A stretch of DNA of 64,000 nt from Smithella sp. (GTDB taxonomy: Bacteria > Desulfobacterota > Syntrophia > Syntrophales > Smithellaceae), in NCBI GenBank assembly GCA_035524255.1, contig DATKPG010000002.1, positions 92,192 through 156,191 of the forward strand, read 5' to 3'. Positions 1 through 64,000 of this stretch are shown piece after piece. The notes beneath the pieces were generated by a model. It saw only the letters and a list, made by a program, of their open reading frames with translations. It had not been told where the DNA came from and did not search any database. The translations under genes and the position numbers were made by a program. The first letter of the stretch is position 1; every line of letters starts with the position of its first letter.

Positions 1-1
1 T

Positions 2-493
2 ATTGTGGTTTTCGAAGACGATGTCATTTTTGACAGATTTGACGCTGAACACTTCAAGCGATGCACCCAATTTTTAGGAAAACATCCTGATTGGAAAGTT
101 CTGCTCCTGGGAGCATTAATACGCTCCAGCCGTAAAACAACTAATCCTTACATACAAAAAGTACGCTATCAGAGCCTGGCACATGCGTATGCCATAAACA
201 GACCTTACGCAGAGACCCTTGCCTATCAGCCATGGCAGGGAATCATCATAGATACCCTGTTTCGTCCTCTGACAGATCACCTCTACGCAGTGTATCCCAT
301 GTTTGCGTTTCAAAACGATTTTTCCTCTGACAACGACAAAAAATATGAAGGGTTGGAGCGTTTCCGGAGATTATGCGGCGGATTGGAGAGAATTCAAAAG
401 GCAAATGAATTTTATATCAGGCATCAATTCGCTATAATCACATTTCATATCGTTATTATTTTATCGGTTATATTTTTTCTTCTGGCTCGATGA
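2..493 (+). CDS. glycosyltransferase family 25-like protein, C-terminal part (5' end lies outside the window)
   Basis: The reading frame is open to the left window edge. 'VFEDDVIF ... LLLG ... AHAYAI' resembles the core of LPS/LOS GT25 enzymes. The C-terminal tail is hydrophobic (IITFHIVIILSVIFFLL). Confidence 0.5.
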   Translation: MVVFEDDVIFDRFDAEHFKRCTQFLGKHPDWKVLLLGALIRSSRKTTNPYIQKVRYQSLAHAYAINRPYAETLAYQPWQGIIIDTLFRPLTDHLYAVYPMFAFQNDFSSDNDKKYEGLERFRRLCGGLERIQKANEFYIRHQFAIITFHIVIILSVIFFLLAR

Positions 494-556
494 TGCGGCC
501 GCTGTATTTTTCCAACGAACTGCAAAATACTGAACAGGTCATCGCAATGTTGCCGC

Positions 557-584
557 TTGACGCAAAAGACGTAATTGTTATAAA
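557..584 (+). promoter_or_regulatory. candidate sigma-70 promoter (TTGACG - 16 nt - TATAAA)
   Basis: -35 TTGACG at 557-562 and -10 TATAAA at 579-584. It faces about 350 nt that contain only micro-ORFs before the 942 CDS. Confidence 0.3.
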
Positions 585-941
585 ATATAGCCATATTATG
601 GAATGTTATCGCTTAAAAAACTCCACCGCGTAACCATATAGGGCAACGCATACTAAAGCATCTTGGAGGTAATCGTATGAGCGAGGACCTAGTATCTCCG
701 GCATATAACCGTATAATCAAAAGCATCAGAAAAAATCAAAGCGGAAAGATTCAAATACCTTCTATTCTCATACTTTGGGGCTAAGTGTATGGATTGCGGT
801 CACAAGGCGCAAGCGCATATCGGGTGGTTCCTGAAAATTAAGGCGGCTGATTCACCATGTGCGTCCGACCGCTTATTATCGCCCGCAAAGTGGTAACTTA
901 AAAACAAATTGGTATTACATCAAGGAGAAAGGAGAGTCATT

Positions 942-1115
942 ATGTCAAAACTTAATTTGACACCTGAAGAGGAAGCTAAGGTCTTGGAGATCCTTGAGAG
1001 ATATCTTCCGGAACTGGAACACGAAGCCGTCCACACAGACAGCAAGGAACTCCGTAAGTTTTTTATGGAACGGAAGGCATTCATGCAGGAGTTGATGCGG
1101 CGTCTGAAAAGCTGA
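942..1115 (+). CDS. small helical hypothetical protein (57 aa)
   Basis: ATG at 942 is preceded by a very strong SD (AAGGAGAAAGGAGAG). The TTG at 909 in the ORF track is less likely. I recognise no family. Confidence 0.5.
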   Translation: MSKLNLTPEEEAKVLEILERYLPELEHEAVHTDSKELRKFFMERKAFMQELMRRLKS

Positions 1116-1541
1116 CCACCTTTTTCTGACGACATTATAAAAATTGATAGACATTCTGTCAAACTCGGAGGAAAAGTTTCTTTCAAGCAGTTATTTTAAG
1201 CGGCAATAGCATAAATAGCCGCATCTTGAATTTTTGTACAAATTTTCGGATGAATTGGATTGCCTGAGGCAAATGTGATTTAGTATTTGCTTACTTACCC
1301 CAAAACACGCTACAGTAAATGATTATGCTACCGACTTTATCGACAAAAAAGTATTTAAATTGATTTCCGGATTATCTTACTATAATATCCGCCTTGAATT
1401 TATTGTCCCTTCCTGCTTATGTTCGCGAAGAGGAAGGGATTACATGTTGGCAATTCCATTTAACGTTTAGAGTGAAATCATAAAAATAACAAAGAAGGGA
1501 TTCATACTCCTATTTACCGTATTGCCGTCATTCAGGAATTT

Positions 1542-2498
1542 TTGAGCTATCCGATATCGAAACGTAAGAGATTCGTTTATTCCTCATGTCTTTTTTGTGG
1601 ACTGTTGTTTTTTCTGGTTTTACCTTCTCATGTGTTGGCTTTCGATTCTTCTTCAAATGATTTTAAGGAATACATGAGTCAATTGGAAAAACAAAACGCC
1701 CTTTATAGATGGACAGACATTCATCCCGGAGAAATACCATGGGTATATTATCGGATAACAAAAAACAAACACCCTCTTATGTTTGTTAATTTCGGTAACA
1801 GCGCCGGTAATTGCACTTTATTTTTAGGCTGCGTTCACGGTGATGAATTACCGGCTGCTTATCTTATGTTCAAACTTGCCCATTACGTGAAAGACAATCC
1901 CGGCTTGTTTCAAGACAAGTGTATTGTTATTGCGCCACTGGTCAATCCCGATGGTTTTTTGTCCACGCCACCAACTCGGGTTAATGCCAACAACGTCGAT
2001 ATTAACAGAAATTTCCCCACAAAAGACTGGCAGGCAAATGCGATGCGTCAATGGATAAAGACCAAAAGAAAAAGACGTTATTATCCAGGGGCAATCCCGG
2101 CGTCAGAGCAGGAAACACAGTTTCAGATTGCCCTGATCAAGAAATTCAAACCACAAAAAATATTGTCGGTACATTCACCGCTTAACTTTTTTGATTATGA
2201 TGGACGATCATCAGACTTAAATTCTTTTGAAAAATGGATGGAACAAGTATTTAAAGAGACAAATCATCCTTTAAAAAAATTCGGATATTATCCCGGCTCT
2301 CTAGGCAACTATGCCGGTCATGAACGCACGATTTTTACTTTAACACTTGAATTGCCTTCTTCCGATCCTGAACGTGGCCTTGAATATTTCCAAAGATTTC
2401 AACCATCCATATTAAAATTCATTAACCTGCCTGCCACCGGCGCACCGCCAGGTGTCAAGATTGTCAATAATTATAAGAAAATCAGCGACGAATTATAA
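1542..2498 (+). CDS. secreted M14-family zinc carboxypeptidase / murein-peptide amidase (MpaA-like)
   Basis: N-terminal signal peptide. HGDE (HxxE zinc site), NPDGF, NRNFP, SVHSP (third zinc ligand) and TLELP (catalytic Glu). TTG start; there is no in-frame ATG near the N-terminus. Confidence 0.8.
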   Translation: MSYPISKRKRFVYSSCLFCGLLFFLVLPSHVLAFDSSSNDFKEYMSQLEKQNALYRWTDIHPGEIPWVYYRITKNKHPLMFVNFGNSAGNCTLFLGCVHGDELPAAYLMFKLAHYVKDNPGLFQDKCIVIAPLVNPDGFLSTPPTRVNANNVDINRNFPTKDWQANAMRQWIKTKRKRRYYPGAIPASEQETQFQIALIKKFKPQKILSVHSPLNFFDYDGRSSDLNSFEKWMEQVFKETNHPLKKFGYYPGSLGNYAGHERTIFTLTLELPSSDPERGLEYFQRFQPSILKFINLPATGAPPGVKIVNNYKKISDEL

Positions 2499-2641
2499 TC
2501 AACTCGAAGCAAAATGATCTTATCGCCATTCTTCTCCCCAAGACGACCGGCAATCATTACCACATACTTCTGTCGATCTGATTTTCAGGCCGTACTAATT
2601 TATACTTTGCGGCAGAACATGATTTTTGTTATTAGTTTCCT

Positions 2642-3304
2642 ATGGATCAGGAAATGCTATTACTGAATAACAACGCGCTGCAATTCGGTATTGAACTGAA
2701 CAAGACGCAACTGGCTTTATTTGATGTTTATAGAGATGAGCTTTTACAGTGGAATGCCAAAACAAATTTGATTTCCGAAAATTCTTCCCGGGAAATTATC
2801 GCGCGTCACTTTCTGGATTCACTCTCAGCTTTGCCATTTATTCATACTCCTGCAGGCAAAATAATTGATATCGGCTGTGGCGCGGGCTTCCCCGGCCTTC
2901 CCTTGAAAATAGCGTTGCCTTTTTTACAAATTTATCTTCTGGAAACCAGTCGTAAAAAAGTTTCTTTCTTAAAACATATTATCCGTCTTTTGAATCTTTC
3001 ACAGGCCTTTGTGCTTCATGACCGCGTCGAAAATATTATGAAGACAGATTTGTGGAAGGAACAATTTGATATTGTCATTTCACGTGCCGCTTTTAAACTA
3101 TCCGAACTTCTGCCGCAAGGCGACTATTTTCTCATCCCGGGAGGGAAACTAATTGCCTTGAAAGGCTCTAATGTGGATGAAGAATTTACCCAATGCTCCC
3201 TCATTAAAAATCAGCATAAAATATCTCAATTTATTCAACATGATATAAATGCCCCCTGCTTGGGGGCACAGCGTAAAATTATTATCGCAGAAAAAACAAA
3301 ATAA
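2642..3304 (+). CDS. rsmG: 16S rRNA (guanine527-N7)-methyltransferase RsmG (GidB)
   Basis: SAM motif 'IIDIGCGAGFPGLPLKI', typical length (220 aa), and position directly upstream of parAB. Confidence 0.9.
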   Translation: MDQEMLLLNNNALQFGIELNKTQLALFDVYRDELLQWNAKTNLISENSSREIIARHFLDSLSALPFIHTPAGKIIDIGCGAGFPGLPLKIALPFLQIYLLETSRKKVSFLKHIIRLLNLSQAFVLHDRVENIMKTDLWKEQFDIVISRAAFKLSELLPQGDYFLIPGGKLIALKGSNVDEEFTQCSLIKNQHKISQFIQHDINAPCLGAQRKIIIAEKTK

Positions 3305-3394
3305 AGTAAAAAATCCTTCTAAAAAGAACTTTTTTATGCTAGTTCTAACACCGGTTCTTGCAAAAGAATTTATTTTTTTACGCTCCATAAAATA

Positions 3395-4162
3395 ATGAAT
3401 AAAATTATATGTATAGCAAACCAAAAGGGTGGTGTTGGTAAAACCACCACCGCAATAAATTTATCTGCTTCCCTGGCGGCGGCGGAAAAAAAAACTTTAC
3501 TCATTGATGGCGATTCTCAGGGTAATTCAACAAGCGGTATCGGCGCGGATAGAAATTCATTTCAGACGGCTAATTTATATCATGCGATGATCGGTCAGGT
3601 GCCTCTGAAGCAAGTCATTATCAACACGGCCATACCGCACCTTGATGTTGTTCCGTCTAATCAGGATCTGATCGGAATTGAAGTTGAGTTTGTCGGTCTG
3701 GAAGATAAAGAAAAGCGGTTGCGTAATTTATTGAGCTCTCTGGACAGTCATTATGATTTCATCGTCATTGATTGTCCTCCATCGCTGGGTGTTATGACCG
3801 TAAATGCCCTGGTCGCATCCGATTATTTGATTGTTCCTTTACAGTGCGAGTACTTTGCAATGGAAGGCTTGGGATATTTGCTTAACACGGTAAAACTGGT
3901 CAAGGCGCAATTAAATCCCAAGCTGGTCTTGGGCGGTATTTTATTGACGATGTTTGATCAGCGCAATTTATTATCTCATCGGGTCTCCGATGATGTGCGG
4001 AAACATTTTGGCGATAAGGTTTTTAAAACGGTGATCCCGCGTAATGTGCGGCTTTCGGAAAGTCCCAGTCACGGATTGCCTATTATTCTTTATGATATCA
4101 AATCGCGGGGCGCTTTGGCTTATATGGAGATGGCCGGAGAAATAATTCAGGGGGGGATGTAA
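3395..4162 (+). CDS. parA: chromosome partitioning ATPase ParA/Soj
   Basis: Deviant Walker A 'NQKGGVGKTTTAINL'. Also 'VIDCPPSLG' and 'IPRNVRLSESPSHG'. Confidence 0.93.
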   Translation: MNKIICIANQKGGVGKTTTAINLSASLAAAEKKTLLIDGDSQGNSTSGIGADRNSFQTANLYHAMIGQVPLKQVIINTAIPHLDVVPSNQDLIGIEVEFVGLEDKEKRLRNLLSSLDSHYDFIVIDCPPSLGVMTVNALVASDYLIVPLQCEYFAMEGLGYLLNTVKLVKAQLNPKLVLGGILLTMFDQRNLLSHRVSDDVRKHFGDKVFKTVIPRNVRLSESPSHGLPIILYDIKSRGALAYMEMAGEIIQGGM

Positions 4163-5020
4163 ATGGCGCAAAAAAATGTGCTTGGTAAAGGACTTGGCGC
4201 AATTTTTCCGGATTTATTAAATGACTTTGATAAAAAAAAGGCCGTTTTATCCTGCGGCATTGAAGAACTGCGGCCAAACCGTTATCAACCCCGTAAAATT
4301 TTTAATGATCAAAATCAAAAGCAGCTTATTGATTCCATCAAAAACAGCGGTATTATTCAGCCGATTATTGTCCGCAGGGCTGAAAAGGGATATGAAATTA
4401 TCGCCGGAGAGCGGCGTTGGAGAGCGGCTCAGTCCATAGGTTTAAAAGATGTACCTATTGTCATTCGCGAAGCGACGGATATGCAGGCGGCCGAAATGTC
4501 TTTGATTGAAAATATTCAGCGTGAGGAATTAAACCCTCTGGAAGAAGCCGATGCCTATGTAACATTAATTGAAAAATTCAATCTTTCTCAGGAAGAAATT
4601 TCTTCGAGAGTGGGCAAAGATCGTTCCACTGTTGCCAATACCATTCGTCTTTTGAAACTGCCGGCTAAAGCAAAAGCAGCTCTTACGGAAAAGAAAATTT
4701 CTTCAGGCCATGCCCGCTGCTTACTGGCATGCAGTTCGACAGAAGAACAACTTGCGGCACTGGCTTTAATCTTAAAAAAAGATTTAAATGTCCGGGAAAC
4801 AGAACGTTTAATACAAAACGCAAAAAAAATTCATACGGCTAAAAGACAAGATTTCAAACAAGACCGCTTTCTTGCTGATCTGGAAAAATTACTCACAGAA
4901 AAGGTCATGGCGAAAGTGCAAATTAAAGGATCGGCAAAGAAGGGATTGGTCGAAATTCGTTATACATCGATGGATGAATTAAACCGGTTAGCTGATTTAA
5001 TTCTTGAAAATTTCAAATAA
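4163..5020 (+). CDS. parB: chromosome partitioning protein ParB/Spo0J
   Basis: ParB box 'IIAGERRWRAA', HTH 'SQEEISSRVGKDRSTVANTIRLLKL'. The start abuts the parA stop. Confidence 0.93.
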   Translation: MAQKNVLGKGLGAIFPDLLNDFDKKKAVLSCGIEELRPNRYQPRKIFNDQNQKQLIDSIKNSGIIQPIIVRRAEKGYEIIAGERRWRAAQSIGLKDVPIVIREATDMQAAEMSLIENIQREELNPLEEADAYVTLIEKFNLSQEEISSRVGKDRSTVANTIRLLKLPAKAKAALTEKKISSGHARCLLACSSTEEQLAALALILKKDLNVRETERLIQNAKKIHTAKRQDFKQDRFLADLEKLLTEKVMAKVQIKGSAKKGLVEIRYTSMDELNRLADLILENFK

Positions 5021-5031
5021 TATCTGTATTC

Positions 5032-5061
5032 CACACTTATCAACAATTGTTGATAAGTGTG
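5032..5061. promoter_or_regulatory. perfect 30-bp palindrome made of two inverted DnaA-box-like sites (TTATCAACA)
   Basis: cacacttatcaacaa|ttgttgataagtgtg. It lies 11 nt after the parB stop and 17 nt before the dnaA ATG. Each arm is 1 mismatch from TTATCCACA. It could also act as the parB terminator hairpin. Confidence 0.5.
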
Positions 5062-5078
5062 TTTATAAAGGTCGTTAA

Positions 5079-6431
5079 ATGGAAGATTTTTGGGGGAAAA
5101 CGAGTAAATTTATTCAAGAAAAAATAAGTAAGCAAAATTTTGATACATGGATAAAACCTATTAAAATTGTTGCCATGGAAGACCAGCGTGTACAATTGGC
5201 TGTGCCCAATAAATTTTTTAAAGATTGGCTTTTAGAAAATTATACCTCTACCATTAAGCAATCTTTGAAAGCTGCCGCAGGTATTGATGTTGATATTGAT
5301 TTTGTTCTATTAAAAAATCAGGACAATATCACCGATTCGTCATCCAGGCAGACGACGAATACTAAACATACGTCAACATCTACTAACATAAAAAGCAATA
5401 ACTTTTCTTTTCTTAACAATAATTACAACTTCGACAGGTTTGTTGTAGGTGCGTGTAATCAATTTGCCCATGCCGCTTCCATTGCCGTAGCCAAACAACC
5501 GGCTAAAAATTATAATCCATTATTTATTTATGGAGGATCCGGTTTAGGGAAAACTCACCTATTGAATGCAATCGGCCTTCTCTCGTCTTCGATCCATCCG
5601 ACACTGAATATCATGTATGTTTCCGCGGAAGAATTTATGAATGAAATGATTAATTCCATTCGTTATGACCGCATGCCAAAATTTAGGGAAAAATATCGAA
5701 ATATCAGTTGCTTGCTCATTGATGACATTCATTTTTTGGCCGGAAAAGAAAGAACGCAGGAAGAATTTTTCCATACTTTCAACACCTTGCATGATTCCGG
5801 AAAACAAATAGTCGTCACCAGCGATAAATTTCCAAAGGATATTCCTAACCTGGAGAGCAGACTACGTTCCCGTTTTGAATGGGGTCTGATTGCCGATATT
5901 CAACCGCCGGAAATAGAAACTAAAATTGCTATCATTGAAAAGAAAATTCAGGAAAATAAAATTGAGTTACCGCATAATGTCATTCATTATATCGCATCTC
6001 ATGTGGAATCCAATATTCGTGAATTGGAAGGCTTTTTAGTGAGAATAGGCGCTTATTCATCTTTAACAGGCAGAGAAATTGATTTAGATTTAGTCAAGGA
6101 AGTATTAAGCAGTTTGGTTAAGCGTAACAAACAAGGAGATGTAAGTGTTGAAGAAATCATTAAGGTGATCGCTGGAAAATTAAATATAAAAATATCCGAC
6201 ATCAAAGCTCATAATAAAAATAAAAACATTGTATTCGCAAGACAAATTGTCATGTATTTAGCAAGAAAATTAACCAATAATTCTTTTCCTGATATCGGTC
6301 AAAAAATTGGCGGGCGTGATCATTCCACGGTAATTTATGCTAATAATAAAATGTTAAATAGCATCAAAACAGATCCTAAGTTAAAAGTTTTAATTCAGGA
6401 ACTGGAGGATACTTTAATGAACAAATCATAA
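5079..6431 (+). CDS. dnaA: chromosomal replication initiator DnaA
   Basis: Walker A 'GGSGLGKTHL', 'LLIDDIHFL', sensor 'SNIRELEG', and C-terminal DNA-binding domain 'GGRDHSTVIYA'. The domain II linker is low-complexity. Confidence 0.97.
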   Translation: MEDFWGKTSKFIQEKISKQNFDTWIKPIKIVAMEDQRVQLAVPNKFFKDWLLENYTSTIKQSLKAAAGIDVDIDFVLLKNQDNITDSSSRQTTNTKHTSTSTNIKSNNFSFLNNNYNFDRFVVGACNQFAHAASIAVAKQPAKNYNPLFIYGGSGLGKTHLLNAIGLLSSSIHPTLNIMYVSAEEFMNEMINSIRYDRMPKFREKYRNISCLLIDDIHFLAGKERTQEEFFHTFNTLHDSGKQIVVTSDKFPKDIPNLESRLRSRFEWGLIADIQPPEIETKIAIIEKKIQENKIELPHNVIHYIASHVESNIRELEGFLVRIGAYSSLTGREIDLDLVKEVLSSLVKRNKQGDVSVEEIIKVIAGKLNIKISDIKAHNKNKNIVFARQIVMYLARKLTNNSFPDIGQKIGGRDHSTVIYANNKMLNSIKTDPKLKVLIQELEDTLMNKS

Positions 6432-6588
6432 ACTTTTTTATAAGACTTTATAAACAGGTTAAAGTGTTTAAAGTCTTTATTATGGCTATTAAAATTTTTT
6501 CAATCAACATATCCACAAGCTTTACTATTAATACTAATTATATATAAGAAAAAAAATATAATATTAAGATAAAAAACAAGGAGGAAAA
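6432..6588. other. AT-rich dnaA-dnaN spacer; candidate DNA-unwinding / partial oriC module
   Basis: Very AT-rich by eye, with long A/T runs (attaatactaattatatataagaaaaaaaatataatattaag). One near-consensus DnaA box, ATATCCACA, at 6509-6517. Confidence 0.3.
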
Positions 6589-7698
6589 ATGGAATTTAAA
6601 ATAAACAGAGAAACCTTTCTTGATGGTATTCAAAAAACATTGGGTATTGTCGAAAAAAAGACAACCATACCTATTTTAAATAATATTCTTTTAAAAGCTG
6701 AAAACAATAAACTTAAAATAATTGCTACGGACAGGGAAATAATTCTAATCTCTGATTACGATGCGGAAATATCTGAAAATGGTGAAATAACTATTTCAGC
6801 AAAAAAAATGTATGAAATGATCAGAGAAATTCAGGGTGAAGTTATTAATTTCACTCAGAAAAATAATATCGTAAAAATATCATCTCAAAGGGCATTTTAC
6901 AAAATACCGGGACTGCCGGCCGAAGATTTTCCAAGTATTACCGATGATAAGGATATTCCTCTCTATAAAATAAAAGGAATGGTCATCAAAGATTTAATTA
7001 ATAAAACAGCCTTCGCCATGGCAACGGATGAAAGCAGAAAAAATCTAAATGGGGTTTTATTGGAAGAAGGAGTGGATGGAGTAGATCACTTGTTAAGAAT
7101 GGTGGCTACTGACGGTCATCGTTTAGCGTTGGCGAAAGGTTTAATATCCGGACCTTTTTTAAAGACGGGAAAAGGGATCATTATTCCCCGCAAGGGATTA
7201 ATGGAAATAAAAAAAATTATTGATGAAAATGAAGAAGTTAAAATAGGTTTACATAAAAATATGTTTGTTGTGAAAACTGAAAACACTCTTTTAAAAGTCA
7301 GTCTGGTTGATGCGGATTATCCGGATTATAAAAAAGTCATTTCCACTGAAAAAGGAATTAGAGTTGTTTTGGAAAAAGAATATTTTCTGCATGCTTTAAA
7401 GCGAATGAGTGTTGTGTCATCAGAGCGGTATGGTGGAGTTATTCTTTCTTTTTCCAAAGGGAAGTTAACACTTAATTCCACCAATCTGGACGTCGGTGAA
7501 GCCACAGAAGAGATCGATATAGATTATGCCGGAGAAGTGATTGATAGTGGATTTAATGTAAATTATTTAATTGACGCCATATCGGTGATTAATAAAGATA
7601 ATATTCTGTTGGAAGTTGGGGTGGGATTAAAACCATCCCTGATAAAACATACCGAAGATGACAGTTATTTATGTATAATTATGCCTTTAAAAATCTAG
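6589..7698 (+). CDS. dnaN: DNA polymerase III beta sliding clamp DnaN
   Basis: 369 aa, with 'ATDGHRLA' and C-terminal 'IMPLKI'. SD is AAGGAGGA. Confidence 0.97.
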   Translation: MEFKINRETFLDGIQKTLGIVEKKTTIPILNNILLKAENNKLKIIATDREIILISDYDAEISENGEITISAKKMYEMIREIQGEVINFTQKNNIVKISSQRAFYKIPGLPAEDFPSITDDKDIPLYKIKGMVIKDLINKTAFAMATDESRKNLNGVLLEEGVDGVDHLLRMVATDGHRLALAKGLISGPFLKTGKGIIIPRKGLMEIKKIIDENEEVKIGLHKNMFVVKTENTLLKVSLVDADYPDYKKVISTEKGIRVVLEKEYFLHALKRMSVVSSERYGGVILSFSKGKLTLNSTNLDVGEATEEIDIDYAGEVIDSGFNVNYLIDAISVINKDNILLEVGVGLKPSLIKHTEDDSYLCIIMPLKI

Positions 7699-7716
7699 CA
7701 ACAGAGAGGAAGTTGA

Positions 7717-10131
<2,415 letters not shown>

Positions 10132-10202
10132 AAAAAATTTTAAATTATTCATAGTGATGGCGGGGTATCGGCCCGCTTTTTATTGAGAGAGGAAGGAACG
10201 AA

Positions 10203-12716
10203 ATGGAACGTGATATCCACCACAAGCAAACGCTGGTGAATATAGAAGATGAAATGAAAAAATCATACATGGATTACGCAATGAGCGTTATCATCGGCCG
10301 GGCGATTCCCGATGTGCGCGATGGTTTAAAACCGGTCCATCGCCGCATTCTGTATGCCATGTATGAGATGGGCAATCGCCATAATAAACCTTACAAAAAA
10401 TGCGCGCGTGTCGTTGGCGATATCATGGGTAAATATCATCCGCACGGCGACGCGGCCATTTATGATACGCTGGTACGTATGGCGCAGGATTTTTCTTTGC
10501 GTTATATGCTGGTGGACGGACAGGGGAACTTCGGCTCTATTGACGGCGATCCTCCCGCGGCGATGCGTTACACGGAAAGCCGTCTGGCCAGGATTTCCGA
10601 TGAAGTCATGGCCGATCTGGAAAAAGACACGGTTGATTTCGTGCCCAATTACGACGAATCGCTGACGGAGCCTTCGATTCTGGCGACGCGCCTTCCGCTT
10701 TTTCTGTTGAACGGAACAGCGGGTATCGCCGTCGGTATGGCGACGAATGTTCCTCCCCATAATTTGACGGAAGTGATCAATGGCACTATCGCTTGTATTA
10801 AGAATCCCGCTATTACCGTGGAACAGCTTATGCGCCTCATTCCGGGACCTGATTTTCCCACCGCGGGATTTATCAATGGACGGGAAGGAATTGTTGCCGC
10901 CTATAAAACGGGACGCGGCATCATCCGGCTGAGGGCGCGGGCGCTGATTGAAAAGAATGCCCGCAACGATAAGGAAAGCATTGTCATTACAGAACTTCCT
11001 TATCAGGTCAATAAAGCCACGTTGATTGAAAAAATATCGGAACTGGTGCGTGATAAGAAAATTTCTGGAATCTCGGATTTACGGGACGAATCCGACCGGG
11101 ATGGCATTCGTGTCGTGATTGATTTAAAACGCGATGAAAATTCGGCCATCATTCTTAATCAGCTTTATAAATTCACTCAGATGGAAAGTTCGTTCGGTAT
11201 CATTATGCTTGCGATATCCGAAGGCCGTCCGCAGGTATTCAACCTCAAGGAAGTGCTCGAAAAATTCATCGTGTTCCGCAGGGACGTTGTCGTGCGCCGT
11301 ACGCAGTTTGATCTGGCGCGTGCCAAAGAACGGGCGCATATACTGGAAGGCTATATCATTGCGCTGAACAACATTGATGAAATCATCAAAGTCATTAAGG
11401 CATCCAAAAATGCCGCCGACGCGTCGGTAGCGTTATGCGCGAAATTTCATTTGTCGGAAATTCAGGCCAAAGCTATTCTGGAGATGAGACTACAACGTCT
11501 GACGGGCCTGGAGAGAGCCAAGATTGATGAAGAATACGCCGAGGTGACGGCGCTCATTGCCAAACTTGCGGGAATTCTTGCGGATCCGCAGAAAGTTCTG
11601 CAGGTCATCATTGACGAACTGAATGAAATTAAAGAAAAATACGGCGATGAGCGACGAACGGAAATTGTCGCTAGCTCCGAAGATATCAACATTGAGGACA
11701 TGATCGTCGAAGAAGACATGGTTGTGACGATTTCCCATTCCGGCTATATCAAGCGCAACGCGGTCAGTCTTTATAAGAGCCAGCATCGCGGCGGCCGGGG
11801 CAAGGTTGGCATGGGCACCAAAGAAGAAGATTTCGTGGAAAAAATATTCATTGCCTCCACCCATCATTATCTGCTGGTCTTTACCAGCGCTGGAAAAGTG
11901 CACTGGCTGAAAGTTTATCAGATTCCGCAGGCGGGACGCGCCGCAAAAGGCAAAGCCATGGTCAATCTGGTGAATCTTGCACCGGGTGAACGCGTGACGG
12001 CAACCCTGCCTGTGCGTGAATTTGTGGTGGACAAATTTATTGTCATGGTCACGAAGAAAGGTATCATAAAGAAAACAGAGCTTGCTGCATACGCTAATCC
12101 TCGTTCCGGAGGCATCATTGCCATTTCCATTGATGCGGGCGATGAACTTGTGGATGTGCAGTTGACGACAGGCAATCAGGATATCTTTTTAGGAACACGG
12201 CAGGGCATGGCCATTCGTTTCAGGGAAGATGATGTGCGCGATATGGGCAGAACTGCGCGCGGTGTGCGCGGCATTAATCTGGACGAAGGCGATGAAGTCA
12301 TTGGCGTCGAAATTCCCGCCCATGATACTTTTATGCTCACGGTTTCCGAAAATGGTTTTGGCAAATGCACGCCGATTGATGAATATCGCGTGCAAGCCCG
12401 CGGCGGCAAAGGGACTATCAACTTAAAGACGGTTGCCAAGGTTGGCAGTGTCTCCGGCGTGCTGCAGGTGCAGGGTGAAGAGAATATCATGTTGATCAGC
12501 AATGCCGGCAAAGTCATCCGCTTGAAGGTACAGGAAGTTCCGGTCAATCATCGTGTTACACAGGGCGTAAAACTTATCGATCTGGAACCGGAAGAAAAAC
12601 TGGTTGGCGTTGCCCGCACGACATCAGAGACCGAAGGTAAGGACGATGCCAATGGTAATGGTGACGATGAAACAGATCTGATACCGGAAGACAATGGCAC
12701 ACCTCAAGAAGATTAA
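10203..12716 (+). CDS. gyrA: DNA gyrase subunit A
   Basis: 'GKYHPHGD', active-site 'AMRYTE', beta-pinwheel CTD repeats and an acidic tail. Confidence 0.98.
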
Positions 12717-12735
12717 GGCTTCAAAATCTATAAGC

Positions 12736-12763
12736 AAAAAGGCGCCGCGAGGCGCCTTTTTTT
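12736..12763 (+). terminator. rho-independent terminator after gyrA
   Basis: aaaaaGGCGCCgcgaGGCGCCttttttt. Confidence 0.8.
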
Positions 12764-12778
12764 ATGACAGGCGGGAAC

Positions 12779-12807
12779 TTGCTGAATAAACCATCTTAAG
12801 TTATAAT
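12779..12807 (+). promoter_or_regulatory. sigma-70 promoter (TTGCTG - 17 nt - TATAAT) ending 6 nt before the archease ATG
   Basis: -35 at 12779-12784 and a consensus -10 at 12802-12807. There is no SD between the -10 and the ATG at 12814. Confidence 0.5.
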
Positions 12808-12813
12808 CTGTTT

Positions 12814-13251
12814 ATGCCCTATTACAATTATTTTGATCATACAGCCGATATAGGCATTGAAATATCAGGACGGACTAAAAAGGAACTGTTTGCCAACGCC
12901 GCCTGTGCTTTGTTTGACGTCCTGATCGAAAACATCAAAAATAATGGCAGGTCTATCCACGAGAGAAAAGGGCGGCACAAAACAATAATCGTTGAGGGAG
13001 CGGATGCGGCCGATTTGCTGATTAATTTTTTAAGGGAGATGCTTTACTTATTTAATGGCGAGCACTGGGTAGTCGATGATTGCGAAATGATGGAATTGGG
13101 CAAGAACAAACTCGTGGCAAAATTGACGGGAGAATCATACAATAAGAGAAAGCATTTGATTAAAACGGAGATTAAGGCGGTAACCTATGGTGGCCTGAGT
13201 GTGATAAAGGCAAATTCGATCTGGAAAGCAAGAATCATTTTTGATGTATAA
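12814..13251 (+). CDS. archease (RtcB activator/chaperone)
   Basis: N-terminal 'YFDHTADIGIEI' and C-terminal 'IKAVTYGGLSV'. 145 aa, directly upstream of rtcB. Confidence 0.9.
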   Translation: MPYYNYFDHTADIGIEISGRTKKELFANAACALFDVLIENIKNNGRSIHERKGRHKTIIVEGADAADLLINFLREMLYLFNGEHWVVDDCEMMELGKNKLVAKLTGESYNKRKHLIKTEIKAVTYGGLSVIKANSIWKARIIFDV

Positions 13252-13265
13252 AAAAGCAATATGTC

Positions 13266-13376
13266 ATAACTTGCAAGTTGCTCATCAAAAGTATACCGCG
13301 ACGGCAAGGAAGAGGCGATGCAGGCGTATATTATGATACGTCGAAGGAGCCGATGACGCAGCCAACAAAGGTAGAC
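13266..13376 (-). repeat. intergenic imperfect-palindrome repeat, copy E (inverted relative to the copies at 25.7 and 47.7 kb)
   Basis: The reverse complement reads 'ctttgttggctgcgtcatcggctccttcgacgtatcataatatacgcctg'. This aligns with 25703-25750 'ctttgttggctcgaagtcggcttcctcaacgtattaccatatacgcctcg'. Confidence 0.6.
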
Positions 13377-13378
13377 GA

Positions 13379-14833
13379 ATGAATGCAGCTTGGCAAGAAA
13401 TAAAACTGGAAAAGTTGGATAACAACCGCTGGCTTTTGCCGCAGACGGGTTCTATGCGCGTGCCGGGGATTATCTACGCTAATGATAAAATTTTTGATCT
13501 GTTGAAAAACGATGAAAGCGCAAAGCAGGTTGCCAACGTCGCGCATTTGCCGGGCATTGTACAATATTCTCTGGCTATGCCTGATGTCCACTGGGGCTAT
13601 GGCTTTCCCATAGGCGGTGTGGCGGCGTTTGATCTGGATGGCGGCATAATTTCGCCGGGCGGCGTCGGTTACGACATCAATTGCGGCTGCCGACTGATGA
13701 CTACCGAACTTTTACTTGCCGACATCAAAAACAAAATAAAGGATTTAACGACGGCACTGTATCAGCGCATACCCTCGGGCGTCGGTTCCACAGGCTATGT
13801 CAAACTATCAGGGAAAGATCAGAAAAAAGTGCTCGAAGAAGGCGCGCGATGGGCGATCAAGGCTGGTTTCGGGAGTGCCCAGGATTTGGAAACAACGGAA
13901 GATGGCGGCTGCATGAGCGGCGCGGATCCAGAGCAGGTCTCAGCGCGGGCCATTGAAAGAGGCAAGCAACAGTTAGGCACGCTGGGTTCAGGCAATCATT
14001 TTCTGGAAATTGAAGTTGTGCAGGAGATATTTGATGAGAAAGCGGCGCAGGCGTTTGGGTTACATAAGGGTCAAGTCGTCGTCATGATTCACACCGGTTC
14101 TCGCGGATTGGGTTATCAGATTTGTGACGATTATCTGGCCTTAATGGTCAAACACGCGCCGGAGACGGGCATTGTGCTGCCGGACAGGCAACTGGCCTGC
14201 GCGTATCTCAATTCGGCCAGGGGACAAAATTATCTGGCGGCCATGGCCTGCGGAGCCAATTTCGCCTGGGCCAACCGGCAAATCCTGATGAATCTAACAG
14301 GCGAAGTTCTTGAAAAAACGCTGCGCGTGGCTCCCCGCGAACTGGGAATGCGTCTGGTCTATGATGTCTGTCATAACATTGCCAAAATAGAATCGTTTAC
14401 GATTGCGGGCGTTACAAAAAATCTTTGCGTGCATCGCAAGGGCGCGACGCGAGCCTATCCGGCTGGATCGGACGTAATACCGGCGCGTTATCAATCTGTC
14501 GGCCAGCCGGTGCTGATTCCCGGGGACATGGGAACAGGTTCTTACGTTTTAGCGGGTCAGGAAAAAGCTATGCAGGAAACATTCGGAAGCGCCTGCCATG
14601 GCGCGGGACGCGTAATGAGCCGGACTCAGGCGATCAAATCCTGCCGGGGGCGATCGATTAGCCGCAAATTGGCCGATCAGGGAGTATTAGTGATGGCTGG
14701 CAGCAAAGGTACACTTTGTGAAGAAATGCCGGAAGCCTATAAAAATTTGCAGGATGTTGTGCAGGTTATGCATGAGGCGGGAATTGCTAAAAAGGTGGCG
14801 CGGCTTAAATCAATAGCCTGCATCAAAGGGTAG
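13379..14833 (+). CDS. rtcB: RNA 3'-phosphate/5'-OH ligase RtcB
   Basis: 'PDVHWGYGFPIGGV', 'GGVGYDINCG', 'GSGNHFLE', 'HTGSRGLG', 'CHGAGR'. Confidence 0.95.
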   Translation: MNAAWQEIKLEKLDNNRWLLPQTGSMRVPGIIYANDKIFDLLKNDESAKQVANVAHLPGIVQYSLAMPDVHWGYGFPIGGVAAFDLDGGIISPGGVGYDINCGCRLMTTELLLADIKNKIKDLTTALYQRIPSGVGSTGYVKLSGKDQKKVLEEGARWAIKAGFGSAQDLETTEDGGCMSGADPEQVSARAIERGKQQLGTLGSGNHFLEIEVVQEIFDEKAAQAFGLHKGQVVVMIHTGSRGLGYQICDDYLALMVKHAPETGIVLPDRQLACAYLNSARGQNYLAAMACGANFAWANRQILMNLTGEVLEKTLRVAPRELGMRLVYDVCHNIAKIESFTIAGVTKNLCVHRKGATRAYPAGSDVIPARYQSVGQPVLIPGDMGTGSYVLAGQEKAMQETFGSACHGAGRVMSRTQAIKSCRGRSISRKLADQGVLVMAGSKGTLCEEMPEAYKNLQDVVQVMHEAGIAKKVARLKSIACIKG

Positions 14834-14981
14834 TGTATGCTGTAACGATCAGGGCAAACTCAACACGGCTTTGGGCATTGTATAGAGTCGTCAACGCATG
14901 TTCGATAAATAAGTTTAGTTCAGTGGAAAAAATACGAAAGCTGTTGTAAATAAAGCTGAAAAATAAATCCGGAGGAGCAAC

Positions 14982-15290
14982 ATGTCCGAGATCATTTTTG
15001 AAAACGATGAAGACTGGGAAAAAAGAGTCCTGTGCAGCGATGAGTCCTGTATCGGCACAATAGGCCCGGACGGCACATGCAGGGAGTGCGGCAAGGTTTA
15101 TGAGGGAAAGTTTACCGGTCAGCAGACCGGCAGTGTTCAACCGGAGATGTCAGAAGAACAGCAAACGGTTCAGTCCGCGGATACGGCATCGGATGAGGAT
15201 TGGGAAAAAAGAATTCTGTGCGGCGATGAGTCCTGCATTGGGGTTATAGGTTCCGATGGCAAGTGCAGGGAATGCGGGAAACCACTATAA
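14982..15290 (+). CDS. tandem-duplicated 4-Cys zinc-ribbon mini-protein (102 aa)
   Basis: SD is GGAGGAG. Two 30-aa repeats 'DEDWEKR(V/I)LC(S/G)DESCIG(T/V)IG(P/S)DG(T/K)CRECGK' sit at nt 15006-15095 and 15192-15281. Confidence 0.7.
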   Translation: MSEIIFENDEDWEKRVLCSDESCIGTIGPDGTCRECGKVYEGKFTGQQTGSVQPEMSEEQQTVQSADTASDEDWEKRILCGDESCIGVIGSDGKCRECGKPL

Positions 15291-15325
15291 CTCAAAAGGG
15301 CGGATAACTATTTGGTGGTAAATTT

Positions 15326-16207
15326 ATGACCATTGAAAAAACAAGAACTACCGACATAATCCTTTTTATTGGCCGATGCGTTCCACTCATTGTGCGCAAA
15401 GGATTCTTCAAGATGATCTTCTGGCTTTTTTACCACATGGTTGCTAAAAGCCGTTTGATTGTTCTGCATAATCTTCAGCGTTCCTTTCCGGAAAAAGATC
15501 TGAAGGAAATAATCAAAATCGCCAAAGGGGTTTACAGACATTTTTCCATTGTGGCCGCAGAGTTTTTCGATCTGCCTTCAATTACCCGGGAAAATATTGA
15601 CAAATGGGTCGAGGTGGAAGGCATGGAAAATGCCGATGCGGCGCTTGCCTTGAATAAAGGCGCCCTGTCCATTGTTGCTCATTTCGGCAACTGGGAGCTT
15701 TTGACCATAGCTATCCCTATGCTGGTCAGGCCTATGTATATCGTCTATAGGCCGCTGGACAGCCCCGTCTTTGATAATATGGTGGAGTATGTGCGCACCA
15801 TGCAGGGAAATTCTCTGATTCCCAAGGGAGGATCGGGGAAAAAGGTGTTGGAACTGTTAAAGGAAAATCAGATTATAGGAATCTTAAGCGACCAGAACGT
15901 GGCCGCTTACGAGGGAGTATTTGTTGATTTCTTCGGCCGTCCCGCCTGCACCGGCGTGGGGCTTGCGGTAATGGCGATGCGTTCCGGCACTCCGGTGGTC
16001 CCGGTTTTCATGGCGAGGCAGAGATCCGGTAAATACAAGCTTATTATTAAGCCTGCGGTCGAAACCGTTTGCACCGACGATTATAAGTCCGATCTGTTTG
16101 TAAATACACAGCGGTTTACTAAAATAGTGGAAGATGTTATTCGTGAATATCCGGATCAGTGGTTTTGGTTCCACCAGCGCTGGAAAACAAAGACTTATCA
16201 AAAATAA
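15326..16207 (+). CDS. lysophospholipid/lipid A late acyltransferase family protein (LpxL/HtrB-like)
   Basis: N-terminal TM segment, 'HFGNWELL' (Hx4E acyltransferase motif) and C-terminal 'YPDQWFWFHQRWK'. Confidence 0.75.
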   Translation: MTIEKTRTTDIILFIGRCVPLIVRKGFFKMIFWLFYHMVAKSRLIVLHNLQRSFPEKDLKEIIKIAKGVYRHFSIVAAEFFDLPSITRENIDKWVEVEGMENADAALALNKGALSIVAHFGNWELLTIAIPMLVRPMYIVYRPLDSPVFDNMVEYVRTMQGNSLIPKGGSGKKVLELLKENQIIGILSDQNVAAYEGVFVDFFGRPACTGVGLAVMAMRSGTPVVPVFMARQRSGKYKLIIKPAVETVCTDDYKSDLFVNTQRFTKIVEDVIREYPDQWFWFHQRWKTKTYQK

Positions 16208-16231
16208 AAGAGCTCAACCTCAACAGCAAAT

Positions 16232-16264
16232 AAAAAAGCCATCGATTTAATCGATGGCTTTTTT
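16232..16264. terminator. bidirectional rho-independent terminator between convergent genes
   Basis: aaaaaaGCCATCGATttaATCGATGGCtttttt. Confidence 0.85.
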
Positions 16265-16281
16265 ATTCAGTGAAAAAATTT

Positions 16282-17337
16282 TTATTCTGCCAAGGCTTTT
16301 ATCCCCTTGTATTGATTAAGGTCGGTATAGAGCTCGCTGGTATAAGGATTGCGCTTTGTTTTGGCTATTTTGTAAATCATATAGCCGAAAACAGCAATGT
16401 TCGAAAGCAAGGCCAGCAAACTTACAACAAACAATGCCGTTGTATCAGGCGTCGCGGAGGCCACCGGATACAAACCTTCTTTGGTTAAAGCAATTCCTTT
16501 TGCCGCTGCCGCAATTTCAGCGCTGGCAGTTGCCTGGATAGAGAAGGGTCCCTTGTCGATGAACGCGGGGAAAGTCTGAGCAAACATACACCACAGAGCA
16601 AGAGTCTGGGCGCGATGTTGCAGCCATGCGCCCTTGCCGACTGTGAATGCGCAAAGTGTAGGCGCGAGCAGCAACGCGAATCCGGCGTACCATGAGTGGC
16701 CCGGCAGGCAGTTGTAGGTATAGGCGAAGTTCCAGAGGTCATAAGCAATAATCCAGAACCAGAGCATATCCGGCCATAACATGTCCATACTCTTGTCTGA
16801 GTCTATTTTTTTACGAACGCAGATTCCAAACCAGCCCGTTATTGTGATGGTGTTAAGGATTCCGGCAATGCCGTTCATGTAATTCCATGAACCGCCAATG
16901 TAGTATTCAATTTGATTGTGCAAAAACTCAATGGTGGGAACTGTATAATCCATGCCTACCTGAAAGTCACGCGTGACAGCTTCAATGATGTTGATGGCAA
17001 GAATCAGCGGCGGGAAGCACAGCGCCCATTTCTTATCGCTGAGTTTCCAAACTTTTCCGTCTCTGCCTGTACCGCGAATGTGTCTGATGCACCAGAATCC
17101 GATGCATCCGGCTGTTGATGAGTATACCTTAGCCAGATGGAACCAATCCATATAGGCTGTATCACGCAATATTGTAAGCCATAAAATTGTAAGAATTATC
17201 GGCAGTACAACAAACATGGCAAAACCTGCCCATTTGAATCGACGGCCTGCCTCATTGGAGACGAACAAGGCGAAAAATGCCGCAATCCAGACAAGCCATA
17301 CCAAAACGGAGCTAACATCTGTGCTGAAAGTAAACAT
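16282..17337 (-). CDS. polytopic integral membrane protein of unknown function
   Basis: 351 aa with about 9-10 hydrophobic segments and many Trp/aromatic residues. SD is GGAGGGA. I cannot assign a family. Confidence 0.7.
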   Translation of the reverse strand: MFTFSTDVSSVLVWLVWIAAFFALFVSNEAGRRFKWAGFAMFVVLPIILTILWLTILRDTAYMDWFHLAKVYSSTAGCIGFWCIRHIRGTGRDGKVWKLSDKKWALCFPPLILAINIIEAVTRDFQVGMDYTVPTIEFLHNQIEYYIGGSWNYMNGIAGILNTITITGWFGICVRKKIDSDKSMDMLWPDMLWFWIIAYDLWNFAYTYNCLPGHSWYAGFALLLAPTLCAFTVGKGAWLQHRAQTLALWCMFAQTFPAFIDKGPFSIQATASAEIAAAAKGIALTKEGLYPVASATPDTTALFVVSLLALLSNIAVFGYMIYKIAKTKRNPYTSELYTDLNQYKGIKALAE

Positions 17338-17540
17338 ATCGTTCCCTCCTGCTGGTATTAAATGGAGTAATGTTTAAAATTTTTTATAAGGCAGAAATTT
17401 CATATTTGCTTGTTCGATGCGCATAGTCAATGACCCACATATCGTGTTGAGCTTCAGCCCTCCTTATTGCTATATACGCCATCGTACACACGTCACTTGC
17501 CGGGATACCCGCTTGTTGCCTCGAGGCTTTTACAGCGTCA

Positions 17541-17972
17541 TCAAAAGTCGTAGAGCTGTGCGCCCGGAATAACCGTAAACTTATGCCCAAGCAATACTTC
17601 AATAGCTTTTTCGGGGTTATCGAAGCGAAAGATGATGACGGCATTCTGGCCGCTTTTTTCCACAAAGGCATAGAGATATTCCACGTTAATGCCTTCTTTG
17701 GAAACAACTTCCATAATGCTGTGCAGTCCGCCCGGTTTATCGGGAACTTCAACGGCCACAACAGGGGTTTTGCTTACACGGAAGCCGTTATCCTTAAGCA
17801 CTTTATTTGCTTTTTCCACGTCATTGACAATCAAACGCAAAATACCGAAATCGACCGTTTCAGCCAGCGACAGAGTCCGTATATTTATGTTATTTTCTTT
17901 CATGACACGTGTTGCGTGCTCGAGCGACCCGGGTTTATTTTCTAAAAAAACCGAAATTTGTTCTACTTTCAT
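17541..17972 (-). CDS. ACT-domain (amino-acid-binding) protein, tandem ACT
   Basis: '[20 protein letters not shown]' followed by a second '[16 protein letters not shown]'. This is the usual partner gene downstream of paaK-like ligases. Confidence 0.85.
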
Positions 17973-17992
17973 TGCAACCCCCTTATAATTTA

Positions 17993-19291
17993 TCAGTAGC
18001 GGCGTTTATCAATAATTTTTGCTCCTGCTTTTTGAAGAGTATTGGGTTCGACAAGCTTGACGCGCGCGGAGACACCCAAATAATCCTTCATGTCCTTAAC
18101 GATCCTTTTTTCAATTTTCTGCAGTTCTTTGACACTGCCGGAATCGCTGAATATATTGTCGCTGACCTCCACTTGTAAATCCAGCGAGTCCAGCGCGCCC
18201 ACTTTATCAATAATTAATTGATAATTGGGTTTCAATCCTTCGATGCCGACTAAAATCGATTCTATTTGAGAGGGGAAGATATTGATGCCCCTTACAATCA
18301 GCATATCGTCGCTTCTTTTTAGAACTCTTTCCATCTTAACGTGACTGCGGCCGCATCGGCACGGTTCGGTAATAAGGCGCGATATGTCGCCGGTACGGTA
18401 ACGGACGAGCGGACCCGCTTCTTTGGTGAGAGTTGTAAAAACCAGTTCGCCCTCTTCTCCCTCGGGAAGAACTTCGCCTGTTGCTGGATTGATTGTTTCG
18501 ACGATAAAATGATCTTCAAAAACATGCATGCCATTGCGGCCTTCGATGCATTCCATAGCCATGCCCGGGCCGATAACTTCCGATAAACCGTAAAGATCCA
18601 GAGCGGTGATACCAAAAGCTTTTTCAATTTCATCGCGCGTCGCCTCATTCCATGGTTCTGCTCCGAAAATGCCCACGCGCAGTTTTAAAGATTTCATGTC
18701 CACTCCGAGAACCTTTGCTTCTTCAACGAGGTGTAGTGCGTATGAAGGCGTGGAACAAATTACGGTCGGACCGAAATCCTGCAAAATCATGATTTGCCTT
18801 TTTGTATTTTCTCCGGACATGGGAATAACACTGGCGCCTATTTTTTCCGCGCCATAATGCAGTCCCAGACCGCCGGTAAACAATCCGTAACCAAAGGCGT
18901 TATGAATGATATCGTTCTTTGTTATACCCGCGGCGGAAAGCGAACGCGCGACCAGGTCCGACCATATTTCAATATCGCGTCTGGTATAACCAAAAACAGC
19001 CGACCTTCCGCTGGTACCCGAAGATGTGTGTAAACGAACGACACTGCTCATGGGCACGGAAAATAAGCCGAAAGGATAATTATCGCGTAAATCCTTTCTG
19101 GTGATAAAAGGAAGCTTTTTCATATCGGCAATGGATTTTACATCATCAGACTTGACTCCCGCGGCATCAAAAGATTTTTTATAAAATCCCACCGTATGGT
19201 AGATGCGTTCCAGAACAAGCTTCAGTCTTTTGACTTGCAGGGCTTTTATAACTTCACGGGGCATGGTTTCAAATTCTTCATTGTAGATCAT
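17993..19291 (-). CDS. paaK: phenylacetate--CoA ligase family protein
   Basis: 'SSGTSGRS' AMP-binding motif, '[10 protein letters not shown]' and 'YRTGD'. I chose the ATG at 19291 ([10 protein letters not shown]..., SD GGGAGA) over the upstream 19348 start. Confidence 0.9.
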
Positions 19292-19482
19292 GGGTTTGTG
19301 TCTCCCTTTTCGTAGGACGAATGCCTTGCTTGACAGGAAGTCTAACAAAACTTTTTGCCTCTGGCAAGAAACTTTCCGACAGAAAAAGTTGTTTAGGATA
19401 TAAAGGGGTTGGCAGAGAAAGTCATTTTTATAAAATTATTCCGGCAGATTATTTTTTAATAAAATTTTCTGCTGGGGGGGGG

Positions 19483-20010
19483 TCAGCAGCAACACTTAAG
19501 ATAGTTTTCAGCCAGCATAATGCCCAACACAGTTTTAGCGTCGATTATTTCGCCGTTTTTAATTAATTCCTGAGCACGAGCAAAACTAACAGGCAAGGTT
19601 TCGATAAACTCATCTTCGTCGGGGGTCAACGGAGCATGGATCAAATCATTGGCGAGAAAAAAATACATGTATTCGTTACAGTATCCCGGCAGAAGGTAAC
19701 CTTCAAAGAGTTTAACAAGCCCTCCGGCCTTAAACCCGGTTTCCTCGGCCAGTTCCCTTTGGGCGCAAACGGCAGCTTCTTCTGAAGCATCCAGTGATCC
19801 GGCGGGGATTTCCAGAAGATTCTTTTTAACAGCGTTGCGGTATTGTTTTATTAAGAGTAATTCGTTTTTCCCGTTGATGGCGACAATCGCGACGGTGGGA
19901 TTATGGTTAATCCAGCTTTGCCTGATTGATCTGCCGTCAGGCAAAGCATATTCTTCTTCCCAGACATCAAAAATTTTACAGTGGTATTCTAAGGTTTTAT
20001 TATTTTTCAT
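19483..20010 (-). CDS. NUDIX hydrolase (ADP-ribose pyrophosphatase-like)
   Basis: Complete Nudix box 'GSLDASEEAAVCAQRELAEETGF'. Confidence 0.85.
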   Translation of the reverse strand: MKNNKTLEYHCKIFDVWEEEYALPDGRSIRQSWINHNPTVAIVAINGKNELLLIKQYRNAVKKNLLEIPAGSLDASEEAAVCAQRELAEETGFKAGGLVKLFEGYLLPGYCNEYMYFFLANDLIHAPLTPDEDEFIETLPVSFARAQELIKNGEIIDAKTVLGIMLAENYLKCCC

Positions 20011-20026
20011 CGGCGAGTTGCTTCAT

Positions 20027-20584
20027 TTAGTTTGTCTTGATGATGGATAACAGATGTCTTTCGATTTCTTCTTTAGGCAGCGCTCCGGTTACTCTATCTA
20101 CAATTTTACCTTCCTTGAAGAATAGCATGGTCGGAATGCTGCGGATTCCATATTGAGAGGCGGTGAGTTGATTTTCATCAACATTAAGCTTAACCACTTT
20201 TACTCCGTTGGCATAATCAGAGGCGAGCTCATCAATAATCGGGGACAATGTCCTGCAGGGAGCGCACCATGGCGCCCAGCAATCTACAAGCACGGATGTA
20301 TCGGAAGACAGAACCTCGCGCGCAAATGTTTGATCCGTTACATCGAAAGGCATGATTTTTTGCTGAGGAATGATCAATGGTTCATGACATTTTCCGCATA
20401 AAGGTTTTTGATTTAAGCGATCTTCGGATATTCGGTTTTTCGTGCCGCATTTAAGGCAACGAATAATTAATTCATCCAGCGACGCGCCGCACTTGCCACA
20501 GCTGGACCGCCCCTGTAGTTTTTTATGAGGTATTCGGTTTTTTGTTCCGCAATTAAGACAGCGGATGATTACATTATCAGGCAT
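20027..20584 (-). CDS. thioredoxin with two N-terminal Trx2-type zinc-finger repeats
   Basis: 'WAPWCAPCR' active site. It is preceded by two copies of 'IIRCL(N/K)CGTKNRI...CGKC'. Confidence 0.9.
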
Positions 20585-20633
20585 ATTCTTTAACCTTGGT
20601 TATATTGTCTCTTTTTTCACGGAAAAAGGCAAA

Positions 20634-21116
20634 TCATATAGCAACGTTCACCTCAACCGGTTTAAGTATTCTCACAATTTCTAAAGCGGGTATTCGAGCC
20701 AGTAAACCGCGGCTGCCCGCGTTGATAAATATTTCCGGCAAATCCGTTATGGTTTTTTCCATATAAACGGGCATTGCTTTTTTGGTGCCGAAAGGCGAAG
20801 TGCCGCCGACTCTATAACCTGTGTGTTTTTCCGCCACCGCCGGATTGCATGGAGAAACCGATTTCACGCCGATGGTCCGGGCCAGCGTTTTTGTGGAAAC
20901 CTCCTTATCGCCGTGCATTAAAATAATGAACGGTTTATTGTTTTCATCCTCCATTATCAGTGTTTTGATAATGCGGTGTTCATCAACCATCAGTTTACCC
21001 GCCGCCGTTTTTGTGCCGCCTCTTTCCTCATATGGGTAAGTATGCAGAGTAAAATCAGCTCTTTGCGCTTTCAAGACTAAAATGGCCGGAGTTGTCGGAA
21101 ACTTTTCTTTAGTCAT
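20634..21116 (-). CDS. ybaK: Cys-tRNA(Pro)/Cys-tRNA(Cys) deacylase YbaK/EbsC family
   Basis: About 160 aa, with 'HGDKEVSTK' and 'GGTSPFG'. ATG at 21116; the track start at 21119 is a GTG. Confidence 0.85.
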   Translation of the reverse strand: MTKEKFPTTPAILVLKAQRADFTLHTYPYEERGGTKTAAGKLMVDEHRIIKTLIMEDENNKPFIILMHGDKEVSTKTLARTIGVKSVSPCNPAVAEKHTGYRVGGTSPFGTKKAMPVYMEKTITDLPEIFINAGSRGLLARIPALEIVRILKPVEVNVAI

Positions 21117-21387
21117 CACGCATATAATAACAACGAATCATAAAAAAGCAATATACACTGATTTTGACAAAATAATTTTAACGGTAGAGGTTGTTATTGA
21201 TCTTGCGTCGCAGGAAAAAACATATAAATATTTACATAAAAACAAATAATTACATATATATACAATATAATCCTCTTTAAAGGGGGTAAGTTATTGTACG
21301 AGTTTCCCAGGCCTAGTGTTTGTTTATGCAGGGAAAATCTTTTGACTTATCTCATTTTCTTGATTTTACTTTTATTTTAAGATATTT

Positions 21388-22572
21388 GTGCCGAACATCT
21401 TTAAGATAAGGAATTTTACATTGCAAATAAATCCAAGCACTAAACATAAACTGATCCGTGATTCCGTGCGGCATTTTGCGGAAACAGAACTTGCGCCCGT
21501 TGCTGCCGAAATAGACCGTAAAGCCACTTTTCCTTTTGCCGTTATCGAAAAGATGAAGGCGCTTAATTATTTCGGTCTGCAGGTGCCCCGGGAATTCGGC
21601 GGTGTGGCTATGGATTCCATCAGCTCGGCAATCGTTGTGGAAGAATTATCCCGCATTTGCGCCGCGGTAGGCTTATGCGTCACCGTGCACAATGGAGTAG
21701 CGGTCTTTCCTTTTCTTCGCTTTGCCACGCCGGAGCAAAAAAACATTTACCTGCCTAAATTGGCCAGTGGTGAAATGATCGGCGCTTTCAGTTTGACCGA
21801 AGCTAATGCGGGTTCTGATTCAGCAAGCGTGGAAACAACAGCAGTAAAAAAAAATAAGGAATACGTCTTAAACGGCACGAAAATATTTGTTACCAACGGC
21901 GGGATTTGTGATCTGGCCTTAATTTTCGCATTGACCGGTTTTGATCCAGCTCGTCCGCAGAGCAGCGTTTTTATTGTTGAGAGTAAGTATGCCGGATTTT
22001 TGCGCGGCGAATTGGAAGATCTTTGCGGAATGCGAGCCAACCCGGTTTCTTCGTTATTTTTTGAAGATTGCTGTGTGCCGGAAAAAAATCTGCTGGGAAG
22101 AATCGGCGACGGAATGAAAATAGGCATGACCACGCTGGATAACGGCAGGATCGGCGTTGCCGCGCAAGCTTTAGGCATTGCCCAGGGCGCATTGGAAGCG
22201 GCGGTAAAATACGCCAAAGAAAGGCAACAATTTAAAAAACCCATTGCGTCGTTGCAGACCATTCAAAATTACATTGCCGATATGGCCACCCGGCAAACGG
22301 CGGCGCGTTTACTGTTGTACCACGCATGTTCCTTGAAGGACAAAGGGTCTCCCTTTGGCTGTGAAGCGACGATGGCGAAACTGTATTGCAGTCAGGTTGC
22401 GGCACAAACTACCTCTCTGGCCGTCCAAATTCATGGCGGCTATGGATACAGCAAGGAATATGATGTGGAAAGATATTTCCGTGACGCAAAAGTTACAGAA
22501 ATTTATGAAGGTACCAGTGAAATTCAGCGCATGGTTATTGCGCGCTCAATACTATCTCAATTGATCTTATAG
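21388..22572 (+). CDS. acyl-CoA dehydrogenase (short/butyryl-CoA type)
   Basis: 'LTEANAGSDSAS', 'GGYGYSKEY' and 'YEGTSEIQRMVIAR'. There is no N-terminal ATG. Candidate starts are GTG 21388 or TTG 21421, the latter with SD AAGGAA 7 nt upstream. Confidence 0.9.
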   Translation: MPNIFKIRNFTLQINPSTKHKLIRDSVRHFAETELAPVAAEIDRKATFPFAVIEKMKALNYFGLQVPREFGGVAMDSISSAIVVEELSRICAAVGLCVTVHNGVAVFPFLRFATPEQKNIYLPKLASGEMIGAFSLTEANAGSDSASVETTAVKKNKEYVLNGTKIFVTNGGICDLALIFALTGFDPARPQSSVFIVESKYAGFLRGELEDLCGMRANPVSSLFFEDCCVPEKNLLGRIGDGMKIGMTTLDNGRIGVAAQALGIAQGALEAAVKYAKERQQFKKPIASLQTIQNYIADMATRQTAARLLLYHACSLKDKGSPFGCEATMAKLYCSQVAAQTTSLAVQIHGGYGYSKEYDVERYFRDAKVTEIYEGTSEIQRMVIARSILSQLIL

Positions 22573-22660
22573 ATTCCAAAACGTTTCAACATGAGGTAAT
22601 GGGGGGTGCGCCGTTTAGGGAATCTGTTATATCGTTTGAACAGTCAGCGAAAGGGGGAGG

Positions 22661-22684
22661 CTCACAAGGCTTATGCCTTGTGAG
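22661..22684 (+). other. perfect 10-bp stem / 4-nt loop hairpin in the acd-etfB spacer
   Basis: CTCACAAGGCttatGCCTTGTGAG, followed by a second 5-bp stem, GGGGCgacgtgaGCCCC. There is no T-tract. Confidence 0.4.
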
Positions 22685-22714
22685 GGGGCGACGTGAGCCC
22701 CTATGATAGGCATT

Positions 22715-23551
22715 ATGTTGAATCTCGTAGTATGTCTAAAACAAGTTCCCATGGTTACAGAACTGCCGTGGGATGAAAAAACCGGCACACTCAGACGTGA
22801 TCTCGCTCCCGGAATGATGAATCCGGCCTGCAAGCACGCTCTCGAGGCCGCGCTGCAAATAAAAGAAAAAATTTCCGCGCATATTACTGCCATCACCATG
22901 GGGCCGCCGGCTGCCGAAGAAGTGCTGCTCGAAGCTATGGCTTTGGGTGCCGACAGGGGAATCCTTATTTGCGATAAGCTTCTGGCCGGGTCGGATACCT
23001 ACGCCACATCGTTGATTTTAACAGCGGCAATCAGGAAGAAATGTCCTAAATTTGATCTTATCCTTTGCGGTGCATATACCGCGGATAGTGAGACCGCGCA
23101 GGTCGGTCCGCAATTAGCTGAAGAATTGGATTTACCGGCGGCGGCCTATATTGAAAAGCTGGAAATTTCCGGCCGGACATTGCGCGTTCGCCGGCTCGTG
23201 GATAATTTTCGTGAAACTCTCGAGATGGAATTCCCGGCGCTGGTGACTGTTTCCATGGAAAATTACAGACCGCGCTACACAAAACTTGTTGGCCTGGAAA
23301 ATGCTTTTTGCGGAAATGAGATTATCGTTCTTGACGCGGCAACTCTGGGCATAAAAGCTTTGTCATCTGAAGGCAGAGGCTCGCGCACTAAAGTGCGAAG
23401 AGTCTTTTTAAGAAAAGCCCAGAAAGAAAACGTGCTGATTCATGGAACAGCTTCTGCTGTCGTTACGGAATTTCTGGACAAGTATCAAAGAAAAATCGGC
23501 ACGGTAATCGGCAAATCTATTGAGGGAAACAAGCTTAATGACGAAGAGTAA
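22715..23551 (+). CDS. etfB: electron transfer flavoprotein beta subunit
   Basis: 'LNLVVCLKQVP' N-terminus. Paired with etfA. The start could also be 22703. Confidence 0.9.
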   Translation: MLNLVVCLKQVPMVTELPWDEKTGTLRRDLAPGMMNPACKHALEAALQIKEKISAHITAITMGPPAAEEVLLEAMALGADRGILICDKLLAGSDTYATSLILTAAIRKKCPKFDLILCGAYTADSETAQVGPQLAEELDLPAAAYIEKLEISGRTLRVRRLVDNFRETLEMEFPALVTVSMENYRPRYTKLVGLENAFCGNEIIVLDAATLGIKALSSEGRGSRTKVRRVFLRKAQKENVLIHGTASAVVTEFLDKYQRKIGTVIGKSIEGNKLNDEE

Positions 23552-24542
23552 TAAAAAAAGCATCTGGGTATTTGGCGATTACCGCAATTATTATCAAAAT
23601 CGTGTAACGCTGCAGTTGATTTCCAAAGCCATGGATCTGGCCAAGCCTATCAACGCGGAGGTTTGCGCGTTGATTTTTGGTTATGAAATTGACGAATGGA
23701 TTATGGAATATACGGCTCATGGAGCGGATAGAATCCTGGCAATTGATGATCCCGCCCTAAAGAGTTACAGCACGGAAAGATATCTGGCTATCATAGAAAT
23801 TCTGGCCAAACAAAGAGATCCGGAAATTATACTGATCGGCGCTACGGACTTTGGCCGTGAATTCGCGCCGCGGCTGGCCAAGCGTTTAAAGACCGGTTTA
23901 TCCGCCGATTGCGTGGGACTCGATATTTCGCAAGACGGCCTATTGTTGCAAATAGCTCCTTCGTTTGGCGGTAACATGCTTGCGGAAATCGTAACCGAAC
24001 TCCATCGTCCCCAGATGGCTACGGTGCGGCCGGGAACATTTAAGGAAATACCGCACGATTATCAAAGAAAAGCTTTGGTTGAACGTTTGCCCTTGATGAA
24101 AAATCTGCCGAAACCCCGTGTTCGTCTTGTGGAGTATGAACGTTCTGTTGAAAAAGAACATACTATTGAGAATGCTTCGGTTATCGTTTGCGGGGGCCGT
24201 GGTATGCGCAATAGGGAAAAATTCAAAAAACTTCAGGAGTTGGCCAGGCTTTTGGGAGGCGATGTGGGCGCCACCCGGCCGGTCGTTTACGCCGGATGGG
24301 CTGACCATGGGGCGCTTGTGGGCCAGGCCGGAAAGCACATCAAACCGAAGATCCTTTTTTCTTTCGGCATCAGCGGCGCCATTCAACACACGGCGGGACT
24401 TGGCGAAGCTGATTTTATAGTCGCGATCAATAGAAATCCGCAGGCAACGATGATAAAAATGTCCGATGTGGCTATAGTTGGCGATGCCAGTGACGTCCTC
24501 AATAATTTAATTAAAGAACTGAAAAAGAGAATCAGAGAATAA
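23538..24542 (+). CDS. etfA: electron transfer flavoprotein alpha subunit
   Basis: 'GISGAIQHTAG' FAD-binding signature. ATG at 23538 (SD GAGGGAA) overlaps the etfB end. Confidence 0.9.
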   Translation: MTKSNKKSIWVFGDYRNYYQNRVTLQLISKAMDLAKPINAEVCALIFGYEIDEWIMEYTAHGADRILAIDDPALKSYSTERYLAIIEILAKQRDPEIILIGATDFGREFAPRLAKRLKTGLSADCVGLDISQDGLLLQIAPSFGGNMLAEIVTELHRPQMATVRPGTFKEIPHDYQRKALVERLPLMKNLPKPRVRLVEYERSVEKEHTIENASVIVCGGRGMRNREKFKKLQELARLLGGDVGATRPVVYAGWADHGALVGQAGKHIKPKILFSFGISGAIQHTAGLGEADFIVAINRNPQATMIKMSDVAIVGDASDVLNNLIKELKKRIRE

Positions 24543-24563
24543 TTTTCATAAAGGAGTCATGTT

Positions 24564-25676
24564 ATGATTAAATCCAGACTCTGTGATCTGGTCGGCATTC
24601 AATATCCTATCATTCAGGCGGGCATGGGACCTTTCAGCAACAACAAACTTGGCGTAGCCGCGGCCAATGCCGGTGTTCTGGGCTTGTTTTCGACAAGCGG
24701 GCTCTGCAATAAGGACTTTCTGCCGTTTATCTACAGTGACTGGATCAAGAGCGCCGGGGCCGATCCTCAAGACGACATAACGTCTGCGTTGGAGAAATTG
24801 CTCAAGAAAGCATATCTATTGACTAAAGACACAAATGGTGTGTTTGGAATCAATGTGATGGTATCGGCAGAGCTGCTATTTCAGGCACAGATGATTATTG
24901 ATACTGCCATTGGGGTGCGGAAGGCAAATCCGGGCATGGAAAAACACTTTAAGGTTATCTTTACGTCCGCGGGAGATCCTGTGTCCTGGCGCGATAAGAT
25001 AAAGGGAGCTGGTTTTACATGGATGCATGTTGTTCCGTCGGTTAAGGGTGCTCAGCGATGCAAAAAAGCAGGCGTCGATGTTATCGTGGCATCCGGACAT
25101 GAAGGAGGCTTTCACACATCCTGGGAACCGGTTCATTCGATGATTCTGCTGCCCGCTGTTGTGGAAGCGGTTTCCGATGAAAAGACCCTGGTATGCGGAG
25201 CCGGTGGCTTTTGTGACGGTAAAACTCTGGCCGCCGCGCTGGTGATGGGTGCCGACGGTGTGCAGATGGGAACAAGGTTCCTCGCGACACAGGAAAGTGA
25301 TTTCCCCCTGATTTGGAGAAAAGGTGTTGTCAATGCAGGGGACAGGGGGACGCTCGTTGCCCGCGGATTTGTGGGACCGGCGCGCTGGATAAAGAATCCC
25401 CGCAGTGAAGAACACGCCAGAAACACATTGCAGAAATCACCCGGATGTTTTTTGGGAGTTCCGGATGATATGGCATCGATTGATCTATCGTTGATTATGT
25501 TTGAACTCGACTCCATGAAGGCCGCCTATGAAGGCGACGAAGAGAAGGCGCTACTGGCAGCCGGTGAAGTTGCGCAGCGCATCAATGACATGCCCAAAGT
25601 AAAAGATTTGGTGAGGGTTATGGTCAGGGACGCGGAGGATATACTGAAAAGCGTGCAGACAAAGATGCTCGCGTGA
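24564..25676 (+). CDS. NAD(P)H-dependent flavin oxidoreductase (nitronate monooxygenase / FabK-like enoyl reductase family)
   Basis: 'IIQAGMGPFS' and 'GADGVQMGTRFLAT'. Last gene of the acd-etfBA operon. Confidence 0.8.
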   Translation: MIKSRLCDLVGIQYPIIQAGMGPFSNNKLGVAAANAGVLGLFSTSGLCNKDFLPFIYSDWIKSAGADPQDDITSALEKLLKKAYLLTKDTNGVFGINVMVSAELLFQAQMIIDTAIGVRKANPGMEKHFKVIFTSAGDPVSWRDKIKGAGFTWMHVVPSVKGAQRCKKAGVDVIVASGHEGGFHTSWEPVHSMILLPAVVEAVSDEKTLVCGAGGFCDGKTLAAALVMGADGVQMGTRFLATQESDFPLIWRKGVVNAGDRGTLVARGFVGPARWIKNPRSEEHARNTLQKSPGCFLGVPDDMASIDLSLIMFELDSMKAAYEGDEEKALLAAGEVAQRINDMPKVKDLVRVMVRDAEDILKSVQTKMLA

Positions 25677-25784
25677 GACCATTACTAAATCAAAGCGCTA
25701 TCTTTGTTGGCTCGAAGTCGGCTTCCTCAACGTATTACCATATACGCCTCGCCGCCTCGATATCATCTTTGATTTAGAAATGGT
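25677..25784 (+). repeat. intergenic imperfect-palindrome repeat, copy A
   Basis: The arms 'accattactaaatcaaagcgctatc' and 'gatatcatctttgatttagaaatggt' are reverse complements with 4 mismatches. The core is 'cctcaacgtattaccatatacgcctcg'. Confidence 0.65.
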
Positions 25785-25789
25785 TTTAA

Positions 25790-25907
25790 GCTGATAAAAA
25801 ACGCTCATCTGCTGCGTTGCGCTGCAAACCGCACCGCTCGACGTATGTTTAGATACGCCTCGCAGTTCGCTTTTTGCGCGCCTTGCATCTGAACATTTTT
25901 AAACAGC
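25790..25907 (+). repeat. intergenic imperfect-palindrome repeat, copy B
   Basis: Core 'gctcgacgtatgtttagatacgcctcg', and 'ttgcgcgccttgcatctg' shared exactly with copy D. The outer arms 'gctgataaaaaacgctcatctgc' and 'gcatctgaacatttttaaacagc' are roughly complementary. Confidence 0.65.
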
Positions 25908-25912
25908 TCGAC

Positions 25913-25993
25913 ATTTTCAAAGCATTCCGAGGAATGCGCTCTACGTTGATTACCAATTTGCCGCCTCGATATCATCTTTGATTTAGAAATGGT
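25913..25993 (+). repeat. intergenic repeat, copy C (shortened A-type unit)
   Basis: The right 34 nt, 'gccgcctcgatatcatctttgatttagaaatggt' (25960-25993), are identical to 25751-25784. The left half carries deletions. Confidence 0.6.
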
Positions 25994-26006
25994 CTAAGCT
26001 GAATAT

Positions 26007-26033
26007 CAAAAAGCCGGAAAATATCCGGCTTTT
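26007..26033. terminator. bidirectional rho-independent terminator (NMO-like operon / MFS gene)
   Basis: aaaaaGCCGGAaaataTCCGGCtttt. Confidence 0.8.
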
Positions 26034-26099
26034 ATTTTTATTCAGCGGCAGATGCCGATAACGCATCTGCCAAATGAGTCGGCGAAAAGTCTGATGACA

Positions 26100-27494
26100 C
26101 TAATGATTATTGTTGCCATTGTGCATCTTTCCCCGTGCCAGCGACGCAAAAACTCCCCCGCTGCAGATGACAGCCAGTGTGGCAAAAATAAATTTGGAGC
26201 TTCTTAATAGAAGAAAATTATTAGCTTCGGAAATAGGATGATCTCCTAAAATAACGGCAAAAATAAGCATGGTGATGCCCATGCTGGACATTTGGCCCGT
26301 AAGCCTCATGGTGCCTAGCGTTGCCGATGCAACACCATAGTATTTTTTTTCCACGGCGCTCATTATGGCGTTGACGTTGGGTGAAGAAAAAAGCGCGAAA
26401 CCGATGCCAAGCAATATAAGGCACAACACAACGTGTTCGATGCTTGTTTTGCCGTCCAGAAAAATCAGCTGTGCAAGACCTGTCACGGTAATGGCCATGC
26501 CGATGGATGAAATAAACTGCGGTTCAAAACGATCGGAGAGTTTTCCGGCGAAAGGTGAAAGTAGGGCCTGCATAACAGGCGCTGCTACAAGAATGATGCC
26601 GGTCTGTGACGGGGTTAGCATTTTAATGTGCTGCAGATAGAGGCTGAGTAAAAAAGTCACTGCAAATGTGGCGCAGTAATTGATCAAAGCGGCTAAATTG
26701 GAAAAAGCAAAAACCTTATTGTTCAGAAACAGATGTATGTTGACTAAAGGAAATGGACTCTTCAACTGCTGAAATACAAATAATGCGAGGAATATGACCC
26801 CTGTGCCGATTAAAAATGCCGCGTTCAATGATGGCAACCGGGAAAAGCCGTACATCATGGCAAAAAGAGAGAATCCATAAATGAGGGATCCGGTAATGTC
26901 AAAACCTTCACCGTTGGTTCCCGAATAATCATCCTTAATTGTTGCGGTGACAATGAGTATAATCATTAAGCCCAACACAACCGTAAAAAGAAAAATGTAT
27001 CTCCATCCCAGATGCTGGGTTAGCAATCCGCCGATAAAAGGACCAATGGTTAGTCCGATATAGACCGCTGCTGTATTGATTCCTATTATTTTACCACGAT
27101 CTTCGAGAGGATAGGCCGAAATCAGCATTGCCGTACCGGTGCTGAAGATCATGGCTCCGCCTATTCCCTGCATGGCCCGCGCGGCAATTAGAAAAAATTG
27201 CGACGGAGACCAGATGCAAAATGATGAAGCTATTGTAAAAATTAATGCTCCATAAATAAAAAATCTTCTTCGGCCGTAAATGTCAGCCAAACGGCCCAGG
27301 GGAATAAGTGTTATTGCGGCCGCCAAAATAAAGGAAGTTGCGACCCAACCCAGCGACAGGGCTGTCATGGATAATTCTTTGGCTATGGCAGGAAGGGCTA
27401 CGTTGACTGCTGAACCCATAAACGGCGTCAGAAAAGAGCTTAATGTAGTAACCAGAAGAATATACAATTGTTTTTTATTGGCGGCTATCTTCAT
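26100..27494 (-). CDS. MFS transporter, DHA2 (EmrB/QacA-like, about 14 TMS) family
   Basis: 464 aa, with the 'LGRLADIYGRRR' MFS motif A. Confidence 0.85.
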   Translation of the reverse strand: MKIAANKKQLYILLVTTLSSFLTPFMGSAVNVALPAIAKELSMTALSLGWVATSFILAAAITLIPLGRLADIYGRRRFFIYGALIFTIASSFCIWSPSQFFLIAARAMQGIGGAMIFSTGTAMLISAYPLEDRGKIIGINTAAVYIGLTIGPFIGGLLTQHLGWRYIFLFTVVLGLMIILIVTATIKDDYSGTNGEGFDITGSLIYGFSLFAMMYGFSRLPSLNAAFLIGTGVIFLALFVFQQLKSPFPLVNIHLFLNNKVFAFSNLAALINYCATFAVTFLLSLYLQHIKMLTPSQTGIILVAAPVMQALLSPFAGKLSDRFEPQFISSIGMAITVTGLAQLIFLDGKTSIEHVVLCLILLGIGFALFSSPNVNAIMSAVEKKYYGVASATLGTMRLTGQMSSMGITMLIFAVILGDHPISEANNFLLLRSSKFIFATLAVICSGGVFASLARGKMHNGNNNH

Positions 27495-27513
27495 TTAATA
27501 ATTATAAGCGCGA

Positions 27514-28977
27514 TTAATCACGGGGGAAAGTTTTTTTATAGAGTTTGGAGAAATTATCCTTACCGCAGGCCATCATCAATGTGAGAGGCATGACTTTTTT
27601 TGCCTGTTTGAGCATTTTTTCCGTGAGGTTTCTGACATCCCACTGGGCGTGCAGATCAGCGCGCAGACGTGCCAGATGATACATTTCACGGGCGTTGAAT
27701 TTCATCAGGACCCGTTTACGGTGGGCATTGGTCAAAACATAAGCGGCGGCAGCAGGCGCTTTTTTCAGGATTTGTTCGTAAATGCTTACTGTCTGACTCA
27801 TAATTTTCATAAAATCCTTTTGCCGGCCGATGGCTTTTATGGAAGGAGGCACGGTTACGCCCAAATCCGGATTATAATCCTGGACTATTATCGTGGACAT
27901 ACGGTGTCTTTTTAGCTGAGCAAAGCAACTGGAACTCAATATCAGTTCAAATTGCAGATCAACATTTTCCATTTCCCTGAGCACCTGGTCGTGAGACTTA
28001 ATATTGGCGAAAGCCGTTTTGAACAAAGCATTTTTATCCTTCGAGGTCATATGGCCTGCCATGTTTAAACACCTGGTGTAATCTATACCGGATGAAGTAA
28101 ACAACAGGGCGGCGGCAATGCGGTCATCGGACGCCGGGGAAAAAGACACTAAACGCACATCAGATGATTTTGTTGAACCCTTGAGATATTTTTTCGATGC
28201 AACAGAGGCCTGATGACGCAGATTTTTTCCGGTGAATTTGTCGTAATCGGTGGCTTCGGTGTAACGGATAAGAGAAGGTGCGATTTCTTTTGTTGCCGCG
28301 AACAGATTGCGGCTGTATTCCTGAGCCTCAGCAAGGGGGTTGGCGGCGAGGCGCCTGAGCATTAATTCAAGATTGCGGGCATTTATGGTCATGCCCAGTT
28401 GTGTTTGGGTGGCCATGGATATGGCGTAGCGGGCGTCTTCCTTTGCCCATCCTTCCAGCATGGACTTGTTTGCCGGATTTTCTGCCAGCTCTTTATTTTG
28501 ATCAAAGACAAATGGTCTTAATTGTGCGTAAAGCTCATGATAAAATTCATTTTGCATGGTGACGGTTGAGACAAACAGATCCGTCAAATTGGCCTGTTTT
28601 ATTTCTTCAGGAATCACGAAATCCTTGTTGAAAAGAACATAACGCTGCGATTTTTCCGTAAAAGAACATAACCGGAACTTTTCTATTTCCTCCACAAGAA
28701 ATCTCGATACGCCTATAACGTCAATATTGAATACGGCGTGTTCCGCGACGGAACTGTGCCCCATGTCAAAAACGATATTGCGGTTGGATTGACGCGCCTT
28801 TTCCACTTCATCGCGGGATATTTCGCGCAGTTCATTGACAGGCTTCGGGCTGCGGCTGATCCGGGCGTAGGCCGCGGATATGGTTTCCGGCGTTAAGTCC
28901 TGTGTATATCCGCTTTTATCTTTTAACGCGCGGATCATGTCGTAATCAATATTATAGCCGGCGAGAAGAATTTTCAT
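27514..28977 (-). CDS. thyX: FAD-dependent thymidylate synthase ThyX, fused double-domain form
   Basis: Two ThyX-like halves. The N half has 'HSSVAEH' and 'SFTEKSQRY'. The C half has 'LKRHRMST' and 'NAREMYHLARLRADLHAQWDVR'. Confidence 0.85.
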   Translation of the reverse strand: MKILLAGYNIDYDMIRALKDKSGYTQDLTPETISAAYARISRSPKPVNELREISRDEVEKARQSNRNIVFDMGHSSVAEHAVFNIDVIGVSRFLVEEIEKFRLCSFTEKSQRYVLFNKDFVIPEEIKQANLTDLFVSTVTMQNEFYHELYAQLRPFVFDQNKELAENPANKSMLEGWAKEDARYAISMATQTQLGMTINARNLELMLRRLAANPLAEAQEYSRNLFAATKEIAPSLIRYTEATDYDKFTGKNLRHQASVASKKYLKGSTKSSDVRLVSFSPASDDRIAAALLFTSSGIDYTRCLNMAGHMTSKDKNALFKTAFANIKSHDQVLREMENVDLQFELILSSSCFAQLKRHRMSTIIVQDYNPDLGVTVPPSIKAIGRQKDFMKIMSQTVSIYEQILKKAPAAAAYVLTNAHRKRVLMKFNAREMYHLARLRADLHAQWDVRNLTEKMLKQAKKVMPLTLMMACGKDNFSKLYKKTFPRD

Positions 28978-28980
28978 AGT

Positions 28981-29787
28981 TTACAAACTCACAAGTTCCA
29001 CGCGGCCCAGCGTGCGTCCGAGAAATCGTTCGCCGATGGTCTGGAAGCGGTAAGGAACATCACTTACACAAAACAGATAATCCGGCGGCGTGTTATTGGT
29101 ATTGCCGATATTTTGGTTTTTAACCAAATCGGCGGCTATATCAGCCATTGCTTCCGCTGAATCAATAAGATTTACGTCTTTTCCCATGGTATCCCGCAGT
29201 AATGGTTTTAAAAGAGGATAATGGGTACAGCCCAAAACCAGCGTATCGATTTGTTCAGCGATAACCGGTTTTAAATATTCCTGAGCGATAAGCTTTGTTG
29301 CCGGATGATCAAACCATCCTTCTTCCACCAGAGGCACGAAAAGGGGGCAGGCCTGCGAAAAAACCGTCGCTTCCTTATCCAGCAGATGGATAGCCCGGGC
29401 GTAGGCGTTACTGTTGATCGTTGCCGGCGTTCCGATGACTCCGATTGATTTCTTGCGTGTGTTTTTAGTTGCCATACGGGCGCTGGCGTCAATGACTTCC
29501 AGCACAGGTACAGGGGACAGGTTAACTATTGTCTGATAAGCAACTGCCGCCATGGTGTTACAGGCAACGATTAGCAATTTTACATTTTTTTCGATCAGGA
29601 ATTCAGTAATTTGCGCCGCATAACGGTTTATTGTTTCCACCGATTTGATACCGTAGGGTACACGCGCGGTATCGCCGAAATAAATGATGTTTTCAAAAGG
29701 CAGGCGTTCCATCAAAGAACGAACGACCGTGAGGCCGCCAATACCGGAATCGAATACGCCTATGGCGCGATTAGTTTTTAAATTCAT
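28981..29787 (-). CDS. murI: glutamate racemase
   Basis: 'GVFDSGIGGLTV', 'VACNTM' and 'LGCTHYPLL' (the two catalytic Cys). Confidence 0.92.
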   Translation of the reverse strand: MNLKTNRAIGVFDSGIGGLTVVRSLMERLPFENIIYFGDTARVPYGIKSVETINRYAAQITEFLIEKNVKLLIVACNTMAAVAYQTIVNLSPVPVLEVIDASARMATKNTRKKSIGVIGTPATINSNAYARAIHLLDKEATVFSQACPLFVPLVEEGWFDHPATKLIAQEYLKPVIAEQIDTLVLGCTHYPLLKPLLRDTMGKDVNLIDSAEAMADIAADLVKNQNIGNTNNTPPDYLFCVSDVPYRFQTIGERFLGRTLGRVELVSL

Positions 29788-29995
29788 GAGTTATTCTGTA
29801 CGGTTAATTTAAAATACTTATTTCCACAATATGGCATTGGGAAAATGTTTATCATATCTAATCAAAATATAGCAAGATTTCTTATAGAGATTATTTGTAA
29901 AGAAAACCGACAGGTATAAAAAATAATGTTTATGTAACTTAATGGGGGCTTCATATAAACACGGTGAACTTCAAACCGTCACTTAAACACTATAT

Positions 29996-30808
29996 TTAAA
30001 GATATATTTTACTTTTCTGTTTTTGCATGCTCTCACCCGTAATTTTTTCCATTTCTATCTTGAACGACCAGCTGTCGGAGATGTCATTGATTCTCAAAAC
30101 ATTTTCAGGGCAATTGTTTATGCAATCAAAACAGGCGATACATTTTTCTTTGTCGGCTTCACCGGATTTGGCTTTCATGGCTCCGGTGGGACATGATTCC
30201 TCGCAAACCAGACACATGCCGCATTCGTCTCCGCCTCTGGTCGGGAGCTGTGTGAGCACGTTAAATTTAAACGATTCAAGAGAATCAAGCTGTTCTTCCG
30301 TGAAATGGGTTTGCTCCAGGATCGCCTTGTCCTCACCGGTAAATCGCTTGTATGTTTTTCTGGCATATTCTTTTGCCATTTCAAAACAGGATTCATCCGG
30401 TTGATCTTCCATAGCTCTCCGGCCGCGACGGTTGAAAGCATAGAAGCCCGTAAACTCCGCGGAGGATACAATGATAAAGTTCTGATTTCCTAAAAGTTGC
30501 CCTGTGGAATAATGAATCGGGTGAATGCCAAATCCGCCATAGGTGAAGAAAGTTGAACATTTTTTACCCTGTCCATTCAGGGTTATGATCCAATCTTTTA
30601 CTACTTTTGGAGCCCGCCAGGAATGAATAGGCACTCCAAATACAACCGCGTGATAAGGCTTGAAATCAATTGTTCTTTGTCTATTGGCATGGGAAGTTAT
30701 ATCATACATGCTGACTTGGCTTCCCATTTTTGCGAATGTTTCTCCAACGACCTTTGCGATTTTTCCGGTGATTCCTGTGGCTGAAAAATACAAAATCAAC
30801 AACTTCAT
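29996..30808 (-). CDS. flavodoxin-like domain fused to a 2x[4Fe-4S] ferredoxin domain (EFR1-like)
   Basis: 'LILYFSATGITGKIA' flavodoxin N-terminus. C-terminal 'CGMCLVCEESCP' and 'CIACFDCINNCP'. Confidence 0.75.
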   Translation of the reverse strand: MKLLILYFSATGITGKIAKVVGETFAKMGSQVSMYDITSHANRQRTIDFKPYHAVVFGVPIHSWRAPKVVKDWIITLNGQGKKCSTFFTYGGFGIHPIHYSTGQLLGNQNFIIVSSAEFTGFYAFNRRGRRAMEDQPDESCFEMAKEYARKTYKRFTGEDKAILEQTHFTEEQLDSLESFKFNVLTQLPTRGGDECGMCLVCEESCPTGAMKAKSGEADKEKCIACFDCINNCPENVLRINDISDSWSFKIEMEKITGESMQKQKSKIYL

Positions 30809-30852
30809 ACTATATTACAAAACAAAAAATCTTTGTTTTATCCCTTTTTTAT

Positions 30853-32118
30853 TTACACTTTAAAGCTGGCCAGGCCGCTTATGTCTAACGTAGACAGATA
30901 GTCTTTTACCGTTTCAGCGCGGCGGATTTGAATAACTTCACCATTTTCTCTTAACAATAATTCAGCCGAGCGAAGCTTGCCGTTGTAATTGAAGCCCATG
31001 GCAAATCCATGCGCGCCGGCATCATGAATAACAATGATGTCGCCTTGCGAAAGCTTCGGCAGTTTACGGTCAATGGCAAATTTATCGTTGTTTTCACAAA
31101 GCGATCCTGTCACGTCATAAACAACATTACGCGGTTTGTTTTCCTTGCCCATGACGGTGATGTGGTGATAAGCGCCATAAAGAGCCGGCCGCATCAGATT
31201 GGCCATGCAGGAATCAAGACCGGCAAATTTTTTATAAGTGTCCTTGATATGTAAAACACGGGAAACCAGATAGCCGTAAGGACCTGTAATATAGCGGCCG
31301 CATTCCGTAAAAAGTTTAACGGGGGCAAGGCCGTTGGCAACAATAATTTGTTCATATTTTTTTCTGATACCAAGGCTCATGGCCTTTAAGTCTAATCTTT
31401 TTTGTTCCGGCCGGTAAGGTATGCCCACGCCGCCGCCGATATTAACAAATTCAAATTTGATTTTCAGTTTTTGTGAAATTTCCGCAATGATCTGAAATAA
31501 TATTTCCGCGGTTTCCACAAAATAAGCGGCGTCGAGTTCATTGGACGCGACCATCGTATGAATGCCGAATCTTTTGACTCCTTTATCCTTGCATATCTTA
31601 TAACCCTTAAATAACTGCTCGCGCGTAAAGCCGTATTTTGCTTCCTCGGGATGGCCGATAATATGATTTCCTTTTTTCAACCGGCCGGGATTGTAGCGGA
31701 AGCAAATCAATGAAGGAAGTCCCGCGTACTTTTCAAGATAGTCAATATGACTGATATCGTCTAAATTGATGATAGCTTTTAATTTCTTTGCCAGTAGAAA
31801 ATCCTCTACGGGCGTGTCATTGGAAGAAAACATAATTTCTTCGCCTGTAATACCGGTTTTTTGCGCCATGATCAGTTCCGAAAGCGAACTGCAATCGGCG
31901 CCATAACCTTCCTTGTGAAGAATTTTCATCAGATAAGGATTAGGCGCAGCCTTGACGGCGAAGAATTCCTTGAAGCCTTCATTCCAGGAAAAGGCTTTTA
32001 TAAAATCGCGCGCGTTTTCACGAATAGCTTTTTCATCGTAGATGTGAAAAGGCGTCGGATATTGCTTTATGATTCTTTCGATTTGATTTTTTGTAAAAGG
32101 CACCAGCTTTTTGGGCAT
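30853..32118 (-). CDS. type III (alanine-racemase fold) PLP-dependent decarboxylase, diaminopimelate decarboxylase-like
   Basis: 'FAVKAAPN' (PLP Lys), 'NIGGGVGIPY', 'CENNDKF' and 'HDAGAHGFAM'. ATG at 32118 with SD GAGGAGAG. Confidence 0.75.
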   Translation of the reverse strand: MPKKLVPFTKNQIERIIKQYPTPFHIYDEKAIRENARDFIKAFSWNEGFKEFFAVKAAPNPYLMKILHKEGYGADCSSLSELIMAQKTGITGEEIMFSSNDTPVEDFLLAKKLKAIINLDDISHIDYLEKYAGLPSLICFRYNPGRLKKGNHIIGHPEEAKYGFTREQLFKGYKICKDKGVKRFGIHTMVASNELDAAYFVETAEILFQIIAEISQKLKIKFEFVNIGGGVGIPYRPEQKRLDLKAMSLGIRKKYEQIIVANGLAPVKLFTECGRYITGPYGYLVSRVLHIKDTYKKFAGLDSCMANLMRPALYGAYHHITVMGKENKPRNVVYDVTGSLCENNDKFAIDRKLPKLSQGDIIVIHDAGAHGFAMGFNYNGKLRSAELLLRENGEVIQIRRAETVKDYLSTLDISGLASFKV

Positions 32119-32232
32119 CAAGCTCTCCTCGGCTAAACAAAGTAATTTTACGTGAAATATATAAGTAAAATAAATTTACGGTAAAAAAGGAAATTTATCA
32201 ATATTATTTTGAGGAATTGAAAGATATTTATA

Positions 32233-33234
32233 TCAACACACAAAGAATTTTATGGAAAAATAGATGGATGCAGAAATGATGGCGGAAACAGGGATTGTTA
32301 AAATCCATGCCCAGATGATGTTGCCCGCAACACCCCAGCGTACGGAGGATAGTCTTTTAGTGGCCCCGACACCAACTATAGCGCCGGTTATTGTGTGAGT
32401 CGTGCTCACGGGTATTCCGGCAATAGACGCTCCTATAATAGAACACGCGGCAGCGGCTTCGGCGCTGAAACCACCCATTGGACGAAGTTTAGTTATCTTT
32501 GTTCCCATCGTTTTGACAATTCGCCAACCGCCAAACATAGTTCCCAGAGAAATCATCGTATAGCAGGATATTATCACCCAAATGGGAATATGAAAGGTTT
32601 TGCCCAGCAAGCCTTTGCTAAAAAGAGCCATGGCAATAATGCCCATCGTTTTTTGCGCATCGTTCATTCCGTGCGCTAATGAATAGACTGCGGCGGAAAA
32701 AAGCTGGAGCTTACGAAAGAGTTTATCAGATTTAGCCATATTGGAATGATGGCTTAGGTTCATAACAAGAACCATAAAAGTAAATCCCAAAACCAAGCCA
32801 ATAGCAGGAGAAATGACGATAAAAATAGTAGTTTTGGTAATACCGGGCCAAATAAGAGTGCTTGTTCCGGCTTTGGATATAGCTGCGCCGATCAGACCGC
32901 CTATCAGAGCATGAGATGAACTACTGGGCAATCCGTAATACCATGTTGCGATATCCCAGATGATCGCGCCACCCAGGGCAGACAAAATAACCAGGTTATC
33001 GACAATGTCAATATGGACGATTCCTTTGCCGATAGTATTTGCTACCGCTGTGCCTACAAAAAATACAGCGGCAAAATTAAAAAAAGCCGCCCAAATAACA
33101 GCGTACTGCGGTGAGAGAACGCGGGTGGAAACAACCGTGGAAATAGAATTGGCGGAATCATGGAAACCATTAAGAAAATCAAAAATAAGTGCAGCAATGA
33201 TGAGGAAAACGACAAATGCCATTGAATCAAGCAT
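32233..33234 (-). CDS. inorganic phosphate transporter, PiT family
   Basis: 'GFHDSANSI' and 'GMNDAQKTMGI' PHO4 signatures. Confidence 0.9.
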   Translation of the reverse strand: MLDSMAFVVFLIIAALIFDFLNGFHDSANSISTVVSTRVLSPQYAVIWAAFFNFAAVFFVGTAVANTIGKGIVHIDIVDNLVILSALGGAIIWDIATWYYGLPSSSSHALIGGLIGAAISKAGTSTLIWPGITKTTIFIVISPAIGLVLGFTFMVLVMNLSHHSNMAKSDKLFRKLQLFSAAVYSLAHGMNDAQKTMGIIAMALFSKGLLGKTFHIPIWVIISCYTMISLGTMFGGWRIVKTMGTKITKLRPMGGFSAEAAAACSIIGASIAGIPVSTTHTITGAIVGVGATKRLSSVRWGVAGNIIWAWILTIPVSAIISASIYFSIKFFVC

Positions 33235-33847
33235 GTTTCAGGACAATCCCTTCCACGATGTTGGATACATCTTCGCAAACGTCAATTGCCTCTTCCAGGA
33301 GCTGAAAAATATCTTTCCATTTTATCAGTTCGATAGCATCTTTCTCGTTTTCAAAAAGATTAGCCATTATAGTTCTCAAAACAATATCTCCGGCATTTTC
33401 CAGCGTGTTAATTTCGACGCAGCCCGCCAGAATCATTTCGGAATTTTTCATATTGCGCATCGCATGGATAATGCTTTTCACTTTTATAATAGATTCATTT
33501 AAAATTTCAGCCTGTTTTATGATTTCATCGGCCGGTTTTTTAACCTTATAAAGATGAACGCGGACAGCTGTTGCTTCTATGACATCCATGATACTGTCCA
33601 TTTTATTTACAAGCGCGTATATATCTTCACGATCTATCGGCGTGAGGAAAGTCTTGTGCATTTTTTCATAAGTTTTATGGGTAATGCCGTCCGCTTCGTG
33701 TTCAATTTCTTTGAGCTTGGCAACTCTCGCTTCAGAATAATTGCGGGTTTTAGCCATTTCCAGAAAAAGTTTGCCGCCTTCTTCAATTTTATCGGCCAAC
33801 TCTTCAAAAAGTTCAAAAAAATCTTCTGTTTTAGGAAAAAGACGCAT
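33227..33847 (-). CDS. PhoU-like phosphate transport regulator (DUF47 family) paired with PiT
   Basis: 'MRLFPKTEDFFELFEE...' is the typical N-terminus. ATG at 33847 with SD GGGAGAA; the longer track ORF is unlikely. The stop overlaps the PiT start. Confidence 0.85.
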   Translation of the reverse strand: MRLFPKTEDFFELFEELADKIEEGGKLFLEMAKTRNYSEARVAKLKEIEHEADGITHKTYEKMHKTFLTPIDREDIYALVNKMDSIMDVIEATAVRVHLYKVKKPADEIIKQAEILNESIIKVKSIIHAMRNMKNSEMILAGCVEINTLENAGDIVLRTIMANLFENEKDAIELIKWKDIFQLLEEAIDVCEDVSNIVEGIVLKHA

Positions 33848-33966
33848 AAGGAAATTCTCCCTGATTTCAAAAAAAGTATAAAAATTCTGGGAGTGCTCTA
33901 GCGAATTATTGGGAAAAATGCAAGGATTAAAACTACGAAAAAAGAACAAAAAAGCACTAATACCTT

Positions 33967-34452
33967 TTATTTAAGGGTCTTAGAGTAAATAATTTTACTG
34001 TCGCCTTCGGTATAAAAATTTTTTAGAAAAGCTTCCTGATGAAAGCCGCAGCTTTCATAGAACTTGTGAGTCGGTTTGTATTGGTCCCTTGATGATGTTT
34101 CCACATATATTTGTTTTCCGCCCGCGGCCGCAATGAGCTTTTCCGTTTCAGCCATAAGCAGCTTTCCCAATCCATGCCCGCGCATATCTTTTAAAACAGC
34201 TATCCAGTAGATATCGTAACTGAAGTGAGTCGCGGGAACAAGCCCGTAGCAAGTGTATCCGACCACGCGGTTTTCTTTTTCGGCAAATAAAAACTGATAG
34301 GAGCTGTCATGGGGCTGTGTCAGCTTTTCTTCCGCCAGTTCCAGCGCGATGTCTATTTCCTCGGAGGAAAAAAAGCCGCTGGATTTTACAATACCGGCAA
34401 TGGCTTCGATATCGGAATGTTGTATTTGTTGACGATAAATAAAGTCACTCAT
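33967..34452 (-). CDS. GNAT family N-acetyltransferase (about 161 aa)
   Basis: Acetyl-CoA motif A 'MRGHGLGKLLM'. Last gene of the kamA operon. The start is ATG 34452 or TTG 34464. Confidence 0.8.
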   Translation of the reverse strand: MSDFIYRQQIQHSDIEAIAGIVKSSGFFSSEEIDIALELAEEKLTQPHDSSYQFLFAEKENRVVGYTCYGLVPATHFSYDIYWIAVLKDMRGHGLGKLLMAETEKLIAAAGGKQIYVETSSRDQYKPTHKFYESCGFHQEAFLKNFYTEGDSKIIYSKTLK

Positions 34453-34460
34453 AAAAATAA

Positions 34461-34700
34461 TCAACTTTGCGGCAAGCTATAACGAAATGTAAAATAAACC
34501 CGCCGACCAGGCAAAGCTAGGGCCCCGAGAAAATCAAATTTTAATGGTTGCTTCATGTACATGATGGTCAAACCGGCGATATCCTCACTGAATAATATTA
34601 CAAATAATAAAGGTTTGCTATTGAAATATTTAAGATGACCGTACCAGGCGAAAGCCATGAATAAGTTGAAACAAAAAAGAAATACAATGGTTGTTAACAC
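34461..34700 (-). pseudogene. DUF486/DMT-like small membrane protein with an in-frame internal deletion (probable remnant)
   Basis: It keeps 'NLFMAFAWYGHLK' and the C-terminal 'PLKFDFLGALAL', as I recall them from DUF486. It lacks the roughly 30-40 aa central 'FEY..QVPANR' segment. 79 aa versus about 110-120 aa. Confidence 0.45.
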
Positions 34701-34719
34701 AAACTCTAAATTCCTGAAA

Positions 34720-35703
34720 TTATTTCAATGCGTTATTGATGATCCAACCGATAGCTTCGTGATATTTTATCTTTGCATTTTCCAGTGCGGCGGCAAACCC
34801 TGCATCAGGCGACAAACAGGGATTGGAATTAATTTCCAATACCCACGGGTTCCCGTTATGATCCACCCGAAAATCGACGCGTGCGTATCCGCGTAAAGAA
34901 AAAAGGTCCCAGCAGCGCAAAGCGACTTTCCTTAATTCCGATATCAGATTCGCATCTTTTTCCGGGAAATCATATTTTCTTATTGTATTATTATATTCAA
35001 AAGAATCCGCGATCCATTTGGCTTTATAATCGACAATTTTGGGTTTGTCCGGCGCATAATCCTGAAATAACATTTCCGCTATGGGCAGTACTTCGACCCC
35101 TTCTTTTCCGGATATAAGAGCAACATTAAATTCCCTGCCGTCAATATAAGCTTCAGCATAGCAGGAGCCGCCGAGCTTTTCCCTGCGGCGGCTCATTTCC
35201 TGCAGAAGTTTTTCTTTATTGGTGTAGCTGATAAATGAGTTTTCATCCAGGCCGATTGAGGCGTGTTCCCAGGAAGACTTGATTAAATATGTAGCCGCGG
35301 TATCCATTGAGGAGCCCTGCCCTTCCTGATCCATCCAGGCCGGAGTGGCAATATAGGCATTGTGCATGATTTTTTTGGACAGGGGTTTGTTCGATGTCTG
35401 AAATACGGCCTGTGTGCCGCAGCCGGTGTAAGGAATCTGCAGAATATCCAGTATGGCGGGAGCAAAATAAATCAAACTGCCTTTGGAGTTCAGAGTTTCC
35501 ACAATATTGAAAACAGCCAGCGGCTTTAATGATTTCAACATGGTTATCGTATTATTCAAATTGAGTTCAAAAGGCAAAAGAACGGTATCATAATTAAGTG
35601 TTCCCAGAGCCTGCGCGATAGAATCGGCCTGCAAAAGACAATCAAGTTCATCTTCACTGGCATCCGGCAAAATATCGCTGTGCAGAATAACTATTTTTTT
35701 CAT
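34720..35703 (-). CDS. ATP-grasp enzyme, D-alanine--D-alanine ligase family (second of a pair)
   Basis: 'GREFNVALISGK' and 'VLEINSNPCLS'. About 327 aa. The start lies 5 nt after the stop of the upstream paralog. Confidence 0.8.
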   Translation of the reverse strand: MKKIVILHSDILPDASEDELDCLLQADSIAQALGTLNYDTVLLPFELNLNNTITMLKSLKPLAVFNIVETLNSKGSLIYFAPAILDILQIPYTGCGTQAVFQTSNKPLSKKIMHNAYIATPAWMDQEGQGSSMDTAATYLIKSSWEHASIGLDENSFISYTNKEKLLQEMSRRREKLGGSCYAEAYIDGREFNVALISGKEGVEVLPIAEMLFQDYAPDKPKIVDYKAKWIADSFEYNNTIRKYDFPEKDANLISELRKVALRCWDLFSLRGYARVDFRVDHNGNPWVLEINSNPCLSPDAGFAAALENAKIKYHEAIGWIINNALK

Positions 35704-35708
35704 GAAAA

Positions 35709-36707
35709 TTATTTCCTGGATCGTTTAAAAGCTGATTCAATGATAGCGCTTATTAAATCGTGATAACTCATCCCGATTTTAGAACATAAAATGGGTAAAT
35801 CCGAGCGAACGGGATTTAATCCGGCGAGAGAATTGACTTCCATGAAATGCGGCACATGATTGGAGTCAGACCGCAAATCAATACGCCCGGCGTCTTTTAA
35901 ATCCAACCCGTGCCATGCCATAAGCGAAATTTCCATCGCTTGCCGGGCTTCGGCATCGTCAACCAGAACATACTGAACCAGTTTTTCATAGTGTTCTTTG
36001 TTTTCATACGAGTAGGCGTTCAGTTCCGCGTCCGGACGGAGAATGATTTCCATTGCTCCGAGAGCGCGGGCATCCTGCCCGGTTCCTAAAATACCCACGG
36101 TAAATTCGCGACCGGCAAGATATGTTTCGACCAGCATCGGCTGATTGAAGGTCTGTAACAGGTGTTTGCAGACCACGCACAATTCTTCATGGTTATTGGC
36201 TTTTGACGCCGCCGTTATCCCCTTGCCCGTTCCTTCAGCGATTGGTTTGGCAAATACGGGAAAAGGAAGGTTGACTTTATCCACGTCATCTTCACATGTG
36301 ACTACAGCAAAATCAGGTGTGGGTATTTTTAAATCGCGGAGCACATGCTTGGTCATGCCCTTCTGGAGGGAGATAGCGTGACCGAGCGGATCCGAAAAAG
36401 TGTAGGGGATGTTATAGGCTTCCAACAGGGCGGGAACTTGCGCCTCACGGCCGAAACCATACATGCCTTCGGCAATGTTAAAAACAAGATCCCATTTGTT
36501 TCCCGCGACAAGACGTTTGGCCAGAGATTTTATGTTGCCAATTCGATCAGCTTGAAAACCGTTGTCTAATATGACCTTTTCAATAGCGTCTATGGTATCG
36601 GGAAGATCGAATTCCGCTGTTTCTTCCAGACCATATCCTTCGTTTAAATAGTCGTCGCGCAGATCATAGGTTATGCCAATTTTCAGTTTTTGACCCACGC
36701 GACTCAA
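35709..36707 (-). CDS. ATP-grasp enzyme, D-alanine--D-alanine ligase family (first of a pair)
   Basis: 'FAKPIAEGTGKGI', 'GREFTVGILG' and 'FMEVNSLAGL'. TTG start (or GTG 36698). Confidence 0.8.
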   Translation of the reverse strand: MSRVGQKLKIGITYDLRDDYLNEGYGLEETAEFDLPDTIDAIEKVILDNGFQADRIGNIKSLAKRLVAGNKWDLVFNIAEGMYGFGREAQVPALLEAYNIPYTFSDPLGHAISLQKGMTKHVLRDLKIPTPDFAVVTCEDDVDKVNLPFPVFAKPIAEGTGKGITAASKANNHEELCVVCKHLLQTFNQPMLVETYLAGREFTVGILGTGQDARALGAMEIILRPDAELNAYSYENKEHYEKLVQYVLVDDAEARQAMEISLMAWHGLDLKDAGRIDLRSDSNHVPHFMEVNSLAGLNPVRSDLPILCSKIGMSYHDLISAIIESAFKRSRK

Positions 36708-36746
36708 TTTTAAATTACCTGCACTCCGCTATAAAATTCTGACGAT

Positions 36747-38054
36747 TTAATGTATATCTTTCAATTTTGCATGATTGTCGGGGTAACGGAAAATATTGCC
36801 TTCATAATTGCGCAGCAGCAAAGCGCCGTTTTCCCAGCCGACAGCGTATTCTGGAAGCAAAGGAATTTTCCCGCCGCCGCCGGGTGCGTCAACAACATAA
36901 GTAGGCACAGCATAGCCTGTCGTGTGCCCGCGCATGCCCTGAATAATTTCCAGACCCTTGCTTATGGGCGTTCGGAAATGAGACGAACCGGGAATAGGGT
37001 CGCACTGATAAAGATAATAAGGACGGACTCTGATTTGCAGTTGGCCGTGAACTAATCTGGTCATGGTTTCAATGTCGTCATTTATATCTGCAAGCAGGAC
37101 GGTTTGGCTGCCCAGGGGAATGCCGGCGTCAGCCAGCCTGATACAGGCGGCGCTCATCTCCGGGGTCAGCTCTTTGGGATGAGTTATGTGAATGCTCATC
37201 CATAAAGGATGATATTTTTTCAGCATAGCCGTCAGGGCCGGCGTTATTCTCTGGGGCAAGACAACAGGTACTTTGGTGCCGATTCGTATAAGTTCGACAT
37301 GCGGTATTTTGTGCAGCCTCATTAACAGCCATTCCAGTTTTTCATCGGACAGGGTTAAAGGATCGCCGCCGGAAAGCAGTACATCCCGGACATTTTTATT
37401 GCAGGCGATGTATTGAATAGCCTTTTCCCATTTTTCCAGGCTGATCAAATGATGCTTGCTCCGTTCAATAATGCGGGAACGGGTGCAATAGCGGCAATAA
37501 GTGGAGCAACTGTCGGTTACCAGAAACAGCACGCGGTCAGGGTAACGATGAATAATGCCCGGCACGGGAGAATCCGCATCTTCGCAGAGAGGATCTTCCT
37601 CTTCCCCTTCGGTATGCAGGCATTCATCCACCACGGGCACAACACAGCGGCGCAGGGGATCTGAAGGATTATCAGGATTAAGCAGGCTGGCATAATACGG
37701 GGTTATGGAAACGGGCAAGGCTCCTGAATGATGCATCATGGCCTGACGTTCATTCTCTGAAAGATGGATGATGCTGGATAAGGTATCTACTTCTCTGATG
37801 GCGTTACGCAACTGCCAGTGCCAATCAAACCATTCCAGGCGGGTAATGTCGGGATAATTTTGTTCTCGGAAGATGCGGGAGCGGGTGGAATCTTTAAAAG
37901 GAAATAAAACTCTCTCTGACTTTTGTTTGATCGGATACGGAGACATCTCAGCTTTGAATAACAAAAAGTCACTTACATTATTTTCAGCATTAACAAGACC
38001 GGTCGATGGACCAGGAGGTTCCTCCTCCTCTTTAAACAGGGTCTCGCTGTCCAT
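36747..38054 (-). CDS. kamA: KamA-family radical SAM / PLP aminomutase, lysine 2,3-aminomutase-like
   Basis: 'CSTYCRYCTRS' (CxxxCxxC), 'WQLRN', 'YYLYQCD' and 'VVDAPGGGGKIP' (PLP Lys). SD is AAGGAGGA. Confidence 0.88.
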   Translation of the reverse strand: MDSETLFKEEEEPPGPSTGLVNAENNVSDFLLFKAEMSPYPIKQKSERVLFPFKDSTRSRIFREQNYPDITRLEWFDWHWQLRNAIREVDTLSSIIHLSENERQAMMHHSGALPVSITPYYASLLNPDNPSDPLRRCVVPVVDECLHTEGEEEDPLCEDADSPVPGIIHRYPDRVLFLVTDSCSTYCRYCTRSRIIERSKHHLISLEKWEKAIQYIACNKNVRDVLLSGGDPLTLSDEKLEWLLMRLHKIPHVELIRIGTKVPVVLPQRITPALTAMLKKYHPLWMSIHITHPKELTPEMSAACIRLADAGIPLGSQTVLLADINDDIETMTRLVHGQLQIRVRPYYLYQCDPIPGSSHFRTPISKGLEIIQGMRGHTTGYAVPTYVVDAPGGGGKIPLLPEYAVGWENGALLLRNYEGNIFRYPDNHAKLKDIH

Positions 38055-38577
38055 TTGTTCCTCCTTTTGAAGGTTCCCCTCCCGTAAAATTATTTTGTAA
38101 TAAAAAAATTACAAAATCTTAATTATGGAATGTACTCATACAAAAATATTTGTCAACACTTTTTTGCAATTTTGTCAAAAAAAATAAAAAAATTTTTCAT
38201 GAACGGTATCACCGGGGAAAAATGTTTCTGATTCTCAGGTGAATTTGAGAAGGCTTTATGATCAGGATACATTCTTTATCACGCATCATATAAAAATACT
38301 CAAATTGCGCAAACGCCCGTAGAATCTGCATCAGCGCAGATTGGAGACATTCTCGGCAGAAACAAGAAAGCTCTTAAGAAGACGTAAATCGTTTTTAATA
38401 AACAGATCGGAGTATCTGTAATACCGGATTATAAAAAAATTGATCCACGAAACGGCGGGAATCGATTTTATTTAAAAGCGGGACGATTTTTGTTAACCGA
38501 AAAAAGAAATAGGCAAACTAAAGGTATTTTAGTAAGACGGAATATCGTTTGAGACGAAATCGTTATGGGGATTGGCC

Positions 38578-39351
38578 ATGCCAGAATTGCCTGAAGTAGA
38601 GACTTTGAGTCGTCAACTGCATCAAAAAATATGCGGGCGAAAAATATTATCCTCAACAGTATATGATGATAAGTTGGTTCATATCAAAAATGTCAGGGGA
38701 AGAAGAGTGATTGCTGTTGAACGTGACGGCAAGATGATAGACATTTGTCTTGATGATGGTAATTCCATATCAGTACATTTGCGCATGACGGGAAGATTTC
38801 TCTGGCAGGAAAATGCCGCAAAGCCAAAACATGGCCGTTGGAGGATGGGGTTTGATACGGGCAATCTCTTTTTAATCGATCCCCGCCGTTTTGCGACGGT
38901 CACAAAATTAAAGAAAGTTAAAAGCGATCCCGGCAAGGACATTTTAAAAAAATTTGATTTTAAGGGTTTTGTAAAAAATTATGGAAGCCGCAAGACAAAA
39001 GTCAAATCTTTAATTATGGATCAAAGAGTTTTATCCGGTATAGGCAACATTTATGCCTGTGAGATATTATTCAAAGCGGGAATTCATCCCGAACGTGCAG
39101 CGGCTACTTTAACGGAAGGTGACTGGAAAAAGCTATTTCATCATGCCAAAGAATTATTAAAGGCAGCAATTCAAAAAAGAGGCACATCAATTTCCGATTG
39201 GCGCGATCTTTCCGGATGCAGGGGTGAAAATCAGTATGAATTAAAAGTTTACGGGCAGGAAGGAAACATTTGTTGCTTATGCGGGAAAGTCATCGCCCGG
39301 ATAAAACAGGGAGGACGCAGCACGTTCTACTGTCCCTGTTGTCAAAAGTGA
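38578..39351 (+). CDS. mutM: formamidopyrimidine-DNA glycosylase
   Basis: 'MPELPEVE' N-terminus (catalytic Pro2), H2TH 'GIGNIYACEILF', and a C-terminal CxxC...CxxC zinc finger. Confidence 0.92.
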   Translation: MPELPEVETLSRQLHQKICGRKILSSTVYDDKLVHIKNVRGRRVIAVERDGKMIDICLDDGNSISVHLRMTGRFLWQENAAKPKHGRWRMGFDTGNLFLIDPRRFATVTKLKKVKSDPGKDILKKFDFKGFVKNYGSRKTKVKSLIMDQRVLSGIGNIYACEILFKAGIHPERAAATLTEGDWKKLFHHAKELLKAAIQKRGTSISDWRDLSGCRGENQYELKVYGQEGNICCLCGKVIARIKQGGRSTFYCPCCQK

Positions 39352-39798
39352 TGAACGCGAAAAAAATGAATTCACAAACGAGCAAGCACTTTTGTTGGCT
39401 GCCGAAGAGAGAACTGAATAATAAGATTCTCAATGGCCTGCTGCGAAGGGCGTCAATAAAAAATTTTCATTATATTAAAAACTTCAAAGATCCTTGGGCG
39501 AATTTTGTTTTTCCGAAAGACATCATTATCGATACAATCTTATAGTTTATCACCACAGCAGAAAATCCTAATAGTCTATCATTGCAATATTTTCTTTTGA
39601 TCGGAGATGTGTCACAAATAGCGGCAATTTTCATCTTCCATAATAAATCGCGTGCATCATTTCCAACTGACTGCAGTGTGTACAATGTATATTCAGGACT
39701 TCAATGTGCAGTTCGAGGATTGATTCTTCTGCAATGTATATTTTTTCTGATGTTTAAGAGTTCAATTACGAATCTTATTCTTAAATTTTCACACCAAT

Positions 39799-39850
39799 TG
39801 AAACAATGTTTTAATTAGTGCTTGACATTTGAAACAATGTTTCATATTTT
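39799..39850 (+). promoter_or_regulatory. sigma-70 promoter with two TGAAACA-n-TGTTTCA operators (probable TetR autoregulatory sites)
   Basis: -35 TTGACA at 39822-39827 and -10 TATTTT at 39845-39850. A perfect 15-bp palindrome, tgaaacaatgtttca (39830-39844), fills the spacer. An imperfect copy at 39799-39813 lies 31 bp upstream. Confidence 0.6.
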
Positions 39851-39880
39851 GCATACAAATGAAGGGGGATTAAAGATATC

Positions 39881-40483
39881 ATGACTACCGAGAAACCAGT
39901 AATGCCAGAAAAATTAAAAGAACGACTGTATCCCGTAGTTTTACGACAATTTTCCATGAAAGATTTCCACGCAGTCAATATACGCGATATATCGAAAGAA
40001 AGTGGAATCAGTTCAGGGACAATATATAAATATTATTTTTCCAAAGAAGACCTTCTTTTTTCAATTATTGATGAAAAATTGCGTAATCTGGCGTCATTGT
40101 TGAGGATGCATATTGCAGGAATCGAAGATATACGTGAAATGTTCAGAAAGTTGTTCTGGGTCACGATGAATTTCTTTGACGAAAACCCCGATCTTGCGAT
40201 TACGGAATTTATTACGGTCCCCTTGAAAAGCTTTATGGCCAGCAAATCTTATAAAAGAGAATCGGAGATAGATATATTAAATGAAATAGTCGAGAAAGCA
40301 AAGAAAAAGGGAGCGGTTATATCAGATATTGAAAACAATTATTTTGTCGATCTTTACATGATGATAACCCAGAGGCAAATACAAAACTGGTATGTCCATG
40401 GAATGAAATGGAAACTTGCCGATACAATAAATAATTTTTTCGATTTCTTCTGGAAAGTGGTGGCTCCTTTGAGAGTAAAATAA
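39881..40483 (+). CDS. TetR/AcrR family transcriptional regulator
   Basis: N-terminal HTH 'VNIRDISKESGISSGTIYKYYFSKEDLL'. Confidence 0.9.
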   Translation: MTTEKPVMPEKLKERLYPVVLRQFSMKDFHAVNIRDISKESGISSGTIYKYYFSKEDLLFSIIDEKLRNLASLLRMHIAGIEDIREMFRKLFWVTMNFFDENPDLAITEFITVPLKSFMASKSYKRESEIDILNEIVEKAKKKGAVISDIENNYFVDLYMMITQRQIQNWYVHGMKWKLADTINNFFDFFWKVVAPLRVK

Positions 40484-40596
40484 TCGCCGTGATAATTATT
40501 ATTAAAAGGCAAATATTAAATATATAATAAATACAATAATATACAGAATATTGATTCTGTAATTATAATAAATTTACTATTGCATGGAGATGCTCA

Positions 40597-42774
40597 ATGG
40601 AAAAGATGGATATTCTGGAACAAGCTAAATCTCAAAAACGAACAACATTAACGGAGGCGGAAGCAAAGGAAGTTTTAAAACAATATGGCATTCCGGTAGT
40701 TGAAGAAAAAAACGTCCATACTATAGAAGAAGCAGAAATTGCAGCGGAACAATCAGGGTATCCTGTTGTTGTAAAAGGCTTGGGATACCGTCTAACGCAT
40801 AAAACAGAAAGAGGTTTGGTTAAACTGAGTTTAAAAAACAAGGAAGATGTGCGTTCTGCGGCAATAGATATAAAGGAAGCTGCCGGAAATGATTTAGAAG
40901 GTTTTTTAATTCAGCCGATGCTTGACGGAAAAAGAGAGTTTGTTGCCGGGCTTTTCCGCGACAAGCAGTTTGGCGCTACGATTATGTTTGGATTAGGCGG
41001 GATTTTTACAGAAGCAATTGGGGATGTTGTCTTTCGTTTGGCGCCTCTTGATGAAAATGAAGCGCGAAAAATGATTGACGAACTGCATGCCCGGAAATTA
41101 CTTGGCGCGTTTCGCGGGGAGAATGTCCCGGATAAAGACGCGTTGATTAAAACGCTTGTAGGTCTGTCCAGAATAGGCATGGAAATACCGGATATAAAGG
41201 AAGTAGATATTAATCCATTACTGGTGACTGCTGAGGGCAAGGTCACGGCGGTTGATGCCTTGATAGTTTTAGGAAAAACAACAGATCAAAAAGAACCGCC
41301 TTTGCCGATAGATCCTAAAAGTATCGGAAATTTATTATATCCGAAATCGATTGCCTTTGTCGGCGCGTCTGCAAATATTAGCAAATGGGGACATTTATTA
41401 TTTTCTAATGTTATTGCGGGAAAATACCAGGGCAAAGTTTATCTTGTGAATCCACAAGGAAAAAATATCGCCGGCACTAAAGTTTTTAAATCCGTAACTG
41501 ACATTCCTGATGTGGTAGACCTTGCTGTTGTTACGGTCCCCGCAGACAAGGTTTTATCTTTAATACCTGAATTTGAAACAAAAGGGATAAAAAATGTATT
41601 GCTTATATCTTCCGGATTCGGAGAAACAGGGGCGCAAGGCAAAATTTTAGAAGATGAACTGGTAGAAAAAGCGCGGAAAGCAGGAATTTTAATTTTAGGT
41701 CCTAATACGATGGGAATATGTAATCCTTATATATCTCTTTATTGCACCGGTCCCCATGTTAGACCCGTTGCAGGAAGCACTGTTTTGCTTGCACAGTCCG
41801 GTAATCTGGGTACGCAGATATTGGCATTTGCCGTAAAAGAAGATATAGGAATACGCGCTTTTTGCGGGTCAGGCAATGAAGCGATGATTACCATCGAAGA
41901 TTACATGGATGGGTTTGAAATTGATGAAATGACCAAAACGGTGGTCCTGTACGTTGAAAGCATTAAAAATGGCCGTAGATTTTTTGAATCAGCAAAGCGC
42001 GTTGGAAAAAGAAAACCGGTTATTGTCTTAAAGGGAGGCAGGACATCTGCAGGCGCCAATGCTGCAGCCAGCCATACCGGAGCAATGGCCTCTGATGTTA
42101 AGGTATTTATGGCTGCTTGCCGCCAGGCAGGTATTGTGCAAGCAGAAATCCCTATGGACCTGCTGGATTTTTCGGCGGCATTTTCTTCATTGCCTTTACC
42201 CAAAGGCAATAAAGTTGGTCTTTTGACTTTAGGGGGAGGATGGGGTGTTGTCGCGTCAGATTTATGCGAGGAAAATGGTTTAATAGTGCCAAAATTGTCT
42301 GAAGGAGTAATAGCAAGCATTGATAAATTATTACCGCCATTCTGGAGTCATGCTAATCCAGTAGATGTTGTGGGTGATATGAATGCAGAAACATATATGA
42401 AGATTCTCGAAGAACTGATTCGATCTCCGGAATGTGATGCGATAATACATATGGGCATTATAGGAAGACAACTTATGGTAAAAGCGACAATAGAATCAAC
42501 TATTGTGGTAGATAAGAAATATGATTCTAAATTTCTGGAAGATTCTTTGCGTTATTTGGAAAATTTTGAAAAGCAGACAATTAATCTGACCGTTCAATTG
42601 ATGGAAAAATATAATAAACCGATAATCGGAGTTTATTTACTAAATGATGATAAAACGCGAATGATCACTAATGTAAATGACTACAAATATAAGGGCGTAA
42701 ACTTTATTACACCTGAGAGAGCGGTTAAATCACTGGCCAAAATGTACCAATATTCAAAATGGTTGAATGGTTAA
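40597..42774 (+). CDS. ADP-forming acyl-/acetyl-CoA synthetase, fused beta(ATP-grasp)-alpha(CoA-binding/ligase) order
   Basis: The N-terminal 230 aa are an ATP-grasp ('GYPVVVKG...', 'VDINPLLV'). They are followed by 'SIAFVGAS...KWGH', 'GPNTMG' and 'ASHTGAMAS' (phosphohistidine loop). Confidence 0.85.
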   Translation: MEKMDILEQAKSQKRTTLTEAEAKEVLKQYGIPVVEEKNVHTIEEAEIAAEQSGYPVVVKGLGYRLTHKTERGLVKLSLKNKEDVRSAAIDIKEAAGNDLEGFLIQPMLDGKREFVAGLFRDKQFGATIMFGLGGIFTEAIGDVVFRLAPLDENEARKMIDELHARKLLGAFRGENVPDKDALIKTLVGLSRIGMEIPDIKEVDINPLLVTAEGKVTAVDALIVLGKTTDQKEPPLPIDPKSIGNLLYPKSIAFVGASANISKWGHLLFSNVIAGKYQGKVYLVNPQGKNIAGTKVFKSVTDIPDVVDLAVVTVPADKVLSLIPEFETKGIKNVLLISSGFGETGAQGKILEDELVEKARKAGILILGPNTMGICNPYISLYCTGPHVRPVAGSTVLLAQSGNLGTQILAFAVKEDIGIRAFCGSGNEAMITIEDYMDGFEIDEMTKTVVLYVESIKNGRRFFESAKRVGKRKPVIVLKGGRTSAGANAAASHTGAMASDVKVFMAACRQAGIVQAEIPMDLLDFSAAFSSLPLPKGNKVGLLTLGGGWGVVASDLCEENGLIVPKLSEGVIASIDKLLPPFWSHANPVDVVGDMNAETYMKILEELIRSPECDAIIHMGIIGRQLMVKATIESTIVVDKKYDSKFLEDSLRYLENFEKQTINLTVQLMEKYNKPIIGVYLLNDDKTRMITNVNDYKYKGVNFITPERAVKSLAKMYQYSKWLNG

Positions 42775-42788
42775 AACGATCAAGATTA

Positions 42789-42804
42789 GAAGGTGAATGT
42801 TTCA
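42789..42804. promoter_or_regulatory. parS centromere site, perfect consensus TGTTTCACGTGAAACA
   Basis: Exact 16-mer; the palindrome extends to 20 bp (aatgtttcacgtgaaacatt). It sits in the spacer between convergent genes. Confidence 0.85.
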
Positions 42805-42836
42805 CGTGAAACATTTCATCAAAAGGTAAATCACGA

Positions 42837-42868
42837 AAAAGGCAGATATTAAGAGTCTGCCTTTTTTA
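42837..42868. terminator. bidirectional rho-independent terminator (acs / htrA)
   Basis: gaaaaAGGCAGAtattaagagTCTGCCTttttt. Confidence 0.8.
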
Positions 42869-42893
42869 TGTAATTAGTTATAGATTGATCTTT

Positions 42894-44354
42894 CTATTCT
42901 AAGTGCAATCCGACAAAGAAATTTGAATTACCGCGTTTGATTAAAAGGATCACACTTTTCTTTTCGGCAGCCTTGCTCATTTCCGTGGAGAACTGTTTCA
43001 AGGATGCTATTTTTATTTTATTGACCTGCACAATTACATCATTTTGCTGAATGCCGACATCATCAGCAGGACTCCCCTCTTCTACATCTGTGACAATTAC
43101 GCCGGTATTATTGGGAAGTCCTAATTGTTTGGCAAGTCCTTTATTGATTTCCTGAGCATTAATGCCGAAATATCCGCCTGATTTCTTTGCCAGTGCTGTT
43201 TCCGGTTTGTCCTTGCGCTCCGTCACAATAACTTGAAAGGATATTTCTTTACCGTCGCGCAATGCCTTAATGGTTGCCTTTTCGCCGACATGCAAAGAAG
43301 CCGTGGTCAAAAGCAAATCATGAGTGTCTTTTATAGACTTTCCGTTTATTTCTGTAATTATATCTCCCACATTAATACCCGCTTTATCGGCTGGATCACC
43401 TTTAAAGACATCGGACACTAAAACTCCATTTTTGCCTTTATAATTCATATTTTTTGCTATATCTTCTGAAATGTCCTGTATGGAGATGCCTAGCCATCCG
43501 CGAGTCACTTTCCCTTTTGTTTTCAGATCTTCCAAAATACTTTTTGCCATATTAATCGGTATGGCAAAACCTATTCCCTGCCCCTGGGCAACTATTGCCG
43601 TGTTAATGGCGATAACTTTTCCCTGCATATTAAACAAAGGTCCGCCGCTGTTACCCGGATTAATAGACGCATCTGTTTGAATAAAATTATCATAAGCGCC
43701 GGCTCCAATGACACGGCCTTTAGCGCTCACTATGCCAGCGGTGACAGTTTGTTCCAAACCAAAAGGATTTCCTATAGCAATAACCCATTCACCCACTCTC
43801 ACGACATCAGAGTCGCCAAGCGCCACTGTCGGCAGGCCATTCTCCGGCTTAATTTTGATTAAAGCGATATCTGTTTTGGGGTCTGCCCCTATGATTTTTG
43901 CTTCATATTCCTTGCCATCGGATATTTTTACCAGAATTTTATCCGTATTTTCCACCACATGATTGTTGGTGAAAATGTATCCGTCATTGCTTATAATAAA
44001 ACCGGACCCGAGGCTTCTTTGTTTAAAATCGCGCTGAGGCATATCACCAAAAAAGCGGTTAAAGAAATCATCTCCGAAATAATCATTAAAAGGCGACCGG
44101 CCAAAATGATTACCCAGGCCCCTTCCTTTAAATGTTTTTGTTGTGCTTATATTGACAACTGCCGGTTTAACTCGTTCAGCCAGATCTGAAAAAGAAGCAG
44201 GAATAGTCGCTTCTATTGCAGAAGCTGCCGGAATTTCCGGCGCTCCTGAAGGTATAAGAGAAGACCTCAGAACCTCCACAAGAGAAATAATAAAAAAGGC
44301 GACCAAAAACGCCATTAAGAACATAAAAAATGTTTTGCGGTTTTTGTTTTCCAT
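42894..44354 (-). CDS. htrA: periplasmic serine endoprotease DegP/HtrA (Do family, two PDZ domains)
   Basis: Signal anchor. Triad context 'TNNHVV', 'DIALIK' and 'GNSGGPL'. Two PDZ repeats. ATG at 44354 with SD GGAGGG. Confidence 0.93.
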   Translation of the reverse strand: MENKNRKTFFMFLMAFLVAFFIISLVEVLRSSLIPSGAPEIPAASAIEATIPASFSDLAERVKPAVVNISTTKTFKGRGLGNHFGRSPFNDYFGDDFFNRFFGDMPQRDFKQRSLGSGFIISNDGYIFTNNHVVENTDKILVKISDGKEYEAKIIGADPKTDIALIKIKPENGLPTVALGDSDVVRVGEWVIAIGNPFGLEQTVTAGIVSAKGRVIGAGAYDNFIQTDASINPGNSGGPLFNMQGKVIAINTAIVAQGQGIGFAIPINMAKSILEDLKTKGKVTRGWLGISIQDISEDIAKNMNYKGKNGVLVSDVFKGDPADKAGINVGDIITEINGKSIKDTHDLLLTTASLHVGEKATIKALRDGKEISFQVIVTERKDKPETALAKKSGGYFGINAQEINKGLAKQLGLPNNTGVIVTDVEEGSPADDVGIQQNDVIVQVNKIKIASLKQFSTEMSKAAEKKSVILLIKRGNSNFFVGLHLE

Positions 44355-44535
44355 ATTACCCTCCACAACGTTGATGAAAATTGTAGTTAAAATTACTTAA
44401 CAATTTCGAATACTATAATAATAAAAATTTTTTTGTCAATGAAATATTGTTTGATTTTGGCTATTTGAAGTTAAATCGTCAAAAACTTAAGATTCTTTTT
44501 CTGAACAGGCGAAGGCAATGTGTTGACTATGCAAT

Positions 44536-45309
44536 TCAAAGTTTATAAACTTCAGCATGGCAGTATTCTTTGAAGCCGGCTCGCAGGTAAATCTTCGCCC
44601 CCTGAGGTGTTGCTTGTAAAGTTACATCTTTAAAACCGGATTCTTTAGCGGATTGCATTGCGGCCTGAGTGATTCTCATACCGCATCCTTTATTTCTGCT
44701 GGCAGGAAGAGTGGATACATAATATATTCCCGCTGAATTTTTAAAAGTGAAAAGTAGTGAGGCAGCTGCCGGCACTCCATCGAGATATGCAATAAAAAGC
44801 TTTTGTGGAGATTGCGCGCCAAGCTCAAACGAAGAAACAAAAGCCCCATACTGTTCTTTGGCACGCAGGGGCATTTCAAAGCCGTGGAAGGAAATAGCTT
44901 CCCATATCCGCAAATCGTTTTTGTTTTTAACCTCGGATATTTTTATATTGTCCGGAAAATGCCTGCCTGACAAAGAATCGTTTAAATCCGCCGCCATACA
45001 GGGAATTTTTTCAATCAAGCGCAAGCCCTCATCCTCTAATATGCTTTGGGTTTCGGATGATTGTCCGCTGGGATATACCCACCACCAGAAACGCAGATTT
45101 AATTTTTTGTAATATTCTTTGATTACCGGGATGAACTTTGCGTCATCTTTGCCTAAAGGCTTTTCATTCCAGACCCAGTTAATATCGGAAATGGTTACGC
45201 CAGTGTTCATTGCGCATATTGATTCATTCTGCGTCAAAGAAGAATTTAAACTTCCCCAGTAACGGCTGACGGCAAAAAAATTTTCTTCAATATGTTTTAT
45301 GAAATCCAT
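44536..45309 (-). CDS. GNAT family N-acetyltransferase (two-lobed, 257 aa)
   Basis: C-terminal 'YYVSTLPASRNKGCGMRITQAAM' is an acetyl-CoA motif A-like segment. The start abuts the pdxT stop. Confidence 0.7.
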   Translation of the reverse strand: MDFIKHIEENFFAVSRYWGSLNSSLTQNESICAMNTGVTISDINWVWNEKPLGKDDAKFIPVIKEYYKKLNLRFWWWVYPSGQSSETQSILEDEGLRLIEKIPCMAADLNDSLSGRHFPDNIKISEVKNKNDLRIWEAISFHGFEMPLRAKEQYGAFVSSFELGAQSPQKLFIAYLDGVPAAASLLFTFKNSAGIYYVSTLPASRNKGCGMRITQAAMQSAKESGFKDVTLQATPQGAKIYLRAGFKEYCHAEVYKL

Positions 45310-45984
45310 TTAAACAATGCCGGCATGCTTTGTCCAACTTGAACTTTTCCAAAGGGGATCAATATCCTCATAGCTATTAATCGCTGGTATCACACCGCAT
45401 TTTATGGCAAAATAACGATGCAGGGCAAGGCTTTCGGTTAATTCCGGATGAAATACGGTAACCAAAATAGATTCATTTTCAGCCGCCGCAATGTAATCGT
45501 CAATTTTGAGAAGAATATTAACATCAGTGCCCACATTTATGATTTTAGGAGCGCGAATAAAAGTCAGGGGTATTGGTTTAGCGGAAACATCAGGAATCAA
45601 AGCTTCACTCACAAAACTATCAAGTTGACTGCCAAAACTATTGCGTTCAATAGTCATATTGATCAAACCAAGGCAGGCAATGTCACCAACGATTTTCTTT
45701 GCCAGCAAAATTGCTCCCGCGCAAGTGCCCCAGATTTTCATTCCCCGTCGATGTGCGCCAAGCAATATATCCCTGATTTCAAAAATATTAAGAAGTCTGG
45801 AAATACAGGAACTCTCACCACCGGGAATAATCAATCCCGCCAGGTTCGCAAAGTCTTCCGCCTGCTTTACTCTTGAATAAGCGATACCTAACCTCTCCAG
45901 ATGTTCCAGATGCTCATGTACTCCGCCTTGCAGATCCAGAACGCCAATTACAGATGGTTTATCACTTACTAAACTCAAAGCCAT
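45310..45984 (-). CDS. pdxT: pyridoxal 5'-phosphate synthase glutaminase subunit PdxT
   Basis: 'IIPGGESS', nucleophile 'GTCAGAILLA' and 'FHPELT'. Confidence 0.9.
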   Translation of the reverse strand: MALSLVSDKPSVIGVLDLQGGVHEHLEHLERLGIAYSRVKQAEDFANLAGLIIPGGESSCISRLLNIFEIRDILLGAHRRGMKIWGTCAGAILLAKKIVGDIACLGLINMTIERNSFGSQLDSFVSEALIPDVSAKPIPLTFIRAPKIINVGTDVNILLKIDDYIAAAENESILVTVFHPELTESLALHRYFAIKCGVIPAINSYEDIDPLWKSSSWTKHAGIV

Positions 45985-45990
45985 AAAAAA

Positions 45991-46872
45991 TTACCAGCCC
46001 CGCCCTGCCAGTATTTGTTCGGGCGGTATTTGAGAAATTTCCAAGCCGGGCATGGCTTCACCCAGATCCATCGAAGCTTCCAGAACTTTTTGAGGATCAT
46101 TAAAATATGCTGTCGCCTTGACGATCGCTCTTGCCCGTTTCGCCGGGTCTGCCGATTTGAAAATACCGGAGCCGACAAAAACACCATCGCAGCCCAATTG
46201 CATCATTAAAGCCGCATCTGCCGGTGTGGCTATGCCGCCTGCCGCAAAATTAACGACCGGCAAACGACCTAACTCCTTGACTTTTAAGGCTAATTCGTAT
46301 GGAAGACCGTTGGTTTTGGCAAATCCGGTGACTTCTTCCACAGGCATCTGAATAAGCTGACGGATTTCACGGTTCATGGTTCTCATGTGGCGGACAGCCT
46401 CAACAACATTCCCTGTTCCCGCCTCACCTTTTGTGCGGATCATGGCCGCGCCTTCGGCGATTCTTCTGAGGGCTTCTCCCAGGTTGCGTGCGCCGCATAC
46501 AAAAGGAATTGAAAATTTTGTCTTGTCAATATGGCATTCTTCATCTGCCGGTGTCAAAACTTCACTCTCATCTATATAATCTATACGCAGGGCTTCCAGT
46601 ATTTGAGCTTCCACAAAATGGCCAATGCGAGCTTTGGCCATCACCGGAATGGTTACGGCTTTTTTTATGGCGGCAATCATCGAAGGATCAGACATCCTCG
46701 CCACACCTCCGTCCTTGCGAATATCCGCGGGGACTCTCTCCAGAGCCATCACCGATACCGCTCCCGCCTCTTCCGCGATTTTTGCCTGCTCTACATTTGT
46801 TACATCCATGATGACGCCGCCTTTGAGCATCTGCGCCAACTGGACATTTAATTCATATCTTTTCGCATCCAC
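45991..46872 (-). CDS. pdxS: pyridoxal 5'-phosphate synthase lyase subunit PdxS
   Basis: '[12 protein letters not shown]', '[10 protein letters not shown]' and '[14 protein letters not shown]'. GTG start with SD GGAGG. Confidence 0.95.
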
Positions 46873-46945
46873 TGAAATCGCCTCCTAACTTAAAACATTA
46901 TTATAATACTTCATCATCGCGTTGCATAGCTAAAAAAAAATCTAG

Positions 46946-47725
46946 CTACCAAAGCATTCTCGTTTTGATTTGCTTATTGTTTAAATATTGTTTGATTTCA
47001 TTAATTGTATAGGTACGGTAATGCACCATGGATGCGATCAGAGCCGCGTCCGCATTGCCTTTCGTTAATACTTCCGCCAAATGTTCGGGCACTCCGGCGC
47101 CTCCGGAAGCGATAACAGGAATCCGCACATTATCGGAAATAAGTGCAGTTAAATTCAACTCGTAGCCTGTTTGCGTGCCGTCAGCATCAATGGAATTAAG
47201 GCAAATTTCACCAGCGCCGAGTCTCTGTCCTTCCTTTGCCCACCACAAAGCATCAATGCCGGTAAATTTTCTGCCGCCATGTATTACGACTTCATAGCCC
47301 GAAGGAATTTTAGCGCATACATCCACTTTTTTTACGTCCATACCGAGCACAACACACTGGCTACCGAATGCTTTGGCTCCCTCAGTTATAATTTTCGGGT
47401 CATCCACTGCGGCGGAATTAACGCTGATTTTTTCCGCTCCAGCCAGGATCACGCGGCGCATGTCGTCTACATTACGGATTCCGCCGCCTACGGAAAAAGG
47501 TATAAAAATCGTTTCCGCCACGCGCCTCACCACGTCAATCATAATGTTGCGCTCGTCGGATGAAGCCGTAATATCATAAAAAACAATTTCGTCCGCGCCC
47601 TGCTCATAATATTCCCGCGCGGCTTCCACCGGATCGCCGATATCCACATTGCCTTTGAATTTTATGCCCTTGGTGAGCAAACCCGCGCGTACGTCCAGGC
47701 AAGGAATTATCCTTTTACTAAGCAT
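46946..47725 (-). CDS. hisF: imidazole glycerol phosphate synthase cyclase subunit HisF
   Basis: 'RIIPCLDV', '[13 protein letters not shown]' and 'SVGGGIR'. Confidence 0.93.
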
Positions 47726-47851
47726 GACGGCCTCGCAAAAAATCTATATGCTGTGTTGCGCTTCGTCCCTCGTTGTTGCGGCGTACACAAAAGTACGCCT
47801 CACTCCTCGGGTCTTGCGCGCCTTGCATCTGGAGCTTTTTGCAAGGTCGTC
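47726..47851 (+). repeat. intergenic imperfect-palindrome repeat, copy D (126 bp) in the hisH-hisF spacer
   Basis: The termini 'gacggcctcgcaaaaaa' and 'tttttgcaaggtcgtc' are reverse complements with 2 mismatches. The core is 'gcggcgtacacaaaagtacgcctca'. 'ttgcgcgccttgcatctg' is identical to copy B. Confidence 0.65.
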
Positions 47852-47883
47852 CAACATTATATGGATTTTGATTATTCATAAAT

Positions 47884-48516
47884 TTACTTGGCAATGCCCC
47901 TCCACGCGCAGAAATTCTTTAAAATCTGTAAGCCGGGACGCCCGCTTTTTTCCGGGTGAAACTGCGTGGCCACAAGATTTTCTTTAGCCAGAACGGAGCA
48001 AAAATTCATACCGTATTCAGTTGTGCCTAAAACGGCCGCGTCATCAGACGGCGCCGGATAATAGGAATGCACAAAATAATATTCAGCCTCAGGCGAAATA
48101 TCCGCAAAAACCGGATGACTGCGCCGGAGGATAACTTTGTTCCAGCCCATGTGCGGAATCTTTAATACCGAACCATCAGATGCCAATTTATCGGGGAATC
48201 GTTTCGTTGAACCGGCAACAAGTCCAATGCAACTGGTATCATTTTCCTCGGAGTAATCCAGAATAATCTGAGTACCCAGACAAATGCCCAAAAGCGGCAG
48301 ACCTGTTTTAATGTAATGTTTCAGCCAGACATCAAGCTTTTTTTCCCGCAGATAAGCCATTGCTTCACCCGCCGCGCCGACACCCGGGAAAATTACACGT
48401 GATGCCGCTTCAAGTTTTTTGGGGTCATCCGTGATTACAAAATCCTGCCCGATTTTCTGCAGCGCACGCGCCACACTCGTGATGTTTCCGGCGTTATAAT
48501 TAATTATCGCTATCAT
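47884..48516 (-). CDS. hisH: imidazole glycerol phosphate synthase glutaminase subunit HisH
   Basis: 'MIAIINYNAGN', nucleophile 'GICLGTQ', 'HMGWN' and 'FVHSYY'. I preferred the ATG at 48516 over 48528. Confidence 0.92.
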   Translation of the reverse strand: MIAIINYNAGNITSVARALQKIGQDFVITDDPKKLEAASRVIFPGVGAAGEAMAYLREKKLDVWLKHYIKTGLPLLGICLGTQIILDYSEENDTSCIGLVAGSTKRFPDKLASDGSVLKIPHMGWNKVILRRSHPVFADISPEAEYYFVHSYYPAPSDDAAVLGTTEYGMNFCSVLAKENLVATQFHPEKSGRPGLQILKNFCAWRGIAK

Positions 48517-48579
48517 TTTTTCTCTCATCGGAAAACTTTAACATATATGCACTTAGCAATTTTTATGCTCAATTTACAA

Positions 48580-49521
48580 CTAAATTTTATCGTCGATGTA
48601 GTTTTTGCTTTGATAAGAATTACGCCGCTCCAACTCTTTATTAATTGAATTCAATACATCTAATTTATTCATTGCCCAGGCAGGCGCAAGAAAAATATCG
48701 CTGTAACCATCGGCAGTCAAGCGCTGAATCACCATTTCGGGCGGTAATATTTCCAAAATATCGGTTGTTAAGGAAACATATTTTTCTTTAGTCATCATAT
48801 TGATAATTCCCTTTTTATACATTTCGCCAAGCGCTGTTCCTTCCAGGGCCAGCAGGGAATGGATTTTGATGCCATTTACAGGCATTGCCGCTATGGTTTG
48901 TGCCGTGGTTAATACATCTTTGTCGTTTTCTTCCGGCAAGCCGATAATAATGTGAACGCAAATGTTTAAGCCAAGTCCTGTAAGACGATTCACCGCGTAG
49001 GAGAATTGCTCAAAATTATGTCCACGGTTGATACGTTGCAATGTCTTATCGTGAACAGATTGAAGCCCCAACTCCACCCAGACATGATTTTTTTTTGCGT
49101 AGTCGCCCAAAAGCTCAACGACGTCAGGGCCGAGGCAATCCGGCCTTGTGCCAATGGACAGGCCTATGACATCTTCCTGTGCCAGGGCTTCATCGTAGAG
49201 TGCGCGCAATTTTTCCACCGGAGCGTAAGTATTTGTAAATGTTTGGAAATAGGCGATGTATTTTGAGGCATGCGGTTTATAATATTTCTCGCCGATCCTG
49301 ATTTGTTCCGAGACGGAGGGCAGCTCTCCCTTTTGCCGCAACTTCGAGCCTCTCCCGTCGCAGTAAATACACCCACCCGAGGTTATGGAACCATCGCGGT
49401 TGGGGCAGGTAAATCCCGCGTCAATGGCTAATTTGTGGACATTACAGCCGAACAAATTACGCCAGTAGCTTTTTAGATCGTAATAATTTTTACTGTTTTT
49501 CCAAAAATCCGGTTTGGTCAA
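48580..49521 (-). CDS. radical SAM protein, TIGR01212 (YtqA/ELP3-like) family
   Basis: 'GFTCPNRDGSITSGGCIYCD' is the characteristic cluster motif of this family. TTG start. Confidence 0.8.
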   Translation of the reverse strand: MTKPDFWKNSKNYYDLKSYWRNLFGCNVHKLAIDAGFTCPNRDGSITSGGCIYCDGRGSKLRQKGELPSVSEQIRIGEKYYKPHASKYIAYFQTFTNTYAPVEKLRALYDEALAQEDVIGLSIGTRPDCLGPDVVELLGDYAKKNHVWVELGLQSVHDKTLQRINRGHNFEQFSYAVNRLTGLGLNICVHIIIGLPEENDKDVLTTAQTIAAMPVNGIKIHSLLALEGTALGEMYKKGIINMMTKEKYVSLTTDILEILPPEMVIQRLTADGYSDIFLAPAWAMNKLDVLNSINKELERRNSYQSKNYIDDKI

Positions 49522-49715
49522 AGCTGCCTCTTTTTTATGTTGTGTTTTTGCAATCTATGCCGTAAAAACCTTGTTATTCCCGCCTTCGCGAGGATGAAGT
49601 ATGGCGGGAATCCATAGATATCTTTTTCTATGAGAAACTTTTACTATTGATTTAATACAAGAGCAAGGGTTTGATTTGAGTGTTGTCGGGAGCGGGTAAT
49701 TTGCCTAATAACTTA

Positions 49716-51584
49716 ATGGATAACTATGATGTTGCGGTAATCGGCGGCGGACATGCCGGCTGCGAAGCGGCTCTGGCTTGCGCGCGCGTGGGTTGCCGGA
49801 CAATCCTATTTAATATTAATTTGGATTCGATAGCGCTGATGTCGTGCAATCCCGCAATCGGGGGATTAGCCAAAGGACAACTGGTCAAGGAAATTGACGC
49901 TCTCGGCGGTGAGATGGGCAAGGTTACCGATAAAACCGCCGTGCATTTTCGCATGCTCAATGCTTCCAAAGGACCTGCCGTTCATTCATCCCGGATGCAG
50001 TGCGATAAACAACTCTATCGCCTTACAATGAAAGCGGTAGTTGAAAATCAGCAAAACCTGAATATCCGGCAGGCCATGATTGAGAGCCTTGTGATTGAAA
50101 ACGGCATGATAAAAGGTGTGCTGGACCAAAGCAGTCATTTCTACGGCGCGAAAAAAGTTATCATTACCACCGGCACTTTTCTAAACGGCCTGGTGCATGT
50201 CGGCGCTTCACAAACTCCTTCAGGACGCGCCGGAGAACTTGCTTCTACTGGGCTTGCACAAAATCTCAAACAACTGGGTTTTGATATCGGCAGAATGAAA
50301 ACGGGCACCCCGCCCCGCCTGCGCGCTTCCTCCATTGATTTTTCCCGGTTAGAGAGACAGGATAGCGATCCCGAACCTAAGCCCTTTTCCTTTACCACGA
50401 CAGTCCTGAGGCCTGAGCGTCTGCCTTCTTATTTTACTGCCACGTCCGCCGAAACACATCGTGTGATTCGTGAAAATATTCAGCACTCACCGCTATATTC
50501 AGGCGTTATTAAAGGAGTGAGCGCCCGTTACTGTCCCTCGCTGGAAGATAAAGTCATGCGGTTTGGCGAGCGCGAAAGTCATCCGGTCGTTTTGGAGCAT
50601 GAAGGACTGGACACGCAGGAAGTATATGCTAAAGGTTTAGGCAACTGTCTGCCGCTGGAATTGCAGTATAAGATTGTGCGCAGCGTGAAAGGATTGGAGC
50701 ATGCCCAAATCATGCGTCCCGCTTATGCTATCGAATATGATTTTGTTCAGCCCACACAACTCAAACCCACACTGGAGACAAAATTGGTCGCAGGCCTGTA
50801 TCTCGCAGGTCAGATAAACGGCACGTCCGGTTATGAAGAAGCGGCGGCGCAGGGTCTTTGGGCCGGCATCAATGCAGCGCGCGCCGTACAGAAGGCGCCT
50901 GCGTTTATTCTGGATCGTTCCGAGGCCTATATGGCGGTTATGATCGATGATCTCGTTACGCGCGGCGTGGATGAGCCCTATCGCATGTTTACCTCGCGCG
51001 CCGAATATCGCCTCATTCTACGGGAAGACAATGCCGTCATCCGCTTAATGGGCAAAGGCTGTGAACTGGGTCTGATTGATCAGGCGAACTATCTCACGCT
51101 TCAGGATAAAATAAAAAAGATTGCTGAGGGCATTGAGCATCTCAAGGCATCGTCCGTAAAACCAACCGTGGAAACAAACGAGCAACTGGCTGGGCTCAAT
51201 ACCCCGCCTTTAAATAATCATACGACGCTTTACGGACTGCTGAAACGTTATGAATTATCTTATGACAGTCTGGCCGGATTTCCCGGATGGGAACCGCAAA
51301 CCGATGCGTTTGTCAAACAGCAGATTGAAATTGAAACCAAGTATGAAGGCTACATTAAGCGACAGTTCGATGCCGTTAAAAAATTAAAGGAACAGGAAAA
51401 AAAGAAAATTCCGCCGGACTTTGATTATTCAGCGGTTCCCGGCCTCTCCAACGAGCTTCAAATCAAGCTCACCCGTATTGCTCCCGCGACTATCGGTCAA
51501 ATGGAGCGCATTCCCGGTATGACTGAAGGCGCCATTTCGGCAGTGTTAATCATGATGAAAAAGCAGGAACTGCCCGGCTGTTAA
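49716..51584 (+). CDS. mnmG: tRNA uridine 5-carboxymethylaminomethyl modification enzyme MnmG (GidA)
   Basis: '[16 protein letters not shown]', 'GPRYCPSLE'-like '[11 protein letters not shown]' and '[16 protein letters not shown]'. The start is ATG 49716; GTG 49680 is possible. Confidence 0.95.
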
Positions 51585-52588
51585 CCGGGAACGCCCTGAC
51601 ATTTGTTATTTTTATCAGTTGTGAATAAGCGATGGCTGATAAATTGAATGAGTCTATTTGTCCTGAATATAAAGCTCCACAGAATCTTAAACAAGTCAAA
51701 CACATACTCTTTACCGTCAATGACTTCAATGTCATCATTAAAATTATAGGTATGTGTGCAAAAATTATCCGGATACCAATCATGATTAATGATCCTGATT
51801 GTCTCTTCATGATATTCATGCTCGTTTAGTACCAATACATTATTCAACGCTATAGAATGTCCGTATCTCCCTTCACAGTTTTGACCGGGACGGATTAATT
51901 TATCCTCTAGATAAAACAAACTTCCTGCCGGTCGGGCAGAGCGTCGGTCTGTAACAACAGGATTCTGAGGATGACTGTGCCAGGGACCATGGATGGTGTC
52001 CGCAAAGAAAAGGAATAATTCTTTACTTTCCTTTTGAGGTGACCCAATGATGTTTGTGAACATCCACAGCTTCTCATTTTTCATAAAAATAGTAGTATCT
52101 ACTGCACTAATGTTATCCATTATTGTTGCGTCCAATACCCATTTATCAGGGAAAGTTTCTGCTCTGTATAGTTCTATGCTTTTGTTTTGACGTGTTTCAG
52201 GGATCATATATGTATTGCCATCCCTTTCATAAAGAAAGGGATAGGAGAGATGATAATCCTTTACCAACGCTCTTTTGGGTTTGCCGTAAGTATTGTCATC
52301 AAAAATTTCTATATGACTGATAAGCGCTTTATTGTCACATAGACTGAAATCTTCAAAGAAGACATAGTTCTTTTTATCCCTCTTAATTATAAAAGGATCC
52401 GCATAAAAATGATTTCGTGGAGACATAATCTTAATACAATCATTAAAGACAAAACTGCCAGTACAGTCTTTCCTTTTGAAAGCTATAAACCACAATTCAT
52501 AGAAAAAAAACTTCCTGCAGGCCTTTTCACAAAGCCTTTTCGAATTTTCTTTGCCGATTTTGATTTTATTTTTAGCGTCAATGAACAT
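51581..52588 (-). CDS. hypothetical protein; resembles a beta-propeller-type domain family found in polysaccharide loci ('ADPF...FFED...LSYPF...YMIPE')
   Basis: 335 aa and AT-rich. The motif pattern recalls the bacterial domain family often auto-annotated as 'glucosamine inositolphosphorylceramide transferase-like'. This is from memory only. Confidence 0.55.
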
Positions 52589-52755
52589 TAAGCTTATGTC
52601 CTTAGTGTTTGTTTATGCTAATATATAAACCCGCAGGGCTAATCAAGTGCCTTTTTCATTGACTTAGAAAACATTCTCATTTTATACACTTTGTGCAGGT
52701 CGTAAAAAAGCAATTTATTAAGTAAAAAATATTGTGACGCCACCGCATTTTAATT

Positions 52756-53754
52756 ATGTTTCCAAAACTATTTTCAACTTACAAGTCCTTTTTGAAGCCC
52801 TGGACAACCAAAGGTCCGGATGATTGGCGTTGCTTTAAGCTTGTTGACGGCAAAATTGTTCCACCACACAGTTGTGAAATAAACGCGGTTGATCACTGTA
52901 ATCTTGGATGTACGGATTGCAATCACGCGTCGCCGGCGGCAGTTCCAAGAATTGCCGAGCCGGATATTGTTTTGAGGGATCTTTCGCTTTTATTCAAATC
53001 ATACAAAGCAGACACGTTAAAAATTATTGGCGGTGAACCGCTGCTGCATCCTGATCTTCTTTCTCTTATCCGTGCTGTGCGCGAAAGCGGCATTTGTAAT
53101 AATATTGTTCTTGTCACGAATGGGACGCTTTTGCATCAAATGGATGGTGATATTTGGGATGCGCTTGATGAGGTTGAGCTTTCCGTTTATCCGGTAACAA
53201 GAAAACTGCTGGATCTGAATATGTCAACCATTTTACAAAATGCCGAAAAGCACAAGGTGAGATTATCCACATACCTGTATAAATATTTTCAGATTGCATT
53301 TTCGCTGGTTGGAACGACTGATGTGTCGCTGATACGGCGTATATACAAGACATGTCTGAGAGCACATATTTGGGGGTGTCAGTCGATCTATGAGGGATAT
53401 TTTTTCAAGTGTCCACAATGCATATATATTCCGAAAATTCTCAATCAATCGGTAGCATACGATTACAGAAAAGATGGTATAAAGATTAACTGCGCTTCCG
53501 ATTTTCAGGATATACTTAAAAATTACCTCATGTCCAAAGAACCATTATTTGCCTGCCGTTATTGTCTCGGCAATGTTGGCAAAATACGTACCAACACCAT
53601 GCCGATAACTTCCGAGTGGACATCTATTCATCGCGTTCCGACAGAGCAATTAGTTGACTATAATAAGCTCGGTTTTTTGGAAATAAGCGAAACTATTTAT
53701 GATATGAGCAACATACGCGTACAATATGAAGATGCGGAAAGAAGTTGCGGTTAA
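52756..53754 (+). CDS. radical SAM protein of unknown function
   Basis: 'CNLGCTDCNH' (CxxxCxxC) and 'IIGGEPLLHPD'. Additional C-terminal Cys pairs (CPQC, CRYC). Confidence 0.75.
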   Translation: MFPKLFSTYKSFLKPWTTKGPDDWRCFKLVDGKIVPPHSCEINAVDHCNLGCTDCNHASPAAVPRIAEPDIVLRDLSLLFKSYKADTLKIIGGEPLLHPDLLSLIRAVRESGICNNIVLVTNGTLLHQMDGDIWDALDEVELSVYPVTRKLLDLNMSTILQNAEKHKVRLSTYLYKYFQIAFSLVGTTDVSLIRRIYKTCLRAHIWGCQSIYEGYFFKCPQCIYIPKILNQSVAYDYRKDGIKINCASDFQDILKNYLMSKEPLFACRYCLGNVGKIRTNTMPITSEWTSIHRVPTEQLVDYNKLGFLEISETIYDMSNIRVQYEDAERSCG

Positions 53755-53815
53755 ATTGCATCATCATCCTGTATTTTACGGTTTTTAAAATAATTTTCTG
53801 CGGGCAAATCAAAAC

Positions 53816-54763
53816 ATGGATTATGAGAGAACAATTTTTTCTTTCTGGGAACCCAAGGGAAGCATGATCCCTTATTTAGATCTTTGCAGAAGGACATGGG
53901 AACGAAACCTTCCGGATTATGAAATAATTTTTCTGGACCATTCGAATATCGATCTATATTTGCCGGAAGGGACCTATGACATGACTGTACTCAAGAAGCT
54001 TACTTATATGATGCAGAAAGATGCCGTCATGGTTGCCGTGCTGAAGGAACACGGCGGTATCTTCATGGATGCCGATACGCTGGTAACGGCGGACATCGCC
54101 CCGCTAATACGGATGTTAAGAAATACGGAAGTTGTCATGTTCAGTACTCATTGCGGCTTTATGGCGGCAAAACCGGGCTCTCATCTCCTTACTTTATGGC
54201 AAAAAGGGATTCAGGAAAAATTGAATTTTCTTGGAGAAATAAGGGGCAACGCGCCGCATCTCCCATGGGATTTTTTCGCGAACAGCATGATGGCGGACGT
54301 AATGAGTAATATGATTGAGAGCCGCGGTTTGTTTCATATGATGCAAAAACATGTTGAGGACAAGTTTGTTCTTGCTTATCTGAAGATCACCAGAGATCAA
54401 AAAATGCTTACGCCCCGGTTTAAAATGCTGATTAATCGGATCGGTAATGCTCTGATGCGAAGAAAAAGAGAACTATATTTCCGGACAGTATTCAGACATT
54501 ATCTTACCATGTTGGATCGGTTGGAATACGGATTTATTCCCGAAGCCCTCTATTTCTCATCAAGAAGCATGACACCTGAAGAAAAGTATTGGAAGTTCTG
54601 GTTTGATAATCGCATTGACATACAGAAAGTTTTCACGCCGCATCAGATGGTTATAGGACTCCACAATTCCTGGACTCACCAATGGTACAAAGCATTATCG
54701 CAAAAAGATGTGCTTGAAAACGCCTCTCTTCTTTCGAGAACATTGAAACGCCTTTTAACCTGA
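53816..54763 (+). CDS. capsular-polysaccharide-synthesis family glycosyltransferase (Caps_synth/GT32-like)
   Basis: 'FSFWEPKGSMIPYLDLCRRTWERNLPDYEIIFLD' N-terminus typical of the family. 'FMDAD' DxD motif. Confidence 0.65.
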   Translation: MDYERTIFSFWEPKGSMIPYLDLCRRTWERNLPDYEIIFLDHSNIDLYLPEGTYDMTVLKKLTYMMQKDAVMVAVLKEHGGIFMDADTLVTADIAPLIRMLRNTEVVMFSTHCGFMAAKPGSHLLTLWQKGIQEKLNFLGEIRGNAPHLPWDFFANSMMADVMSNMIESRGLFHMMQKHVEDKFVLAYLKITRDQKMLTPRFKMLINRIGNALMRRKRELYFRTVFRHYLTMLDRLEYGFIPEALYFSSRSMTPEEKYWKFWFDNRIDIQKVFTPHQMVIGLHNSWTHQWYKALSQKDVLENASLLSRTLKRLLT

Positions 54764-54860
54764 ACGTCCACTGCATAGGTCACATGAAGAGAGTTGCCTG
54801 CATGACTAAAAAAAGATATTTCCGCTGCTTTGATTATTATGAAGAAACCAAAAGAATCAT

Positions 54861-55193
54861 TTATTTTTTTATTGAATCTAATTGAGCTTTTGCCTGAGAG
54901 AGTTTTTCTTTGTCCAGATAATATTTACCGTTATTCGTTTTAATGACCAGGCCGTCGGCTATCAGAAGGTTTAGCGCTTTGGGACGAATATTCCCCGTTC
55001 CCACACGAAAGAAATTTTTCCGTTCATCCTGAAGATTAACCGCTCTGGATTCTTTGAATGCCCGGGCTTCTTCCATTTCGGCAATAATCTTGAAACACAT
55101 ACGCCGCACGCCCAACCCACCCATATAAATTAACAGCACGACAAAGACAATAAAGGCGGCAATCAACAAAAGTATTTGTAAATAGATAGGCAT
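54861..55193 (-). CDS. small membrane-anchored hypothetical protein (110 aa)
   Basis: One N-terminal TM segment (ILLLIAAFIVFVVLLIYMGG) followed by a charged soluble domain. Confidence 0.5.
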   Translation of the reverse strand: MPIYLQILLLIAAFIVFVVLLIYMGGLGVRRMCFKIIAEMEEARAFKESRAVNLQDERKNFFRVGTGNIRPKALNLLIADGLVIKTNNGKYYLDKEKLSQAKAQLDSIKK

Positions 55194-55274
55194 ATTATGT
55201 TCTCATAGATGCGATTTTTTGGCGTCAGTTCATACACCTGATAAACCGGTTTGTCAATTTACCGGCCTGAATGT

Positions 55275-55916
55275 TCATTTTTTTATTAATTTCGCCAGTT
55301 CCATTGTCCGCCGCAGAATCAGCTGAGCGGATTGGATACCTGGCTTGTCATGTTCCATTCCCATATGAACTGCCGGATCAAAGTTTCCCGAACCGTTGAT
55401 GCTCGTCAATACCGAAGCGCCTAAGGGGCTGATTCCTTGATGGACACTGACGGGAATCATCTCCATACTCAGAAACATCAATATATGCGTCAGATGTGTT
55501 GTTTCGATACCGCCGTGCCGAAGCCATGCTGCCGCCATGCTCGCGCCGATTTTGTTTTTCATGCGGCCCGCCGTCAGGTTACCGAAAACAAACACACGGA
55601 ACCGGTCAAGCATCGCCGCCATCAGCGCGGAAGTGCGCATGAAATACACCGGGCTTGCCAAAACAATAATATCCGCTGTTTCTGCTTTTTCAAAGACAGC
55701 CTGCGCGTCATCCTTAATTGAACAATATTTGCCCCGCATTTGTTTGGTCAGACAGAAATTACAATGGATGCAGTCGCGAATTTTCAAGCCGGAAAGATGA
55801 ACAATATGATGTTCGATATTTTTTGCAGGTAGACTTTCAATCGCGCGGATCAGCACCGTTTCAACATTGCCTTTTTTTACCGGGCTGCCGGAAATACCTA
55901 ATATTTTGTATGTCAT
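55275..55916 (-). CDS. iron-sulfur flavoprotein / NADPH-dependent FMN reductase family (Isf-like)
   Basis: 'ILGISGSPVKKGN' and the compact Cys cluster 'CIHCNFC...C'. 'LASPVYF'. Confidence 0.8.
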   Translation of the reverse strand: MTYKILGISGSPVKKGNVETVLIRAIESLPAKNIEHHIVHLSGLKIRDCIHCNFCLTKQMRGKYCSIKDDAQAVFEKAETADIIVLASPVYFMRTSALMAAMLDRFRVFVFGNLTAGRMKNKIGASMAAAWLRHGGIETTHLTHILMFLSMEMIPVSVHQGISPLGASVLTSINGSGNFDPAVHMGMEHDKPGIQSAQLILRRTMELAKLIKK

Positions 55917-56169
55917 AAAGTTTCCTAAACAATATAAGCTCTAGTGTGATGAACAAACATTTGCCCGCTTTTTTCAAATATCCATGTGGCAGATTCTTCA
56001 AGCATCTGAACCATGGCATCAATATGATTATAGCGTAACTCCACAAAAAGGAAACAACAAAAAATAATTATTAGACGATAATTGGCTTGACTAATAAATC
56101 ATGTTACCATACCTTTTTTTGAAAAGGTCTGATAAAAAATAATATTTAATTGCCGGAGCTGAAACGGGT

Positions 56170-56976
56170 ATGAGAAAAACATACGTTCACGGTTACGATC
56201 ATCGGGAAAACATACGGCTGCAGGATCAAGCCTCAACGCTTCTGGAGTTACTGCATTCGGATACTTCATACCCGGCAGGCAGCCTTGTACTGGAAGCCGG
56301 CTGCGGCGTTGGCGCGCAAACGGTTACACTCGCTAAAAACAGTCCAGATGCTTTAGTTACTTCCATTGATATATCCGAGACGTCCGTTAATGAAGCAAGA
56401 ATAAGAGCAGCAGAGGCAGGTTTAACCAATGTTAAATTCGAACGGGCGGATATTTTCAATTTGCCTTATGAGCCGGACTATTTCGACCATATTTTTATCT
56501 GTTTTGTTCTGGAACATCTCCCGCATTCAGTCGAGGTACTGCAAACACTGAAAAAATACTTAAAGCGGGGCGGCACCATAACGGTTATTGAAGGAGATCA
56601 TGGCTCTGCCTATTTTTATCCTGACAGCGACGCGGCGCACAAGGCGATCGCGTGTCAGGTTGAGCTGCAACGAAAGGCTGGCGGCAACGCCATGGTGGGC
56701 AGAGAGCTTTATCCCCTGTTGTGCGAAGCAGGTTTTGAATCAATTCGAGTATCTCCCCGAATGGTCTATGTTGATTCCAGTAAACCGGAACTTGTCGAAG
56801 GTTTCACAAAAAAGACGTTCACGGCTATGATTGAGGGTGTTCGTGAACCGGCAATTAAATCGGGAATAATTCAACAAAGTATTTTTGAAAAAGGAATCAG
56901 GGATTTATACCGTACGGCGGAGCGCGACGGAGTATTTTGCTATACGTTTTTTAAGGCAATCGGAATCAAACGATGA
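56170..56976 (+). CDS. class I SAM-dependent methyltransferase
   Basis: Motif I 'VLEAGCGVGAQT' and post-I 'SIDIS'. Confidence 0.85.
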   Translation: MRKTYVHGYDHRENIRLQDQASTLLELLHSDTSYPAGSLVLEAGCGVGAQTVTLAKNSPDALVTSIDISETSVNEARIRAAEAGLTNVKFERADIFNLPYEPDYFDHIFICFVLEHLPHSVEVLQTLKKYLKRGGTITVIEGDHGSAYFYPDSDAAHKAIACQVELQRKAGGNAMVGRELYPLLCEAGFESIRVSPRMVYVDSSKPELVEGFTKKTFTAMIEGVREPAIKSGIIQQSIFEKGIRDLYRTAERDGVFCYTFFKAIGIKR

Positions 56977-57013
56977 CTGGAAAATCTGATACTACGGTAA
57001 AGACAAATAAATT

Positions 57014-57466
57014 ATGCGTAAAGCAGACAGGGAAGTAAAAGACAAAAAAGATATTGACAGTATCATCAGGCGTTGCCGGGTTTGCCGCTTGGCAATGTGT
57101 GACGGTAATCAGCCTTATATTGTTCCTCTTAATTTCGGTTATGATGGCAATTTTCTTTATTTTCATGCAGCGCCCGAAGGAAGAAAAATTGATATTCTAA
57201 GAAAGAATAATACAGTTTGTTTCGAGTTTGATATCCTCCATAATATAATTGAATCGGAAACTGCCTGTAAATGGGGATCGAGATACGAGAGCGTCATTGG
57301 ATCAGGCACAGCTAAAATATTAGAGGATGTAGAGGCCAAAAAAGATGCGCTTGAATGGATTATGCGTCAGTATGGATGCGAAACACGGGATTTTCCGGAA
57401 GAAATACTGAAAAAGACTCTGATTCTTTGCGTGCAAGTGCTTGAAATAAGTGGTAAATTCCGATGA
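57014..57466 (+). CDS. pyridoxamine 5'-phosphate oxidase-family (FMN-binding split barrel) protein
   Basis: 'CRLAMCDGNQPYIVPLNFGYDGNFLYFHAAPEGRK' is typical of the Pyridox_ox_2/NimA-like group. Confidence 0.8.
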   Translation: MRKADREVKDKKDIDSIIRRCRVCRLAMCDGNQPYIVPLNFGYDGNFLYFHAAPEGRKIDILRKNNTVCFEFDILHNIIESETACKWGSRYESVIGSGTAKILEDVEAKKDALEWIMRQYGCETRDFPEEILKKTLILCVQVLEISGKFR

Positions 57467-57805
57467 TAAATTTTTCCGCCAACTCAAACAAAACATTCAT
57501 ATAATGATTCATATACTATCAATTTATACATAAAATAATATTTTCACCCATTTATAAGTAAATAATAACCGAAAATGAAATTTTTGTATCACAAGAAACT
57601 TTCTTTTAAAAAAATATTGACTTTATGATTTTTAATCTTATACTCTAATTGTAAGTAAGATGCGGTATTTGTTATAACTTCTTATTAAATCTGATTAATA
57701 TAATGATAGCTTAAAATTAAAGCTAATCATTGACCTGCTTGTTGCCGGCAGCGCTTCTGTAAATATCAATTCAACCCTCAAATCACCCAAAGAGGATGTT
57801 GCGCT

Positions 57806-60412
57806 ATGAAAGAAAATATCAAAGCAATGTCTAAAAACAGAAAACAGGTTAAAGCTGCCAGAGAGGGAATATCTTCCCTCAAAAAAAATTCCTTATCAAA
57901 TAGGAAAGAAAAAGAAAAAAAGAAATCTGTATTAAAAGACACGGTTTCTTTGAAAAAGCCTGCGGCTGGGACGCTCAATAGCGGTGAGGCAGAAAGATAC
58001 CATGACTTCCTTGAAAATATTCAAGATGGGTGTTTTGAATTAGACCTTTCCGGAAATGTCACTTTTTTTAATAATTCGATATGCCGAATTCTGGGATACT
58101 CCGCCAAAGAATTGATGGGAATGAACTATCGGCGCTATACGGATGAAGAAACCGCAAAAAAAGCTGTTAAGGCATATAATAAAGTCTATAAAACAGGGAA
58201 ACCGATAAAAAAATTTAGTTGGCAGGTTGTGAGAAAAGACAACGCGAAAATATATATTGAAGGTTCTATATCGTTACGAAAAGATTCGTCAGGCAATCCG
58301 ATAGGATTTGTGGGAATTGTAAATGACATCACCGAACGTAAGCAGGCAGAGAAAGTTATCAGAGAAAGTAAAATACGTTTTAAATCGCAATATCACGGAA
58401 GCCCGATTCCGACATTCACCTGGCAGAAGATTGGCGGGGATTTCATTCTGGTGGAATGCAATAAAGCGGCGCTGGCTGTGACCGGAGAAAACATCAAAAA
58501 GTTCATCAATAAAACGGCACACAATATATATCGCGATCAACAGGATGTTCTGCGGGATATTCAAAGATGCTTTGAAGAAAAAGCAGTCATTAAGAGAGAG
58601 TTGCTTTCAGGGCATTTCATGCCCGGTAGAAATATAATAGCCACGTATGCCTTTGTGCCTGATAACCTTGTTATGGTGCATGTTGAAGATATTACCGAAC
58701 GCAAACGGACGGAGGAAAAATTACAGGAAAGCGAGGAAAAATACAGAAGCATTCTGGAGAACATTCAGGAGGCTTATTTTGAAGTCGATCTCGCCGGAAA
58801 CTTTACCTTCTTTAACAATTCATTATGCAGGCTGACAGGGAGCTCCAGGCAAGAATTGGCCGGTACGAATTATAGTGATTTCTCAGATAAAGAAACGTCA
58901 GCAAAAGTTTTTAAGGCTTTTAATAAAATTTACAAAACAGGTGAATCCAACGATGCACTTGATTGGCTTATTATAAGGAAGGATGGAACAAAAAGATACA
59001 TTGAATCTTCCGTATCCCTGAAAAAAGATTTATCAGGCAAGCCGACCGGGTTCAAGGGAGTCATACGCGATATCACCGAACGTAAATATATAGAGCAAAA
59101 ACTCGAAAAAATGGCAACCCATGATGCCCTGACCGGACTGCCCAACCGTTTGTTGTTCAGCCAGTTGCTCAACCACGCCATCCAGGCCGCGCGGCGCTAT
59201 CAGCGGCAGTTTGCCGTCTTTTTCATCGATTTGGATCGCTTCAAAATTATCAATGATACCATGGGGCATGAGGCAGGAGATCAACTGTTACAGGAAATTG
59301 CCGACCGGTTCAGACAATCGCTTCGCGCCGTCGATGTTGTCGGTCGTCTGGGCGGGGATGAATTCATTATTCTGATAGAGGAAGTGACCGAATTGAATCA
59401 GGTAGCAACCCTGGCAAAAAAGATACTTACCTCTACGATGAAACCGGTGATGATTCTGGGTCAAGAATGCCGCGTAACGGCCAGTATCGGCATCAGTATA
59501 TTTCCCATAAATGGGGAAGACGACCAAACATTAATGAAAAACGCCGATATTGCCATGTATTTCGCCAAGGAAGAAGGCAAGAACAATTATCAATTTTATT
59601 CCAAAGATATTAAAACACAATCAACCGAGCGCATGTCTATCGAAACAAATCTTCGTTTTGCACTGGAGAGAAAGGAATTTTTTCTGGACTATCAGGCCAG
59701 GTTGGATTTTAAAACCGGTATGATAACGGGTGTTGAAGCATTTCTGCGCTGGGAAAACCCGTATCTCGGCTCAGTAACCCCAACGCAATTTATTCCGGTG
59801 GCCGACGAAACAGGGCTGATAGTATCTATTGGCAAATGGGTGCTGAAAACAGTTTGCGCTCAGCATGCAATCTGGCAAAGCCAGGGTTTGCCCCCTGTCT
59901 GCATATCGGTAAATTTATCTCTCCGTCAACTTATGGATGATAATTTGGTAGAAGATATCAAAACCATATTGAAGGAATCCGGCATGGCGCCGAATCTTTT
60001 GGAACTGGAAATCAGTGAAAGTATGTTAATGCATAATCCTGCCTACATGATTAAGGTGCTGACCAGTATCAAAGAAATGGGAGTCCGTCTTGCCGTTGAT
60101 AATTTCGGAACGGGCTACTCTTCGCTCACTCAGATATCGCACTTCCCTATCGACACGCTCAAGGTGGACAGATCCTTCGTTCGCAACATCACGCGGGATT
60201 CTGATGATAAAGCTATTATTGAATCGATCATAAACATGGGCAAGCATCTGAGTCTTACTGTTGTTGCTGAAGGTGTGGAAACGCAGATACAGGATGATTT
60301 TTTGAGACAACTCATCTGTGACGAGATGCAGGGTTATTATTTCAGTAAGCCGGTTGCGCCCGATCAATTTGCCGATCTGTTGCGTACACATAACTCTTCT
60401 TCACGAAAATAA
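57806..60412 (+). CDS. cyclic-di-GMP signalling protein: three PAS domains - GGDEF - EAL
   Basis: Three 'DITERK' PAS/PAC ends. 'RAVDVVGRLGGDEF' (I-site plus A-site). EAL domain with 'EAFLRW', 'ELEISES', 'DNFGTGYSS', 'KVDRSF' and 'QGYYFSKP'. Confidence 0.93.
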   Translation: MKENIKAMSKNRKQVKAAREGISSLKKNSLSNRKEKEKKKSVLKDTVSLKKPAAGTLNSGEAERYHDFLENIQDGCFELDLSGNVTFFNNSICRILGYSAKELMGMNYRRYTDEETAKKAVKAYNKVYKTGKPIKKFSWQVVRKDNAKIYIEGSISLRKDSSGNPIGFVGIVNDITERKQAEKVIRESKIRFKSQYHGSPIPTFTWQKIGGDFILVECNKAALAVTGENIKKFINKTAHNIYRDQQDVLRDIQRCFEEKAVIKRELLSGHFMPGRNIIATYAFVPDNLVMVHVEDITERKRTEEKLQESEEKYRSILENIQEAYFEVDLAGNFTFFNNSLCRLTGSSRQELAGTNYSDFSDKETSAKVFKAFNKIYKTGESNDALDWLIIRKDGTKRYIESSVSLKKDLSGKPTGFKGVIRDITERKYIEQKLEKMATHDALTGLPNRLLFSQLLNHAIQAARRYQRQFAVFFIDLDRFKIINDTMGHEAGDQLLQEIADRFRQSLRAVDVVGRLGGDEFIILIEEVTELNQVATLAKKILTSTMKPVMILGQECRVTASIGISIFPINGEDDQTLMKNADIAMYFAKEEGKNNYQFYSKDIKTQSTERMSIETNLRFALERKEFFLDYQARLDFKTGMITGVEAFLRWENPYLGSVTPTQFIPVADETGLIVSIGKWVLKTVCAQHAIWQSQGLPPVCISVNLSLRQLMDDNLVEDIKTILKESGMAPNLLELEISESMLMHNPAYMIKVLTSIKEMGVRLAVDNFGTGYSSLTQISHFPIDTLKVDRSFVRNITRDSDDKAIIESIINMGKHLSLTVVAEGVETQIQDDFLRQLICDEMQGYYFSKPVAPDQFADLLRTHNSSSRK

Positions 60413-60535
60413 ATACAGAAGCGAATGTTTTTTTGCCGAATCTGATCTTTTTAAAGCGAAATGGCATTAGCAGTGATTTATATAATGGATTTGTAGTATT
60501 AAATTTTAAAATGGTTTTAGCTTATCAAAAATCAT

Positions 60536-61681
60536 TCAGGCATATTTATGAAGATAACTCTCCAGACGATTTAATCCCTCTTTGATATTTTTCATGGAAT
60601 TGGCGTAAGAAAAACGCAAAAAACCTTCTCCTCCACTGCCGAAATCTATGCCAGGGGTGACGCCCACTTTTACATCTTCAATAATACGAAATGCTTCTTT
60701 GTAAGAATCTTTGCAAAAGCGGCGCGCGTCGGCAAACACATAAAATGCGCCAGTCGGTTCAACATGTATGACAAAACCCATATCCTTTAAACGAGCCAGC
60801 ATATATTGACGACGTTCATTATAAATGCATATCATTTCGTCTACATCATTTTGGGCTTTGGTAAGAGCGGCAATGCCCGCCCATTGAATAAATCCATTGG
60901 CGGATATCATGAAATTCTGATGAATCCGCTGCATAACAGCCGTAAACGCTTTTGGAAAAATGCAGTAGCCCAGGCGCCATCCGGTCATAGCGTATAATTT
61001 GGAGAAACCATTGATGACAAAAGCGTGATCAGTAAATTCTAAAATGGAATGAGCGCGGCCCTGATAGATTAAACCATGATAAATCTCGTCAGAAATAATA
61101 TACTGCTTGTCAAATTGAGCGATATTCTGCAGTTGCTCCTTGTTCATGACAATGCCGGTGGGATTTGAAGGTGAATTGATTAAAATTGCCTTTGTACGGA
61201 GGGAGAGTTTCTTTTTTATATCCTTCGGGCGATACTGAAATCCATCTTCAGGGTAAGTTTTAACCTCTTTAATTTTGCCGCCTGCAGCGAGAATAAAGTT
61301 CTGATAGCAGGGATAGCGCGGATTGGAAATGATTACTTCATCGCCATGATCCAGAATTGCCAGCATTGCGAAAAGCAACGCCGGAGATGTCCCGGTAGAT
61401 ATCATGACCTGATCGGGTATTATATTTACTCCATATTCTTTGAAATAAAAATCGCATATGGCTTCCCTAAGCTCCAACAGTCCCAGGGCGTGGGTATAGC
61501 GTGTTTTATTGTTGGATAGGGCATCATTTGCCGCCTGCGTGATAACTTTTGGTGTGGGGAAATCAGGTTCACCCACTTCCAGGTGGATAATGTTTTCGCC
61601 CTTACGTTCCAATTCCTCGGCTTTTGCCATGACATCCATGACAATAAAAGATGTGAATTTGGACGCTCTTTTCGAAATCAT
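60536..61681 (-). CDS. class I/II pyridoxal-phosphate-dependent aminotransferase (aspartate/aromatic type)
   Basis: 'NSPSNPTG' and 'GFSKLYAMTGWRLGY' (PLP Lys). SD is AAGGAGA. Confidence 0.9.
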   Translation of the reverse strand: MISKRASKFTSFIVMDVMAKAEELERKGENIIHLEVGEPDFPTPKVITQAANDALSNNKTRYTHALGLLELREAICDFYFKEYGVNIIPDQVMISTGTSPALLFAMLAILDHGDEVIISNPRYPCYQNFILAAGGKIKEVKTYPEDGFQYRPKDIKKKLSLRTKAILINSPSNPTGIVMNKEQLQNIAQFDKQYIISDEIYHGLIYQGRAHSILEFTDHAFVINGFSKLYAMTGWRLGYCIFPKAFTAVMQRIHQNFMISANGFIQWAGIAALTKAQNDVDEMICIYNERRQYMLARLKDMGFVIHVEPTGAFYVFADARRFCKDSYKEAFRIIEDVKVGVTPGIDFGSGGEGFLRFSYANSMKNIKEGLNRLESYLHKYA

Positions 61682-61820
61682 AAATCTCCTTCATGTTTTT
61701 GCAAACTCCTTCTATTGTTATTACCTATTTTTTTCAACAATTTTATTAGTTTTATGATGCTGTTTTTGGTTTTAAACGCCTTACAGACGTTTTGGTTTAA
61801 TTATTTAAAAAGCTGATAAT

Positions 61821-61836
61821 TGGTTCAGAACTTGCA
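61821..61836 (+). promoter_or_regulatory. candidate sigma-54 (-24/-12) promoter TGGTTCAGAACTTGCA
   Basis: The GG and GC are spaced exactly as in TGGCACG-N4-TTGCA. It lies 82 nt upstream of the EBP gene start. Confidence 0.45.
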
Positions 61837-61917
61837 ATTAATCGGAAGAATATGAAAAAACATATTGCTATTGGTACATTTTTGTAACAAAATACTTTAT
61901 GGTCAGTTAAGCCATCT

Positions 61918-63501
61918 ATGAGCAAGACTACAAAAAAATCTTTTTCCGAGAAAGAACGTAAATTGAGTATACATACTTATGAAGAATTAGCCGCCCTGCA
62001 CGCCATTGCCAGGATTCTGGCGCAGCCGGGAGATTTGCGTGATCAACTGGAACTGGCCCTGAAGGAAATGAGCTCACGCCTGGGTATGCAGCGCGGGATG
62101 ATATCTCTGATGGATCGCGAAAAAAAGGAGGCCTGGCTGGATATCGCCCATGACGTCAATATTGACGGTTTGGAAGTTTCCTATAAACCAGGGGAAGGTA
62201 TTACCGGGAAAGTAGCGGAAACCGGCCGTCCGATGGCAGTGGCGAATTTGGGCAAAGAAACACATTTTCTGGATCGCACCGGCGCGCGGCGCCATCTTAA
62301 CCGTGCTGAGCTTTCATTTTTATGTGTTCCTATTATGTATGACGCGAACGTTGTAGGCGTTTTATCCGCTGATAAGATTGCCCAGCAGGTCGAGGATCTT
62401 GATAAAGAGTTGGCCATATTATCTTCTGTTGCCGAGTTGATGGCCAAGGCCGTTCATATTCGCGCGCTGGAAGAAGAAAACGAGCGGTTACGCAAGATAG
62501 TCGGCAGCACCCATGCGCCTTCTTTGGATATTATCGGCCATTCAAAATCAATGCAGGAAGTATTCGGGCTTGTGGCGCAGGTTGCTGATTCCAATACTAC
62601 GGTCCTGATCAATGGTGAAACCGGCACCGGAAAAGAATTAATTGCAAGCGCTATTCATAAAAACTCTTCACGTAAAAACGGCCCGCTGGTGCAGGTTAAT
62701 TGTGCCGCTATTCCGGATACGCTGATTGAAAGCGAATTGTTTGGTCATGAAAAAGGCGCGTTTACAGGAGCCTTGCATCAACGCAGAGGACGTTTTGAAG
62801 AAGCAAATGGCGGTACAATTTTTCTGGATGAAGTTGGCGAACTTTCCGCAGCCGCTCAGGTAAAGCTGTTACGGGTTTTACAGGAAAAGAGATTTCAACC
62901 ACTGGGTTCTTCACGTATTATTAATGTTAATGTGCGCATTATCGCGGCTACCAATAGAGATCTGGAACAGGATATTACATCTGACCGTTTCCGCGCTGAT
63001 TTGTTTTACCGTCTGAACGTATTTCCCATTTACTTGCCGCCGTTGCGCGAAAGAGGGAGTGATATAATTCTTTTAGCCGACTATTTTATCCTAAAGTACA
63101 GCAAGGAAATGGGGAAGAGCGTTAAAAAGATTTCAACAGCGGCGATCGAAGTATTTTTATCACATAAATGGCCGGGTAACGTGCGTGAACTGGAAAATTG
63201 CATTGAAAGAGCGGTATTATTGACTAAAACAGACATGATTGAGTGTATTCATTTACCGCCGTCATTACATGTCAGAGAGAAAAAAGCTGAAAAGGTTGAA
63301 CACAGCAAATTATCTTCTGTCGTTGAAGCGCAGGAACGATCATTAATTGTTGATACTCTGGAAGCAACAGGTGGCAATCAGACCAAGGCCGCAAATATTT
63401 TAGGGACAACAAAACGCATTATTCAATACAAAATTGGCAAACTGGGAATTGATCCCAAGCTCTTCCGCAAAAGCAATAAAGCCGTCCAAGATCATGATTG
63501 A
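61918..63501 (+). CDS. sigma-54-dependent transcriptional activator with N-terminal GAF domain (NifA/Fis-type)
   Basis: Walker A 'GETGTGKE', 'GAFTGA', 'ELENCIERA', and C-terminal Fis-type HTH '[20 protein letters not shown]'. Confidence 0.93.
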
Positions 63502-63573
63502 AATAATATTTAAGGATTTTTGAAGAAAGAATACAAGGTTTTATTGCATAGATAATTGTCTTGATGTCCACAT

Positions 63574-63647
63574 TGAGGGATCGTCTAAAGGTAGGACAAC
63601 AGGTTCTGGCCCTGTGAATCGAGGTTCGAGTCCTTGTCCCTCAGCCA
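63574..63647 (+). tRNA. tRNA-Gln (anticodon CUG), CCA encoded
   Basis: Hand-folded cloverleaf. Acceptor TGAGGGA/TCCCTCA, D stem GTC/GAC, anticodon stem ACAGG/CCTGT with loop TTCTGGC, and T arm CGAGG-TTCGAGT-CCTTG. 74 nt. Confidence 0.9.
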
Positions 63648-63653
63648 TACAAT

Positions 63654-63842
63654 TTATTCACGGTTAAGAGTTCCTCTGAAGAATGTTGGATGATTGTTAA
63701 ACCAAGGGATTTCATCAAAAGACAGGTTATTCTTTTTATTTTCTGCGTCAGTTAAAGTATTCCATGGGCACGGTTCGACTCTTGATTTGCCATCAATGGC
63801 AATTCGACTCGTGAAATAGTAAGGGATGTTAAAATCAAACAT
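63654..63842 (-). CDS. hypothetical 62-aa ORF next to the tRNA (doubtful)
   Basis: ORF only. No recognisable motif or clear SD. It lies at the edge of an AT-rich stretch. Confidence 0.25.
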   Translation of the reverse strand: MFDFNIPYYFTSRIAIDGKSRVEPCPWNTLTDAENKKNNLSFDEIPWFNNHPTFFRGTLNRE

Positions 63843-64000
63843 TCTAACTATTTATAATATTATTATGGTATTACCGTGTCTCACACCAAAATAAAGATAA
63901 TTAGAATTTAAAAATTAAATTAAATACTTATATTAGACTGAAATATGTTCTTGTTAAATCATCATTAGTTAATATATTACTTATATAAATAAGTAAGGGA

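Follow-up and report, generated by a model that had tools for sequence, protein, structure and literature searches.

The window considered here is a 64,000-nt stretch of a Smithella sp. contig, in which five ORFs share the minus strand between 33967 and 38054: kamA, the genes for two ATP-grasp ligases (AG1 and AG2), a 79-aa ORF and the gene for a small GNAT acetyltransferase. From the kamA end, the ORFs are separated by 39, 5 and 19 bp, and the GNAT gene then either overlaps its neighbour by 4 bp or follows it after 8 bp; this packing had been described in the first-pass annotation, and its coordinates and spacings were reproduced exactly. The features are as follows.

38129 to 38156, minus strand: predicted sigma-70-like promoter TTGACA-16-TACATT upstream of kamA, matching 10 of 12 consensus positions
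38092 to 38117, no strand: palindrome ATTTTGTAAT-N6-ATTACAAAAT, 10-nt arms, 100% complementary
38069 to 38082, minus strand: small hairpin GGAGG/CCUUC directly 5' of the Shine-Dalgarno (SD) sequence AAGGAGG, in the MFE and centroid leader structures
36747 to 38054, minus strand: KamA-family radical-SAM/PLP lysine 2,3-aminomutase, 435 aa, of the short-C-terminus subfamily with no zinc site; Pfam LAM_C and Radical_SAM
35709 to 36707, minus strand: AG1, 332 aa, Ddl-like fold; Pfam PF07478 Dala_Dala_lig_C, 2.5e-25
34720 to 35703, minus strand: AG2, 327 aa, divergent Ddl-like; PF07478 Dala_Dala_lig_C, 9.2e-17
34461 to 34700, minus strand: decayed gene of the DUF486 (DMT_6) small membrane transporter family, 79 aa; Pfam PF04342
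33967 to 34464, minus strand: small GNAT acetyltransferase, 165 aa from TTG or 161 aa from ATG 34452; Pfam Acetyltransf_1/7
30853 to 32121, minus strand: diaminopimelate decarboxylase (lysA-type); TIGR01048, 299.9 bits against a cut-off of 297.9

The start codon of AG1 is uncertain, being either TTG 36707 or GTG 36698.

The TTGACA box and the core of the -10 box are invariant across 20 aligned Smithellaceae loci. The palindrome lies ~12 nt downstream of the -10 box, within the predicted 5' leader. It had been put forward as an operator and is present as placed, but the case for an operator is weak, the arms being kept only in the closest relatives (L001, L002, L005, L011 and L013). They are imperfect in L008, L010 and L031 and absent from L003, L004 and L014 in the alignment of Smithellaceae loci. 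In the predicted RNA fold of the leader, the palindrome is the principal hairpin (MFE -14 kcal/mol, z = -3.4). A GC-rich hairpin with a U-run occupies the same position in four more distant Smithellaceae (L016, L022, L029 and L030), which makes the element look more like an RNA leader structure; such a hairpin accounts for the palindrome no less well than an operator would. The 3' arm of the small hairpin is also complementary to the SD, and most relatives fold a hairpin there with other arms (GGAAG/CUUCC, CGGAA/UUCCG). RNAalifold on a MAFFT alignment of the leaders returned no consensus structure, and the predicted folds are no more than suggestive of a conserved leader hairpin by the SD.

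The KamA protein is ~60% identical to crystallised lysine 2,3-aminomutase and aligns with the Clostridium subterminale enzyme (PDB 2A5H) at 450 bits. This alignment places each of the Fe-S cysteines, the PLP lysine and the two lysine-binding aspartates recognised earlier: CSTYCRYC falls on the Fe-S motif, an arginine on Arg134, the aspartate of YQCD on Asp293, and the aspartate and lysine of VVDAPGGGGK on Asp330 and Lys337. All of these positions are invariant in the 93 KamAs linked to such clusters, whereas the equivalent of the zinc-site cysteine, C268, is never Cys, so that the zinc site is lost. The best-scoring NCBIfam model is AblA (TIGR03820, 498 bits, cut-off 525.4), ahead of the glutamate (422) and arginine (390) aminomutases, and all 25 cluster KamAs checked lie under the AblA cut-off. 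The EpmB model gives 261 bits (cut-off 369). The retention of the lysine-binding residues in the cluster-linked KamAs argues that the substrate is probably a basic amino acid, namely lysine, as had been suggested.

Lysine fermentation in Clostridia and Fusobacteria begins with KamA, and the locus might accordingly be catabolic, with KamA as step one of the 3,5-diaminohexanoate route. Lysine fermentation is listed as a pathway in PMC8674449. A Pfam scan of the window genes between 21.4 and 44.4 kb found none of the enzymes expected (beta-lysine 5,6-aminomutase, 3,5-diaminohexanoate dehydrogenase, cleavage enzyme, ammonia lyase), none of the genes of this route recurs among the neighbours of related loci, and ATP-consuming ligases indicate biosynthesis. 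Fermentation is the least likely of all the readings considered here. The lysA-type gene could possibly supply lysine to the pathway. It directly follows the GNAT gene in L025, L027, L028 and L030 and comes after PhoU_div-Pit in most Smithellaceae; as it was not found beside the cluster outside Smithella-like (Smithellaceae/Syntrophales) loci, its adjacency may be synteny only.

The closest PDB matches of both ligases are Ddl/Van enzymes, and these are the sole structure matches of the AG1 family profile at 1e-30. AG1 and AG2 are only 24% identical to each other but share with Ddl and VanA/B/C the fold and all ATP-binding and catalytic residues (K97, K144, E180, K215, R255, D257, E270 and N272), and by residue conservation both are probably catalytically competent ATP-grasp enzymes. 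They differ from Ddl and VanA/B/C at the D-Ala-specific positions, where Y216, L282 and S150 become E, D and T in AG1, and Y216, S281-L282 and S150 become W, A-G and A in AG2. They also lie outside any dcw/mur context and are linked to kamA. Their best NCBIfam Ddl scores are 149.7 and 105.6 bits, respectively, against a cut-off of 243, and both fall far under every Ddl/Van cut-off. By these scores and the replaced residues, neither ligase is an ordinary Ddl. The acidic replacements in AG1 (E for Y216, D for L282) would suit a cationic partner. AG2 bears an extended, conserved KW..SFEY..T.R loop and has weak TTL-family Pfam matches.

As every nearest solved relative is a Ddl/Van ligase, the two enzymes might instead serve the cell envelope, making a beta-lysine dipeptide or a side branch on a peptidoglycan precursor or envelope polymer. 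ATP-grasp enzymes that build peptidoglycan side chains exist, D-aspartate ligase being an example, and 4 kb downstream in the Smithella window there is a gene of the Asp/Glu racemase family. However, the Ddl substrate residues are replaced, and in the related loci the block is not accompanied by any conserved envelope gene, whether for a Mur ligase, a transpeptidase, a flippase or another function. Neither the GNAT nor the acetylpolyamine-amidohydrolase (APAH)-like deacetylase that fuller clusters elsewhere add would have an obvious role, and an envelope function is quite unlikely.

The GNAT retains an intact acetyl-CoA motif R-x-x-G-x-G (RGHGLG) and matches PDB 2R7H, a structural-genomics GNAT of no assigned function, at 135.6 bits; its best NCBIfam match is RimI, at a sub-cut-off 57 bits. 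AblB was considered as its identity and rejected (TIGR03827, 23 bits, cut-off 205). The APAH-like deacetylase scores 256 bits against acetylpolyamine amidohydrolases, 133 against protein-type HDAH and 208 against HDAC6; being nearer APAH than HDAH, it points to a small N-acetyl-aminoalkyl substrate. The Smithella locus is without the deacetylase, and its transporter gene has decayed: the 79-aa ORF covers only positions 1-38 of the 104 of PF04342 and has a ~36-codon internal deletion relative to L001, L005 and L012, where the gene is intact at 115 aa, which bears out its earlier description as a remnant. DUF486 is intact inside the cluster in ~14 loci, with other remnants in L003 and L013, and MFS transporter genes occur within the cluster in L095 and L125. 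The deacetylase and the embedded transporters of some loci indicate a small cationic metabolite.

The same genes could also be read as a system for protein or peptide modification, in which ATP-grasp enzymes attach beta-lysine to a protein in the manner of RimK or TTL and the GNAT and HDAC-like enzymes write and erase acetyl groups on a common target. The RimI match of the GNAT, the TTL-family matches of AG2 and the HDAC6-like score of the deacetylase agree with this, and beta-lysylation of EF-P is a precedent. Neither the short intergenic gaps nor neighbour clustering revealed a conserved gene, inside the cluster or beside it, that could encode a substrate protein or peptide; the sole recurrent extra from the clustering is a small CxxCxxCC protein, seen in 8 loci. 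Furthermore, the deacetylase fits the small-molecule amidohydrolases better than protein deacetylases, the cluster contains transporters, both ligases are nearest to Ddl, a small-molecule enzyme, rather than to RimK or TTL, and EpmA is absent while KamA falls short of EpmB. Protein modification is unlikely, although the least so of the alternatives.

The first-pass annotation proposed that conservation of the block be examined across genomes, and it is strong and crosses phyla. In related loci picked by similarity to AG1, AG2 or GNAT, and so representing the nearest relatives rather than an unbiased sample, kamA adjoins AG2 in 93/95, AG1 adjoins AG2 in 91/95 and GNAT adjoins AG2 in 87/96. Where both flanks are available, all four genes are present in 69/81 loci; GNAT was not detected in eight of these 81, AG1 is missing from two, and AG2-GNAT stands without a nearby kamA in another two. 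The minimal version in other genomes is kamA-AG2-GNAT. When GNAT alone was used as the seed, three of the five loci retrieved carried the full block again; one of the three is the L117 contig and hence two are new. The locus labels are of anaerobic bacteria from at least 10 phylum-level groups (Thermodesulfobacteriota, Planctomycetota, Acidobacteriota, Aminicenantes, KSB1, Krumholzibacteriia, Spirochaetota, Bacteroidota, Dependentiae and Pseudomonadota). The block recurs in ~90% of the related loci, which number more than 90, and is thus beyond chance.

Its parts are also found fused. At E <= 1e-30, a set of 1.84 billion representatives contains 966 relatives of AG2. Among the best 150 of these 966, 25 have lengths fitting an AG2-GNAT fusion (3 confirmed by Pfam) and 11 have lengths fitting an AG1-AG2 fusion (4 confirmed by Pfam). 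AG2-GNAT fusions occur in L036, L057, P0137, P0142 and P0150, P0121 is an AG1-AG2 fusion supported by Pfam and BLASTP, and GNAT is fused to the deacetylase in L042 and L080. Such fusions tie the parts into one pathway.

Among the closest known systems is AblA/AblB, the route to N-epsilon-acetyl-beta-lysine of methanogens and some bacteria (Pfluger et al. 2003, as cited in PMC3543383). Both systems place a KamA-type aminomutase with the lysine-binding aspartates in one operon with a GNAT, and AblA is the top model for the cluster KamA. The locus might thus be an osmolyte pathway of this type lying beside two unrelated housekeeping Ddl paralogues, but the fusions of the ligases with each other and with GNAT already contradict this, as does the co-conservation of the ligases in ~90% of loci. 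In addition, AG1 and AG2 fail as Ddl in score and substrate residues, the 160-aa GNAT is unrelated to the 266-position AblB model, the KamA is sub-cut-off for AblA and without the zinc-site cysteine, and an APAH-like deacetylase is optional in the cluster. This reading is very unlikely.

In pyrrolysine biosynthesis, the radical-SAM lysine mutase PylB and the Ddl-family ligase PylC produce an isopeptide, the logic again being that lysine is isomerised, here to a non-proteinogenic amino acid, and then coupled by an ATP-grasp enzyme in an amide or isopeptide linkage. PylB does not belong to the KamA/PLP aminomutases, and the Pyl system has one ligase and no GNAT, whereas the cluster has a PLP KamA, two ligases and a GNAT. 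PylC is accordingly no close relative of the two ligases: their PDB sequence matches at E <= 0.001 do not include it. In the Ngg/AsnO system, Ngg combines a GNAT and an ATP-grasp domain to make N-acetylglutaminylglutamine, the amide of which is an osmolyte. The AG2-GNAT fusions equal it in domain content, the only level compared, but Ngg/AsnO uses another amino acid and has no aminomutase, and the Ngg ATP-grasp domain is not Ddl-like. With EpmA/EpmB, the cluster shares a KamA-family enzyme supplying beta-lysine for ATP-dependent ligation. EpmA, the ligase of that system, is a paralogue of LysRS and is missing here; efp is not nearby, and the KamA is LAM-like rather than EpmB-like. Polyamines are cycled by a GNAT acetyltransferase and an acetylpolyamine amidohydrolase, and streptothricins are acetylated on the beta-lysine chain. 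The GNAT/APAH-like pair of the fuller clusters would resemble these in acetylating the aminoalkyl group of a cationic metabolite, but it stands in one block with beta-lysine synthesis and ATP-grasp ligases, genes for polyamine synthesis or an NRPS are lacking, and the Smithella version is without the deacetylase.

No description of the cluster or of a matching characterised pathway was found in the literature searched or in protein-family models, and the initial proposal of an uncharacterised beta-lysine-derived pathway is upheld at its core, the block being co-conserved and no matching pathway having been found. Past the enzyme families and their conserved residues, the pathway assignment is what we infer from sequence. 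On balance, and with moderate confidence, kamA-AG1-AG2-(DUF486)-GNAT probably serves the biosynthesis of a small N-acetylated amide or (iso)peptide containing beta-lysine. KamA would convert free L-lysine to beta-lysine, as its active-site residues suggest. AG1 and AG2 would then form one amide bond each via an acyl-phosphate, most likely between the beta-lysine carboxylate and an amine, and/or between an amino-acid carboxylate and a beta-lysine amine; their partner may also be a protein carboxylate or amine. The GNAT, earlier suggested to cap or detoxify a di/tripeptide or isopeptide, would acetylate an amine still left free, the terminal epsilon-aminoalkyl group being the most likely one, and in fuller versions the GNAT-fused APAH-like domain would undo this. 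Some versions have DMT or MFS transporters embedded in them, which suggests membrane passage of the product or of a precursor. The genomes that carry the block were sampled from sources as different as peat, groundwater, wastewater and marine sites, so that salt stress is not singled out. The leading candidates for the physiological role of the product are an N-acetyl-dipeptide-type compatible solute or a polyamine-like cation.

The kamA operon of the window consists of five minus-strand open reading frames with gaps of 39, 5 and 19 bp and a last pair that nearly abuts, a layout proposed by the first-pass annotation and borne out by the ORF list. Family assignments of the operon genes are backed by Pfam and NCBIfam. 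AG1 and AG2 denote the first and second Ddl-like ATP-grasp ligases between KamA and the GNAT acetyltransferase; handles beginning with L are related loci from genome scans, and those beginning with P are AG2 relatives from a protein search.

Features of the kamA operon in the window.
38156-38129, minus strand: sigma-70-like promoter, TTGACA-16-TACATT, both hexamers invariant in 20 Smithellaceae loci
36747-38054, minus strand: kamA, 435 aa, LAM_C and Radical_SAM (Pfam)
35709-36707, minus strand: AG1, 332 aa, Dala_Dala_lig_C (Pfam)
34720-35703, minus strand: AG2, 327 aa, Dala_Dala_lig_C (Pfam)
34461-34700, minus strand: DUF486-like ORF, 79 aa, covering only positions 1-38 of the 104 in the DMT_6/DUF486 profile
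33967-34464, minus strand: GNAT, 165 aa from TTG, or 161 aa from the ATG at 34452

The small frame before GNAT had been taken for a decayed DUF486-like remnant, and rightly so, as about 36 internal codons are gone when it is compared with the 115-aa DUF486 proteins of L001, L005 and L012. About 14 related loci have an intact copy, L003 and L013 have other remnants, and many have none. The intact gene measures 345 bp; the remnants are 240 bp (34461-34700 of the window), 150 bp (L003:10041-10190) and 204 bp (L013:10125-10328) long. The DUF486/DMT gene between AG2 and GNAT thus appears to be decaying independently in several Smithellaceae lineages.

Directly after GNAT comes a 121-bp AT-rich spacer, and 3' of it on the same strand are a PhoU_div-Pit pair, a lysA-type decarboxylase and an EFR1-family flavodoxin/ferredoxin fusion. 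The last of these (29996-30808, downstream of lysA) could act as reductant for a radical-SAM enzyme; it has this position in the five closest genomes only. On the other side, fpg (formamidopyrimidine-DNA glycosylase; 38572-39351) is divergent from kamA. This layout recurs in many Syntrophales-type loci and not in other orders, and so reflects vertical synteny, not function. Further afield, a double-length ThyX (27514-28977; 487 aa with two Thy1 stretches) is flanked by an Asp/Glu racemase-family gene (28981-29787) and an MFS transporter (26100-27494). The segment 39881-42774 encodes a TetR-family regulator followed by a 725-aa ADP-forming acyl-CoA synthetase-type protein (ATP-grasp_5, CoA_binding and Succ_CoA_lig), and 21388-25676 encodes an acyl-CoA dehydrogenase, ETF beta/alpha and an NMO-family gene. 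The genes of these last two segments are typical of syntroph fatty-acid metabolism.

Conservation of the block was followed in two scans of one-genome-per-species contigs, one with AG1 as seed and one with an AG2 profile. The latter matched at least 591 loci, and 80 of these, with the loci listed for AG1, gave the gene content. The nearest loci, at 75-94% protein identity, bear Smithella or Smithellaceae labels, and the window is from a Smithella-like genome. Among the matches listed, kamA is found in 93 and AG1 in 91 of the 95 loci with at least 2.6 kb of sequence upstream of AG2, and GNAT in 87 of the 96 with enough sequence downstream. The expectation that kamA, the ATP-grasp pair and GNAT are conserved together as a block across genomes holds: all four are present in 69 of the 81 listed loci with both flanks, and the order kamA-AG1-AG2-GNAT is constant among the loci listed. 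The carriers, whose names are MAG labels to be read with care, include Syntrophales, Desulfobacterales, Desulfobulbaceae, Desulfatiglans, Desulfovibrionales, Rhizomicrobium and gammaproteobacterial MAGs, then Planctomycetota (Phycisphaerae, Pirellulaceae), Acidobacteria, Aminicenantes, KSB1 and Krumholzibacteriia, and also Spirochaetia, Prolixibacteraceae and Dependentiae. MAGs assigned to Syntrophus aciditrophicus (L120) and Desulfatirhabdium butyrativorans (L095) are among those with all or part of the block. AG1 is missing from L092 and L123, which keep kamA-AG2-GNAT; L066 and L097 have AG2-GNAT only; and eight of the loci listed have no detectable GNAT. Taken together, these exceptions mark AG2-GNAT as the tightest pair. 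With GNAT alone as seed, three of five loci again showed the complete block, two of them new and one being the contig of L117.

Gene fusions confirm the coupling of the block's parts. AG2 and GNAT form single open reading frames at L036:9067-10608 and L057:6989-8584. An exhaustive phmmer search with AG2 against 1.84 billion representatives at the 50%-identity cluster level returned 966 relatives at E <= 1e-30. The best 150 of these 966 include 25 proteins of AG2-GNAT size (489-546 aa; three confirmed with Pfam; examples are P0137, P0142 and P0150) and 11 of AG1-AG2 size (637-731 aa; four confirmed with Pfam; examples are P0121-P0123 and P0129). In P0121, the N-terminal half is 50% identical to AG1 and the C-terminal half 42% identical to AG2. 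Both kinds of fusion would make convenient single-polypeptide targets for biochemistry.

KamA aligns with the lysine 2,3-aminomutase of Clostridium subterminale (pdb:2A5H) over 362 residues, with 450 bits and ~60% identity. The first-pass annotation had noted the Fe-S cluster motif and the PLP lysine and had argued for a basic substrate from two aspartates, and its residue argument is right. CSTYCRYC corresponds to the radical-SAM CxxxCxxC motif of 2A5H, the lysine of GGGGK aligns with the PLP-binding Lys337, and equivalents of Arg134, Asp293 (in YQCD) and Asp330 (in VVDAPGGGGK) are all present; the three cysteines, the PLP lysine and these three residues are invariant in 93 of 93 cluster-linked homologues. 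Arg134, Asp293 and Asp330 are substrate-binding residues of lysine 2,3-aminomutase (KamA/AblA, EC 5.4.3.2), and the two Asp positions are occupied by Lys and Asn in glutamate 2,3-aminomutase. Conversion of L-lysine to beta-lysine is, as judged by these residues, the most likely activity.

Among the NCBIfam models, the window KamA scores below the cut-offs of AblA (TIGR03820; 498 bits against 525.4), glutamate 2,3-aminomutase (422 against 650) and arginine 2,3-aminomutase (390 against 600). It is also below that of EpmB (261 against 369.3) and the block has no EpmA-like (LysRS paralogue) gene, which separates it from the EpmA/EpmB system of EF-P beta-lysylation. The only NCBIfam model that cluster KamAs pass is that of the KamA subfamily (TIGR00238; 362 bits against 199). 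All 25 diverse cluster KamAs examined narrowly miss the AblA cut-off, the best at E = 1.9e-151, or about 504 bits when scaled from the 498 bits at 1.8e-149 of the window protein. The equivalent of Cys268 is Asp in the window KamA and is Cys in none of the 93 homologues, and the chains stop ~9-15 residues past the RYPD motif, which aligns to about residue 367 of 416. The inter-subunit zinc site of the Clostridium enzyme, formed by Cys268 and C-terminal cysteines, has been lost. The subfamily has a variable N-terminal extension of ~65 residues and is missing the C-terminal domain of the Clostridium enzyme, and it may assemble differently from the known tetramer. It is best regarded as a sister subfamily to AblA/KamA, outside the AblA equivalog.

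The only solved relatives of AG1 and AG2 are Ddl and Van ligases, which the family profiles match at E = 1e-30 (AG1) and 1e-27 (AG2); E-values of this order already fix the fold. The two are only 24% identical to each other. In an alignment of E. coli DdlB with five AG1 and five AG2 sequences, K97, K144, E180, K215, R255, D257, E270 and N272 of DdlB are invariant, from which ATP binding and acyl-phosphate formation are expected of both proteins. The residues for D-Ala recognition are replaced: S150 of DdlB is T in AG1 and A in AG2, Y216 is E and W, and S281-L282 is S-D and A-G, with each substitution invariant within its family. A Glu in an FN(I/L)xE motif is invariant in both families and lies in the segment of His63 of DdlB, where the alignment is ambiguous, and AG2 has an extended, conserved KW..SFEY..T.R loop. 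The extra acidic residues in the acceptor site of AG1 would suit a cationic partner such as lysine, beta-lysine or a diamine.

That the pair might be ordinary D-Ala-D-Ala ligases, an outcome on which the original proposal would have foundered, was considered and rejected. On the NCBIfam Ddl model NF002378, AG1 scores 149.7 and AG2 105.6 bits against a cut-off of 243, other Ddl/Van models give lower scores still, and S150, Y216 and L282 are replaced. AG1 and AG2 are predicted to be competent ATP-grasp enzymes and not Ddl. Besides these two, the best DdlB-like match in the 64-kb window has E = 3.9, and no further Ddl-like gene is found there. A Spirochaetota MAG locus (L039:8001-8966) encodes an AG1 homologue of 50% identity with no kamA match in the 8 kb upstream; it is preceded by a V4R-domain protein and a PlsC-type acyltransferase, and the contig stops ~290 bp past it. 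From these neighbours, the AG1 family may also serve outside the block.

GNAT matches Pfam Acetyltransf_1/7 at 1e-14, and its RGHGLG is the acetyl-CoA pyrophosphate-binding motif R/Q-x-x-G-x-G/A. It matches pdb:2R7H with 135.6 bits, a structural-genomics entry named ‘putative D-alanine N-acetyltransferase’ for which no functional study was found in the literature searched. A genome scan with the 2R7H sequence gave distant MAG loci only. AblA/AblB is the nearest characterised system by gene content, and a plain AblA/AblB pair beside an ordinary Ddl is one rival reading of the block. It is very improbable, as GNAT scores 23.1 bits on the AblB equivalog (TIGR03827) against a cut-off of 205.1, KamA is below the AblA equivalog, and the ligases are below the Ddl cut-offs. 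This reading was rejected, as were lysine fermentation, to which hardly any probability is given, and a defence system; PADLOC returned no anti-phage defence match for any of the proteins.

Further evidence comes from genes that other genomes add to the block. Among the matches listed, 21 of 96 loci carry between AG2 and GNAT an HDAC-fold gene that is absent from the window. The domain is usually fused to GNAT, often with a degenerate GNAT-like N-terminal region (L080:8033-10282, 749 aa; L032:4136-5965, 609 aa; L042:10612-12132, 506 aa), and such a polypeptide combines acetyl-adding and acetyl-removing domains. Residues 266-573 of the L080 protein match the acetylpolyamine amidohydrolase (APAH) entries 6PHR, 9GKZ and 3Q9B with 256, 238 and 216 bits, against 208 bits for HDAC6 and 133 bits for a bacterial protein-type HDAH; by these scores APAHs are the closest solved relatives. 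APAH enzymes deacetylate terminal aminoalkyl chains, and this chemistry is that of N-epsilon-acetyl-beta-lysine. Transporter genes lie inside the block according to lineage, DUF486/DMT in Smithellaceae and MFS in L095 and L125. In eight loci, a CxxCxxCC (PF03692) protein of ~170 aa is encoded between kamA and AG1 (e.g. L124:5516-6034, L117:5284-5814), and one may speculate that it is a metal or redox partner of the radical-SAM enzyme.

These accessory genes point to a small cationic metabolite. If the block instead modified a protein, as EF-P is modified, a target might be encoded nearby; the ORF list and the clustering of neighbours in related loci gave no conserved small ORF or protein of this kind. 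Most of the recurrent neighbour clusters are antisense shadow ORFs, and the real recurrent neighbours beyond the core are only the CxxCxxCC protein and lineage-specific synteny (fpg, PhoU_div-Pit, lysA, Lon). Protein modification is considered unlikely, and an envelope pathway, which the Ddl-like fold of the ligases might bring to mind, is thought quite improbable.

The pathway proposed here starts from what the sequences show: which families the enzymes belong to, which catalytic and lysine-binding residues they keep, that the genes are conserved together and that some are fused. KamA would convert lysine to beta-lysine, with the neighbouring lysA as a possible source of the lysine in Smithellaceae. 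AG1 and AG2 would then form one amide bond each, involving the carboxylate or the amines of beta-lysine, and GNAT would acetylate a free amine, probably the epsilon-amine. Where an APAH-like domain is present, it could reverse the acetylation, and membrane passage of the product or of a precursor may be the task of the DMT or MFS proteins. That the block makes a small, acetylated conjugate containing beta-lysine is somewhat favoured. With three group-transferring enzymes in the core for the three reactive groups of beta-lysine, a fully capped N-acetyl peptide would fit, and by analogy with the Ngg/NAGGN pathway it would resemble a compatible solute. A polycationic oligo-beta-lysine or a beta-lysyl-amine, its charge controlled by acetylation, would suit the arrangement equally well. 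A bolder form of the latter has both ligases building a short oligo-beta-lysine or beta-lysyl-amine as a new class of beta-lysine-based polycation, polyamine-like in many anaerobes, with activity or toxicity switched by the often fused GNAT/APAH-like pair of acetylation and deacetylation; this is a tentative suggestion of rather low probability. The remaining weight is left to an explanation outside those considered.

How the block is controlled is best approached through the leader of kamA, the stretch at 38055-38126 between the invariant promoter and the start codon. The palindrome at 38092-38117, suggested at first reading to be an operator, does exist, lying ~12 nt downstream of the promoter, and is AU-only in this leader. 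The operator reading fares badly, as conservation of the arms stops at the nearest relatives: L010 and L031 have decayed versions with no compensatory changes, and L003, L004 and L014 have none. In the more distant Smithellaceae L016, L022, L029 and L030, its place is taken by an unrelated GC-rich hairpin and then a U-run (AAUUUUUU), a combination resembling a terminator within a leader. Immediately 5' of the Shine-Dalgarno sequence is another small hairpin, with a 3' arm that is also able to pair with this sequence; the hairpin recurs in relatives with arm sequences that differ between lineages and pairing that is kept. The leader may be an attenuator or an element masking the Shine-Dalgarno sequence. 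Given the differing hairpins of relatives and the poorly kept arms, an RNA-level element seems at least as likely as a protein operator. Rfam scans, permissive over the operon region and at gathering thresholds over the whole window, gave no riboswitch or known leader, the matches being a tRNA and a sub-threshold RAGATH-25 only. RNAalifold found no consensus structure in a MAFFT alignment of 18 kamA leaders, and the per-sequence folds alone were informative.

By logic, the nearest characterised systems are PylB/PylC, in which a radical-SAM lysine mutase and a Ddl-family ligase give an isopeptide, and Ngg, in which a GNAT and an ATP-grasp enzyme give an N-acetyl dipeptide. The block belongs to none of AblA/AblB, PylB/PylC and Ngg. 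A full-text literature search returned no paper combining an aminomutase, an ATP-grasp enzyme and beta-lysine, so that the claim of no match to a characterised pathway stands within the literature searched; a comparative-genomics paper may already mention it in silico. The enzyme families are familiar; their combination is unreported in the literature searched, widespread and tightly coupled.

Beta-lysine has only a few known fates, including EF-P modification, lysine fermentation and a handful of NRPS antibiotics, and the block would add a fifth, ATP-grasp-based one. In public annotations its proteins are ‘D-alanine--D-alanine ligase’ or ‘hypothetical protein’, and the former label, together with ‘KamA family protein’ and ‘GNAT’, hides the pathway. 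With ~966 AG2 relatives at the 50%-identity cluster level, this is not one genome's curiosity, and its range takes in syntrophs, sulfate reducers, planctomycetes, acidobacteria and several candidate phyla. Identifying the product would correct thousands of annotations and set substrate rules for two new families of Ddl-like ligases, and in the product, anaerobic communities may have a new solute or a stand-in for polyamines.
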